Source: Eledone cirrhosa (lineage: Eukaryota). From it: a stretch of 64,000 bases of DNA. The translations under genes and the position numbers were made by a program. The notes below the pieces were generated by a model. The model did no database searches. It saw nothing but the letters and a program-made list of their open reading frames with translations, and was not told where the DNA came from. The DNA is taken from positions 17,918,001-17,982,000 of the forward strand of contig OZ024755.1 in the NCBI GenBank assembly GCA_964016885.1, in the 5' to 3' direction. This document shows positions 1 through 64,000 of this stretch, in pieces. Within the stretch, counting starts at the first letter, position 1. Every line of letters starts with the position of its first letter.

Positions 1-715
1 TACCTTGGAGATATACAGGTAATGGATTTTCTTGAATTTATACAATGTGGAGTTTACCTTGACCACATACAGAGGTGATTTTACCTTCGAGATATAAATA
101 GTTGATTGTACCTTGGAGATGTACAGACTGGAGTTTACCTTCTTTGTGTACAGGCTTGATTGTACCTTGAATATATATATATATATAGAACGGTTTATAC
201 TGTGCAGATAAACACAGTGAATTTTTTCCTGGGAGATATATTATTGAATTTTACCTTTGAGTTATAAAGAGGATTTTACCTTCCAAGTATACAATGTGGA
301 TTTTACCTTGGAGATATACATATTGTATTTTCGTTGACAGACATACATGGTAGACATACAAATACAGTAGATTTTACCTTGGAGATACAAAGTTGATTTT
401 ACCTTCAAAATATACTGATTCTATTGTAACTTTGAATATACACCATGCTGATTTTACCTGAAATATCTATAGAGAGGATTACACCTGGGAGAAATAATGT
501 CCTAGAATTTACCTTGGAATTGAATTGAATGGATTGGATTTTACCTTGGGTCTCTAAAGTGAGTTTTACCTTTGATTTCTACTGAGCGGATTGCACCTTA
601 AAGATTTGACATGTTGATTTTATCCTGGAGATATACAGAGTGGAATTTATCATGCTGCCTTATGAGGTAAGTTTTACTTTGAATGTATAGAAAATGATTT
701 TTACCTTGAAGATGT
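1..715. repeat. Degenerate ~27-30 bp minisatellite (core ttttaccttggagatatacag), runs off the window start
   Basis: Motif (t)ttacctt(g)ga(g/a)at recurs about every 27-30 bp throughout 1-715. Confidence 0.8.
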
Positions 716-719
716 AGAG

Positions 720-800
720 CAGTGTTTCTTAACCTGGGGTGCCGGCACTCCCAAGGGATGCGAGGTTCAGTTCTTAAGGGTGCAAACAGAGGTTGAGAAA
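720..800 (+). mobile_element. hAT-like DNA transposon/MITE terminus
   Basis: Starts cagtgtttcttaacctggggtgc, resembling hAT (Charlie-type) TIRs; no matching right end found. Confidence 0.45.
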
Positions 801-1519
801 AACAACTTTTTTTTTCATTTTACCTCGCATAATTCATAGCTTTCCACTTTAGATAATGTTGTTAGATTACGTCCACATACGAAAAAGACAGAATGATCAC
901 GGCTGGAATATCTTTGATCATAACTCTGCCCAACCAAGGTTGAACTTGAACGCTAAACAACCAGCCTTATTCCCATTAAATGTCAATATTTTCCTCAACT
1001 TAAAAGGAAGATAACTTTGAAAGACCACACAATTGTTATCTCCCTTTAAATTCTGATATTTTTTTTTTTTATTATCACTATCAATCATCATCGTTTTTAC
1101 GTCCAATTTTTTTATGCTATCAAGAGTTGGACAAGATATTTTGAGACAATGTTTCATTGCCAGGTGCTTTTCCTGATTCTAACCCTTTTAGTCGCCTCTT
1201 ACGACACGCAGGGAAACAATCTACCTATGTTTTTAAAAAAACCCGGGATACAGCAAAATGTATAAAATAACGAAGAACTCAGAATTTTAACAAAGCTCCA
1301 TCATTTATATATACAGGGTGATGCAAACGTCATACACCACCTTAATTATGTGAAAACCCGTTTATATAAGAGAAACGATAATCTTTTATTTATCGTTTAT
1401 TATAACAAAATTATTTTACTGATGCACGACTTTTGTTATAATAAAGTTTATACCTCCGCCACTTTACAGTCCTTTAGAATTCTTCTTCTAACTACATCAT
1501 ATTTCTACACGCATTTGTT

Positions 1520-1720
1520 TGATTCGATCGACAAGATCCCAGATCTCATTCGTTTATCGAGTGGGGTGGAGCTCGTCAAATCGAACCAAGGAATTTCCTG
1601 GCTGAAAGAGCAACGCAAAATAAAGTGTCTTGCTCAAGAACGTAATGCATCACCCGGTCCAGGAATCGAACTGGCAACCTCATGATTGTGAATCCAATAC
1701 TTTAACTGTTAAGTTATGCG
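1520..1720 (-). mobile_element. tRNA-derived SINE, family 2 (core gaaataaagtgtcttgctcaag)
   Basis: B-box-like gttcgattcc on the minus strand plus shared core; other copies at ~3960-4110(-), 5405-5615(+), 25250-25475(-), 26550-26670(+), 31090-31335(+), 42735-42935(-), 45560-45660(-), 55900-56010(-). Confidence 0.75.
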
Positions 1721-1887
1721 GTATTAACTTAAATAATTTCCAGTGAATATCGATCTCACTAGCCTGTGAAAGTGTTTAAAACTTTTGTTACTAATCTGCC
1801 TGAAACTGCCTCTGTTTATCTAAAATCATTCCACCATGATTTTATGTAAAAATCTTTAAGTTATGTTCCATACACCAAATTAATAAT

Positions 1888-2250
1888 GGTTTCTGATTTA
1901 GGCACAGAACCAATGATTTGGGGGCAGAAGAAAGTTGATTAAATCAACCCCAGAGCATTACTGGTGATTTTATCGACCCCATAAGGATGAAAGGCAAAGC
2001 TAACCTTGGTGGGATTAGAAATCAGAAGGTAAATGGCCATAACTTTATGCTGCGTGTGCAATGGGTTTCTGATTTAGGCACAAGGCCAACAATTTGGGGA
2101 CAGGAGAAATTCGATTAACTCGACCCTATTTTATTTCTGGTACTTTATTTTATCTATTCCCCCCATCCCCATAAGGATAAAAAGCAAAGCTAATGTCTGA
2201 GGGATTTGAACTCAGAATGTAAATGAGTGTAACTATATGCCATAAAGCAT
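1888..2250 (-). mobile_element. Two adjacent copies of tRNA-derived SINE family 1 (octopod-type)
   Basis: Reverse complement of ...ttctgagttcaaatcc...tttgcctttcatcc...gtcgataaaataaagtaccag...ggccttgtgcctaaatcagaaacc. Confidence 0.75.
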
Positions 2251-3719
2251 GTTGTTCGATGCTCTACCATACAACAACTAACGTTTTCAGCCGATATTCC
2301 TCGCTAAAGTATGGGGTTAGCCTGGCAAGCCCCATGGCAAGCTTTCTCATTCTTCCCTCTAGTCTGCATGCCTATCATCTGCATAAAGCCACCTACTGTT
2401 TTATAGGGAAGGGAAAATCAATTAAATCGACCCCAGTACTTGACTAGTACTTTATTTTATTGACATCCACCCCTCCTCGGAAGGATAAAAGGCAAAATTG
2501 ACCTTGGCAGGATATGAACCTAGAATATAAAGAGCTGGAATAAATACTGCAAAGAATTTTGTCTGACACTTTAATGCTTCTATCATTGCAACCACTCTGA
2601 ATAGACTGAGCTTAATAATGAGAGTTACCATACACACTTGAATATAAGCCAACAAATATGTGACCAAAAAACCGATGGTAGAATTGGGTTTCAGGGTCAA
2701 TATTTTGACAATTTTTGCTAATTTCTCTGACATAAAATAGTGGTGTTGGCTTATATTCGAGTATATATCAAGAATTTGGAGGTAGTTAGTTATGTTACTA
2801 AATCCCTCTAAATACTTGATTATTTTCAAAATGATTTGAAAATTATAGGCATTTTTTTTTAATTAGAAATATGGTAATGAAAGGATTAAAGTGATTATAT
2901 TTATCTAAAAACCTCCAATCATAATTTTATGTAAGAACTTCTTTTAATCTATGTTCCAATCACCTAGCTTAATAATGAGAAAGTTAGTTATATTACTAAC
3001 TTTCTGATTATTTAAAAAATTATTTGAACATTATAGGCAGTGTCTTTCCTTAGAAATATGAAATTGAGAGTTATGGTGTCCTTGGCTCTAGGACCAACTC
3101 CATACTCACCACCATTCTCCAGGGAAACACCTTTTCTATTCTGTTCACCGAGGCCGCAGGGCAGCCAACGGGTTGGCTCCCATTTGCTCATGAAAAATGG
3201 GGAGAGCAGAATGGAGGAAGTGACAGTGGGAGTTTATTTCCATTGTGTTCGGACCTGGTGTATATTTATTTCCCACACCAAACCACATTAACTCTGTACC
3301 ATACACTATCTCACCACTAGTTATGATGATAGCCTCCAATTCTGCCAATCCACAAACCCGGAAACATCTGGAAACACCAGCTTATTAATGAGAAAGTTAC
3401 TTAATTTATTAAATACATCTAAATTCTTGATTAATTTTTAAATTATTTGAAATCTATAGGCAGACTTATGGAATTGAAATGGTTAAATCATGATGACTGC
3501 CTCTAACTCTTGCCTCCATAGTTAGTGGAATAATAATTGTTTCTATTTTAGGCTCAAGGCCAGCAATTATCCCCAGTGCATTACTGCAGTGGGATTTGAA
3601 CTCAAATTATAAAGGTCCATAACTGTATGCTGCAAAGCATGACGTCTGCCGACCCTCTACCGATACTGCCAATGGGATAATAATAATACCCAGTTGTAAA
3701 ATATCTCACTCTAAATGTA

Positions 3720-3940
3720 TCATCATCATCATCATTTCATTTTACGTCCACTTTTCCCTGCTTGCAAGTGTGTGACAGGAACTGATTCTGGCTTGATTTC
3801 TACAGCTGGATGCCCTTCCTAACACCAACCTCATTTACAGTGAGTGCTGGGTGCTTTTTTTCCGTGGCACCTCCACATCCACTTTACAGAGTGGGCTGGG
3901 TGCTTTTTTACCGTGGCACCTCCACGACCACTTTGCAGTG
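3720..3940 (-). mobile_element. SINE/retroposon family 3 with (GAT)n tail (core ggatgcccttcctaacaccaacc)
   Basis: (cat)n followed by a conserved body; other copies at ~8610-8780, 11365-11630, 11670-11820, 27540-27710, 33180-33360, 33950-34170, and in the opposite orientation at 41990-42275 and 43070-43205. Confidence 0.7.
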
Positions 3941-4299
3941 GAATGATATGGACCCCAGTCCCTATCATCTCATTTCTACAGCTGAGTAAACTGGAGCAAT
4001 GTGAAATAAAGTGTCTTGCTCAAGGAAACAACACATCGCCCGGTCTGAGAAATGAACTCACAACCTTTCGATTGCAAGGCCAATGCTCTAACCACTAAGC
4101 CATGTGCCTCCATATAGATATATATACTTTTTTTTTTTTTTTCTCAAACAGTGAAAATATAGAAAAAAGGAAGACAAAAATAGACAAGAAAACAAAACAG
4201 AAAATATTCTGCTTTTGCCATCTTGTATAACAGATATATTGTTCTACAAAGGGTGTGGACTCAGTTGGCCTTTTTTTTATATACATAAATATGTCTGTC

Positions 4300-4355
4300 T
4301 GTCTGTATTTATACACAGACAGACATATTTATGTATACACATACACCCACATATA

Positions 4356-4392
<37 letters not shown>

Positions 4393-4435
4393 TTGTGTGT
4401 GTATATGCATGTCTGTATGTATGTACACACACACA

Positions 4436-4488
<53 letters not shown>

Positions 4489-4540
4489 TTGTGTGTGTAT
4501 ATGCATGTCTGTATGAATGTACACACACACACACACACAG

Positions 4541-4574
<34 letters not shown>

Positions 4575-4824
4575 ACATTCATACAGACATGCATATATAC
4601 ACACATTTGTGTGTGTATATGCATGTATGTATGTATGTACACACACATATCTATATTTATTTATATGTATATAGACATATTTGTGTGTATATATGCATGT
4701 CTGTATGAATGTACACACACACACACAGATATATATATTTATATATATATATACACACACATTTGTGTGTGTATATGCATTGTCTGTATGTACACACACA
4801 CACACATATATTTATATATATATA

Positions 4825-4875
<51 letters not shown>

Positions 4876-5062
4876 TTCTATGTGTATATGCATGTCTGTA
4901 TGTACACACACACACAAACACACACATATATATACACATATTTCTATGTGTATATGCATGTCTGTTTGTATGTATACACACACACACATATATATTGTCT
5001 GTGTGTGGTGGATGTACATATATAAATGAATATATGTGTGTATATATATGTGTGTGTGTGTG
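4300..5062. repeat. Compound (TA)n/(CA)n/(TG)n microsatellite with a repeating ~60-110 bp higher-order unit
   Basis: Recurring cacatatttgtgtgtgtatatgcatgtctgtatg between dinucleotide runs; explains the overlapping YI/HT/CV-rich ORFs. Confidence 0.9.
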
Positions 5063-5649
5063 GTCTCATCTTATCTAAGAAAACATGTAAATAGATATAT
5101 GATGCTTTATTTACGAAATTTATTTTGTAAACATTTATTTATTTATCAAAACTACGTCAGCAAATAAAATGAAACATTTTTTTTTTTTTATTACTAGTTC
5201 TCTGCTAGCTTTGACAAATTATGTTATCGTCTGCATGTTACAAATAAACCAACAGCTATTTTGCTTTGTCAGTTGTTGCAGCTTCTGCTGCTATTACTGT
5301 CGTCGTCATCATCATCATTGTCGCCGCCGCCATTGTTGTTTGGCCCTAGGTCAGGAACACATTTCCATACGACATGCATTTATATTCTACAGCTATACTG
5401 TTAAGGCGTGGCTTTGTGGTTAGAACGTTGTGCCCACAATCGTAAGGTTGTGAGTTCGAATCCAGGATTAGGCAGTGCGTTGTGCTCTTGAGCAAAACAT
5501 TTTATTTCATATTACTCCAGTTCACTCAGCTGTAGAAATGAGTTGCGACGTCACTGGTGCCAAGTTGTATTGGCCATTGCCATTCCCTTGGATAACATCG
5601 GTGGCGTGGAGAGGAGTAAAAACAAAGAAAAACATGTTTTAAATTAGAA

Positions 5650-5835
5650 CATTCTTTCTCTCCTTCCACTGAGTCCAGTCGGAAACAACTGGCTCCAGTT
5701 GATCCAGCTGAGCTCATGCATATTATCAAACCGTCTTGCTCAGGGTCTCCTGCCAGTTGGTTTTGCACCTTAAAATCTGTCCAGTAATTCTTTCCTGATA
5801 CATTTTAATTACATGTCCATAATATCAGAGCTGTG
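5650..5835 (-). mobile_element. RTE-type LINE 3' fragment
   Basis: Minus strand reads GHVIKMYQERITGQIL, homologous to 7240-7300. Confidence 0.55.
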
Positions 5836-6092
5836 ATCTCTCAACCTTCCTACAAAATTTTATATAAGAACCTTTTTTTATATTGCAAATAACACCTTAA
5901 TAATGAAATAATTAATAATTTTAGTAAATTTTATGTAATAACCTTCATTAAGTTATGTTCCACCCACCAGCGTTCATTCTTTCTAACATGGGCATAAGGC
6001 CAGCAATTTAGGGAAAGGAGAAAGGTGATTATATTAACTCCAGTACTTAACTGGTACTTAAGGATACCAGCTTAATAATGAGAAAGTTAGTT

Positions 6093-6297
6093 ACCGTATA
6101 TACTCAAATATAAGCCGATCCAAATATAATCCATCCCCTATTTTATGTCTGAGAAATGGGCAAAAATCCAAACCCCATTTATAAACCAAGGCAGCTAATC
6201 AACACATTGTTTACATGACATATATAAGCCAATCTCCCATTTTCCAATCAATTTTTTTGTTTTTTTTTCTCAGCATATATTTGAATATATACAGTAT
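6093..6297. mobile_element. TA-flanked pogo/Tc-like MITE
   Basis: Inverted termini taccgtatatactcaaatataagc / gcatatatttgaatatatacagta; related remnants at ~2630-2770 and ~28830-28930. Confidence 0.6.
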
Positions 6298-6648
6298 ATT
6301 ACTAAATCCTTCTAAATTGTTGATTATTTTCGAAAACAATCTGAAAATAAGAGGCTGTATCTTTTATTAGAAATATGGTAATGAAAGGGTTATAAAAATC
6401 ACAATCTGGGTCACTGTAGACATATCAAAAATAGCTACAAATATCATTATCAAAGAGATAATTCACTGCTGTAACGATGGTAGACATAAAGAAAAATGGC
6501 TATCACCTCAAACCACATCTCAACTGAAAGAAACTGAAAGTCAAAAAAAGAAGACAATAAAAGATCTGTCAATTGTTAATGAGATTGACATGAAAAACAC
6601 AAGAGAAGAAAAGACTATATACACACATATATATATGTACACACACAC

Positions 6649-6679
<31 letters not shown>

Positions 6680-6803
6680 TATATACACGCATATATATAT
6701 AGACATATATATATAACACATATATAGACACACACACATATATATCTAGACATATACACACACACACACACATATATATATATACACACATACATACACA
6801 CAT

Positions 6804-7007
6804 ATATGAAGGTGGGCTGAAAAATTCATAAGCTGACTATGAAGGAGTGATGTTAGAGCTGTGAAATCTTGCATGCATTCATTTCAACCCTTCTTATTAA
6901 TAACTACATTGTTTCTTTCCAGGGACTATGTTGAAAAATAAACTTCATTTAGTCATTCCATGAGAGATCTTGGTCAGCCTTTGAAATTTTCAGCCAGCTC
7001 TCTTCAT
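6804..7007. mobile_element. mariner-derived MITE
   Basis: Inverted termini atgaaggtgggctgaaaaattcataagctgac / gtcagcctttgaaattttcagccagctctcttcat; related copies at 19483-19665 and 19677-19802. Confidence 0.65.
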
Positions 7008-7189
7008 GGGGTCCTTTTTGTTTTATGACCAGCCCTTCTTGGCACAAGATGGTACAATGGTTGACATTGGAAAATCAAATTGTTTAGGGAAAAAGTTTGA
7101 GACAATGTCCTCACGAAAACGATAGTTAAGTTAGTGTTAAGATATTTTATGTTGGGGCATACATAAAATATTTCAGAGAGTCACTCCAG

Positions 7190-7475
7190 GTAGAGCTGCT
7201 ACTTCTCTGATTTGAGAGATCACAGTTCTGATTCTATGGACATATGGTTAGAATGTCACAGGAAAGAATCTCTGGACAGATTTTATGGGCAAAACCAACC
7301 GGTAGCAGATCCAGAGGTAAATCCTGAGCAAGCTAGTTGGATAACATCCATAAGCTTGGCTGGTCTTGCTTGGGATCCAGCCAGATCAGTTGGAGATGGT
7401 TGCTGCTGGAAGGAGTGTTTGAGGACGCTGACCCCACGACCCTCTCAGGAATAAGTGGACAAAGAAGAAGAAGAG
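7190..7475 (+). mobile_element. RTE-type LINE 3' end with (GAA)n tail
   Basis: GHMVRMSQERI motif (GHV.RM of RTE RT C-terminus) followed by a gaagaagaag tail. Confidence 0.6.
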
Positions 7476-7590
7476 ACTTGATGTTAAATAAATTTGCATT
7501 TGTAGATAGGAAAACAATGAAAATAACTATATTCATAATGTACCACTCAAAAAACTGATTTAGAAACATTATATATATCAAGAATATATA

Positions 7591-7777
7591 GGGTGGTGGA
7601 TTGGCAGTATCGGTAGAGGGTCGGACACCATGCTTTGTAGCATAGAGTTATGGCCCTTGCCATTCTGAGTTCAAATCCCGCTGAGGTTAACTTTGCCTTT
7701 CATCCTTACGGGGTCGATAAAATAAAGTACCAGTAATGTACTGGATAATTGCTGGCCTTGTGCCAAAAGTAGAAACA
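7591..7777 (+). mobile_element. Full-length SINE family 1 with 17-bp target-site duplication
   Basis: A-box tggcagtatcggtaga, B-box gagttcaaatcc; attatatatatcaagaa repeated at 7568-7584 and 7778-7794. Other copies at 7848-8048, 9003-9250, 24167-24356(-), 29957-30120, 35282-35452. Confidence 0.85.
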
Positions 7778-10729
7778 ATTATATATATCAAGAACATGAG
7801 GAGGTAGGAGCCATTTGTAATTAGAAGCTATTATAAGCTGTCAAATAGCGGTGGATTGGCAGTATTAGTAGAGCATAAAACAACGTGTTTTGCAGCATAA
7901 GTTCTGAATTCAAATCCTGCTGAGGTTAGCTTTGCCTTTGATCATTCCAGTCGATAAAATAAAGTACCAGTAAAGCACTGGGATTGATTTAATCGACATT
8001 CCTTCCCCACAAAATTGTTGACCTTGTGCCTAAATCAGAAACCATTATAAACTGATTTATTCAGACAAATGTCCTCATCTTGGTTGTTATAATCACAACC
8101 TTTCACCCATTGTACTTTTTTACTTTTTCAGGAGTCAATTACATTTTGTATTGTTCTGTTCTCATAATTTTAAACCAATCACTTTAAGCAAATTATAGGA
8201 AGAGGTTGGTGGTAATTGTTCTTATAATTTAAAACCACTCGCACACCTTTTGGTGTGTGAACAATTGACGCACTTAATGTTAACTTGATATTTTCTTTCG
8301 TTTTGATTCTATATTTTATGTGAAATATTTATGTACTTAAGTAATAGAGATATATGTGTATGTGTTGAATTTTGACAGCTATGGCATTTGTATTTGTAAT
8401 TTCAAGCTTAGGGTTAGGGTATTGTCAGGATATTTGTTTGGGGAAAATGTGAACTTTGCTATTATGTAATTCCATGTACATTGTTTATTTTACAAGTAAA
8501 CAATGGGGAGAGGGTTGTGGTGCTTGTTCCCATTCAATTGACCATGTCCAGGAATCTTATTAATTAATTAATTAATAATAAGATGTGAATTGCTTGTTCT
8601 GTTTAAACTAGTCATCATCATCACCATTCAATGACCATTTTTCCATGATAGCATGGGTTAGACGAGTTATCCCTTTGTGAGACAAGCCAGATCAGATGAC
8701 CATGTCTTGCTCATACAGAACTGTTTCTGGCTTAGTTTCTATAGCTGGATACCCTTTCTAATGCCAAGTATATACAAATACAGTGGATGCATATCTAACC
8801 TGGCCAAATGGTTAGAAGTTTGACTTTGCAATCATAAGGTCCTGGGTTTGACCCCACTGAGTGACATCTTGGTCAAGTATTATTTACCACCCTTTGGTCA
8901 ACCCATACCTTGTAAGTGAAATTAGAATAGATGCGATTTTATTGACTTTCTCCACCCCTCAAATTTTTGGCCTTGTACCTAAATCAGAAACCATTATTAT
9001 TATATGCCATGCTTTGGAGCATAGAGTTACACCTCTTTACAGTTTGAATTCAAATCCCGCCAAGGTTAACTTTGCCTTTCATCCTTACGGGGTCAATAAA
9101 AATAAAGCACCAGTAATGCACTGGGGAAATTGCTGGCCTTGTGCCAAAAGTAGAAACAATTATTATTATAAAGTAATGCACTGGGGTCGATTTAATTGAG
9201 TTTCCTCTCTTCCAGAATTGTTGGCCTTGTGCCTCTATCAAAAACCATTATTCTCTTGGTAAGAGGTGGAGCACTCTGTAACTATTCATTCAGGAAGCTC
9301 CACCCACCCCGAATCCTGACCTCATTTTATTACCTTTTTCAACAACTGTAAGCTGGTTTTTATATATTCACATATATGTACTCACATCCTCTCTTAATTT
9401 TCTGTTTACTTTTGCCTTTTGACTACCATTCTGCAGCTATTCTTATTCTGTGTTACCATGGTTACAAATATTTAGAAATAATATTTTTTTAAATCGTTAG
9501 AAGTTGCCCAAATTTTGGATAAATTTCGAAATCCTAGGTAGTGTCTTTCATAATAAATATGGTAACGAAATAGTCAAATCCAAGCATAGGTAGGCATAAT
9601 TTTCACAGATAAAGGCTCTGCTAAGCTGATTTTGCCCTAGATATACATTTGAAAGAGAAATATCATCAGTTGCACCCCAGTGACTTAATGGTTTATAAAC
9701 ATCCATCTGGGACACACCTATGATATCATATTTCATCAAGATGAATGTAGAAATTCTTTAGTTTGTTTTAGCCTTAGCAGGAACATTAGAGCATCTGACT
9801 AAATACCTTGTCCTTGTTAAAGTTCACCTGTCAGGTCAATAAATAGGATACCAATTAAAGACAGTGGACCGGCAGAAATGTTAGAGTAATGGAAGAAATG
9901 CTTTGTGGTATTCATTCTCATTCCTTGCTCTATGAGTTCAAACCCCCTTGTCAAATTTACCTTCCATCCTTCCAGAGTCAATAAAATAAAGTACCAGTCA
10001 AGTACTGGGGTTGATTTAATTGACTTTGCCCTTCTCCAAATCAATATCGGTGTCTTCTGATTAGACACATGGCTAACTTTCACAGGAGAGCATGTCATCC
10101 ATTGCATTTCTCACCAGTGTATTAAACTGTGGTGTTGTTTGTCGTGGCACCAAAACGACCACCTTACAGTATGACCTGGGTGCTTTTTATCATGTCACCA
10201 GCATGATTACTTTACAGTGTAGACTGAGCACTTTTTGTTGTGGTACCAGAGCAAGCACTTTACAGTGTGAACTGAGCACTTGTATGTATGTGTATATATA
10301 TATATATATATTACATTCCCTTACCTCTTTTTCTTCCGCATATAAGTGTACGCGCGTGCGTGCGTGTTTATACGCGTGCCTTCATATTCTTATAATGTAT
10401 CTAACACCCTGTTTTCTCTGTATACCTGTCAAACAGACACTCATATCATGTGTGTGTCTATCGTTACATATACACAGATATACTCACCCTAATACATATA
10501 TTTACGCACACATTTTCACTATACACACGCATTTGTACATACATACATATGTATATCTGTGAGTGTATATACATAGATATATACACACCTAAATATATTT
10601 CTTAAAATATTTTTTTATATATTATATATTTTATATTTTATATGTCTATTGTATTACCTTCATCTATATATATATAATTTTTCTTGCATTTCTTGAGGAG
10701 ACTTTCAAAATATTTATCTATGTTTTATA

Positions 10730-10805
10730 TTGCCTCGTCCGACGAACGAATGAAGATGTCTCTTTCGTATTCGTCTTATTTGGGAAACCTCAGGTAATGA
10801 GGTAA
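10730..10805 (+). ncRNA. Degenerate type I hammerhead ribozyme motif
   Basis: Stem I ttgcctcgt/atgaggtaa; core CCGACGA (CUGANGA with U4>C); stem II; GAAA; short near-palindromic stem III cct-c-agg; UA. Confidence 0.55.
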
Positions 10806-10903
10806 TTATTTTGTATTGATTTTTATACATTAAATTTTGCTCTGGTACTTACATAGAGCACTCTTCACTCCTATGATTTTTTCTATTTTCAACGGAAACT
10901 TCA

Positions 10904-10975
<72 letters not shown>

Positions 10976-12308
10976 CATGGACGTCTTTACCGTTTCCATC
11001 TACCGAATTCATTCACATTGTATTAGTCAGCCTGACACTATAGTAGAAGACACAGTTGTGCAGTAAACTTAACCACAAAGCCATTTGAAAAGATATCCTA
11101 TATTTTTTAATATTGTTGAATTTTCAATTCAAGAACTTTATTCTTCATTACTTTGGTTTAATCCAACCACACAATCTAAATATTTTATCAAATTATTCCA
11201 TTGCTTTCATTACTATGTCAATAATAATTCGGCAGCTCTTAAATGGTTTGGTGTCGTGCAGGTGAGAAATGGTGGGCTAGATTGAAAACAACCAATTTTA
11301 TTCTATTCCTTTACATATATATATATATGTATTATACACACACCTACACTTACTATATATATATATCATCATCATCACCATTTTACGTTCGTTCTTCCAC
11401 GCTAGCATGGGTTAGACGGGTTGTCCTGTTGTGGGCAGTGTCCAGTTGACTGACCCTGTCTTGCTCATACGGGAACTGATTCTGGCTTGATTTCTACAGC
11501 TGGATGCCCTTCCTAACACCAACCTCATTTACAGTGAGTGCTGGGTGCTTTTTTTCCGTGGCGCCTACACGTCCACTTTACAGAGTGGACTGGGTGCTTT
11601 TTTGCCATGGCACCTCCATGACCACTTTGCACACACATTAAAGCAATGGAATAATACACACACACACACATCATCATCATCATCGTTTAACGTCCATATT
11701 CCACACTTTGGACGGGAGTTTTCCCACTTGAGGCAAGAGTGGTTGTCTTGGTCGCATAGGACTGTCTGGCGGGTTTTCTACGGCTGGATGCCCTTCCTAA
11801 CACCAACCACATTTACATGTATATATATTTATTTAATCTACTCTAATTTAAAAAATTCTATTTTTTTTTTGTAAATTATTAATTTTACCTTTCTAAATAT
11901 AAGAATATTTTAAATATGAAGCCTTAATGGAAGAGTAAATTAGAATATTTGGCTTTCATGGTTTTCACAAGACCTCCATTTTAAAATGTAATATAAAGTT
12001 TCAAGTTTTAATCCTTTTTGATCAGATTAATAGTTAAGCTTATAAAATTTTCTCTGTTTTTCCTTATTGACCAATATGTTTCACTTGGAGATATTTCTAC
12101 CATATTGCCATTAGTTTAATGGTAAACTAGTTCAATTTACAACCAAGAATTCCTGGTTTCTTGGGCAAGGGTTTTCTACTGCAGTCCCTCAGGTTCACTA
12201 GTGCTTTAAGAGTGATGTTTGGTATTTTGATAAACAGAGACTGTGTGGAAGACCATGATGTCTACATTGAATACATACATACATATACTTCATGTGTGTA
12301 TGTGTGTA

Positions 12309-12343
<35 letters not shown>

Positions 12344-13749
12344 TTAGCGAAGTTGACCTTGGTGGGATTTAAACTCAGCAAAAGTGCACAGATCACCCTG
12401 TAAAGTGATTGTGTTGGTGTCATAACAAAAAGCGCCCAGCCCACACTGTCAAGTGCTTGTTTTGCCATGATAAAAAGCACCCAGTCCACACAACTCGTCT
12501 AACCCATGCTAGCATGGAAAAATGGACGTTAAATGGTGATGGTGATGATGAGTGTTAAAAGCCAGAACAAACACCACAATGCCATTTTATCTGATGCTCT
12601 ACAGATTCTGCCACTTCACCATCCTAGAAGGCACCAATATTAACATTTCCACACTATAAATCATGTGACCAGTCGATGTCATTAGATAGGCAGAATTGTT
12701 CAGAGCCATGGGAACTGCCCTTCCCTTTCCTTCTTGATTACAAGTGTTTTTAATGCCATTTCCCCTATTAAAACAGGGGTCCGCATGGCAGACCCCCATT
12801 TTCGTTGCTAAAACAGTATTGCAGACCCCATGATAGACGAGGTTCATACATATCATGGAGTCCTTTTCTGAGGCAATATTTTATGACTGGATGCCCTTCT
12901 TGGCCCTATGATAAACTTCATTTTACCCTTCCTTCCCTGATTTCAACAAACGTTTTAATACCATTTACCCTGCTAAAACAGGAAGTCGGCATTGCAGACC
13001 CTTGCGATAGACAGGGTATACATATAATGAGGTCCTTTTGGCCACATGATATACTTCATACCTTTTATGGGGTCGTTTTTGAGACAATATTTGACAGCCA
13101 AATGTCTTTCCTGACAACAACCATTTTAATCTCTTCTTACGACACACACACAATAGTACAGTTGTAACAATATACCTATTCTAAACCGGATGCACACAAC
13201 ACACCCTGGTTTAAACAGTCAAGAAAGACAGAAAGAAATAAAGAAAGAAATTTTTTTGCACTCATTTGTTAATGCCCCAATTCATATTACTTCGAACAGC
13301 CCTGACTTGTATGACTACAAAGATCAGATAGGTTGTTTTGTTTTCCAGTAGAAAACAGAACGAATGACCTTACTGATCATAAGAATCTATAAATACTTAA
13401 GCGAATTGTTGTTTGAAACCAGTAGGAAACATTGGTTTCTGTCAGGAAAGATGGCTTGAAAACACAGACTGTTTGGTTGGTCACTTTTAGTTCACGGAAG
13501 CCTTTCCGTTGGCTGTCACTTTTTTTAAGTGGTTCTATCAGATATGGTAAATATAACAACACTAGTGGAATTGTTCGAAGGCTGTGTGGAAAGGTGAAGT
13601 TACTTGAAGATAATGAGAATTGAATTAAAAGATTAAAAATATTTAAATTAAATTAAATTAATAAAAATTCTATTTCGTTTTGATTGAAATAATGGTTTCT
13701 TTTGTTAATTACTTGCATAATAACGAAAATATAATATTAATATTGATCA

Positions 13750-14297
13750 TGACGATGGTGGTGATGGTAGTGGTGGTAGTGGTGATGGTGGTGGTGGTGG
13801 TGGTGGTGATGTTGATGAGCGGTGGTGTTGATGATAGTGGTGATGGTGGTGGTAATTATGATGATAGTGGTGACGGTGCTGATGTTGATGAGAGCGGTGA
13901 CGGTGGTAACGATGTTGATGTTGATGATAGTGGTGCCGGCGGTGATGATGATGATGGTGGTGGTAACGACGGTGGTAACGATGTTGATGTTGATGATAGT
14001 GGTGCCGGTGATGATGGTGGTGGTGGTGGTGGTGGTGGTGACGGTGGTAACGATGTTGACGTTGACGGTGACGGTAATGGAAATGGTGGTGGCGGTGACG
14101 GTGGTAACGATGTTGATGTTGACGGTGACGGTAATGGAAATGGTGGTGGTGGTGACGGTGGTAACGATGTTGATGTTGACGGTGACGGTAATGGAAATGG
14201 TGGTGGTGGTGGTGACGGTGGTAACGATGTTGATGTTGATGGTGACGGTGACGGTAATGGAAATGGTGGTGGTGGTGGTGCCGCCGATAGCGATGAC
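13750..14297. repeat. (GGT/GAT/GAC)n trinucleotide-derived minisatellite with ~54-60 bp super-unit
   Basis: Repeats of ggtgacggtggtaacgatgttgatgttgacggtgacggtaatggaaatggtggt; open in several frames. Confidence 0.9.
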
Positions 14298-14731
14298 TGA
14301 ATATAAAAATAACTGAACATAACTTGAATGTCTATGTAATAACTCATGGCAAACTATTTTCTTCTTGCTCTCTTTCTTTCTTTGCATCGTTGCAGTTGAA
14401 GACGATCAGAATGTGTGTAAACAACTAATGTAACAAACAAGGAGTGGTGCGGGGTGAAGGAAACGGGGGGAGGGTTGAAAACGCGGCTGGTAAAACAACA
14501 CATACACTCATACAGTTAATATACACACACACACACACACACAGATAATATATATATATTCAGACACTCACATACACTCACATACACACACAGATAATAT
14601 ATATATATTCAGACACTCACAGACACTCACATACACACACAGATAATATATATATATTCAGACACTCACGTACACTCACATACACACACAGATAATATAT
14701 ATATATTCAGACACTCACGTACACATACAAT

Positions 14732-14794
<63 letters not shown>

Positions 14795-14949
14795 TACGCG
14801 TGCAGAGTTAATACACAGGCATATAAATGTAATACATACACACATACTCATACAGTTAATATACACACAGTTTATATATATATACGCATACAGATTTAGT
14901 GCATAGATACACAAACACACACGGTTTATATATATATATATAGAGAGAG

Positions 14950-15139
14950 AGGAGTAAGTAAGACCCCGACGGCTGAGCTCAAGCCGTTTCGACGGCTAAT
15001 TCTGTACAGAATTAGCCGTCGAAACGGGTTGAGCTCAGCCGTCGGGGTCTTACTTACTCCTATTACCCACTCTACTACCCTAAGTATTGAGTACTTTGGT
15101 GCGTTATGGTCCACTTGGTTCCTTACCACTTTTCCCTCG

Positions 15140-15140
<1 letters not shown>
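14950..15140 (+). mobile_element. Penelope-like/retrozyme-type terminal fragment with a 112-bp near-perfect palindrome
   Basis: 14950-15061 palindrome centred on tgtaca (1 mismatch) containing GAAA-stem III-UC, then the family tail ctattacccactctactaccctaagtattgagtact; embedded in (TA)n. Confidence 0.6.
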
Positions 15141-15194
<54 letters not shown>

Positions 15195-15399
15195 TATACG
15201 CGCATACAGAGTTAATACACATTGCATACAGATTTAATACATACACGCACACACAGAGTTAATACACACGCAAACAATATAGACTTGACTCGCTCTTGTT
15301 TTTAAGGCATGGATGATGCAAAATCTGATTTCCTCTAATTGTGTAGCCTTGTGCCAAGAAAATCAACACATACACACATATATATATATATATATATAT

Positions 15400-15593
15400 A
15401 ACGGAGTTGTGGTAATGAACCAGATGGACCATAACGCACCAGAGTACTCAATACTTAGGGTAGTAGAGTGGGTAATAGGAAAATGTATGACCCCGACGGC
15501 AGAGCTCAAGCCGTTTCGATGGCTATTTCTGGACTCCAGAAATAACCGTCGAAACGGCTTGAGCTCTGCCGTCGGGGTCATACATTTTCCTAT
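15400..15593 (-). mobile_element. Second copy of the same palindromic element, inverted
   Basis: Tail at 15400-15475 is the reverse complement of the family tail; palindrome 15475-15593 has a 1-nt loop. Confidence 0.6.
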
Positions 15594-16131
15594 ATATATA
15601 TATATGTGTGTGTGTGAGAGAGTGTTTGTGTGTAAATATATATATATATATATATATATACATACGTGTGTGTGTGTGTGTGTGCACGTATTATGTGTGC
15701 GTACAATGGGGTGTGGTGAGTGGACGGGAGGTATTGCCTTAAAGAGAGATATGAAGGGGAGGAGAAAATTGAAAATAAAGAGGACGAGAAAGTCACAGCT
15801 TGTGAAGGGGTGAGAGAGACGCTGGAGTGGGAGTGAGTAAGATATATAGAGAGAGGAGAGAGAGAGAGCGAAGGTGGAAAAAGAGTGGGTGGTAACAGTA
15901 AGGCGGAGGAGGGGGGAAATGGAGTAATGTGGACGGAGGGGCCGGGTGGGAGATGTTGTTTACAACGAAGAAATAGATTAAGAGCAAAGAGAGAGAGAAC
16001 AGAAAATAAAGAAAAGATGAGTGTGTGACGAGAAAATACTCATATTGATGAAGAGGAGAGAGAGGGGGAAAAACAATGCACCAAGGAGATAAAATATTAT
16101 TGATATAGAAAAGATTGCGTGTGCGTGTAAT

Positions 16132-16169
<38 letters not shown>

Positions 16170-16545
16170 TATATAATATATATATATGTGTGTGTGTGTG
16201 TATGCGCATGTATATGTGAGTGTGTGTATATATATATAATTACATATATATATATATGTGTGTATGTATCCCGGGTTCAATCGGGAGTAACGACAGTAAC
16301 TAAGGTACTCAATACATAGCAGAGTATAAAAGTTTAATATAGGAACGGCTTCTACAGAACTAGAACTGTTTCATTCGAAGGAAATCATTTTATATATATA
16401 CATTTTATTTATATATATATATATATACATTTTATATATATATACATTTTATATATATATTATATATATATATACAAATAATGAGTTTTACAATGAATTA
16501 ACCGTTTTTTGTTTAATTTCATTGTTTTACTATTTGTATATATAT

Positions 16546-16581
<36 letters not shown>

Positions 16582-17725
16582 AGAGAGAGACAGAGATTTA
16601 GAATTAGCACTAGAAACGAGAGAGGGGGGAAGTGAAGAAAGAAGAATAAAGGGTTAACAAATTATTACAGAAGAGCAAAATTATGGAAAATAAATAACAA
16701 AAGGTAATAAATTTAAAGTGGAAAAACAAAAACAATCATAAACAGAAAAAATCATAAAACAAAACAAGAAATCGGGATGTGTGTGTGAAGGCTGGGAGAA
16801 AAGGGGAAATAAAGTTAAAAATAATAAAAATCAAGGTAAATGATTGAAAGAAGGAAAAAAGTAAGTATTAAAGATTTGAGACAAACAACTTGTGTAGCAG
16901 CTGAGCATCACTGCGCATGTCCAAGGCCGCCATTGATAAAATTTCGTAAAACGTACACACACACACATACATACATACATACACATAAATACATACACAC
17001 AAATACATACACACATATACATAAATACACACTCACATGCACGCATATACACACGTTTTATACTATAACTTAGACGTCAATAACACTATATACACTCACT
17101 ATACACGCTTACATAACTACACACATTTTATACTATAACCTAGACGTCAATAACACTATATATACACACACTACAGTTGCCAGCACCACACCAAACGCAC
17201 CCTCTCTTCCTTCCTCCCGTCCCGTTTATTTCTTCTACAACCGTCCGTTATGGACCTTAAAGAATCCTGCTAACTGCTAGAATCATTATGGATCTATAAA
17301 AATCCCAATGCTCGTCATTCGAACTGTTTTTTTTTTTTGTCCAGTTTATTGTGAACAAAGGTGCGCAAAGATCGAACGAAGCAATTTTTGTCTTCGTTAG
17401 TATAATAGATTTACAAACGCTTAATAGAAGAAACAAGCAAGCTTATCACATCACACACAGCCCAAAACCTCTGCTTTACCCGTCCGTGTATTTTACGTTA
17501 ATTTAATTTAATTTAATTTTATACACATAAGTTGAACATCTATGTTCACTAATGTTTACATATTTTCCAACAACAAAAAATCCGTTGCTGTTTATTGAAG
17601 GGAAAGAGGATTTTACTGTTTGCTATACACATCCGAGTCCAGGGTGCCAGCGCGGCTGTCAAATGTTTTCTCACAACTTTGTGTAGCCTTGAAACGGTTT
17701 CCAGCCGAGTTACCTTTTCACCACA

Positions 17726-18038
17726 ATGTACCACAAAAACAACTACAACTATCAGGATAACACTTTCGATGAAAATAATCCAGCATTTTCTTCTGAACTT
17801 ATATTACCGGCTCTGCCCATCATGCAGCCAACGACATATGAATGTCCTTATATTGAGCTCCATGAAAGGACCACAGAATACCAAACGACTAAACACACCC
17901 TCAGATTTTGTCTGTCGGGCTTACAACATTTCACACACACTTCGTCCGTAACCTTCATTATGTCCATACTTTTATTCTACGCTTACACATTAGTTAGCTT
18001 AACTCAAGCTGACAAATTACCATCGGATCGATTTCATG
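17726..18038 (+). CDS. Exon 1 of an uncharacterised secreted or type II membrane glycoprotein (alternative start ATG 17960)
   Basis: Non-repetitive open frame ending at donor CATG|gtgaga (phase 1); hydrophobic MSILLFYAYTLVSLTQA resembles a signal peptide; phase matches exon 2. Confidence 0.65.
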
Positions 18039-18802
18039 GTGAGATTTTCTCTCTCTATCTATCTATTTATCTCTCTGGCCATCTATCTGTATTATATTAT
18101 CTATTTCCGTACACATTGACCATTGTTAGTAACTTATGTAAGATTTATTGAAAGATTTCCGGTTAAGTTATTTAATATATATATATTAATATTATGTCTG
18201 GAATTAGGTGCAACCAAACAGATCGAGGATACTTAGATATTTTAAAGTGCTTAATTTGATAAGTAACTTCTGAATTCAAATTCTTTTGGGAATCACATTG
18301 ATTTTTTCACTGTCTTTTTGTGTGTTCGATAAAATAAGTACACGAATCGTTATTCCATTAAACGTATCTGTTTTTCGAAACAAACAAAAATGACCCCGTA
18401 TTAGACAAAAGAAATCGGTAAAGTCGTTGGACCTTTGAAATGTCCGAAGATTGGTAATGGACGAGGAACTAGAATGCAATCTAAATATATTAAATAATTT
18501 AGTTTATTGTTTTTCAAACCGTGTCTTTCGTCCACCAACCAATGCTTGATAAAATATGTACCAGTAACATACTAGGGCGATCCAATCGACTATGTTCTTC
18601 CTTCATCAACAATTTGGCAATGTGCCTAATCAAAAGAAATCTGTTCTCATCATATGAGCAAGAGAAAACATTTATTTCTGATGATCAACATAAATGATTT
18701 TTATTCAGCCTATTGAATGTCTACGGGCGATCGTTGAACCAACCATCGTCCATCACCATTCTGCTTACGCAGGAATTATTCTCTATTCTTCTTACCATAC
18801 AT

Positions 18803-18864
<62 letters not shown>

Positions 18865-18865
<1 letters not shown>

Positions 18866-18928
18866 TGGTGTTTTTGTCTGATGACCCTGTGATAAACAGG
18901 CGAAACTCCAGAGAAACAAGACTTACCA
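18865..18928 (+). ncRNA. Degenerate type I hammerhead ribozyme motif in intron 1
   Basis: ttgt-CTGATGA-ccctg...cagg-c-GAAA-ctc ca gag-AA-acaag; the UH site is mutated to AA. Confidence 0.55.
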
Positions 18929-20929
18929 TTTAGCCTTAATAGAATGAAATATATATATATATATATATATATAATGTGTAGATTCCCGAGTTGTGTCGGA
19001 GGGTAACCACAGTTTAAAAAGGGGTACTCAATGCATCGGTAGAGTATAGACATTTTTATGAGAAGTCCTTTCAATGTGTATATATATATTATATATAAAT
19101 ACATTTTCTATTGTAAAACTATGACTATAAACCTATCGTTTTTATATAATGTAATCGGGTGTGTAGAGATAATAGCCACGTGTACCAGGGTGACTGGCTT
19201 CTGATGTTGACGATTTTAAGGTTGGAAGTTTATTGGAAGAATTGTTTTGGTAGACTTTAATTTAAGATTAATTCCTGCTTAGGTGGCTTATTTTGGCTGG
19301 GGCTCGTTATCAGCAGCTTGTCTACTAAAACTAAACCGCCTGCAGACAAACATCATCGTACTAGCCAAGTTCTTTATACTAGAACTAGAATAGACTGTTT
19401 TTGTTATTTAACGTCGGGTTCTCTATTAACTTGGCTGTTCATGTTACCATTATTATTTTGATATACTCATGTTATTGTGTTATACAAGGGTCGGCAGAAC
19501 AGTTCATAAACTCACCAAGATACTCTCATGGAATGACCAAATGAGGTTTTATTTTTCAACATAGTCCCCTCCCTGTTATTAAGAAGAAAAGTTGAAATTA
19601 ATGCATGTAAGATTTCACGGCGCTAGCATCGCTCCTTCATAGTCATCCTAAGAGCCGACCCTCGATATATATATATATGAGGGTCGGCTGACTAAGATAC
19701 TTTCATGGAATGACCAAATGAGTTAATAAGAAGAGTTGAAATTCTAGCATGCAAGATTTCACAGCACTAGCATCATTCCTTCATAGTCAGCCTACCCTCG
19801 TATATAGTAGTAACGAGGGTTCGGAGATATGTGTTGAAAAAACTATTGTGTTGTGTTGTGATGTGCATACCTTTCTTTAAATTAATTATAGAGCATTTAT
19901 CATCAACGTCAGATAATAAATGACTCTAATCATGAATTGAACTTGTACTTGGCTCGACGAAATCCTAGTTCAACTACAACACGTACCTTGTCTTTGTTAT
20001 ATAACGAAGTTAATGTTTGTGATTGAAATATCAATCAACGTCGCCAATAAGCTTCTCTTTTTTTTTCCACTTAAAAAAACAAAAAGCCCTCTCAGAGTTT
20101 GTGTTTATGTATTATTTTCGGGAACCTGGGATATTATGTTTATTTTAAAAAATATTGTCGAGGTTAACTTTCCCTTTCATCCTTACGGGGTCGATAAAAT
20201 AAAGTACCAGTAATGCACTGGGTAATTGCTGGCCGTGTGCCAAAAGTAGAAACAATTATTAACAGTTTGTTTATATATTATTCTTGGGAATCTGGGATAT
20301 TATGCCTATTTAAAAAAATATTGTCACCGTTCTAAATAAACCCAGTTTGTTTGGTAAACTCAAGGTTTATTTACGTTGGTGTTGTCTCATATATAATGAA
20401 AGTTTGGGGTTAAGTCTTGTAGACTTCAAAAACGTTAAGCAGTCATGTTGTATGTAGATAAAAAGAGTTTAAATTTGGACGACGAAGTTGGCAAGCGACA
20501 GGTTATATAAAGTTGCTGAGTTTGCAAACATTATTGTCAACCTAAGTACTTATTCAATTCTACATTATCTCTTAAGAAAACACAACACAATGAATACCCA
20601 TTGAATTCTTTACAATTCTCTCTCTCTCAGCTCATATATAATATATTAACTAATATATTAACTCAGAGCTTCCGTTACTGTTTTGGGATTGGGGGGGGGG
20701 GGGGGTATAAGTATATATATATACTGTACATGTATTATTATTAACTTATGCTTTTTATCACCAATAAGAGACTAAGAAAGAAATTTAAAAAACACGATCA
20801 TACTAACATATTTAGAGACAATAGAAAATATATTGAAACTAATTATTGGAGGGGCTTAAACCCCTTAATAGCGGAATATTTCTTAACAGTAATAATTTCT
20901 TACATAGGTTCAGGGCCAGAAATGTTTTT

Positions 20930-20973
<44 letters not shown>

Positions 20974-22223
20974 AGGGATCAGTCTATTATATTAACCCTA
21001 GAAGGATGAAAATCAAAGTTGACCTGGGTGGGATTTGAACGCGTAACATAGAGATTCTAAAAGAGGTATATTTGTCTGGTGTTCTAACGATTCCGCCAAT
21101 TCAACAATTAGTGACACGTACACATATGGAGTTGTTGTTTTTTTCTTTTCTTTTTGTGATAACCTCCACCTTATTATTTATAACTTTTCTAAGACTAGTT
21201 TATTTTCATCGTAAATTGTCAAGACAATTTCTCTATTTAGACCCCCCCCCCGTAACCCACTGACAACCGATTTCTTATATATATATATATATACACACAC
21301 ACACCTATTTGGTGTTTGTTTTTGTACACTATCCTCTCTTCTCGTAAATGCCTTAATTGATCCATATTTTATTTAAAAAATAAAATATCGTGTTTACAGT
21401 TAGGTTCACGTTGTTGTTTTAGCTCTGATTGAACAAAGATACTATGATCTAAGACATTCCAGCCGTGACCATCTCATTATTTTCCTAGATACACCTAGGA
21501 CCAATCACATTATCCAATGTGGTCCTTGCTTCTTATTTTTAACGATAGGGTGTGATTTGAGAGATCGTACTGCTAAATTCCGTCATAATTGAAAATAACA
21601 TGAGTAAGAAGGAACCCAACGAACTCTCCTCTCTGCTACTTAATAAAACTCCTACAAATTGCATGTAGCCTCCCCCAACAATTAATGCATTTTAAAATGT
21701 GTTTAATGGTGTTGTAACAAGGGCCCCACCTTGTTTGGCAATTTACCTACTAGTTTATTTACTTGGTTCACTGCTAAATTAATTCCAAGTCATTCAATAT
21801 CTATCGATGTATGTACGTCGAACGTGTTCTTCCTTCCTCACCATGTTGTTTTCAACGATGCAATGCAATGCTAATAACAAGCTCTCCTTCGGTTTACCAA
21901 ACTGGACGAGGAAATAGATTACAAAAAAAAAAAGACAAAAAGCTAAGGAACGAAGGGTGTGTGTATGTAATGTGTAAGGTGCGTGTGTCTGCCAATAAGT
22001 GTAGTAAACATGCAGATATGGAGGTTGTTTTCATTAAGGTATCGATTTATGTGGATTGTCCTAAATCTGTGTTGTTTTGCCGCCGTTTTTAGGTCAATTA
22101 TCGACTGCTTCTTACGCATATGTAAATGTTGTTTACGATAGATTCGTCACTGTGGGTGGGTGTGCGTGTGTTGGGAAAGAGGTGGGCGCATATGCATTTG
22201 CTTAGCTGTTTTATACACACACA

Positions 22224-22302
<79 letters not shown>

Positions 22303-22670
22303 TGCAAAGGCATGTGATTAAAATAAAAGATTTCGTAACAAACATTGATATAAACACCCACTTCTGATTTGAAATGTACATGTATATATATACTTGAGTG
22401 GACTCTTATATAAGCAGGTGTTAACACACATACATATGCATACACATAGTGTATATTTATAGATAAACATGTGTATGTATGCATATACTCATAATAAAGT
22501 GTGTATTTACAGGTAAACGTATATATATATATACATACACACACACGCCTCAATGCTTCGTATTAAGCACACTAATATATACACATATATATATATATAT
22601 ATATAGGAGACTCCAACCGTGAAGGTTGCATTTCTTCAGGGTATGTCAATATTTATTTATAAAACTAATC

Positions 22671-22750
22671 TATATTATATTTTATCTGATGAAAGCGCAC
22701 CATAATCTGCCTTGGTGGCCCTTGAAATATGTATAATGAAATAAATATGG
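22671..22750 (+). ncRNA. Type I hammerhead ribozyme with intact catalytic core (intron 1, sense)
   Basis: Stem I tatattatattttat/atgaaataaatatg; CTGATGA 22686-22692; stem II aagcgcacca/tggtggccctt; GAAA 22724-22727; minimal stem III; AUA site ending at 22735. Confidence 0.65.
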
Positions 22751-23803
22751 TTTTATAAATATAGTTTCCATTTGTTAATATATTGTATATGTATATATAT
22801 ATATATATATATATACGATGCACCCAGCTCACTCTGTAAATAAGTGTTGGTGGTGCCACGAGAAGTGTTTGGCGTTAATACGGGCAGCCAACCATTGAAA
22901 CCATTCCAAAATGGATCGGATGAGCAAGGGAGGCAGTCCTCTGACCAGTCTAGCCACAGAACATGACAACTCTAACCCTTACAAGCGTAGACAATAGATG
23001 TGAAACGCTGACGGTGGTGGTGTAATCAGGTTGCACACTTATCCGGATAATAAAAGATGTAGGTTCGATTCCTAAGCATGGTGATGCCCATTTTTTCTTC
23101 TTTATGGGGGCTTATATGTCCTGTTGTTTGATTTTTTTTTCTGTAGTCAAAATACGGCTAAATCTTACAATTCTATTATCAAATTTTCAATCGCTGCCGT
23201 ATTCTAAGACACGTGCTGGTTCACACACACAATAGTATGTATAAATCGAAGTTGTAGCCGCAGTAGAGCAGTTTATACACACGCGCACACTCGCAAGCCT
23301 ACTCTTGCCAACAAAAGAATTACGGCATGGGTAAACAAAGAAAAAGAGAGCATCTAGAAAGTTGAATGATCTGTTAGAAATAGCAACCAAACCCCCCTTA
23401 AATTAGATAAGACGCGTTGGATAATGTGGACGTGATTTCTCTGCACATGTGAAAAAGATGGGAGTGATCATGGCTTGATCACAGGTGTGCAAGCTGAGAG
23501 TTAACCAGGTGTTAAACAATAACAAAAGGTCATTGTCCTCAGCTATAATGAAGCTGTTTATAAATTCATTAAGGCGACCAACTCTCAAAGCTTAGTGATT
23601 ACATTGATCTGATCATCAATTTAATACATAGATACGTAATACTAAGACGTATTTTTTTAATTGCGCTTATCCTATTTATGTGACTTTCTGTCAGTTTTTA
23701 ATGTACACATTTAAAGCTTTTTATTGCAGATAGTAACAACACTAAGTGCCATCTAATTACAATAGTTCTGGAAGTAATTCTTGGTAAATCAAGTAGTCAA
23801 GGA

Positions 23804-24000
23804 CAGGCATGTCAAACATGCGGCCCTTAACAAGCACATCTGCGGCCAGCACAAAGGTTTTTACAGTACAAGCATGTTTTGTCGTAATATAAAATTTAAA
23901 AAATTAGTTGTAATGTGTGCAATTAGTTGTCATGTGTGACCCCTAGACAACACATATGTGATCCATGTGACCCTCGGGGCCCCTCAGTTTGACATGCCGG
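23804..24000. mobile_element. hAT-family MITE
   Basis: TIRs caggcatgtcaaac / gtttgacatgccgg, subterminal gcggccc motifs, 8-bp TSD gtcaagga/atcaagga. Confidence 0.8.
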
Positions 24001-25849
24001 ATCAAGGATATTTTAACTCTAAGCAATCCATTGGTGGTAGTTTTGACAAAATATAACCAATTTTATTAATGAACTGGTGGTGAAAGGACATCTACTCAGA
24101 TGCTGATCCAGCTAATGAAATCATACATGCTACCATTTCAAAAGGAACATCACATCATCATCATTTAATTGTTTCTACTTTAGGCACCAGGCCAGCAAAT
24201 AACCCAGTGTATTACTGGTACTTTATTTTTATCGACCCCGTAAGGATAAAAGGCAAAGTCAACCTCGGCGGGATTTGAACTCAGATCGTAAAGGGACGTA
24301 ATTATGCTGGAAAGCATGGCGTCCGAGCCTCTACCGATACTGCCAATCCACCGCCATGCTTGAATGTGATAGACAGGTTGCCACGTTATGAGACAGGTCA
24401 GATCAGATGACTATGTCTTGCTCATACAGATCTGTATTTTGGCTTGTTTTCTATGGTTGGATGCCATTCCTAATACCAAGCACATTACAGTGTGGACTGG
24501 ATGCTTTTTATCGGGGCACTGGAATGACCACCTTACATGGTGAACTGAGTGCCATTTTTCGCATCACAGCATGGCCCCTTTACAAGGTGGTCTGGGTGCT
24601 TTTGTTATTGAGGCACCGGATCAACATACAGGGCGGACTTTGAGCTTTTTGTCATGTCACCAACACTTTCCATGCTTGCGTAGGTTTGATGTGTTGTCAT
24701 GTTTTGAGGCTAGATAAACAGGTCAGATGACTGTTTTCTTCATACGTTCTATTTTAGAAAGGTTTTCACTGAGTGTACTGGGTTCATTTCCTCATGGCAC
24801 CAACATTACTGCTTGATAGGATAGACTGAGTGCATTTTTTCTTGGTACCATCATTACCACTTTACAGTGTGGGCTGAATGCATGTTATTGTAACACCAGC
24901 ACTTACACTTTATAGAGTGGCTTCGGTGCATGTCATTGTAACACCAGCACTTCTACTTTATTGAGTGGGATGGATGCATGTCATTGTAACACTAGAAGTT
25001 CCACTTTATAGTGTGGTGGATAATTTATTCAGAGCCACTATTTTCTGAGAGCCTGAGAAGGGCCATGGGTTCAGCTCTTTCCCCAAGAGTAAGCCCAAAA
25101 AATTAGAAATAAAAAAAGATTGGTTTATGGGTTTGTTGTTAGGGCTTACACTTGCATAGATTTAGCCAGGCTTCCATTGGGATGCATCTCATATGAAGTC
25201 CCTTGTATGCTTTAATGATCAGGGGCCCCTGTTTTAACATATCATTCACTTAACAAGTGGGGTGGATCTTGTTCAATCAATCGGACCAAGGAAACAATGT
25301 TTCCATTGCTTGATACTATCTACCGGTAGTAACTCCTGGCAGAAAGAGCAACATGAAATAAAGTGTCTTGCTCAAGGACATACCGCATCACCCAGTCTGG
25401 TAATGGAACTCACAACGGAACCTGCAACCTCAGAATTGCAAATCCAATTCCCGAACCAGTAAGCCATGCTCCTTCCTGAATTAGTTGGCACTTTATTTAT
25501 TAATCCTGAAAGGATAAAAGACAAAATTGACCTTGATAAGATTTGGACTTGCAGTGCAGAGAAAGGGAACAAATATTGAGATTGTTAATCTAAAACTCTT
25601 ACGACAATGTCAATTTGCTGCTTATTTACAATAAAAAGCTTAAATATGTACATTACAAACTGACAGAAAGTGACATAAATAAGATAATCGCAATAAATAA
25701 AATTAAAAACAAAATACATGCCTTATTAATACATATCAATACATTAAGTTGATCAGATCAGTGTTGAGATTTGGTTGCTTTAATGAATATTACAATTGGC
25801 AATTGTTTTTGTGATCAATAGCTTTGTTAGTAGAGGACAATAACATTTG

Positions 25850-26332
25850 TTGTTGTTGTTTAACAGCAGGTCGTCTCTCACTGAGCTGCTGTTGCTATTG
25901 TTGTATAACAGCAGATCATCTCTCACTGAGCTGCTGTTGTTATTGTTGTTTAGCAGCAGGTCATCTCTCACTGAGCAACTGTTGTTGTTGATCTTTAACA
26001 GCAGGTCGTCTCTCACTGAGCTGTTGTTGCTATTGTTGTATAACAGCAGGTCATCTCTCACTGAGCTGCTGTTGTTATTGTTGTTTAGCAGCAGGTCATC
26101 TCTCACTGAGCAACTGTTGTTGTTGATCTTTAACAGCAGGTCGTCTCTCACTGAGCTGCTGTTGCTATTGTTGTATAACAGCAGGTCATCTCTCACTGAG
26201 CTGCTGTTGTTTAGCAGCAGGTCATCTCTCACTGAGTTGCTGTTGTTATTGTTGTTTAGCAGCAGGTCATCTCCCACTGAGCAACTGTTGTTGTTGATCT
26301 TTAACAGCAGGTCGTCTCTCACTGAGCTGCTG
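25850..26332. repeat. 45-bp minisatellite (~10.5 units) with a 135-bp A-B-C higher-order repeat
   Basis: cagcaggtc(a/g)tctctcactgagc starts at 25864, 25909, 25954, 25999...; three tail variants cycle. Confidence 0.9.
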
Positions 26333-29294
26333 AAATCATTTTTGTATAGGTAATCTAGAACCACATATTTTACTTAATACCGGGATGTTATTCCAGGGAA
26401 ATTTAGTTGCCCTATCTAGCAGGTTAACCGACCATGTAGAAGCTCCCCCATTCTTTGGCTGATGAAGATTATAATTAATAATAATTACCAATATGGCAAT
26501 CCTGTATCTTTATCATTGAAATGTATTTTGTCATAAAGTGGAAGATTCATGGCTTACTGGTTAAAGAATTGGTTTCGCAAACATGAGGTTTTGATTTTGA
26601 TTCCCGGACCAGGTGATGCTTTATGTCCTTGCAGAAGACACTTTATTTCATGTTGCTCCTTCTACCAGGAGTTGTGATAATATCAGCAATGGTGCTTTTT
26701 ATTGCATCACCAAAACAACTCATTGACAAGCCTGACTGGGCACTTTTAATTATGACACCAAAACTTTTGATAATACCTTGACCTTCACTGATACAGGAAG
26801 TTGGCTATTTCTGTAGTAATTAACACCATAGGGATAGTGATAGCGTTAACAAACAAAGTATACAATATTTAGGTAACATTTGAGACATATGATCTGGAGT
26901 TAAACTCTTAACATCCTGTAATGGTTTAGCAGAAAATATCTAGACATGGATTTGTGAATTTAAATGTTTTATAATATCTTTACTAGTGAATAAAACATTG
27001 TGAAAATTTAGAGTCTTTTTTGTTGCAGAAATTGTTAGAACATTGGATAGAATGCTTTGTGGTACTTGTTCCGCATCTCTGAGTTCAAATCCTATCGAGG
27101 TCAATTTTGTCTTTTATCTTTTCAAGATCTATAAATAAAGTACAAATCCAGTACTGGGGTCAATTCTTCCTATATATCTCTTTCCTACTTTCACTCTCAT
27201 TCTCTCTTTCCTTCTCTTCAAAAAATCACCTGTGTTCAGACCTGGAGAGAGAGCACGGGCTCCGCCAGGTTTTAAAAAATGACCAAAATACACCATATGC
27301 CCCCCCCCCTCCCCCCTTCCTACGACTTCATCAGGAGATACAAGTTCATTCATACATTCAGGTCAGGTCTCCAGTCAGAGGAAAACTCTCTCCCTTGTTC
27401 CTTAGTCTTTGGTGGAGGATTGTATGGTCATGATTGTTCTCCTTCCTCTGACTTGCACCGCCATTTTCTTTTTATTTGTTTCACTTTTTGATGAATCAAG
27501 TTCAGGTTTCAGTCTCAATTATCAGAAATGTTTAGATCTATCATCATCATCATCATCATCATCATCATCTAACCTCTGTTTTTCCACACTTGCATGGGTT
27601 GAACAGGTTCTCACATTATGAGACATGTCAGGTCAGAAGACCATATCTCGCTCATACAGATCTCTATTTTGGCTAGGTTTCTACAACTGGATGCTCTTCC
27701 TAACACTAAACTTGTAAAACTTTTAAGACCCACTTTGTTAGATAATTTGGTGCACAAAATAGACAGACTACCGCAAACCTGCTTTTTCAAATAATACTGG
27801 GACAATGTTAAATTAAGTACCTTGTTCAAGGATACAATACAACACCCAAGAGATATGTTTATGATTTTATTTGCTTATTAATTCATGTTCTGACCCCACT
27901 GTTAGTTCTACAATATTGTGGTTTAGAATAGCTATGCCGTATCCTTCTATGTGTCATGAGAGCTAACTAAAAGAGTTGACTCAACCAAGGGTATTCAGAT
28001 GTAAAAACATTGCCTCAAAATGGAGTGACTTCATGAGTATGACGTTTGTCATGTACACAATAATCGCTTTCTAAATCTCCTAAATATGAAACGGGTTGTT
28101 TATGAACTCTACAATGTTTAATTTCAAAAAATATATACATATTTGATAACTTTCAGTGAGTATTGGCCCAGGTCATGTCTAACTTAACAACACCACCTGG
28201 TGAAGTCTTTCAGATCATGATTCACATCCCAGTCATATTTTTGGCACCATGGCCCACTCTAGTAGAAAGTTGTTATTTTCTGAGACATAGTGTAGAGGGT
28301 TTATCCGGAATTTCTTGGAGGAATTTGTCCAGAGACACTTTGAATTTTATATCTGTTTCTGTTCTGATGTGTGATATTAAAGAGTGCTGGACCAGTCGAG
28401 GTGAAACAGTTCTGCTGTAATGTTATGAAATGCTAGTTTATATATGCACACACATACACATATATGCACTCACATACACATATATGCACTCACACTCATT
28501 TTTGCTTATGTTGTTTTTTTAACGTTTTCATTAATAAATTTTTATCAACTTTCTGAAGCTGTTTGTTTTGTTTTGTATTCTCTGAAATATGTATAGCTGC
28601 TATTGGTTAGGAATATACAATTAAAACTAATTCACATGTTGGACTTCAACCCTAATGGAAAGCTGCAAGTGTTAAAAAACAAAAAATTATAAGATTTTAT
28701 CTCTGAACTTTTTCACTTTTGGACTAGATTTCATTTTAATTGTTTAAACTAGGTTTCATTTTAAATTCATTTGCTTGAGGTCAAATTTTCATTTATTGTT
28801 GTTTACATTTGTTGAAAAAACCCTTATATATGCTAATCTGAATATAAGCCGACCCCCTTTTTTATGTCTGAGAAATAGGTAAATATCCAAATCCCGTGTA
28901 TAAGCTGAGGCATGTAATCAACACATTATGTTTAAATGGTGTGGTTTTGAAATTCTCATGAGTGGAAAATATATTTATGAAGTTTTAATATTTCCATATT
29001 TAAAACGTTTTAAGTGTCGTTTTGTTTCACATCTCAATCATGTAATGATTTTTAACCAATTTCCAACAGTTTTGAAGGCTATATTTAAAAAAAAAAACAT
29101 TAAAAAACAATAGAAATTTCACCTTGAAAGTGAAACTGATGTAATATTCATCTCCAAAGGGAAAGTATTTTACACTTCATTTATGTAGAATTTGAAATTG
29201 GTGAAAATTTACAAAATAGTGGCCTCGAGTATGTGCCCCCCCCCCCTCCCAATTTTACCATCAAATTTTTGGTCACATTAAATGATAATGATAG

Positions 29295-29460
29295 TATGAC
29301 GTGGTCAAACTGTACCTATATATGACAAGTGGTCAAACTACCTATAGATGGCATGTAGACAGACTCTACTTATAGATGACATGTGGTCAAACTTTACCTA
29401 TAGATGACATGTGGTCAAACTGTACTCATATATGACATGTGGACAAACTGTACCTATAAA
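29295..29460. repeat. ~27-bp minisatellite (atgacatgtggtcaaactgtacctatag)
   Basis: About 6 diverged tandem copies. Confidence 0.75.
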
Positions 29461-30477
29461 TAACTTCAGTCCTCTACCAGTCCTTGAATTTTACTACACT
29501 ACTTTAAGAATAATAATCTTACTGAGATCAACTTTGCTTGTCTTACACAAAACTATGATGGTAGGATTTTAGATAATTATAAACACTTTAAAATAACAAC
29601 CTTAGTATTGTAGAACCAGGGATTGTTTCAGGCATTTTTTTTACATTGGAACCCTCCATATACAATATTCAAACAAATACAGAAAATCTGTTTATTCTAT
29701 CAATCTGCATGACCAAACTTAACTGGAGGCAGATTAAATGGGTTGATTCAAGCATTTTTATCAAGAGTTAAATCGTTGGCATCCTCCATATGCAATATTC
29801 AAGCAGACACAAAAAATCTGTTTATTCTATCAATCTGCATGACCAAACTTACCTGGAGGCAGATTAAATGTCTAAATGATTGAGATGAGTTATTTATTGT
29901 TAATAAGATTATAATTTGTTGGACTATTAACCTCAACTTTACAGATGAAATTGTAAAGGCGGTGAATTGGTAGAGTCATTAGAATGTCAGATAGAATGCT
30001 TTGTAGTATTTATTTCCGCTCTCTGAGTTCAAATCCCGCTGAGGTCGACTTTGCTTTTCATCCATTCAAGGTCGATACAAAAGAAAGTACCAATCAAGTA
30101 CTAGGGTCGATTCTTCCTCTATATCTCTTTCTCACTTCCATTCTCTCACTCTCTATCCTTCTCTGGAAGAAATTTGCTGTATTCAGACATTGAGAGGAAA
30201 TGGGCTCTGCCAGGTTTAAAAATACTCTAGATACGCTGTATGTCAATATGGCGTTCCTGTGACTCCACCAGGAATTACAGGGCCATATATCCATCCATTA
30301 CAGATGAAACATTAATGTGAAAGTGAGATAAATTTAAAACTTTGAGCCTCTGGAATTTGGACAAATCTTTAACTCAAAACTTCTTAACCAACCAACACAA
30401 ATATTCTTTCTAAAAATGTATTGCGATCTTATTATCTCCTGACTGTTTTATTATCTGCGTGTTTTTATCTATTTTAG

Positions 30478-30583
30478 ATAAACCATTCCTGCCAACTAAT
30501 ATAATCTACAATAGAAAAGTATCTTGTGGTGATATAACTCCAGGTATATATACTTCCAAAACATGGACATGCTCAAACATTAG
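30478..30583 (+). CDS. Exon 2: (D)KPFLPTNIIYNRKVSCGDITPGIYTSKTWTCSNI(R)
   Basis: Acceptor ttttag|, donor AG|gtaagt; 106 nt, phase 1 to phase 2, no stop codon. Confidence 0.8.
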
Positions 30584-30601
30584 GTAAGTTGCTGTTTCTA
30601 T

Positions 30602-30817
30602 TTAACCCTTTAACATTTTACATTATTCTATACTTTCTATTGTATTTTTACAGTAAAGGCTTTATCTCACATAATATCGAATCTACGAGATTTTGAGAAT
30701 ATCTATTTTGAGAACAATACTTTAATGTAGGTATGAGCAGTCAGTTACGGCTGGTTTGAACAGAAAGAGGTGAGCGAGTTCTGGCTGGATATGGCCGGTT
30801 TAAATGCTAAAGAGTTA
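30602..30817 (+). mobile_element. TTAA-flanked piggyBac-like MITE
   Basis: ttaaccctttaacatt ... aatgctaaagagttaa; inverted copy at 32177-32394, third copy at 34808-35120. Confidence 0.65.
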
Positions 30818-32176
30818 ACCCTTTTGTTACCTGCCCAGCCAAAACTGGTTCTGAATCTATGAAATAAAACCACCCATTTTAAAGGTTTCCTATTTAAATT
30901 AAAATCTTCCAATATAATTTTATTTAAGAACCTTACATTAAGTTACTATCTTAGTAATGAAATAATTAATAATTTTAGTAAATCTTTCAAAATTAATTAA
31001 TTAAAACAGACTGTATTTCATTAGAAATGCGGTCATGAAACTGTCTGAAATCACCCCTGGTTCTCCAATACAAAACTGCTTGTTTTAAAGTGGCTTAGTG
31101 GTTAGAGAATTGGATCCACAATCATGAGGTCATGCATTCCATTCCCAGACCGGGTGTTGCATTATGTCCTTGATCAAGACACTTTATTTCACATTGCTCT
31201 TTCTGCCAGTAGTTGCAACCAATAGATAGTATCAGCAATAGAAAGACCAATGGAAACATTGTTTCCTTGGTGCGATTTGATGAGCTCCACCCAACTCCGT
31301 AAGCAAATGAGGTCTGGGATCTTGTCAATCAATCGATTCTCCATTTTTTTATTTCTATTTTCAAACCTTCATAATTCTATGTAAGAACCTTTGTTAATTT
31401 ATGTTCCAAACACCAGATAAATAACGAGGATGTAAGTTATATTACTAAATCTCTTTAAATTCCTGATAATTTTGAAAATGATTTTAAAATATTGTAAAGA
31501 AAGGTTTAAATATTTATAACTACTGAAAAGAATTAAAGAAACTGTACTAGTATCTTGGAAGTTCTTTACCTTTGGGTCGTTCTCTCTCTTTCTTTCATTC
31601 AGATTGCTTATCTCTGTTTGCCTTATTGACCATATAAAATGACCATGCTGATCATGAAAGGTTTAAGGACTAACTAGTTGTCCAGTATTAGTCTCCACAA
31701 GTTAAAGCAGAGTTCTGTACTTTGCTCAGAAGCATAGTAGCACAATGGCTCTAAGATCAAATTTAACTCTTTTGACCATGTAGGTTAACATCACAGCCAA
31801 TAAGCTTTATATTAAATTTATATATCTAAATAAATCCCCAGCAAAATATCTGTTATTTATTTAAACTCAAGACTTTTGAGATGATAATCTAACAATGTAG
31901 TTATTCAGTCTTTTTCCTCCTACATAAGCAACTCTGCAGTTATCTGTTTGACAGCTTTATCTTCTGTTTCTTATATAGTTTGGTTATTTTATCTGATAAA
32001 ATATGGCTTTTTATGAAATCAAGAAGCCTTGGATTTGTTGGGAAGAAGATTATGTGGCGTTTATGCCTTTCTTTGATAAAATATGGGTTGTTATGAAATC
32101 AAGAAACCTTGGGTTTGTTGGGAAGAAGATTATGTGGAGTTTATGCCTTTCTTTGATAAAATATGTTTTATTTAAT

Positions 32177-32394
32177 TAACTCTTTAGCATTTAAACCAGC
32201 CATATCCGACCAGAATTCTCTCACCTCTTTCTGTTCAAACCGGCTGTAAGTGGCCACTCATACTGATGTTAAGGTATTCTAAAATAAGTAATATCAAAAT
32301 CTCATAGATTCAATATTGTGAGATATGTGCAATAAAGCCTTTACCATGAAAATACAATAGTAAATATAGAGTAATATAAATGTTAAAGGGTTAA
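32177..32394 (-). mobile_element. Inverted copy of the TTAA-flanked MITE
   Basis: Reverse-complement match to 30602-30817 along its length. Confidence 0.7.
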
Positions 32395-33559
32395 ACATTG
32401 GTCATGTAATATAACTTTTATTTAGAAACTATAGAACCAGTTTAACAAACTTTATATTTTCAAAATATACTTAGTTTGAAAGTTGCAACTCGCTGTGGCA
32501 AAGGGTACCAAGTTACCAGGCAAAATGTGTATGGTGTATATTGTCTTTAGGGCTGTTTTGTAACCATAATTATCAAGGAGTCCATTGTAAGGTTACAATT
32601 TACTATTGGATACCCTTTTTGGTGCCCACCCTTTTAGTAGCCTTTTATGGTACACAGAAATATAGTGTTCTGGATACACACAGACAGCAGCAGGACAAAA
32701 TGGAGTAGCTTGTTATGGGACCTGCTCGGCTAACCTCTTCTTTAGTTGTGAAAATAGCCATAAAATGCTTGTTGTGTTGTGGGCTGTTCTGTGTCTCTAT
32801 TTCATTGGTCTGGCATATCATCATTTGACGTCTGCTTTTCCTGCTAGCAAGGGTTGGACAGGTCTACATAGACCAAATCAGTACTGAAGCAGGGTCACTG
32901 ATGTCCCAGGCTGGCTGAGGAGGTCCGTATCCTGCTTACATATGGTCATTAATGAGTGCAGACGAGAAGTTGTATCTTTTGGCACAAACTGAAGGATCCC
33001 CCTAACCCCTTGTTTGGCAAGCTTTCTATGTCTGGATGCCCTTTCTAACACTAACCACTTTACTGCATGTACTAGGTGCTTTATCATGTAGATCACCAAC
33101 ACTAGGGAGGATGTACCTTCTTATCACCAACCACTTTACATTGTGCACTGAGTGCATTCATCATGTAGATCATATCATCATCATCATCATCACTGTCTTA
33201 CATCCCTTCTTCCACGCTAGCATGGGTTAGACGAGTTGCCCTGTGCCATGCCTGTTTATACAGAACTGATTTTGGCTTGGTTTCTACAGCTGGATACCCT
33301 TCCTAACACCAAACTCGTTTACAGTGAGTACAGGGTGTTTTTTGATGTGACACCTACGCAACCATATATGGATATAAATATTTAACATGGGTAAAGAGGA
33401 GAATAGTTCTTTGTTGCAAGCCGCCAGAACTTTAAATAGCATTATTGTCATAATGTTGCATTGCTGGCTTGGAAGTTTTCCATTGTGTTCCAATAGCCAA
33501 GTGGGATACAGGACATTCCACCAATCACCAATTATAATGTATTTTCTGTTTTATTTCAG

Positions 33560-33716
33560 AGTTGATGGTCGAAAAATTGCATTTGGACATTACCCATTAA
33601 AAGCACAACATGTGGAAAACCAATGTTTTGATACAAATGGTACTGATGATGTTGCTGGTATCTGTTTGGGTCTCATGAAACATGTTAATGAAAGTGCAAA
33701 ATTATGGGCAGCTTCA
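33560..33716 (+). CDS. Exon 3: VDGRKIAFGHYPLKAQHVENQCFDTNGTDDVAGICLGLMKHVNESAKLWAAS
   Basis: Acceptor ttatttcag|, donor TCA|gtaagt; 157 nt, phase 2 to phase 0. Confidence 0.85.
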
Positions 33717-34807
33717 GTAAGTATCTCAGAACCCTTTGAATAACATATTTGAGATTTATTTTCAACATTATTTTTTTTGATGTGAAGAGAATCTGGCTTG
33801 GGTTTAGTTGATTGTTGCAATTCAAGTCACAGTCCTTATGTGGAGTTGCTACCGTCTCAGATGAGTCCACATCTCACTTGTACATTCTATTTTTAGGTAT
33901 TGTTTTCTATGGATTGATGCCCTTCCTAATGTCAACCACCACTTGTTTCATTATCATCATCATCTCATCACACGTCCATTTTTCCATGCTAACACGAGTT
34001 AAACGAGTTGTCCCATTGTGAGACAATCCTGAGATCAGATGACCATGTCTTGCTCATATAGAACTGTTTCTAACTTGGTTTCTATGACTGGATGCCCTTC
34101 CTAATGCCAACCATATTTGCAGAGTCTACTGGGTGGTCACCAACACGACCACTTTAGAGCATGGACTGAGGTGCATGGGGAAGTAGATTTAGGGATGTAG
34201 GTGAAAGCTGTGTGGGGTGTTAGGACATGCATGGAGTGTTAGAACGTGGGAAGTGCATGAAAGGGGTCGGGAGCGGTGCATACTAGATGCGTGCTTCAAC
34301 CCGTACACATGGAAAGACGGGTCTTTTGTATTACTGCATAACTCCAGAGATTTCAGTCCTGTATCATTGCCTCTGAGAGGTGCAATTGTGTAAACAAAAA
34401 TGAAAATGAAAATTTGACCTCAAGTAAATTAAAATGAAACCCAATGTAAGCAAAGTCTAGTCCAAAAGTGAAAAAGTTCCCAGATATTAAAAGTTCCCAG
34501 ATATTGTGTTGATTAGCTGCCTCAGTTTATACACAAAGTATGGATTTTTGCCCATTTCTCAGATATACAATAGGGGAAGGGTCGACTTGTATTTGAGCAT
34601 ATATGGTAATTGCTGCATTACATATGACCATTCTCAGTCTGTCTGTCTATCTGTTCGTTTGAAACATTATACTTTTGTTCCCATCCTATGTCTAGCTATC
34701 ATTGTTTACTAACTTACTATTAATTTACATTCTGAACACTGTCAGCGTTGCAGTGTCTTTAAATAGCTGACTTAAACAGATTCAACTGTGTTCACTCTTA
34801 CTGCCAA

Positions 34808-35120
34808 TTAACCCTTTAGCTTTCACATTACTCTATATTTACTATTGTATTTTCACAGAAAAGGCTTTACCTCACATTATATCAAAACTTTGCCTTTCAT
34901 CCTGACGGGGTCGATAAAATAAAGTACCAGTAATGCACTGGGCAATTGCTGGTCTTGTGCCAAAAGTAGAAACAATTATATCAAAACTACGAGATTTTGA
35001 TACTATCTATTTTGAGAACAATACCTTAACGTCAGTATGAGCAGCTAGTTACAGTTTGAACAGAAACAGGTGAAAGAATTCTGGCCGTATATAGCCGGTT
35101 TATATACGAAAGGGATAAAT
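34808..35120 (+). mobile_element. TTAA MITE interrupted by a 5'-truncated family-1 SINE (34890-34974)
   Basis: 14-bp TSD attatatcaaaact at 34876-34889 and 34975-34988 flanks the SINE piece; MITE sequence resumes after it. Confidence 0.8.
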
Positions 35121-36621
35121 AAACTCTTTCGATACCCACCCATATTCTTATTTAAATCTATAGGATTTCTTTAAAATGTTTAATAGAAACAAAAGCCTAG
35201 TTGTGTGGCCTGGTAGCAAAAGGTTACCAACAACAATAATGTAAATCTATGCGAGCCAGATGATATTGTATGTCACTTTTAGGGCAGTGGATTGGCAGTA
35301 TCGGTAGAGAGTTGGACGCCATGCTTTGCAGCATAGAGTTACGCCCCTTTATGATTTGAGTTCAAATCCCACTGAGGTTAACTTGGCCTTTCATCCTTAC
35401 GGGGTCGATAAAATAAAGCACCAGTAATACATTGCCAAAAGTAGAAACAATTATGTCACTTGTTTCTTTCAGTAAATTTCTCTTGGTAATCCAATAAGTT
35501 TTTATGAAATACAGTAGGTAATGGCGTATTCTAAAATATTAATTACTCATTGTGTTAGTTGATAAGCACCAACCTGAATATTTCAAGATCAATACAACAT
35601 TTATACAATATCAAAACATCATAATATTGGTTTCTGATTTAGGCACAAGGCCAGCCATTTTTGGGAGAAAGGAAAGTCGATTAAATCGATCCCAATGCAT
35701 TAGTGGTACTTTATTTTATCGACCCCGTAAGCATGAAAGGCAAAGCTAACCTTGGCATGTAAAAGGGTTCAGTCCCACTGTATGGTATCTTGGGTAAGTG
35801 TCTTTTACCATAGCCATTGGATTAACCCAAGCCTGAAGTGAAACTGGTTATAGGAAAATTGGATAGATTGTACTTGTTACATTAAGGGTACACACATCCA
35901 TGGAGTACCTAGACACTTATATTCGAATTTAATAAGTAGGCTGTTCTGTTGAACTGAAACACTCATGAAACCAACAGAGGTCTATTTACTTCTGCTAACT
36001 TGGTTTTGATTGGCCCAATATCTTTAGCATTGATTCCCATATTATTTTTCTATTTAATCCTTTTGATATCAAACTGTCCATGGTTCTGTGGTACAAAGCT
36101 GTTTGTTTTAAAGTCGTTATATTTATCTAAAACCCTTCTAATATAATTTTGTGTAAAAAATGTTGTTATGTTACAATCTCCAGCTCTATGATATTATCAT
36201 CACAGTTTTTACATCCCTTTTTCCATGCTTGCATGGGTCCTTTTCAACACAGCATCTTTCCACTTGCTGCATTCCTTTGCCATTTCCTCTGTGAGTCTCA
36301 GTGATCAGCTCTCACCTCCTCTGCCCAGGTCTTCCTTGGTGCTGTTTGATTGCTTGATGTTCGAGGAGTTCTCTCATATAGCTACTCTGGTCACCCCACT
36401 ACCATGTGCAGCACTAACATGACTAGTGTTAGCCCTTTATATACAATTAGTGTTAAACTTTGTTGTGATTTTCATAGTTTTTTGGGCAGTCCAAATTCTT
36501 GTTTTCAAAATTATTTAAAAATCATGGGTAGTAGTGTCTGTCATTATAAAAATGGTGATGTAGAGATTAATTTTCAAAGTTTATGTAAGTGTTTTTTTTT
36601 TTTTCTTTCTTATTTTTCCAG

Positions 36622-36771
36622 GTGACCAATGCTACATGTGATCATACCGAAGATGAAAGAGTAATTCTCACTTTTGACTCTACAGACAGTGAAAATGAGA
36701 AATACGTATGGAAGGACATGCCTGGAGGTTCTGGTTGGATTGAAACACTGCACTGCCTTACCTTGCGTTAA
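36622..36771 (+). CDS. Exon 4 (terminal): VTNATCDHTEDERVILTFDSTDSENEKYVWKDMPGGSGWIETLHCLTLR*
   Basis: Long polypyrimidine tract + ccag| acceptor, phase 0, TAA ending at 36771; several downstream AATAAA (e.g. ~37586, ~37788, ~38202). Confidence 0.85.
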   Translation: MTNATCDHTEDERVILTFDSTDSENEKYVWKDMPGGSGWIETLHCLTLR

Positions 36772-36794
36772 AAAAGAATACATATGTATGTTTA

Positions 36795-36828
<34 letters not shown>

Positions 36829-38398
36829 AACATATATATATATAGAGAAAAAAGAAGAAATCTCATCTACTCCAGAAGTCTGTTTTATATGCATTGTTAT
36901 CTCTGCATTGCTGCTGTAGCTTATAAATGATACATGAAAACAACATGGAACTCTTTTATCACACTAATTTTTCCACCATTGACCTTCCATACATACATTA
37001 CTGGATATATAACATACTATCATATATATATGTATATATATATATTTATATATATGTATATATATATTTATTTATATAAATATATATATATTTATATATA
37101 TACATATATTTATTTATATAAATATATATATGTATATATTTGAATATATATATTTATATAAATAAATATCGATATACATTTATATAAATATATATATATA
37201 TAATGTATCATTTGGCTGCTGTTAAGCTAGGAGGATAGGTTCATTCCATATGGACTTGAGGTTTACTTATTTCCTGCTGATTGTCTCTTATCTCACTTCA
37301 AACGAGATACCATTATTAACAGCACCAGCAGTAGTATTATAAACCTATTTCTGCTTTGCTTCCTTACCATATTGGAATATTCCAGAAAGTTCCCAGTTTT
37401 ATTGTTTGTTTGTTTTGTTTTTTTTGGTTTTTTTTCTGAATAATGTTTCCTTGTGGAGATTGGAAAATGGTCTTTCTGGTCACAACTCTGCAATAGTTGT
37501 GATTAGCAGTCAGTAAATTTTTTTTTTTTTTTTTGTGGTTGTGGTTGGGGGTGGGGGGTCGGCAGTTGGATGGGGTGGAATGAATGAATAAATGAATACC
37601 ATAAATAAAATATGAACACTTATTTTTTAAATGACTGATTTGCCACTGGTTTTTGTTACCTGTATGTTGAATTTGTGAACAGAAATTCATTCATTTTTTT
37701 CCATGTGTGTGTATGTGTTGATTGATATATAAATGTGAACCATGTTTTTTTTCAAAAAAATGCAAGAAAAGTTAATATACAGCCTTAAATAAAAATGAAA
37801 TATAATAATTAAAAAAAAAATCTTTTGAAAAGAAGCAAAAAAACAATATTTCCGATCTGATCAACTTTGGTATTTTGTTAGGAAAGTTTTCTTTTCAATC
37901 CTGCTGCAAAATAAATTGACTTTATATTAATTAAGCATGCCTGTCCTGATTAACTCTGTGTGTCTCTGGTATTTTTCCCCTACATCATTTGAATATGTTG
38001 TCTATACCATGTAGTATTTGTAAGCTTGCCTTCATCTTTTACAAGATGGTGGTAGCAGTGTTGTGTTGTCAATTTGTATTTTCTCATGTGTTATACAGGA
38101 ACAAGGATAATAAAGATAAAATGTATTTTAAATTATATGGAAAAAAAAACCTAAAGTCTCAATTTTGTAAATTTTTTTTAAATTTGTTCTTGTTTCTTTT
38201 AAATAAAATTAAAGAAAATCTTAAACCAAAATATGTGTTATGCCTAGTCTTTGTCAATGCACATAATATATATATGTATAAGGATTATACTAGTAAGAGA
38301 ATTATTCAGCTGAGTTCTTGTCGTTTTTACATTAGCTGTTGAAACTGTAAGAGTTCATTTATATATATATATATATAAATATATAACATTTATATATA

Positions 38399-39378
38399 CA
38401 GGGTCTTGCAGATAAATTGAGACCAATTTTAAGCAGTTGGCTTAGTGGGTTTAACATTTCATTTTTTGACAAAACCTTGCTTGCTTGCAAATCTATTCCT
38501 CCTATTTTTCAGGTAAATAGCGAACTGATTAGACAACAGAAAGTCATGGAACAACAGAATCGTTCTGCCATTGTTGTTTTGGCATGCGCCAGGCACACTG
38601 CCAATAAAGAAAATTAACGAAACTTCCAAAAACAACAGTTTATTGTGTGTATAAACAATTTGAAGAAGGGGGAAAGATTGATAGGAAAGAGCACAAGACT
38701 CGAAGTAATTCCAACTGCAATCCAAAGTTTCTTGCTGGCTTCGAGTGCTTGATTGAAACCAACCCATTCACATCCATGCAAAGAAACGCAATGTGTCCCG
38801 TTCCACAGTGTCCAGAACTGTGAACAGGAACCTTGGCATGACTAGCCATGTTTGATGACGCCATCACCTCCTAACAGACAAAGCTAAAGCAATCAGAGCC
38901 GAGAGATGCCCAAAGCTTCTGTCATTCATCAAACATCAAGGTGCAGGAAAATCTCTCGTGAAGAAGTTCACTGTGGACGCTGAGGTGAATTGCAGAAATT
39001 CTTGAGTGATTGCATACAACCCTTCTGACGTCCTCCCTGTGTTTCAGACTAAGAATCCTGTCTCTGTGGTGATATTTGGAGCCGTTGCGAGTGATGGAAG
39101 TGTCATGGATTCACACTTCATTGAGTCTGGCTTGATCGGCACAAAAGAGTATCTGGACATCCTGAAGAACTTGCTGTTACCTTGGATGGAACAGAAGTTT
39201 GGGCTTGACAATGGGCTTATCCAGGGTTCTGCACCATGCCATGAGCCAAAAGAAACACAGACCTTCCTTGATAAGAAGGTGCTATTTTTTGTGAGAACCA
39301 ACATCTGACCCAGTAAAAGCCCAGATTTCAACCTTCGCAATTACATTTTATGGGGCGTACTTTTAGTGAGGACCAATA
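38399..39378 (+). pseudogene. Decayed Tc1/mariner DD37D (maT-type) transposon, 3'-truncated
   Basis: TA|cagggt TIR start; MEQQNRSAIV N-terminus; TKNPVSVVIFG...YLDILKNLLLPW...Q(G)SAPCH...*PSKSPDFNLR(N)YILWG with 37 residues between the mutated 2nd and 3rd catalytic positions; stops and frameshifts. Confidence 0.85.
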
Positions 39379-39395
39379 TATATTTATATGTGTGC

Positions 39396-39441
<46 letters not shown>

Positions 39442-39443
<2 letters not shown>

Positions 39444-39960
39444 TAAAGGGAGATAACGCTAATCAAATTTAGAATAAAAAGTGTTTTAATACGGATTCTT
39501 CGTGTGTTTGTATATATATATATATATATATACATACAGAGAGAGAGATAGAGAAACGGAATTAGTGTGAGGTAACGAGCGGGATATTTTGAGATGTGTT
39601 ATCAGGCTGTCTTTCTATTTCTATATTAAAAATGTTTTATCTATATGTATGAATAATTTACTCACTAATATTGCGGCACGTAACGTTTCAGGTTTCGTCG
39701 CTTAATTATGCATGGTGTGGCCGATCTATGTGTTAGAAGATTGAGTTGTTGCGGTGGCACGTGGCTTAATTTCAGCCTGGACCGCACGAAGAATCGTTTA
39801 AAACACTTTTGATTCTAAATTTGATTAGCGTTATCTCCCTTTAATTGAATTACTTCCCCTGTATGGAATTCTTTTTTTTTTTTCATTGACTTTGAAAAAT
39901 ATTTTGGATATGGTATTCATGTAAAGAGGTATGTAATGTTTTATTTGCCGTGAATTAGGA
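39442..39960 (+). mobile_element. Dispersed repeat 'family B' (gaaacggaat...gttatctccctt) preceded by an inverted partial copy
   Basis: 39540-39960 homologous to 44715-45230; 39442-39505 is the reverse complement of 39785-39846. Confidence 0.65.
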
Positions 39961-40665
39961 CTACCTAAGAAACTAAAGCAGTTAACATGTTGACTAATCA
40001 GGGTTACATATACAACACACCGATCAGTGAATAATATTTTCTTCCAAATATAATTTATTGGTTCATGATGGTTTGTTTATACAATAAGGATAATTGTGAA
40101 GCTGTTTAAAAATCCTTTATTCATAAAACCTTACTACATATTTCAATGGTACTCATGTTTACGTGATAGATTGATCATGCTACATCATCTTATGCAAGAA
40201 GATTACGTTTCTAAAGCAATCCAGGCTAAAGACAGGGGAACAGACAGATATGTTTTCATTGCCTTGTGAACTTTAGTTCCACGTATTAATGTATTATTTT
40301 ATTATGATTACCAGCCGAATTACCCGCGCCTTTCTGCGCTTCACACATTTCTTTTCTAAGAAAATTATGATTGATTTTAAATCAGTGATATAATTTATGG
40401 AGAAAAACTCTGCATTTCAATATTACTCAATGTAAAATGTAATGCATGAAAAATTGGAAAACATTATTTTTTGTAATATATCACATCAAAATTACATTAT
40501 TAAATCTTATTCTTATTTTGTTTCTTGTAAATAATTTTTTTTAAAATATCAAATCTTGATCATTTCATTTTTGTGTAAAGCATTATTTTCAAATTAGAAA
40601 TTCTAAGTTTATTTATTTTTTAACATAAATACATTTCATACTTTGTCCTAATGAAGAACTTCAGG

Positions 40666-40975
40666 TTAAACAACATTTCTTGATTGGCTAAAATGTAGAG
40701 ATTTTTTTGAAGTTCCAGTCCTTGAAACAGCCACATAAAACATGCCATGACTGAAACATGGGTTTGTCAGATCTATACTAATAGTTTTGAAAGTTTGACC
40801 TTGACTCTTATTGATGCTCATGGCAAAGCATGGCCTCACTGGGAACTGCAGCCTCTTAAATGTAAAAGACAACTCGCTATCACTCGGAATGAGAAGAGCT
40901 TGACCTTTGTAAGCCCCGAATATAATGGTTGCTTCAATCAAGTTCTCATGCAGTGTTGTTACAACACATCTTGTT
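40666..40975 (-). pseudogene. Helitron RepHel PIF1-like helicase C-terminal fragment
   Basis: FKRLQFPVRPCFAMSINKSQGQT and CFSHGMFYVAVSR match the C-terminal motifs of Helitron PIF1-family helicases. Confidence 0.9.
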
Positions 40976-41211
40976 CCATTTATTGGCCAAAATTTTCACT
41001 ATAGGGTGTTTAACCCTCATTAGGGTGGTTTAATATTACTGAAATTTTGTGAATAGGCATCATATCTTGTTGTTTACCTATGGTTTAAATTTCATATAAA
41101 TCGAAGGGGGAAAGTTTTCAGCAGGGGTTTGTGCCCCGGGGAACCCTTTGATGAAAATGAAATATACTTGTCGAAGTACCCTGGGCAATGTAGTTTCAGA
41201 ATATATATTTT

Positions 41212-41900
41212 ATATGTGGCCAGTGCTCTGGTGCAATAAGTAGCAGCAAGTGCCCACAGAATACTAGCTCATTCCATTGCACAGATGGTTCTATAGTAAT
41301 AGTGGACACCTTTCGTTACCTGGGTGACAAAATCAGCAGTGGGGGAGGGTGCTCTGAAAGTACAGTAGTTAGAGTCAGAATGGGATGGAAAAAGTTCAGA
41401 GAGCTTATACCACTATTGGCCGCTAAAGGGTTCTCTCTAAAAATAAAAGGAAGGCTGTATGATGCCTGCATACGAACAGCAATGTTACATGGCAGTGAGA
41501 CCTGGGCATTGTGTGCAGAGGATATACACAGACTGGAGAGGAACGAAGCTTGCATGCTCCGCTGGATGTGTAATAGTAATATACGTGAACGGCAAAGCAT
41601 AAACGAACTAAGGGAGAAATTAGGAATAAGAGGGATCAGATGTTGTTTACTCGAGAGAAGACTACGTTTTACGGTCATGTGATGCGCATGAAAGATGACA
41701 GCTGTATTAAAAAGTGCAGGGCGATATAAAAAAAATAGACGGTAGCTACGGAGTAGGCAGACCCAGAAAAACCTGGGATGACTTGATAAATTCCGACCTC
41801 ACACACTTACACCTCTCCAAGACAATGTCACTGGACCGAGATCTTTGGTGCAACACAGTAATACAGAAGACCCGCCTTGCCTAAGTACAAAGTGAAACCT
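41212..41900 (+). pseudogene. 5'-truncated RTE-clade LINE, reverse transcriptase C-terminal region
   Basis: FRYLGD...GWKKFREL...KGRLYDAC...HGSETW...ERRLR, then after a frameshift YGHVMRM...GRPRKTW. Confidence 0.9.
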
Positions 41901-42419
41901 ACTACAGTCAGTAGGCACCTCTAACAAAAATACACCCCCGTCTAACTACCCCCACCCCATCCACACCACCCCTTTCAATGTAAAGTTATGTTGGTAACAC
42001 AACATCCAGTCCGAAACAAATGAGGTTGTGTAGGTGTCACGACAAAAAAAACACACAGTCCACGCTGTAATGTGGCCGTGTAGGCAACACGGTAAAAACC
42101 TCCCAGTCCACACTGTAAACGTGGTTGGTGTTAGGAAGGGCATCCAGCCGTAGAAAACCCGCCAGACAGTCCTATGCGAGCAAGACAACCACTCTTGCCT
42201 CAAGTGGGAAAACTCCCGTCCAAACCCATGCAAGCGTGGAAGATGGACGTTAAACGGTGATGATGATGATGATGATATATGGTTATGGGGTTCTATTTCC
42301 AAAACTATAGGATGAGTTTGTGAACAAACAAACACACAAACTACAACTTTATATATATAGATATAAGTGAATAGACATGCACATACATACATACATACAT
42401 ATATATATACATTACAAAG

Positions 42420-42593
42420 AAAGTGTGGTAAGAAACCAAGTGGACCATAATGCACCAGAGTACTCGATACTTAGGGTAGTCGAGTGGGTAATAGGAAAAG
42501 AGTCAGGACCCCTACAGCTGAGCTCTGGCCGTTTCGACAGCTAGACCCGAACTAAACCAGTACTGGTTTAGTTCAGATCTGACTCTTTTCCTA
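42420..42593 (-). mobile_element. Third copy of the palindromic hammerhead-half element (right arm partly deleted)
   Basis: Family tail; outer arms ataggaaaagagtcag/ctgactcttttcctat; centre ccagtactgg. Confidence 0.6.
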
Positions 42594-43480
42594 TATATAT
42601 ATGAACAACACACACACATATATGTAATATAAATAATTTATATATGTATACACATATATATATATATATATATATCATATGTATTATATATGTATAATGT
42701 ATAAATATATAATAAATATATATTCCTAACGATCGACTTTCGTCAAATCGGACCGAGGAAACAGTGTTTCCATTGGTCTTTCCAATTGCTAATACTATCT
42801 ATTGGTCGCAACTCCAAGTAGAAGGAGCAACGTGAAATAAAGTGTCTTGCTCAAGGACATAACGCATCACCCGGTCCAGGAATCGAACTCACAACCTCAC
42901 GATTGCGAATCCAGTTCTCGACCCACTCAGCCACACATAAATATATATATATGTATAAATATGTAATAAATATAAATATATAATGTATAAATATATAATA
43001 AATATATTGGAATATAATGTGGGGAGCCCCAAGAAGACCTGGGATGAGGTGATAAAAGCCGACCTTACCCTACAGCTGTAGAAATCAAGCCAAAATCTGT
43101 TCCTGTATGAGCAAGGCATGGTCAGCCGACCAGACACTGCCCACAACAGGACAACCCATCTAACCCATGCTAGCGTGGAAGAATGAACGTAGAACGGTGA
43201 TGATGATATAATATATATATATATATGTTTATAATATATATATATATATATAATATATATATATATATGTTTATAATATATATATATATATATAAATGGA
43301 AAAAATGAAATTTCATTTCTCACTCTTAGTACGGCTGATACTTAAATATAAGTATGTATACGTACATACATACAGATGTACACTAGTATGTATATACATA
43401 CATACATGCACACATATATATATGTACGTATGGGTTTAGCGAAGATTTATTATATTGCTCGGTTTATAATATACATATAT

Positions 43481-43797
43481 GGGAAAATGTATGACCCCGA
43501 CGGCAGAACTCAAGCCGTTTCGACGGCTATTTCTGGACTAAATTAGAATTTTTATCGTGGTAAATAAATAGCCAAACTTTTCAAGGGGTAATTCCTTATA
43601 TGGGAAGATTGTAGTTGTCAAGAGGATTGGTCAAAATTTCTTGTAAACACAATTAAGTATTTCAAGAAAGACTTAATTGTGTTTACAATTTCTTGTAAAC
43701 ACAATTAAGTCTTTCTTGAAATACTTAATTGTGTTGACAAGAAATTTTGACCAATCCTATTTTCCTATTACCCACTCTACTAAGTATTGAGTACTCC
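43481..43797 (+). mobile_element. Fourth copy of the same element, interrupted by a different 136-bp palindrome (43623-43758)
   Basis: Left arm at 43481-43539, family tail at 43759-43797; inserted palindrome with a tttc loop at 43689-43692. Confidence 0.6.
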
Positions 43798-43904
43798 TTA
43801 CAGATATATGTGACATTTTTTTCATAAACTATGAACCAGAAATAGGTTTAGTCAGAATTTTTTTTACAAGTAAGTGTATATATATATGTTACAAAGTCAA
43901 ATTA

Positions 43905-44360
43905 TGTCATTGCCAAGCTAAAGTAATAGAAGGTGAAAAAAGCAATTTCAGGGCATATACTTCTCATAGAATCTTCTACAGCCAGGTTAACCTCATTGAA
44001 TACCAGGTGAAAGAGACAGTTTTAAGGCATATACTTCTCATGTGATTGCCTATGGTCAGATAAAATGTGGTCGATGGTTAGCAAGCAAAAAAAGCAGTTT
44101 TAAGGATCTTCTATGGCCAGCTAAACCCTTGACAATGTGAGAGGGTGAAAGAAGCAGTTTTAGGGTGTATACTTCCTTACAGCCAACTAAATCCTGGTCA
44201 ATGCCAGGTTAGAGGATGAAAGTAACGGCTTTAGGGCATGGTTTGCTTGTAGGCTTTTCTAAGGCCAGCTAAACCCTGGTCCTCTACAGCTAACTAAATC
44301 TTGGTGAATGCCAGGTCAGATGGCGAAATAAGCAGTTTAAGATCATAAACTTCTCGTAGT
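43905..44360 (+). repeat. Degenerate ~80-bp satellite, inverted relative to 51350-52635
   Basis: ccagctaaacc...gtcaatgccagg...gtgaaa...gcagttttaagg...atacttctc is the reverse complement of the 51350-52635 unit. Confidence 0.75.
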
Positions 44361-44619
44361 TAAACCTCGCCTGTCTCTCTTACTCCAGATAATAGAACAG
44401 AGGACTTTGTTAAAAGCTTTCTCTGGAAGAAATCTGCTGTATACTTCTTTGTGTTGTTAGCAGCCAACACACTCAAGTGTAAAAGAAAAAAACTTTATTT
44501 CATATTGTTCCAGTACCCTCAGTAGTTAGGGAGTAAATCCCGCGATAGATCGGTATCCTATCAAGGGAGAATATTGTACTCTGAGACACTTAACAAGGAA
44601 ACCCAATGATAAACATAGA

Positions 44620-45250
44620 ACAAACTTTATATATACTAATTTTTCAATTTACAGAAATATGTATATTAACTTACATATTAATTGTTCGGCATATATCTAC
44701 TAAATACTAATAGTTTATATATAGAAACGGAATGAGAGTAAGGTAACACATAATATATGTTGAGGCGTGTTATCTAGCTTTCTTTCTGCTTCTATATTAA
44801 ACAAACAAAAAAAAAATTTTTTAGATTTAAGTATGACTAATTTATAGAGTATTATTGTGTTGACGTACGTAGCGCTTCGGACTTCATCGCCTACTTATGT
44901 ATGGCGTGGCCATTCTATGTGTCGGAAGATCAAATCGCGGCCTCAGCAGCCGGAACTATTTGCAAGATTGCTTTATGCTAGCATGCGTCCTGGACTGCGT
45001 GAGCAATTATTTTTGCTTTCCCTTTATTTAGAGTTACCTCCTCTTTATGGAACTCTTCTCTTTTTTTTATTGACTTCCGGTTCTTTGAAAAAAATTCATT
45101 TTGGATATTACTTTCCTTATGTATGGAGGTACGTAATGTTTTCTTTGCACGAACTATCTTACACTTTATGTCAATAACTCTCACATTTTGGATATTGTGT
45201 TCACGTGAAGAGGTATTTTATGTGGCTTTCTGGAACATCTTCACCCACTA
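44620..45250 (+). mobile_element. Family B repeat (left arm of the composite)
   Basis: Homologous to 39540-39960 and, in reverse complement, to 50847-51330; also at 54090-54735 and 54950-55610. Confidence 0.7.
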
Positions 45251-45709
45251 GACACATGTTTTCTTTTAAATTAAAAAAACTACACATTATAAACATCATT
45301 CTGTAGATATTTCTTTACTGAATACATAGTAAACCTTGTCAACACTAGCAGATATTCTTGAGACACAAAAATAGGTTTTACTATCTTCTCTTTTTGCTAT
45401 ATACTGTCTACTAAGAAAAATATATAAACCTTCTCTATATACAGCTACATTTTTATTATCTTTCTTTCTTTCATACCCAATGAAGCATGGCACCTTCATT
45501 TCTCGCACACATGTATTATCTTGTACGTAGAAAGTAACCTTTTGTTGTCCAACTAATGGCTACTGTGTGATTTGGAGCAACGTGAAATAAAGTGTCTTGC
45601 TCAAGAACACAACGCAAAGTCCGGTCTGAGAATCGAACTCACGATTGTAAAGTCCGACGACTTAAGTTTTGAACGAATTTGTTTTCGATATCATCATCGT
45701 AATCAAAGA

Positions 45710-48100
45710 TTAACTGTTGATCAGTGTTAACTAGATCGATATCACTTTAACCCACGTAACATAGAACCATTTACATTCTTCTTACGATTCTTTGTTCCCT
45801 TTTAACAATTAACTGTTAATCAGATCGATATCACATCAACCCACGTAACATAGAACCATTTACATTCTTAGTTCCTTTTCAACACTTAACTGTTACTTAG
45901 TGTTAACTAGATCGATATCACATTTACCCACGTAACATAGAACCTTTACATTCTTACTTTGTTTTCAACACTTAACTGTTAGTTAGTGTTAACTAGATCG
46001 ATATCACATTTACCCACGTAACATAGAACCTTTACATTCTTAGTTTCTTTTCAACACTTAACTGTTAGTTAGTTAGTGTTAACTAGATCGATATCACATT
46101 TACCCACGTAACATAGAACCTTTACATTCTTAGTTTCTTTTCAACACTTAACTGTTAGTGTTAACTAGATCGATATCACATTTACCCACGTAACATAGAA
46201 CCTTTACATTGTTTGTTCCTTTTCAACACTTAACTGTTAGTTAGTTAGTGTTAACTAGATCGATATCACATTTACCCACGTAACATAGAACCTTTACATT
46301 CTTAGTTTCTTTGTTCCTTTTCAACACTTAACTGTTAGTTAGTGTTAACTAGATCGATATCACATTTACCCACGTAACATAGAACTTTTACATTCTTTGT
46401 TTCTTTTCAACACTTAACTGTTAGTTAGTGTTAACTAGATCGATATCACATTTACCCACGTAACATAGAACCTTTACATTCTTAGTTTCTTTGTTCCTTT
46501 TCAACACTTAACTGTTAGTTAGTGTTAACTAGATCGATATCACATTTACCCACGTAACATAGAACTTTTACATTCTTTGTTTCTTTTCAACACTTAACTG
46601 TTAGTTAGTGTTAACTAGATCGATATCACATTTACCCACGTAACATAGAACCTTTACATTCTTAGTTTCTTTGTTCCTTTTCAACACTTAACTGTTAGTT
46701 AGTGTTAACTAGATCGATATCACATTTACCCACGTAACATAGAACTTTTACATTCTTTGTTTCTTTTCAACACTTAACTGTTAGTTAGTGTTAACTAGAT
46801 CGATATCACATTTACCCACGTAACATAGAACCTTTACATTCTTAGTTTCTTTGTTCCTTTTCAACACTTAACTGTTAGTTAGTGTTAACTAGATCGATAT
46901 CACATTTACCCACGTAACATAGAACTTTTACATTCTTTGTTTCTTTTCAACACTTAACTGTTAGTTAGTGTTAACTAGATCGATATCACATTTACCCACG
47001 TAACATAGAACTTTTACATTCTTTGTTTCTTTTCAACACTTAACTGTTAGTTAGTGTTAGTTAGATCGATATCACATTTACCCACGTAACATAGAACTTT
47101 TACATTCTTTGTTCCTTTTCAACACTTAACTGTTAGTTAGTGTTAACTAGATCGATATCACATTTACCCACGTAACATAGAACCTTTACATTCTTAGTTT
47201 CTTTTCAACACTTAACTGTTAGTTAGTGTTAACTAGATCGATATCACATTAACCCACGTAACATAGAACCTTTACATTCTTAGTTTCTTTTCAACACTTA
47301 ACTGTTAGTTAGTTAGTGTTAACTAGATCGATATCACATTTACCCACGTAACATAGAACCTTTACATTCTTAGTTTCTTTTCAACACTTAACTGTTAGTT
47401 AGTGTTAACTAGATCGATATCACATTTACCCACGTAACATAGAACCTTTACATTCTTAGTTTCTTTTCAACACTTAACTGTTAGTTAGTGTTAACTAGAT
47501 CGATATCACATTTACCCACGTAACATAGAACCTTTACATTGTTTGTTCCTTTTCAACACTTAACTGTTAGTTAGTGTTAACTAGATCGATATCACATTTA
47601 CCTACGTAACATAGAACCTTTACATTCTTAGTTTCTTTGTTCCTTTTCAACACTTAACTGTTAGTTAGTGTTAACTAGATCGATATCACATTTACCTACG
47701 TAACATAGAACCTTTACATTCTTAGTTTCTTTGTTCCTTTTCAACACTTAACTGTTAGTTAGTGTTAACTAGATCGATATCACATTTACCTACGTAACAG
47801 AACCTTTACATTCTTAGTTTCTTTTCAACACTTAACTGTTAGTTAGTTAGTGTTAACTAGATCGATATCACATTAACCCACGTAACATAGAACCTTTACA
47901 TTCTTAGTTTCTTTTCAACACTTAACTGTTAGTTAGTTAGTGTTAACTAGATCGATATCACATTTACCCACGTAACATAGAACCTTTACATTCTTTGTTC
48001 CTTTTCAACACTTAACTATTAGTTAGTGTTAACTAGATCGATATCACATTAACCCACGTAACATAGAACCTTTACTTTTTAAGTTCCTTTTCAACACTTT
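45710..48100. repeat. 86/90/94-bp satellite array (~27 units) including a 180-bp dimeric higher-order repeat
   Basis: Unit ttttcaacacttaactgttagttagtgttaactagatcgatatcacatttacccacgtaacatagaacctttacattcttagtttc; exact 180-bp period over 46261-46980. Confidence 0.95.
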
Positions 48101-48449
48101 ATTTACATTCTTAGTTTCTTTTTTCGTCATTGACATTCCTAAAAGACAACTAAGAATGTAAATGAAGTTTCTTTCTTTAATTGTTGTTGTTTTTTTAGAT
48201 AATCAAATCGATATCGCTTTAACTGTTAATCTACGTAACTAATAACCATTTACATTCTTTCTTTAAGAAAATTCATATACATTTTTAGTTGCCTCTATTT
48301 AAATATATATATAAGAAAAGACAAAATCGGATGAATTTTATAAAGTTTAATATTCTTTTTATTGATAACGTATGTAAATGACTTTCATTTCTTTTTACAG
48401 ATGTCCAGCCTTCAAGTTCATATGCTGTGTTGTTTGGCGTAGTTTCTGT

Positions 48450-48670
48450 TAATAAAGAAAATTTACATGTTGATTCCGTCATAAATGAATAAAGAAAATG
48501 TACATAATATATACGAATTGTATTCCATTTATTTTGCCATAAACGAATAAAGAAAATTTACATATCATATACGAATTGTATTCAGTTTATTTTGCCATAA
48601 ATGAATAAAGAAAATTTACATAATATATACGAATTGAATTCAGTTTATTTTGCCAAAAATGAATCAAGAA
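48450..48670. repeat. 58-bp tandem repeat (~3.5 units; ~4.5 units at 57945-58220)
   Basis: ataaa(t/c)gaataaagaaaatttacata...tacgaattgtattccatttattttgcc. Confidence 0.85.
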
Positions 48671-48816
48671 ACCGTGAAGTTTCTAAATAAAGAAGCTAAG
48701 AATGTTTTTTTTCTCCACATCAGATGATACTCATGCCTGGATCGAGGAACTGATGTTGCTCAAGCGAGGTAAAAAAAAAAATTAAAAAGGGCTCCCTCTG
48801 CGAATGAACTGAAAAG

Positions 48817-48960
48817 TCAAGGGAGGTAACTCTTCCTTAGTAAGAGTTACCTCCCTTAAAAAAAAAATTTTTTTTTAAAGGGAGATAACTATTATCTCCC
48901 TTTAAAAATTTTTTTTTTAAAGGGAGATAACTCTTACTTTTGAAGAGTTACCTCCCTTGA
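48817..48960. other. 144-bp nested palindrome of six alternating GGGAG(G/A)TAA motifs
   Basis: Perfect 19-bp termini tcaagggaggtaactcttc/gaagagttacctcccttga; three internal hairpins separated by AnTn tracts. Confidence 0.9.
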
Positions 48961-48974
48961 TTAGTGTTTTAAAA

Positions 48975-49197
48975 AGAAACTAAGAATGTATATGAAGTGT
49001 CTATAAAGAAACTAAGAATGTAGATGAAGTGTCTATAAAGAATCTAAATGAAGTGTCTAAAAAGAATCTAGATGAAGTGTCTATAAAGAATCTAGATGAA
49101 GTGTCTAAAAAGAATCTAAATGAAGTGTCTATAAAGAATCTAGATGAAGTGTCTATAAAGAATCTAAATGAAGTGTCTATAAAGAATCTAAATGAAA
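48975..49197. repeat. 24-bp tandem repeat (tctataaagaatctaaatgaagtg)
   Basis: About 8 units; shorter array at 58513-58633. Confidence 0.9.
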
Positions 49198-50846
49198 CTA
49201 TATGAAATGTGTGTTTTTGAAAGTGTCAAAAAAAATTCTATATGAAATGAGTGTTTTTGAAAAGTCGAAAAAAAATTCTATATGAAATGTGTGTTTTTGA
49301 AAAGTCGAAAAAAATTTCTATATGAAATGAGTGTTTTTGAAAAGTCGAAAAAAAATTCTATATGAAATGTGTGTTTTTGAAAAGTCGAAAAAAAATTCTA
49401 TATGAAATGTGTGTTTTTGAAAAGTCGAAAAAAAATTCTATATGAAATGTGTGTTTTTGAAAAGTCGAAAAAAAATTCCATATGAAATGAGTGTTTTTGA
49501 AAAGTTGAAAAAAAATTCTATATGAAATGTGTGTTTTTGAAAAGTCGAAAAAAAATTCCATATGAAATGTGTGTTTTTGAAAAGTCGAAAAAAATTCTAT
49601 ATGAAATGTGTGTTTTTGAAAAGTCGAAAAAAAATTCTATATGAAATGTGTGTTTTTGAAAAGTCGAAAAAAAATTCTATATGAAATGTGTGTTTTTGAA
49701 AAGTCGAAAAAAAATTCTATATGAAATGTGTGTTTTTGAAAAGTCGAAAAAAAATTCTATATGAAATGTGTGTTTTTGAAAAGTCGAAAAAAAATTCTAT
49801 ATGAAATGAGTGTTTTTGAAAAGTCGAAAAAAAATTCTATATGAAATGAGTGTTTTTGAAAAGTCGAAAAAAAATTCTATATGAAATGTGTGTTTTTGAA
49901 AAGTCGAAAAAAAATTCTATATGAAATGAGTGTTTTTGAAAAGTCGAAAAAAAATTCTATATGAAATGTGTGTTTTTGAAAAGTTGAAAAAAAATTCTAT
50001 ATGAAATGAGTGTTTTTGAAAAGTCGAAAAAAAATTCTATATGAAATGTGTGATTTTGAAAAGTCGAAAAAAAATTCTATATGAAATGTGTGATTTTGAA
50101 AAGTCGAAAAAAAATTCTATATGAAATGAGTGTTTTTGAAAAGTCGAAAAAAAATTCTATATGAAATGTGTGTTTTTGAAAAGTCGAAAAAAAATTCTAT
50201 ATGAAATGTGTGTTTTTGAAAAGTCGAAAAAAAATTCTATATGAAATGAGTGTTTTTGAAAAGTCGAAAAAAAATTCTATATGAAATGTGTGCTTTTGAA
50301 AAGTCGAAAAAAAATTCTATATGAAATGAGTGTTTTTGAAAAGTCGAAAAAAAATTCTATATGAAATGTGTGTTTTTGAAAAGTCGAAAAAAAATTCTAT
50401 ATGAAATGTGTGTTTTTGAAAAGTCGAAAAAAAATTCTATATGAAATGAGTGTTTTTGAAAAGTCGAAAAAAAATTCTATATGAAATGTGTGTTTTTGAA
50501 AAGTCGAAAAAAATTTTATATGAAATGAGTGTTTTTGAAAAGTCGAAAAAAAATTCTATATGAAATGTGTGTTTTTGAAAAGTCGAAAAAAAATTCTATA
50601 TGAAATGTGTGTTTTTGAAAAGTCGAAAAAAAATTCTATATGAAATGAGTGTTTTTGAAAAGTCGAAAAAAAATTCTATATGAAATGTGTGTTTTTGAAA
50701 AGTCGAAAAAAAATTCTATATGAAATGAGTGTTTTTGAAAAGTCGAAAAAAAATTCTATATGAAATGTGTGTTTTTGAAAAGTCGAAAAAAAATTCTATA
50801 TGAAATGAGTGTTTTTGAAAAGTCGAAAAAAAATTCTATATGAAAT
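49198..50846. repeat. 40-bp A-tract satellite (~41 units)
   Basis: Unit ttctatatgaaatg(t/a)gtgtttttgaaaagtcgaaaaaaaa. Confidence 0.95.
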
Positions 50847-51330
50847 TTGTTTTCTTTCAAACAACCGGAAGTCAATCGAAAAAAGAGTTAAATAAAGGGA
50901 GATAATTCTAACATTTTTTAGCAAAAGGGGGTAAGGCGGATTCTCATCGTGGTCTAGGACGCAGGCCAGCATATAGCCAGCCTGCAAACATCCCAGCCGC
51001 CGTAGCCACGTGCACACCACAACGATTCGAACTTGGGATACATAGTATGGAAACGACACATACATACGTAGCCGACGACGTCCGAGCCGTTGCGCGCATC
51101 GCCACGCACAAGCCGCAATTCTACTAAGTAAAATAGATATATTTATAGGTACAATTTTATTTACTTTTTTAAAAAAAAATATAGAAACGGAAAGGGAGAT
51201 AACACGTCTCAAAATATATTCCGTATGTTATCTCACTCATTCCGTTTCTATATATAAAGTAATTTTGAACGTATATACGGAACAATTTTTATGGAAATAA
51301 ATATACTTATGTCAAGCTGGTAACATATAT
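50847..51330 (-). mobile_element. Family B repeat, diverged inverted copy (right arm)
   Basis: accggaagtcaat and gataacacgtctcaaaatatatt...cactcattccgtttctatatata are reverse complements of motifs in 44715-45090. Confidence 0.75.
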
Positions 51331-51349
51331 ATTACCTCCGTTTAGACGG

Positions 51350-52635
51350 CAGTCCAGCAACATTATTGACTTGCTTCTTTCGCCCTCATACCTGATACTG
51401 ACCAGCTTTAGTTGGCCGTACGACATCCTATGGTACGTATACGCTATAAAACTGCTTCTTTGGCCATAGGAGATACTATGTGAAGTATATGCTTCTCTCG
51501 CCCTCTAAGCTTGTAGTGACTAGGGTTCAGCTGGCCGTAGGAAATACGCTGGGAAGTATGCATTCTAAAACTGCTTCTTTCAGCCTCTGACCACAGATTA
51601 TCGTACGAGAAGTTTACTCCCTTAAAGTGCTTCAATCGCCATCACGACATTGACCAGGGTTTAGCTGGCTGTAGAGGTTCCTACGAGATGTTTACACCCT
51701 CTAAACAGGCACTGATCATGGTTTAGCTGGCCGTAGAGGATCCCACGAGAAGTATACGGCCTTAAACTGCTTATTTCACCATCTAACTTGGCATTGACCA
51801 AGCTTTTGCTGGCCGTAGCGGATCGTACGAGATATTTACGCCCTTAAAGTGCTTCAATCGCCCGCTCTGTGGAGACGGGTGGTTTAGCTGGCTGTAGAGG
51901 ATCCTACGAGATGTTTAGGCACTGATTATGGTTTAGCTGGCCGTAGAGAGTCCCACGAGAAGTATACGGCCTTAAACTGCTTATTTCACCATCTAACTTG
52001 GCATTGACCAAGGTTTAGAGGATCGTACGAGATGTTTACGTGCTTCAATCGCCCGCTCTGTGGAGACGGGTAGTTTAGCTGGCTGTAGAGGATCCTACGA
52101 GATGTTTACGCCCTCTAAGTAGGCACTGATTATGGTTTAAGTGATCGTACGAGATGTTTACAGGCACTGATCATGGTTTAGCTGGCTGTAGAGGATGTTT
52201 ACGCCCTCTAAGTAGGCACTGGTTATGGTTTAGCTGATCGTACGAGATGTTTACGCCCTCTAAACAGGCACTGATCATGGTTTAGCTGGCCGTAGAGGAT
52301 CCCACGAGAAGTATACGGCCTTAAACTGCTTATTTCACCATCTAACTTGGCATTGACTAAGGTTTAGCTGGCCGTAGAGTATCGTACGAGATGTTTACGC
52401 CCTTAAAGTGCTTCACTCGCCCGCTTTGTGGAGACGGGTGGTTTAGCTGGCTGTAGAGGATCCTACGAGATGTTTACGCCCTCTAAGTAGGCACTCATTA
52501 TGGTTTAGCTGATCGTACGAGATGTTTACGCCCTCTAAACAGGCACTGATCATGGTTTAGCTGGCCGTAGAGGATTTCCACGAGAAGTATACGGCCTTAA
52601 ACTGCTTATTTCACCTTCTCACCTGGAATTGACCA
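51350..52635 (-). repeat. Complex ~50-85 bp satellite (ggtttagctggccgtagaggatcc..cgagaagtatacggccttaaactgct)
   Basis: Recurrent sub-units with block duplications; second copy at 61410-62682. Confidence 0.85.
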
Positions 52636-53355
52636 ACTATGGAGGAGGGTGGTTTTGGTGTGCCATGTAGGTATACTTCAATGGTTCTAACTGTTTACTA
52701 TGAGTGGCAGATTGACAATCAACTGCACACACATGTAAAGTGGAACAGGCATAAGCAATAACATTATCATATCTGGATTGCTTTGGAAACGTAAGATAAT
52801 GTAGCATGATCAATCGATCACGTAACAGTTAACACCATTGAAATACAACACTACGTGTAGATGTTGCAGTAGCTAAACAAAACTATCGTTTCAATAATTA
52901 TTGCTGACGTTTATGGAAGTAAATAAACATAAAACTGTTCAACATAAAATAAAACTTTACTTTACCTCCTTATAAATAGTAAAATCCAAGTTTTTAACGT
53001 TTTTCATTCGGGTTGGAAAAAAAAGGAAATTGTTCCAGATGCCATTTTGTTTTTGCGAAACAGAATTAGGCCAATTACGCATGCGCAAAAAAGTAGACAT
53101 CAGTACGCATGTGCAAAAAAGTAGACACCAGTGCGCATGCGCAAAGTATTTAAAGCCATTGCGACTTCACGATCGTGAGTTCAATTCTTTTAGATTGTAT
53201 ACTTCCCATTTTATATATAGTATATATATATATTTATATAAATAATTACTATATATATTAATACGTACATATATATGTATTTATACACATATATATAAAT
53301 TATTTGTATATGAATAAATATGTATATATATTATATACATACATATTTATTTCTA

Positions 53356-53420
53356 CTAGCTAAACTACCTGTCCTTTGGACGGTTCATGTAGCTCATTAA
53401 AGTAAATTTGAATGCATACT
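53356..53420 (-). mobile_element. Helitron-like 3' terminus
   Basis: Minus strand: gtcc-aaa-ggac hairpin, then aggtagtttagCTAG|T; repeated at 63377. Confidence 0.55.
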
Positions 53421-53877
53421 AGAAAAACGTACTTTATGTAAACATGAAAACCTTAGACACTATTCCAGCGAAATGATATTGTTATTATCTTTGTTTCAAG
53501 TAGTATAAATTGCTGGTTGTGAAGTTATTATCTTTGTTTCAAGTCGAAGGTTATAGATTGCTGGTTGTGAAATATACGAAATGATATTGTTATTATCTTT
53601 GTTCAAGTAGAAAGAGTAAATTAAAACCCGACTGACGCTAATTACGAAAGATAATTCTTGATTAGGAAACATAACTCTTGTGTTACTTAATCACGAAAAT
53701 CCACACAGTCTAATTACATCATTATTCACTAATCGGTGTGTTGTATATGTCACCTTGATTAATCAACATGTTTACCATAAGTATATATATAGGCCCCCAA
53801 TGGCCTATATACACTGCCCCTTTTCCTCTAACCAGCATCTATTACTTCCCTTTATCCACACACAGGTACAACATTGA

Positions 53878-54737
53878 TGCACCACATTATTATCTTTGTT
53901 TCTATTACTTCCCTCTATCCACACACAGATACAACATAGCAGCCAACACACTCAAGTGTAAAAGAAAAAAAATCTTATTTCATATTGTTCCAGTAGTTAG
54001 GGAGTAAATCCCGCGATAGATCGCTATCCTATCAAGGGAGAATCTTGTACTCTGAGACACTTAACAAGGAAACCTAATTATAAACTTAGAACAAACTTTA
54101 TATATACTAATTTTTTCAATTTACAGAAACATGTATATTAACTTACATATTAATTGTTCGGCATATATCTACTAAATGCTAATAGTTTTTTAATTAATTT
54201 ATATATAGAAACGGAATGAGAGTAAGGTAACACATAATATATGTTGAGGCGTGTTATCTAGCTTTCTTTCTGCTTCTATATTAAACAAACAACAAAAAAA
54301 AATTTTAGATTTAAGTATGACTAATTTATAGAGTATTATTGTGTTGACGCACGTAGCGGTTCGGACTTCATCGCCTACTTATGTATGGCGTGGCCATTCT
54401 ATGTGTCGGAAATCAAATCGCGGCCTCAGCAGCCGGAACAATTTGCAAGATTGCTTTATGCTAGCATGCGTCCTGGACTGCGTGAGCAATTATTTTTGCT
54501 TTCCCTTTATTTAGAGTTACCTCCTCTTTATTGAACTATTCTCTTTTTTTTATTGACTTCCGGTTCTTTGAAAAAATTCATTTTGGATATTACTTTCCTT
54601 ATGTATGGAGGTACGTAATGTTTTCTTTGCTCGAACTATCTTACACTTTATGTCAATAACTCTCACATTTTGGATATTGTGTTTATGTGGCTTTCTGGAA
54701 CATCTTCACCCACTAGACACATGTTTTCTTTTAAATA
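53878..54737 (+). repeat. ~860-bp extra partial repeat at the junction of the large duplication
   Basis: accacattattatctttg...tagcagccaacac...family B occurs at 53881 and again at 54739. Confidence 0.9.
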
Positions 54738-56059
54738 AACCACATTATTATCTTTGTTTCTATTACTTCCCTCTATCCACACACAGATACAACATAGCAG
54801 CCAACACACTCAAGTGTAAAAGAAAAAAACCTTATTTCATATTGTTCCAGTAGTTAGGGAGTAAATCCCGCGATTGATCGCTATCCTATCAAGGGAGAGT
54901 CTTGTACTCTGAGACACTTAACAAAAAAACCCAATGATAAACTTAGAACAAACTTTATATATACTAATTTTTTCAATTTACAGAAACAAGTATATTAACT
55001 TACATATTAATTGTTCGGCATATATCTACTAAATACTAATAGTTTTTAAATTAATTTATATATAGAAACGGAATGAGAGTGAGGTAACACATAATATATG
55101 TTGAGGCGTGTTATCTAGCTTTCTTTCTGCTTCTATATTAAACAAACAAAAAAAAATTTTTTTAGATTTAAGTATGACTAATTTATAGAGTATTATTGTG
55201 TTGACGCACGTAGCGGTTCGGACTTCATCGCCTACTTATGTATGGCGTGGCCATTCTATGTGTCGGAAGATCAAATCGCGGCCGCCGGAACTATTTGCAA
55301 GATTGCTTTATACTAGCATGCATCCTGGACTGCGTGAGCAATTATTTTTGCTTTCCCTTTATTTAGAGTTACCTCCTCTTTATGGAACTCTTCTCTTTTT
55401 TTTATTGACTTCCGGTTCTTTGAAAAGAATTCATTTTGGATATTACTTTCCTTATGTATGGAGGTTATGGAGGTACGTAATGTTTTCTTTGCTCGAACTA
55501 TCTTACACTTTATGTCAATAACTCTCACATTTTGGATATTGTGTTCACGTGAAGAGGTATTTTATGTGGCTTTCTGGAACATCTTCACCCACTAGACACA
55601 TGTTTTCTTTTAAATTAAAAAAACTACACATTATAAACATCATTCTGTAGATATTTCTTTATTGAATACATAGTAAACCTTGTCAACACTAGCAGATATT
55701 CTTGAGACACAAAAATAGGTTTTACTATCTTCTCTTTTTGCTATATACTGTCTACTAAGAAAAATATATAAACCTTCTCTATATACAGCTACATTTTTAT
55801 TATCTTTATTTCTTTCATACCCAATGAAGCATGGCAGCTTCATTTCTCGCACCCATTTATTATCTTGTACGTAGAAAGTAACCTTTTGTTGTCCAACTAT
55901 TGCTACTGTGTGATTTGGAGCAACGTGAAATAAAGTGTCTTGCTCAAGAACACCACTCAAGAACACCACCGGTCTGAGAATCGAACTCACGATTGTAAAG
56001 TCCGACGACTTAAGTTTTGAACGAATTTGTTTTCGATATCATCATCGTAATCAAAGATT

Positions 56060-57590
56060 AACTGTTGATCAGTGTTAACTAGATCGATATCACTTTAACC
56101 CACGTAACATAGAACCATTTACATTCTTCTTACGATTCTTTGATCCCTTTTAACAATTAACTGTTAATCAGATCGATATCACATCAACCCACGTAACATA
56201 GAACCATTTACATTCTTAGTTCCTTTTCAACACTTAACTGTTAGTTAGTGTTAACTAGATCGATATCACATTTACCTACGTAACATAGAACCTTTACATT
56301 CTTAGTTTCTTTGTTTCTTTTCAACACTTAACTGTTAGTTAGTGTTAACTAGATCGATATCACATTTACCTACGTAACATAGAACCTTTACATTCTTAGT
56401 TTCTTTGTTCCTTTTCAACACTTAACTGTTAGTTAGTGTTAACTAGATCGATATCACATTTACCTACGTAACATAGAACCTTTACATTCTTAGTTTCTTT
56501 GTTCCTTTTCAACACTTAACTGTTAGTTAGTGTTAACTAGATCGATATCACATTTACCTACGTAACATAGAACCTTTACATTCTTAGTTTCTTTTCAACA
56601 CTTGACTGTTGATTAGTGTTAACTAGATCGACGTAACATAGAACCATTTACATTCTTTGTTCCTTTTCAACACTTAACTGTTAGTTAGTGTTAACTAGAT
56701 CGATATCACATTTACCCACGTAACATAGAACTTTTACATTCTTTGTTCCTTTTCAACACTTAACTATTAGTTAGTGTTAACTAGATCGATATCACATTAA
56801 CCCACGTAACATAGAACCTTTACATTCTTAGTTTCTTTGTTCCTTTTCAACACTTAACTGTTAGTTAGTGTTAACTAGATCGATATCACATTTACCTACG
56901 TAACATAGAACCTTTACATTCTTAGTTTCTTTGTTCCTTTTCAACACTTAACTGTTAGTTAGTGTTAACTAGATCGATATCACATTTACCTACGTAACAT
57001 AGAACCTTTACATTCTTAGTTTCTTTGTTCCTTTTCAACACTTAACTGTTAGTTAGTGTTAACTAGATCGATATCACATTTACCTACGTAACATAGAACC
57101 TTTACATTCTTAGTTTCTTTGTTCCTTTTCAACACTTAACTGTTAGTTAGTGTTAGCTAGATCGATATCACATTTACCTACGTAACATAGAACCTTTACA
57201 TTCTTAGTTTCTTTGTTCCTTTTCAACACTTAACTGTTAGTTAGTGTTAACTAGATCGATATCACATTTACCTACGTAACATAGAACCTTTACATTCTTA
57301 GTTTCTTTGTTCCTTTTCAACACTTAACTGTTAGTTAGTGTTAACTAGATCGATATCACATTTACCTACGTAACATAGAACCTTTACATTCTTAGTTTCT
57401 TTGTTCCTTTTCAACACTTAACTGTTAGTTAGTGTTAACTAGATCGATATCACATTTACCCACGTAACATAGAACCTTTACATTCTTTGTTCCTTTTCAA
57501 CACTTAACTATTAGTTAGTGTTAACTAGATCGATATCACATTAACCCACGTAACATAAAACCTTTACTTTTTAAGTTCCTTTTCAACACT
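56060..57590. repeat. 86/94-bp satellite array, copy 2 (~16-17 units, mostly 94-bp 'cctacg' variant)
   Basis: Same unit as 45710-48100 with a different dominant variant. Confidence 0.95.
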
Positions 57591-58399
57591 TTATTTACAT
57601 TCTTAGTTTCTTTTTTCGTCATTGACATTCCTAAAAGACAACTAAGAATGTAAATGAAGTTTCTTTCTTTAATTGTTGTTGTTTTTTTAGATAATCAAAT
57701 CGATATCGCTTTAACTGTTAATCTACGTAACTAATAACCATTTACATTCTTTCTTTAAGAAAATTCATATACATTTTTAGTTGCCTCTATTTAAATATAT
57801 ATATAAGAAAAGACAAAATCGGATGAATTTTATAAAGTTTAATATTCTTTTTATTGATAACGTATGTAAATGACTTTCATTTCTTTTTACAGATGTCCAG
57901 CCTTCAAGTTCATATGCTGTGTTGTTTGGCGTAGTTTCTGTTAATAAAGAAAATTTACATGTTGATTCCGTCATAAATGAATAAAGAAAATGTACATAAT
58001 ATATACGAATTGTATTCCATTTATTTTGCCATAAACGAATAAAGAAAATTTACATATCATATACGAATTGTATTCCATTTATTTTGCCATAAACGAATAA
58101 AGAAAATTTACATATCATATACGAATTGTATTCCATTTATTTTGCCATAAACGAATAAAGAAAATTTACATATTATATACGAATTGAATTCTGTTTATTT
58201 TGCCAAAAATGAATCAAGAAACCGAGTAAAACGTACTATAAAGAACGTAAAGTGTATATGAAGTTTCTAAATAAAGAAGCTAAGAATGTTTTTTTTTCTC
58301 CACATCAGATGATACTCATGCCTGGATCGAGGAACTGATGTTGCTCAAGCGAAGTAAAAAAAAATAAGAAAGGGCTCCCTCTGCGAATGAACTGAAGAG

Positions 58400-58499
58400 T
58401 CAAGGGAGGTAACTCTTCCTTAGTAAGAGTTATCCCCCTTTAAATTTTTTTTTTTAAAAAGGGACATAACTCTTACTTTTGAAGAGTTACCTCCCTTGA
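58400..58499. other. 100-bp version of the nested palindrome (four motifs, central hairpin absent)
   Basis: Same 19-bp termini as 48817-48960. Confidence 0.9.
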
Positions 58500-58633
58500 T
58501 TAGTGTTTTAAATAGAAACTAAGAATGTAGATGAAGTGTCTATAAAGAATCTAAATGAAGTGTCTAAAAAGAATCTAAATGAAGTGTCTATAAAGAATCT
58601 AAATGAAGTGTCTATAAAGAATCTAAATGAAAC

Positions 58634-60905
58634 TATATGAAATGTGTGTTTTTGAAAAGTCGAAAAAAAATTCTATATGAAATGAGTGTTTTTGAAAAGT
58701 CGAAAAAAAATTCTATATGAAATGAGTGTTTTTGAAAAGTCGAAAAAAAATTCTATATGAAATGTGTGTTTTTGAAAAGTCGAAAAAAAATTCTATATGA
58801 AATGTGTGTTTTTGAAAAGTCGAAAAAAAATTCTATATGAAATGTGTGTTTTTGAAAAGTCGAAAAAAAATTCTATATGAAATGAATGTTTTTGAAAAGT
58901 CGAAAAAAAATTCTACATGAAATGTGTGTTTTTGAAAAGTCGAAAAAAATTTCTATATGAAATGAGTGTTTTTGAAAAGTCGAAAAAAATTTCTATATGA
59001 AATGAGTGTTTTTGAAAAGTCGAAAAAAATTTCTATATGAAATATGTGTTTATGAAAAGTCGAAAAAAAATTCCATATGAAATGTGTGTTTTTGAAAAGT
59101 CGAAAAAAAATTCCATATGAAATGTGTGTTTTTGAAAAGTCGAAAAAAAATTCCATATGAAATGAGTGTTTTTGAAAAGTCGAAAAAAAATTCTATATGA
59201 AATGAGTGTTTTTGAAAAGTCGAAAAAAAATTCTATATGAAATGTGTGTTTTTGAAAAGTCGAAAAAAAATTCTATATGAAATGTGTGTTTTTGAAAAGT
59301 CGAAAAAAAATTCTATATGAAATGTGTGTTTTTGAAAAGTCGAAAAAAAATTCTATATGAAATGAGTGTTTTTGAAAAGTCGAAAAAAAATTCTATATGA
59401 AATGTGTGTTTTTGAAAAGTCGAAAAAAAATTCTATATGAAATGTGTTTTTGAAAAGTCGAAAAAAAATTCTATATGAAATGAGTGTTTTTGAAAAGTCA
59501 AAAAAAAATTCTATATGAAATGTGTGTTTTTGAAAAGTCGAAAAAAAATTCTATATGAAATGAGTGTTTTTGAAAGGTCGAAAAAAAATTCTATATGAAA
59601 TGTGTGTTTTTGAAAAGTCGAAAAAAAATTCTATATGAAATGTGTGTTTTTGAAAAGTCGAAAAAAAATTCTATATGAAATGAGTGTTTTTGAAAAGTCG
59701 AAAAAAAATTCTATATGAAATGTGTGTTTTTGAAACGTCGAAAAAAAATTCTATATGAAATGTGTGTTTTTGAAACGTCGAAAAAAAATTCTATATGAAA
59801 TGAGTGTTGTCGAAAAAAAATTCTATATGAAATGAGTGTTTTTGAAAAGTCGAAAAAAAATTCCATATGAAATGAGTGTTTTTGAAAGGTCGAAAAAAAA
59901 TTCTATATGAAATGTGTGTTTTTGAAAAGTCGAAAAAAAATTCCATATGAATTGTGTGTTTTTGAAAAGTCGAAAAAAAATTCTATATGAAATGTGTGTT
60001 TTTGAAAAGTCGAAAAAAAATTCTATATGAAATGAGTGTTTTTGAAAAGTCGGAAAAAAATTCTATATGAAATGTGTGTTTTTGAAAAGTCGAAAAAAAA
60101 TTCTATATGAAATGTGTGTTTTTGAAAAGTCGAAAAAAAATTCTATATGAAATGAGTGTTTTTGAAAAGTCGGAAAAAAATTCTATATGAAATGTGTGTT
60201 TTTGAAAAGTCGAAAAAAATTTCTATATGAAATGAGTGTTTTTGAAAAGTCGAAAAAAATTTCTATATGAAATGAGTGTTTTTGAAAGGTCGAAAAAAAT
60301 TTCTATATGAAATGTGTGTTTTTGAAAAGTCGAAAAAAAATTCTATATGAAATGTGTGTTTTTGAAAAGTCGAAAAAAAATTCTATATGAAATGAGTGTT
60401 TTTGAAAAGTCGAAAAAAAATTCTATATGAAATGTGTGTTTTTGAAACGTCGAAAAAAAATTCTATATGAAATGTGTGTTTTTGAAAAGTCGAAAAAAAA
60501 TTCTATATGAAATGAGTGTTGTCGAAAAAAAATTCTATATGAAATGAGTGTTTTTGAAAAGTCGAAAAAAAATTCCATATGAAATGAGTGTTTTTGAAAG
60601 GTCGAAAAAAAATTCTATATGAAATGTGTGTTTTTGAAAAGTCGAAAAAAAATTCCATATGAATTGTGTGTTTTTGAAAAGTCGAAAAAAAATTCTATAT
60701 GAAATGTGTGTTTTTGAAAAGTCGAAAAAAAATTCTATATGAAATGAGTGTTTTTGAAAAGTCGGAAAAAAATTCTATATGAAATGTGTGTTTTTGAAAA
60801 GTCGAAAAAAAATTCTATATGAAATGTGTGTTTTTGAAAAGTCGAAAAAAAATTCTATATGAAATGAGTGTTTTTGAAAAGTCGAAAAAAAACTCTATAT
60901 GAAAT
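58634..60905. repeat. 40-bp A-tract satellite, copy 2 (~57 units)
   Basis: Same unit; contains a repeated run of variants offset by 712 bp. Confidence 0.95.
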
Positions 60906-63900
60906 TTGTTTTCTTTCAAACAACCGGAAGTCAATCGAAAAAAGAGTTAAATAAAGGGAGATAATTCTAACATTTTTTAGCAAAAGGGGGTAAGGCGGAT
61001 TCTCATCGTGGTCTAGGACGCAGGCCAGCATATAGCCAGCCTGCAAACATCCCAGCCGCCGTAGCCACGTGCACACCACAACGATTCGAACTTGGGATAC
61101 ATAGTATGGAAACGACACATACATACGTAGCCGACGACGTCCGAGCCGTTGCGCGCATCGCCACGCACAAGCCGCAATTCTACTAAGTAAAATAGATATA
61201 TTTATAGGTACAATTTTATTTACTTTTTTTAAAAAAAATATAGAAACGGAAAGGGAGATAACACGTCTCAAAATATATTCCGTATGTTATCTCACTCATT
61301 CCGTTTCTATATATAAAGTAATTTTGAACGTATATACGGAACAATTTTTATGGAAATAAATATACTTATGTCAAGCTGGTAACATATATATTACCTCCGT
61401 TTAGACGGCAGTCCAGCAACATTATTGACTTGCTTCTTTCGCCCTCATACCTGATACTGACCAGCTTTAGTTGGCCGTACGACATCCTATGGTACGTATA
61501 CGCTATAAAACTGCTTCTTTGGCCATAGGAGATACTATGTGAAGTATATGCTTCTCTCGCCCTCTAAGCTTGTAGTGACTAGGGTTCAGCTGGCCGTAGG
61601 AAATACGCTGGGAAGTATGCATTCTAAAACTGCTTCTTTCAGCCTCTGACCACAGAGAAGTTTACTCCCTTAAAGTGCTTCAATCGCCATCACGACATTG
61701 ACCAGGGTTTAGCTGGCTGTAGAGGTTCCTACGAGATGTTTACACCCTCTAAACAGGCACTGATCATGGTTTAGCTGGCCGTAGAGGATCCCACGAGAAG
61801 TATACGGCCTTAAACTGCTTATTTCACCATCTAACTTGGCATTGACCAAGCTTTTGCTGGCCGTAGCGGATCGTACGAGATATTTACGCCCTTAAAGTGC
61901 TTCAATCGCCCGCTCTGTGGAGACGGGTGGTTTAGCTGGCTGTAGAGGATCCTACAAGATGTTTAGGCACTGATTATGGTTTAGCTGGCCGTAGAGAGTC
62001 CCACGAGAAGTATACGGCCTTAAACTGCTTATTTCACCATCTAACTTGGCATTGACCAAGGTTTAGAGGATCGTACGAGATGTTTACGTGCTTCAATCGC
62101 CCGCTCTGTGGAGACGGGTAGTTTAGCTGGCTGTAGAGGATCCTACGAGATGTTTACGCCCTCTAAGTAGGCACTGATTATGGTTTAAGTGATCGTACGA
62201 GATGTTTACAGGCACTGATCATGGTTTAGCTGGCTGTAGAGGATGTTTACGCCCTCTAAGTAGGCACTGGTTATGGTTTAGCTGATCGTACGAGATGTTT
62301 ACGCCCTCTAAACAGGCACTGATCATGGTTTAGCTGGCCGTAGAGGATCCCACGAGAAGTATACGGCCTTAAACTGCTTATTTCACCATCTAACTTGGCA
62401 TTGACTAAGGTTTAGCTGGCCGTAGAGTATCGTACGAGATGTTTACGCCCTTAAAGTGCTTCACTCGCCCGCTCTGTGGAGACGGGTGGTTTAGCTGGCT
62501 GTAGAGGATCCTACGAGATGTTTACGCCCTCTAAGTAGGCACTGATTATCGTTTAGCTGATCGTACGAGATGTTTACGCCCTCTAAACAGGCACTGATCA
62601 TGGTTTAGCTGGCCGTAGAGGATCCCACGAGAAGTATACGTCCTTAAACTGCTTCAATCACCCTCTCACCTGGAATTGACCAACTATGGAGGAGGGTGGT
62701 TTTGGTGTACCATGTAGGTATACTTCAATGGTTCTAACTGTTTACTATGAGTGGCAGATTGACAATTAACTGCACACACATGTAAAGTGGAACAGGCATA
62801 AGCAATAACATTATCATATCTGGATTGCTTTGGAAACGTAAGATAATGTAGCATGATCAATCTATCACGTAACAATGAGCGCCTTTGAAATACAACACTA
62901 CGTGGAGATGTTGCAGTAGCTAAACAAAACCATCGTTTCAATAATTATTGCTGACGTTTATGGAAGTAAATAAACATAAAACTGTTCAACATAAAATAAA
63001 ACTTTACTTTACCTCCTTATAAATAGTAAAATCCAAGTTTTTAACGTTTTTCATTCGGGTTGGAAAAAAAAAGAAATTGTTCCAGATGCCATTTTGTTTT
63101 TGCGAAACAGAATTAGGCCAATTACGCATGCGCAAAAAAGTAGACATCAGTACGCATGTGCAAAAAAGTAGATACCAGTGCGCATGCGCAAAGTATTTAA
63201 AGCCATTGCGACTTCACGATCGTGAGTTCAATTCTTTTAGATTGTATACTTCCCATTTTATATATAGTATATATATATTAATACGTACATATATATGTAT
63301 TTATACACATATATATAAATTATTTGTATATGAATAAATATGTATATATATTATATACATACATATTTATTATATACTAGCTAAACTACCTGTCCTTTGA
63401 ACGGTTCATGTAGCTCATTAAAGTAAATTTGAATGCATAGAAGAAAAACGTACTTTATGTAAACATGAAAACCTTAGGCACTATTCCAGCGAAATGATAT
63501 TGTTATTATCTTTGTTTCAAGTAGTATAAATTGCTGGTTGTGAAGTTATTATCTTTGTTTCAAGTAGAAGGTTATAGATTGCTGGTTGTGAAATATACGA
63601 AATGATATTGTTATTATCTTTGTTCAAGTAGAAAGAGTAAATTAAAACCCGACTGACGCTAATTACGAAAGATAATTCTTGATTAGGAAACATAACTCTT
63701 GTGTTACTTAATCACGAAAATCCACACAATCTAATTACATCATTATTCACTAATCGGTGTGTTGTATATGTCACCTTGATTAATCAACATGTTTACCATA
63801 AGTATATATATATAGGCCCCCAATGGCCTATATACACTGCCCCTTTTCCTCTAACCAGCATCTATTACTTCCCTTTATTGATGCACCACATTAACTTTGT

Positions 63901-64000
63901 TTCTATTACTTCCCTTTATCCAAGTCCAACGTGAGAGGACATTTTCAAAGCTAAAGATCATAATGACAAGGGGTCTTAAAGTCAACTTAACAAAAACTAA

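Follow-up and report, generated by a model that had tools for sequence, protein, structure and literature searches.

The window analysed here is a stretch of 64,000 nucleotides from Eledone cirrhosa (contig OZ024755.1, positions 17,918,001 to 17,982,000), and it contains four copies of one element, belonging to subfamilies A (copy 1), B (copies 2 and 4) and C (copy 3). Consistent with an earlier sequence-only reading, all four have a common tail, and the arm with GAAA, stem III, GUC and GGGGUC is as described; the GUA reported at the cleavage triplet of copy 3 was also confirmed. We numbered positions in the element from the first base of the 3' strand of stem II. A window scan placed the palindrome of copy 1 at 14950–15061 (56-bp arms, no spacer, one mismatch) and that of copy 2 at 15475–15593 (59-bp arms, a 1-nt spacer, two mismatches), both complete and of the lengths claimed. 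Copies 3 and 4 had been described as partial; copy 3 has an internally deleted arm, and copy 4 has a palindrome of its own at 43623–43758, with 66-bp arms and a centre ~100 nt upstream of the ribozyme. The central hairpin had been taken for stem II, but stem II is in fact a different helix, of 9 bp, with a loop of ~35 nt at its end, and it is this loop that holds the centres. Two of the four window copies (1 and 2) turn at the hot spot where most copies of the element turn; copies 3 and 4 turn upstream of it.

In copy 1, for which offsets are taken from the reference copy L341, the tail-less arm (14950–15007, minus strand) runs from the inner fixed start site (+52/53) back to -6, and the tail arm (15004–15143, plus strand) runs from -6 to the tail end (..CTCGCTAT). 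The two arms share a self-complementary GTAC at 15004–15007, and it is this overlap that leaves copy 1 with no spacer; overlaps of the GTAC type were seen in 11 of 52 two-armed subfamily A copies. The 3' half of the hammerhead occupies 15010–15049 on the plus strand, comprising the 3' strand of stem II (15010–15020), GAAA (15021–15024), stem III with a GAGCTC loop, GUC (15041–15043) and the 3' strand of stem I, and the CCTAT of the inner fixed start site (+53) lies at 15059–15063 on the same strand, at the 3' edge of distal stem I. The tail arm of copy 2 (15398–15535, minus strand) reaches -7, the predicted transcription start A being 15535, and the tail-less arm (15535–15593, plus strand) runs from -5 to +53; the G at 15536, before the start A, may be cap-derived or may be part of the partner arm. 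The tail arm of copy 3 (42411–42563, minus strand; reference L120) turns ~9 nt upstream of the hot spot, past a predicted start A at 42553, and the deleted tail-less arm (42560–42594, plus strand) ends in CCTAT. The GUA of copy 3 (42507–42515, minus strand) looks like a private change, since the other subfamily C copies among those listed mostly have GUC or the CpG-decay form GUU.

Copy 4 had been thought to lack the 5' half of the hammerhead. On the contrary, its tail-less arm (43479–43690, minus strand) contains an intact predicted hammerhead (43589–43493), with CCCC at 43588–43585, the core UUGAAAA at 43584–43578, G10.1 at 43577, GAAA at 43521–43518 and GUC at 43501–43499, all on the minus strand. 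A promoter, predicted from the end and extra-G data given below, would lie over stem and loop II (43533–43570, minus strand), with a TATA-like TATTTAT at 43570–43564 and an initiator-like TTAGTC whose +1 A is at 43539, a spacing of -31. The other arm (43691–43797, plus strand) is a mirror image as far as 43758; beyond that point the ribozyme region is deleted and part of the tail remains. Upstream of copy 4 lies the 3' region of the element, and the idea that an ORF ends there was rejected.

To estimate abundance, we sampled 80 evenly spaced 10-kb stretches of the 3.0-Gb genome and observed 17 clusters of the 3' region of the element, which scales to ~64,000 clusters genome-wide (Poisson range 37,000–102,000). 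Walking upstream from the 3' region led to an ORF for a reverse transcriptase (RT) and a GIY-YIG endonuclease; a single ORF with RT and C-terminal GIY-YIG is present in L341, L339 and L112, and it is broken in every copy seen. The full-length copy L341 consists of an inverted truncated repeat (1648–2144), a tandem repeat to 3423, the ORF, and a 3' repeat to 7130 that includes the tail. Four other loci (L115, L116, L118 and L126) contain kb-scale inverted pairs. Atlas look-alikes were found at 0.94–0.98, and some of their clusters carry RVT_1 and GIY-YIG; a Pfam scan of three pieces gave no match above the cut-off, and a PDB sequence search gave nothing useful. The combination of a partial tandem pseudo-LTR (pLTR), an inverted 5'-truncated copy and a tail (~80 nt) is the layout of an endonuclease-bearing (EN+) Penelope-like element (PLE), and an inverted truncated copy, a tail and a bias for (TA)n are textbook features of this class (PMC8557442). 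Judged by sequence, the window palindromes are stubs of an abundant Hydra-type Penelope-like retrotransposon inserted in (TA)n, in agreement with the earlier proposal of a hammerhead-bearing Penelope-like element with (TA)n targets, which L341 and the target flanks bear out.

We assign the element to the Hydra clade by its motifs, linker, endonuclease pattern and target. L341 has HSDKTGN (DKT) and RLRWRTFF (RWR, with R for the K of RWK), a linker CNCPDRSSC (CxCX5C), and CNLCSEE..LLNKKDELVTACKH in the endonuclease (CxxC and CxH around E and N); the endonuclease is without CCHH and has no CxxC before YIG, and the insertion target is (TA)n. The Hydra clade of C-terminal EN+ PLEs (Craig et al., 2021, PMC8557442) likewise has DKT, CxCX5C, CxxC plus CxH, no CCHH and (TA)n targets, together with a hammerhead in the pLTR and an inverted 5'-truncated copy plus tail. 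The element differs from the clade as described there in its 3,707-bp repeat unit in L341, which has an expanded minisatellite in the 3' region (Hydra units are "generally" <3 kb), in a tail of ~80 nt rather than 30–40, in its tens of thousands of stubs, and in a U3-A8 core with a long stem II. The Neptune clade was rejected because it has a CX2-5CxxC linker and CCHH. A DNA MITE was rejected too: there are no enclosing terminal inverted repeats, the tail is asymmetric, the centres vary and the parent encodes RT; target site duplications are unreadable within (TA)n. The tail had been expected to link either to Penelope GIY-YIG/RT ORFs or to tandem retrozyme units; the first link was found, in L341 and others, and the second was not, a non-LTR retrozyme (short ORF-less monomers in tandem, a hammerhead in every one) being excluded by copies that are stubs of an ORF-bearing element.

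Several further features of individual loci were observed. In L341 (3283–3520) and L339, the frame of the long ORF is open upstream through the tail and the 3' half of the ribozyme, with no ATG; the tail itself contains an upstream ATG and is closely followed by a pyrimidine tract that ends in TAG, a hint, by analogy with Penelope, of a short intron in the 5' UTR. Further palindromes that have hammerhead-like cores adjoin the element in the upstream flank of L084 (CTGATG..GAAA on the opposite strand) and in the flanks of L237 and L238, which suggests that several PLE families share (TA)n targets. At L028, the host sequence on one side of the insertion is repeated in inverted orientation on the other side, and the element may be at the centre of an older palindrome.

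We examined the predicted ribozyme in 243 distinct matches to its 3' half, among loci enriched for long copies; the 5' half was present in 75 of them. The core is UUGANAA (U3-A8) in subfamilies A, B, C and E, with GAAA and GUC, stem II has 9 bp plus a G10.1-C11.1 pair, and loop III carries the palindrome GAGCUC. Judged by core, GAAA and NUH triplet, this is a predicted type I hammerhead of the U3-A8 form, a swap reported earlier in the Cercyon PLEs of Schistosoma (Cervera and De la Pena, 2014, PMC4209133). The PLE hammerheads of that study are likewise type I, with U3-A8, an enlarged helix II, a short helix I, extra nucleotides at the 5' end of stem II and a palindromic loop 3; the element differs from them in a full 5-bp helix III and in a ~35-nt loop II that apparently holds the transcription start. 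It had been claimed that CUGANGA is missing from the palindromes and would be found upstream in intact copies. The palindromes do lack it; what they are truly missing is UUGANAA, which is seen in intact copies, and the expectation of CUGANGA fails in its literal form because the core is a U3-A8 variant. Subfamily D has the core CUGAGAA, a C3-A8 mismatch (L184, L116, L117 and L224); it has been amplified although this mismatch should impair cleavage.

Across 12 copies, 91.7% of cells were paired and three pairs changed on both sides, all from a single subfamily C copy, and 22–64 of 500 shuffles reached these pairing and covariation values. The constrained fold came to within 0.8 (B) and 2.5 (A) kcal/mol of the minimum and lay 13 kcal/mol above it for a truncated C copy; the unconstrained fold of copy 4 preferred an alternative AGCCGU-CGAA-ACGGCU hairpin (z -0.58), and an Rfam search of the window gave no family at gathering score. 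The 5' ends near the cut site are spread from +19 to +36, with a mild rise at +32 to +35 (45 loci, among the first 100 matches).

We next determined the ends of the arms. The subfamily A sample comprised all exact matches on one contig (C1; 71 of 74 parsed) and the subfamily B sample the first 70 matches in position order (69 parsed); strict end calls are noisy for older B copies, so B figures are from tolerant calls, which overshoot to -11 at a native quasi-palindrome. The outer end of the inverted arm was at +53 (CCTAT) in 51 of 54 A copies and 39 of 46 B copies, and the other arm extended to the end of the tail at +131/133. The two outer ends are thus ~80 nt apart, and both finish in TAT, matching the (TA)n target. 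In the anole Anolis carolinensis, the Poseidon element PAc (Frangieh et al., 2024, PMC11167929) has two internal RT start sites that likewise define the tail and lie downstream of the hammerhead, nicks and extends both strands of AT-rich targets, and is predicted to form a dimer. Our two fixed outer ends fit, by analogy, with such start sites, both-strand nicking and a dimer; the PAc starts are non-homologous to the target, whereas here both end in TAT. The portions of the PAc paper covered here do not address the inverted junction, the 5' end of the RNA or a cap G.

The inner (5') ends of the arms pile up at a hot spot. Within the position-ordered samples, 92/125 (A) and 76/115 (B) 5' ends were at -11 to -1. 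Genome-wide, 17,641 exact subfamily B arms reach -3 and 1,946 reach -13, a drop for which mutation over the ten additional bases accounts only in part. Solo arms stop at the same hot spot, and arms of subfamily C, which has a different loop sequence, stop at the aligned position as read by eye. The claim that centres cluster inside the stem II region was borne out by the samples and the genome-wide counts, with the centres in loop II, and this positional rule holds genome-wide. A depth step at the hot spot in run X1 (3.96 M to 0.17 M) is not a measure of copy number and was not used as evidence.

Arms that end at the hot spot frequently carry a G that is not native to the element. Among subfamily B arms that reach -7, a base other than T precedes the end in 4,315, and in 2,375 of these it is G; in subfamily A, G precedes 49 of the first 100 of 591 such ends. 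Ends at -6 (2,727 in B genome-wide) have G in 19 of the first 100. These letters, and those given next for joins to (TA)n, were counted by eye from listings. Joins made directly to (TA)n are informative because (TA)n cannot supply a G: B arms ending at -7 at such joins had G in 56, A in 15 and C in 12 of 83, about four of which are tandem repeats of one site, and A arms had G in 10, T in 6 and A in 1 of 17. In the control, ends at -4 joined to (TA)n, G was found once and A six times in just seven cases. The extra G was present in 20/27 as against 15/96 in sampled copies (p=2e-8), and 153 sites have the extra-G pattern on both arms, although templated inserts could also account for some of these cases (centres such as CTG or CCAG) and for the commonest centres. 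Four tandem 74-bp stubs at G000:C3:187250085-187250329 each consist of a TA-repeat, a G and the start site.

The sequence at the hot spot is TYAGT (TCAGTA, TTAGTC and TTAGTT in subfamilies A, B and C), which resembles the Drosophila initiator TCAKTY. Upstream of it, subfamilies A and B have a TATA-like word, TATTTAAA at -30 or TATTTATT at -31, and ~230 nt downstream is the likely ATG of the ORF, which L116 retains and which has mutated in L341 and L339. Penelope of Drosophila virilis carries an internal initiator (Inr) promoter in the pLTR, as does that of Adineta vaga, with TATA plus an Inr-like motif (PMC2377424, PMC3846280), and an untemplated G at the full-length 5' end of L1 has been interpreted as possibly copied from the mRNA cap (PMC9341517). 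Based on evidence from DNA (the pile-up of ends, the extra G, TYAGT, the TATA spacing and the position of the ORF), we infer that the hot spot is likely a capped transcription start where reverse transcriptase runs off. Several observations do not sit easily with this reading, among them the upstream turns of window copies 3 and 4. Before -7 ends, C occurs at -8 in 42 of the first 100 in B and T in 41 of the first 100 in A. The edge is not perfectly sharp, in that 5,329 B arms have T at -8, yet only 1,946 reach -13; chance T, mutation or minor upstream starts could have blurred it. Many arms stop 1–6 nt short of -7, which requires trimming, and L120, the sole intact subfamily C copy seen, has no TATA-like word.

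The same pile-up would be expected if two cDNAs were copied from a longer RNA bearing a roadblock, either a bound protein or a small hairpin in loop II, with the G as a sequence-dependent, non-templated addition. Such a hairpin is present in most subfamilies with its 3' foot at ~-6, and the share of ends between -8 and -12 fits an obstacle of this kind. However, the hairpin is weak and AU-rich, the G enrichment is at -7 only, the initiator-like word is conserved while the surrounding loop is variable, and the TATA spacing and ORF position suit a start site; we therefore consider a roadblock unlikely. A terminator-like stop behind the AGCCGU-CGAA-ACGGCU hairpin was dropped as a candidate, as it leaves the extra G unexplained.

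We then asked whether the junctions reflect one cDNA or two. The sequence-only reading had proposed that reverse transcriptase stalls at the ribozyme structure, after which the tail-primed cDNA folds back and recopies itself, and self-priming, probably on an antisense template, has been proposed for the palindromes found at the inverted junctions of Penelope in D. virilis and A. vaga (PMC2377424, PMC3846280); snap-back is also reported for R2 proteins (PMC11371274). The clustering of centres in the stem II region and the matching of arms within a copy agree with such a route. The tail-less arm, however, was longer than, equal to or shorter than the tail arm in 14, 19 and 16 of 52 subfamily A copies (strict calls; three unclear) and in 17, 4 and 25 of 46 subfamily B copies, and in L119 and L123 it is kb-long beside a short tail arm; a tail-primed cDNA cannot make such an arm by self-copying. 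Snap-back geometry (a stem of ≥2 bp and a loop of ≥3 nt, with the tail arm longer) was found at 4/52 junctions in A, where a native quasi-palindrome makes the fold-back geometry real, and at 1/46 in B. Fold-back of the other arm would account for five (A) and four (B), so that either arm could fold back at 9/52 in A. Of the B joins, 28/46 are blunt or have inserts, and L349 and L284 are blunt joins with zero loop.

Other features of the hot spot also argue against snap-back: solo arms end at the same site, the extra G is found on the tail-less arm and on both arms, and the enzyme would have to pass the stronger stems I, III and II and then stop in a loop. Either arm may have been shortened by later deletion, which would not, however, explain a cap G on the tail-less arm. 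The sharpness of the edge, together with the extra G, points to the capped 5' end of an RNA and not to structure. Hence arm lengths, geometry and the nature of the edge leave stalling at stem II followed by snap-back without support; as the main route it is largely refuted, and we regard it as quite improbable.

Arms do match within a copy and differ between copies, as had been claimed. A diagnostic segment was identical between the arms of 65 of 83 two-armed copies, as compared with a mean of 28 and a maximum of 41 in 10,000 shuffles, and when subfamily A was left out the figure was 22/36, versus 6 for shuffled copies. Because the arms share variants within a copy, both are likely to derive from a single RNA or a single locus; the matching could also be due to gene conversion. 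Either arm can be the longer and few junctions have snap-back geometry, which favours two cDNAs joined head to head. L1 twin priming likewise involves two primers on one insertion, but it inverts non-overlapping parts, whereas here the arms overlap and a palindrome results. The centres of L010, L015 and L018 contain repeated short templated inserts (GGTACCGAATT-like repeats), of a kind known from polymerase-theta-type end joining.

Another candidate for the hot spot is a 3' splice site, with the spliceosome or a lariat as roadblock, or with a trans-spliced or processed RNA end. In subfamilies A and B there is a branch-like CTRAT, a pyrimidine tract and YAG, a donor-like CAG|GCAAGT lies upstream, the reading frame is open from the hot spot, and in D. 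virilis the end of an intron overlaps the Penelope hammerhead (PMC4209133). Against this, the ends include the AG plus a G beyond it, and a normal ATG exists downstream. We found no spliced-junction copies with two genome-wide patterns, and no splice joint among the joints listed for contigs from three runs of unspecified kind (X1, X2 and X4). A splice site is thus very improbable. Least credible of all is a non-autonomous, MITE-like palindromic master element amplified with its centre already in place, for although one centre (CTGTACAG) recurs in 11/52 two-armed A copies, centres are highly diverse among copies and specific to each subfamily, the end site is shared by solo arms, and no terminal inverted repeats enclose the element.

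The reading that we consider probable is that two cDNAs, primed on both sides of the cut, run off the capped 5' end of the RNA and are then joined head to head. A Pol II promoter would overlap the ribozyme, with the TATA-like word in stem II and the initiator in loop II, so that the promoter-made mRNA would be without the 5' half of the ribozyme and would not self-cleave there. The enzyme would nick both strands of (TA)n, bind near the 5' end of the mRNA, and start at +61 and ~+140 from the transcription start, where UAU would pair with the (TA)n at the nick. If the template is promoter-made mRNA, the two cDNAs would both run off at the cap and could only be stubs, 61 and 140 nt long; their template could be a single RNA, or sister RNAs from the same locus. 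Template jumping or host end joining might then link the 3' ends, giving blunt joins, short overlaps and short insertions. ORF-bearing copies would arise only from read-through RNA that includes the downstream repeat.

A more specific version of the capped-start reading, to which we give an even chance, is that the element writes a Pol II promoter over its own hammerhead and that an enzyme acting as a dimer makes two copies of a single capped sense RNA and swaps the cDNA ends. The mRNA would then hold half a ribozyme, the whole fold would exist solely in read-through RNA, and the dimeric enzyme would use two fixed starts and read the cap. Palindrome formation had been said to destroy the ribozyme; our data do not support this, and it is likely that the 5' half was never in the template. 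The proposal of self-priming on an antisense template (PMC3846280) likewise differs from the sense capped template and two cDNAs that our data favour.

The formation of the inverted end and tail of PLEs, and the strand of the template RNA, are stated as open in the literature (PMC3846280, PMC8557442, PMC11167929). The element class described here is itself already known; what is changed is the route, the capped-start reading being well enough supported by sequence that we replace snap-back with it with reasonable confidence. The natural junctions of this family number in the thousands and favour a capped template of sense polarity, copied into two cDNAs with separate primers, and the reading makes predictions at the level of single bases, namely the start A, starts at +61 and ~+140, and a cap-dependent extra C. 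It also suggests why about nine-tenths of subfamily B arms are stubs that lack a promoter, and by what means the mRNA comes to exclude the ribozyme. If the more specific version, with a dimeric enzyme, is correct, tens of thousands of stubs would be a fossil record of a PLE integration intermediate, and the polarity of the template and the origin of the inverted repeats would be settled for the PLE class. A literature search found no paper linking inversion points to a capped start; most subscription papers lay outside its coverage.

The window contains other repeats in addition to the four copies. A block of ~10 kb is duplicated in direct orientation (44458–53855 and 53937–63878) with 93–97% identity; it is made of minisatellites with periods of 86–94, 58, 24, 40 and 52 bp, contains short palindromes at 48841–48894 and 58400–58499, and is possibly a large tandem mobile or satellite unit. 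SINE-like dispersed repeats occur as inverted pairs at 11354–11502 and 43073–43221, and at 26550–26677, 31090–31244 and 42780–42934.

What the first reader, a model, noticed from the sequence alone, without database searches (positions are those of the whole stretch)
43905..52635. ~8.7 kb foldback-like composite: diverged inverted arms enclosing satellites and a central palindrome
Seen: module order is 80-bp satellite(+), family B(+), 86-bp satellite, 58-bp repeat, nested palindrome, 24-bp repeat, 40-bp satellite, family B(-), 80-bp satellite(-). Two different outer modules are mirrored in the same order, and the inner motif tacattcttagtttctt of the 86-mer appears as its reverse complement aagaaactaagaatgta just right of the palindrome. 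No coding capacity is evident. Inference: an ancient giant inverted repeat or a modular non-autonomous element (Foldback/Helentron-like) whose arms amplified different sub-motifs. It could be a structural chromosomal unit such as a centromeric/subtelomeric block or origin. I know no named element with this layout.
Basis: partly seen in the sequence, partly recalled or inferred. Interest (0 to 1): 0.7.

Follow-up and report, generated by a model that had tools for sequence, protein, structure and literature searches.

The report
Mirror-armed mosaic duplication family, no transposase
This mirror-image stretch is one copy of a non-coding family, with about 100 marker hits crowded on three small chromosomes, that shows no fixed ends or insertion footprints and is likely spread and reshuffled by DNA-repair copying around its own hairpins and satellites rather than by a jumping-gene enzyme.

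Summary
The mirror layout is real and not chance, but it is not a unique structural unit. The block is repeated head-to-tail in the window (53881-63922, 98-100% per module). It belongs to a family: a 17-base core marker occurs 102 times, and 75 of the 100 listed hits lie on three contigs holding 4.3% of the genome. Outer modules point towards the core in 202 of 215 cases. Foldback membership tests fail: 30 arm-end pairs show no shared terminus and no 7-10 bp target duplication outside TA runs, and no transposase goes with the family. Copies are mosaics. The window's two B arms fall in different deep clades. Its 40-mer/B cassette differs 0.7-6.4% from 15 other loci, while their cores differ 8-31%. 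Some loci have renewed 98-99% palindromes, one mirroring a LINE piece. Best reading: a palindrome-prone, core-duplicon-like segmental-duplication family, likely driven by hairpin breakage and ectopic templated repair. It possibly descends from a dead foldback transposon. Promoter- and splice-like motifs are present, but expression is untested. The scan found this family before at another locus (e1-9521618).

The parts
43292..43796 (.). Flank shared with the sister locus C15:16.15 Mb, partly inverted there; includes a 142-bp palindrome at 43620-43761; made of other repeats rather than family modules
   Evidence: fold z -22.8
43800..44357 (+). Left lead-in and decayed 80-bp repeat array; homology to other family copies begins near 43800
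44358..45709 (+). Left arm unique modules, including B-left (44654-45110, GC-rich, ETS-like motif recalled) and a short common repeat piece at 45575-45642
45710..48099 (+). 86-bp satellite, 27 copies
48096..48168 (.). 73-bp hairpin built from the motif shared by the 86-mer and 24-mer
   Evidence: fold z -8.3
48320..48480 (+). Conserved core module c2, found in 56 of 60 fetched regions; carries a splice-acceptor-like sequence (untested)
48480..48816 (+). 58-bp repeat (3.3 copies) and a decayed remnant of a hairpin that is intact in other copies
   Evidence: z -1.4 here
48817..48960 (.). Nested central palindrome made of repeated GGGAGRTAACT hairpins
   Evidence: matched over 130 bp with 0 differences by a short-read contig
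48973..49196 (+). 32/24-bp repeats carrying the reverse complement of the 86-mer motif
49198..51330 (-). Young cassette: 40-bp satellite (41 copies) plus B-right with a 75-bp hairpin at 51179-51253; nearly identical at loci whose cores are diverged
51331..52640 (-). Right linker and 80-bp-derived modular array, non-coding
52641..53213 (-). Modules t1/t2; t2 has two NRF1-like motifs, a YY1-like motif (decayed in this copy) and a donor-like site pointing inward (motif names recalled; transcription untested)
53214..53880 (+). Family AT tract, an inserted repeat and module t4; right end of copy 1
53881..63922 (+). Second, head-to-tail copy that starts inside the left arm and has an internal 860-bp duplication (53881-54739 / 54739-55618)
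   Evidence: junction pieces present in short-read contigs

Best explanation
The block is one mosaic copy of a non-coding family of interspersed duplications built around a conserved hairpin-rich core, and it is likely propagated by host repair copying rather than by a transposase. Shown: a dispersed family clustered on a few contigs; inward-pointing modules; variable ends; module-by-module mosaicism; local tandem duplication; and loci whose two arms are sisters. Inferred mechanism: (1) the stacked hairpins and AT/satellite tracts would break or stall forks; (2) a broken end would fold back or switch template, copying one arm plus whatever flanks it into an inverted arm; (3) repair on a paralogue, seeded by shared satellites or common SINE/LINE pieces, would swap cassettes such as 40-mer+B and copy 10-25 kb blocks to new sites, mostly on the same chromosome; (4) slippage would then expand different sub-motifs in each arm. 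In this copy the arms diverged long ago and were carried along together.
For: 102 exact hits of the core 17-mer versus 0 for the control; 75 of 100 listed on C13, C15 and C20, which hold 4.3% of the genome. No shared arm terminus: 28 different 12-mers at 30 arm ends; no direct repeat of 7 bp or more outside TA runs. B tree of 78 rows: window left and right B fall on opposite sides of the deepest split (100/100), while the arms are sisters at C12 and C23 (100/99, 100/100). Window versus 15 loci: B-right 0.7-6.4%; core 7.8-30.6% (13 of the 15 had one); B-left 1.9-35.8% (14 had one). The C12 palindrome has 98-99% arms including a LINE fragment that is cut on the left and continues on the right. 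In 3 of 10 C20 palindromes both arms are closer to their partner than to any other sampled arm. Among 8 locus pairs, the closest share 11-24 kb at 94-99%, with printed ends in common repeats, TA runs or the family's own arrays. A piece of a hAT ORF is fused mid-frame to a core half and shared by 3 loci. Foldback priming with template switching is described in PMC10622511 (passages).
Against: No breakage or repair intermediate was observed; the mechanism rests on end products. Arm ends found by BLAST need not be true element ends, and old transposons lose their TSDs. Galileo also shows chimeric copies without matching TSDs (PMC3573991 passages). In 7 of 10 C20 palindromes the arms were not both closest to each other: 1 tie, 1 failed alignment, and 5 closer to another locus or the tandem twin. 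The loci were chosen as top B-right hits, which favours a young B-right; selection on that variant is not excluded (6 synonymous versus 9 non-synonymous variants in its ORF). Chromosome clustering is also what local hopping would give. The marker comes from this copy, so diverged subfamilies are missed; one family hit lies on the large contig C6.
Confidence: 0.6

Rival explanations
1. Decayed or non-autonomous Foldback-type DNA transposon (Mutator-, Galileo- or Tetris-like) whose true ends have been eroded; the repeated GGGAGRTAAC motif would be a transposase-binding site.
For: Long modular inverted arms with internal tandem repeats, as in Tetris (PMC4079207 sections 10 and 17). The motif occurs 11 times in 3,980 bp versus 5 times in 43,000 bp of the rest of the window. 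One C13 copy has 94%-identical 490-bp t1/t2 arms ending in AT tracts on both sides.
Against: No TSD of 7-10 bp outside TA runs and no common end in 30 pairs. Arm identity is highest at the centre, not at the ends. The AT tract is internal in many copies, where more family modules follow it. Of 112 representative ORFs, the only transposase pieces were Tc1/DDE_3 at one locus and hAT at one. None of 12 MULE hits lies at a listed core site; the nearest is about 0.8 Mb away (low-power search).
Confidence: 0.2
2. Helitron/Helentron-derived composite that captured fragments and satellites by rolling-circle read-through.
For: Variable ends, captured fragments, no TSD and head-to-tail tandem copies fit Helitrons (established knowledge). 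PIF1 helicase pieces occur in 5 of 60 regions.
Against: The helicase pieces are only 31-47% alike, lie at varied positions and show no shared junction. No common 5'-TC or 3'-CTRR end was seen. The tandem junction is inside a module. Inverted arms are not explained.
Confidence: 0.1
3. A transcribed non-coding gene family: promoter and first exon in t2 or B, acceptor in c2, read convergently into a long hairpin RNA, and kept by selection.
For: Conserved NRF1-, YY1- and ETS-like motifs (names recalled), donor-like and acceptor-like sites oriented inward, and pre-miRNA-like hairpins in some cores.
Against: Conservation is not confined to the motifs. The donor-like sites are broken in some copies, and one is a recombination junction. 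The Rfam hits are all below the gathering score and reflect generic hairpins.
Confidence: 0.15
4. Assembly artefact (false tandem duplication, or foldback reads making the palindromes).
For: Copy 1 and copy 2 are identical over the core and 99.8% over B-right. An earlier scan note reports an adapter-centred palindrome elsewhere in this assembly.
Against: The window's arms are 66-86% alike, which reads cannot create. Short-read contigs hold the central palindrome and an 86-bp exact piece across the copy junction, with 56 + 30 letters on the two sides, one short of the tool's 31-letter rule (one sample). C20 palindromes share asymmetric junctions between loci. The 99-100% palindromes themselves were not checked against reads.
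Confidence: 0.04

Closest known systems
Foldback-structured transposons: Tetris of Drosophila virilis (PMC4079207; abstract, sections 10 and 17 read) and Galileo (PMC3573991; passages read)
   Same: Non-coding, long modular inverted arms with internal tandem repeats that grow into satellite-like arrays; many rearranged and chimeric copies.
   Different: Tetris has 8-10 bp TSDs and a defined outer domain; Galileo has 7-bp TSDs and a transposase. Here there is no common end, TSD or transposase, arms match best at the centre, and flanking host repeats are mirrored.
Primate core duplicons, e.g. GOLGA and NPIP (PMC6920530, PMC6436712; passages read)
   Same: A shared core inside mosaic duplication blocks, dispersed and tandem along single chromosomes, with palindromic configuration at breakpoints.
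   Different: Those cores hold protein-coding, testis-expressed gene families in blocks of hundreds of kb. Here the core is non-coding, the blocks seen are 10-25 kb, and subfamilies occupy several chromosomes.
Euchromatic satellite spread in the Drosophila simulans clade (PMC7403614; passages read)
   Same: Chromosome-limited spread of a young repeat into loci that already carry a related satellite, proposed to occur by interlocus conversion or eccDNA; resembles the 40-mer+B cassette.
   Different: There only satellite monomers move. Here unique modules and large inverted arms move with them.

Membership tests
Foldback-type TIR transposon (FB/Tetris/Galileo) | Long modular inverted arms with internal tandem repeats | tested here: met
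Foldback-type TIR transposon (FB/Tetris/Galileo) | Conserved terminal sequence shared by copies | tested here: not met
   28 different 12-mers at 30 arm ends; varied outer extents
Foldback-type TIR transposon (FB/Tetris/Galileo) | 7-10 bp target-site duplication | tested here: not met
   0 of 30 outside TA runs and none at 7 window end pairs; true ends may lie elsewhere
Foldback-type TIR transposon (FB/Tetris/Galileo) | Autonomous partner with transposase sharing the ends | tested here: inconclusive
   None among 112 representative ORFs or 12 MULE hits; P/THAP families not searched
Helitron/Helentron | 5'-TC and 3' hairpin-CTRR ends, or subterminal inverted repeats at fixed ends (recalled definition) | tested here: not met
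   No fixed end in flanks inspected
Helitron/Helentron | Linked RepHel of one family | tested here: not met
   Unrelated PIF1 pieces in 5 of 60 regions
Core duplicon | Shared core within mosaic duplication blocks | tested here: met
   c2 in 56 of 60 regions; mosaic identities
Core duplicon | Copies dispersed and tandem, largely confined to single chromosomes | tested here: met
   75 of 100 listed hits on three contigs, with subfamilies by contig
Core duplicon | Core carries a protein-coding gene family | tested here: not met
   No frame-conserved ORF and no homologue
Core duplicon | Core is transcribed and copy-number polymorphic | not testable with these tools
   Needs RNA data and further individuals
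Centromeric or subtelomeric block | Restriction to one chromosomal region | tested here: not met
   Hits run from 1.5 to 26 Mb on C15, 2.6 to 44.9 Mb on C13 and 9 to 35 Mb on C20
Centromeric or subtelomeric block | CENP-A binding | not testable with these tools
   No chromatin data

The most novel reading that the evidence does not exclude
A self-propagating, enzyme-free 'palindrome duplicon'. Its hairpin core triggers its own re-inversion and ectopic copying, while inward-facing promoters make kilobase fold-back RNAs (small-RNA or editing substrates) from about a hundred sites on a few small chromosomes of a likely cephalopod. This would be a non-coding counterpart of primate core duplicons.
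Probability: 0.15. Interest if true: 0.75.

Novelty: new variant of a known kind. Interest (0 to 1): 0.45.

Why it matters
How core duplicons seed chromosome-confined interspersed duplications is listed as an open question (PMC6920530, discussion passage). This family shows that behaviour with a compact non-coding core and about a hundred natural replicates, from 27%-diverged arms to fresh 99% palindromes, so breakage-and-template-switch models can be tested directly. It also warns that a foldback shape need not mean a Foldback transposon. If no function is found, it is one more complex repeat in a repeat-rich genome.

Tried and rejected
Expression: no RNA holder listed; this is no evidence either way. 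Rfam gave 30 sub-threshold hairpin matches. Retrogene cargo idea: long intronless ORFs near three copies (tRNA synthetase, lipid-droplet hydrolase, CMIP6). The two that were searched are single-copy host genes, so the idea was rejected; CMIP6 was not searched genome-wide. A coding 80-mer array was rejected (stops in all frames). A B microprotein was rejected. The AT tract after t2 as a terminus was rejected because more family modules follow it in several copies. Helitron and hAT pieces as partners were rejected. Summed contig depth over c2 was high but was not used as a copy number. The binomial p overstates significance, since hits cluster per locus. Scan look-ups by sequence and by nearby place were blank. 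Literature searches with no hit: octopus+foldback+transposable element, cephalopod+core duplicon, and a four-term Galileo search. The listings showed no description of this family; PMC8967140 (passages) set unknown repeats aside. Repeat libraries such as Repbase and Dfam, and subscription papers, could not be searched, so an unnamed library entry is possible.
Full report
Observation. The outer 80-bp arrays match inverted at 65-86%, and the two B modules at 66% by BLAST (27% substitutions). The central 144-bp palindrome is far more stable than shuffles (z -14.6); two more hairpins lie at 48096-48168 and 51179-51253. Short-read contigs of one sample contain the palindrome. There is no conserved reading frame.

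The block is repeated head-to-tail at 53881-63922, with modules 97.7-100% identical. The second copy begins inside the left arm and contains an 860-bp internal duplication. An exact 86-bp contig spans the junction with 56 and 30 letters on the two sides, one letter short of the tool's bridging rule.

Family. The window is G000 C15:17,918,001-17,982,000 of a 3.0-Gb genome; that it is an octopus is my inference from recall, not a tool result. B had 331 candidates, of which 40 were scored. A 17-base marker of the core occurs 102 times against 0 for the control. Of the 100 listed, 20 are on C13, 17 on C15 and 38 on C20, which together hold 4.3% of the genome, and none is on C1-C6. Hits cluster per locus and the marker misses diverged copies; one family hit is on C6. 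In 60 fetched regions (1.43 Mb) the core is present in 56, outer modules point inward in 202 of 215 cases, and 24 of 56 have a convergent B pair. The mirror order is therefore inherited, not chance.

No transposon ends. At 30 arm-end pairs there are 28 different terminal 12-mers. Direct repeats of 5 bp or more occur at 4: three are TA runs and one is a 5-mer, against a 6.4% chance rate. The flanks of the outer modules diverge at many different points. Among 112 representative ORFs from the 120 stretches then held, Pfam found LINE pieces, two PIF1 pieces, Tc1/DDE and hAT pieces at single loci, and host exons. Twelve MULE hits lie away from the listed cores. These tests have limits: eroded ends would be missed, and P/THAP families were not searched.

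Mosaic history. In a tree of 78 B copies, the window's left and right B lie on opposite sides of the deepest split, each with same-side arms of other loci. At C12 and C23 the two arms are sisters, and weakly so at one C20 locus. Against 15 loci chosen for B-right similarity, B-right differs 0.7-6.4% from the window, the core 7.8-30.6% (13 loci) and B-left 1.9-35.8% (14 loci). All 15 carry a long 40-mer array next to it. The C12 copy has 98-99% arms that include a LINE fragment, cut on the left and continuing on the right. Ten C20 palindromes show convergent markers 1.3-1.5 kb apart. The five C20 centres printed are GC-rich nested hairpins of variable unit number. In 3 of the 10 palindromes both arms are closest to their own partner; in the other 7 they are not. 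Among 8 locus pairs compared, the closest share 11-24 kb at 94-99%, and the printed ends lie in common repeats, TA runs or family arrays. A hAT fragment is fused mid-frame to a core half.

Mechanism. The end products above are shown; the steps are inferred. Hairpins would break or stall forks; foldback priming and template switching would renew an arm and capture flank (a model in PMC10622511, passages); repair on paralogues, seeded by satellites, would swap cassettes and copy blocks along the chromosome (compare PMC7403614, passages); slippage would expand different sub-motifs. I give this 0.6. A decayed Foldback origin (0.2) fits the shape and the repeated motif (11 in 3,980 bp versus 5 in 43,000 bp) and may be the family's ancestry, but two defining features failed. 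A Helitron origin (0.1) leaves the inverted arms unexplained. A transcribed hairpin-RNA family (0.15) is compatible with the best explanation: promoter- and splice-like motifs point inward (motif names recalled), but they are not uniquely conserved and expression is untested. Artefact is unlikely for this locus (0.04); the near-perfect palindromes elsewhere were not checked against reads.

Comparison. It looks like Tetris and Galileo (PMC4079207, abstract and sections 10 and 17; PMC3573991, passages) but is not filed with them. It behaves like primate core duplicons (PMC6920530 and PMC6436712, passages) but lacks a protein-coding core, so it is not filed there either. Searches found no paper joining these terms with octopus or cephalopod; repeat libraries could not be searched. 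An earlier unreviewed scan note (e1-9521618) describes a 14,630-base palindrome, the same length as my C12 copy, with a similar reading. That is not independent support. My tests here add the failed terminus and TSD test, the arm tree, the cassette mosaicism and the chromosome tally.

Verdict. Real; a new variant of a known kind; interest 0.45.

Noticed in passing
window 39548-39948: Solitary, more diverged (69-73%) remnant of module B about 4 kb left of the block, with scraps of t4 and t1 at 39981-40224; possibly an older family copy.
   Followed up: partly
window 40654-40980 (-): PIF1-like Helitron helicase fragment (47% over 118 aa), followed by a LINE fragment near 41200-42280.
   Followed up: no
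window 43620-43761: 142-bp near-perfect palindrome with an internal 52-bp duplication; a shorter version lies at the sister locus C15:16.149 Mb.
   Followed up: partly
L011-L012 (C15 about 17,985,200-18,002,000): A 30-bp tandem array of at least 16 kb starts about 3 kb after the window and reads as very long open frames on the minus strand.
   Followed up: no
L060/L061, L062/L063, L066, L185, L188 (C20 palindrome centres): GC-rich nested hairpin centre with variable unit number and flipped inner segments, reminiscent (recalled) of replicated hairpin-end junctions.
   Followed up: partly
C19_14050 region (L064 about 6750-8770): 100%-identical inverted pair around a mirrored fragment resembling a Penelope-type endonuclease (resemblance recalled) that truncates the family copy; could be an element inversion or a read artefact.
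   Followed up: no
L157:1662-3170, L173:3798-4535, L180:5781-6584: Long uninterrupted host ORFs (class II tRNA synthetase 503 aa, lipid-droplet hydrolase 246 aa, CMIP6 268 aa) within about 7 kb of family copies; the first two are single-copy.
   Followed up: partly
L205-L207 (C20:35.22-35.24 Mb): Another head-to-tail duplication of a whole family unit, 10.3 kb apart and 99.9-100% alike around the core, paralleling the window's tandem.
   Followed up: partly
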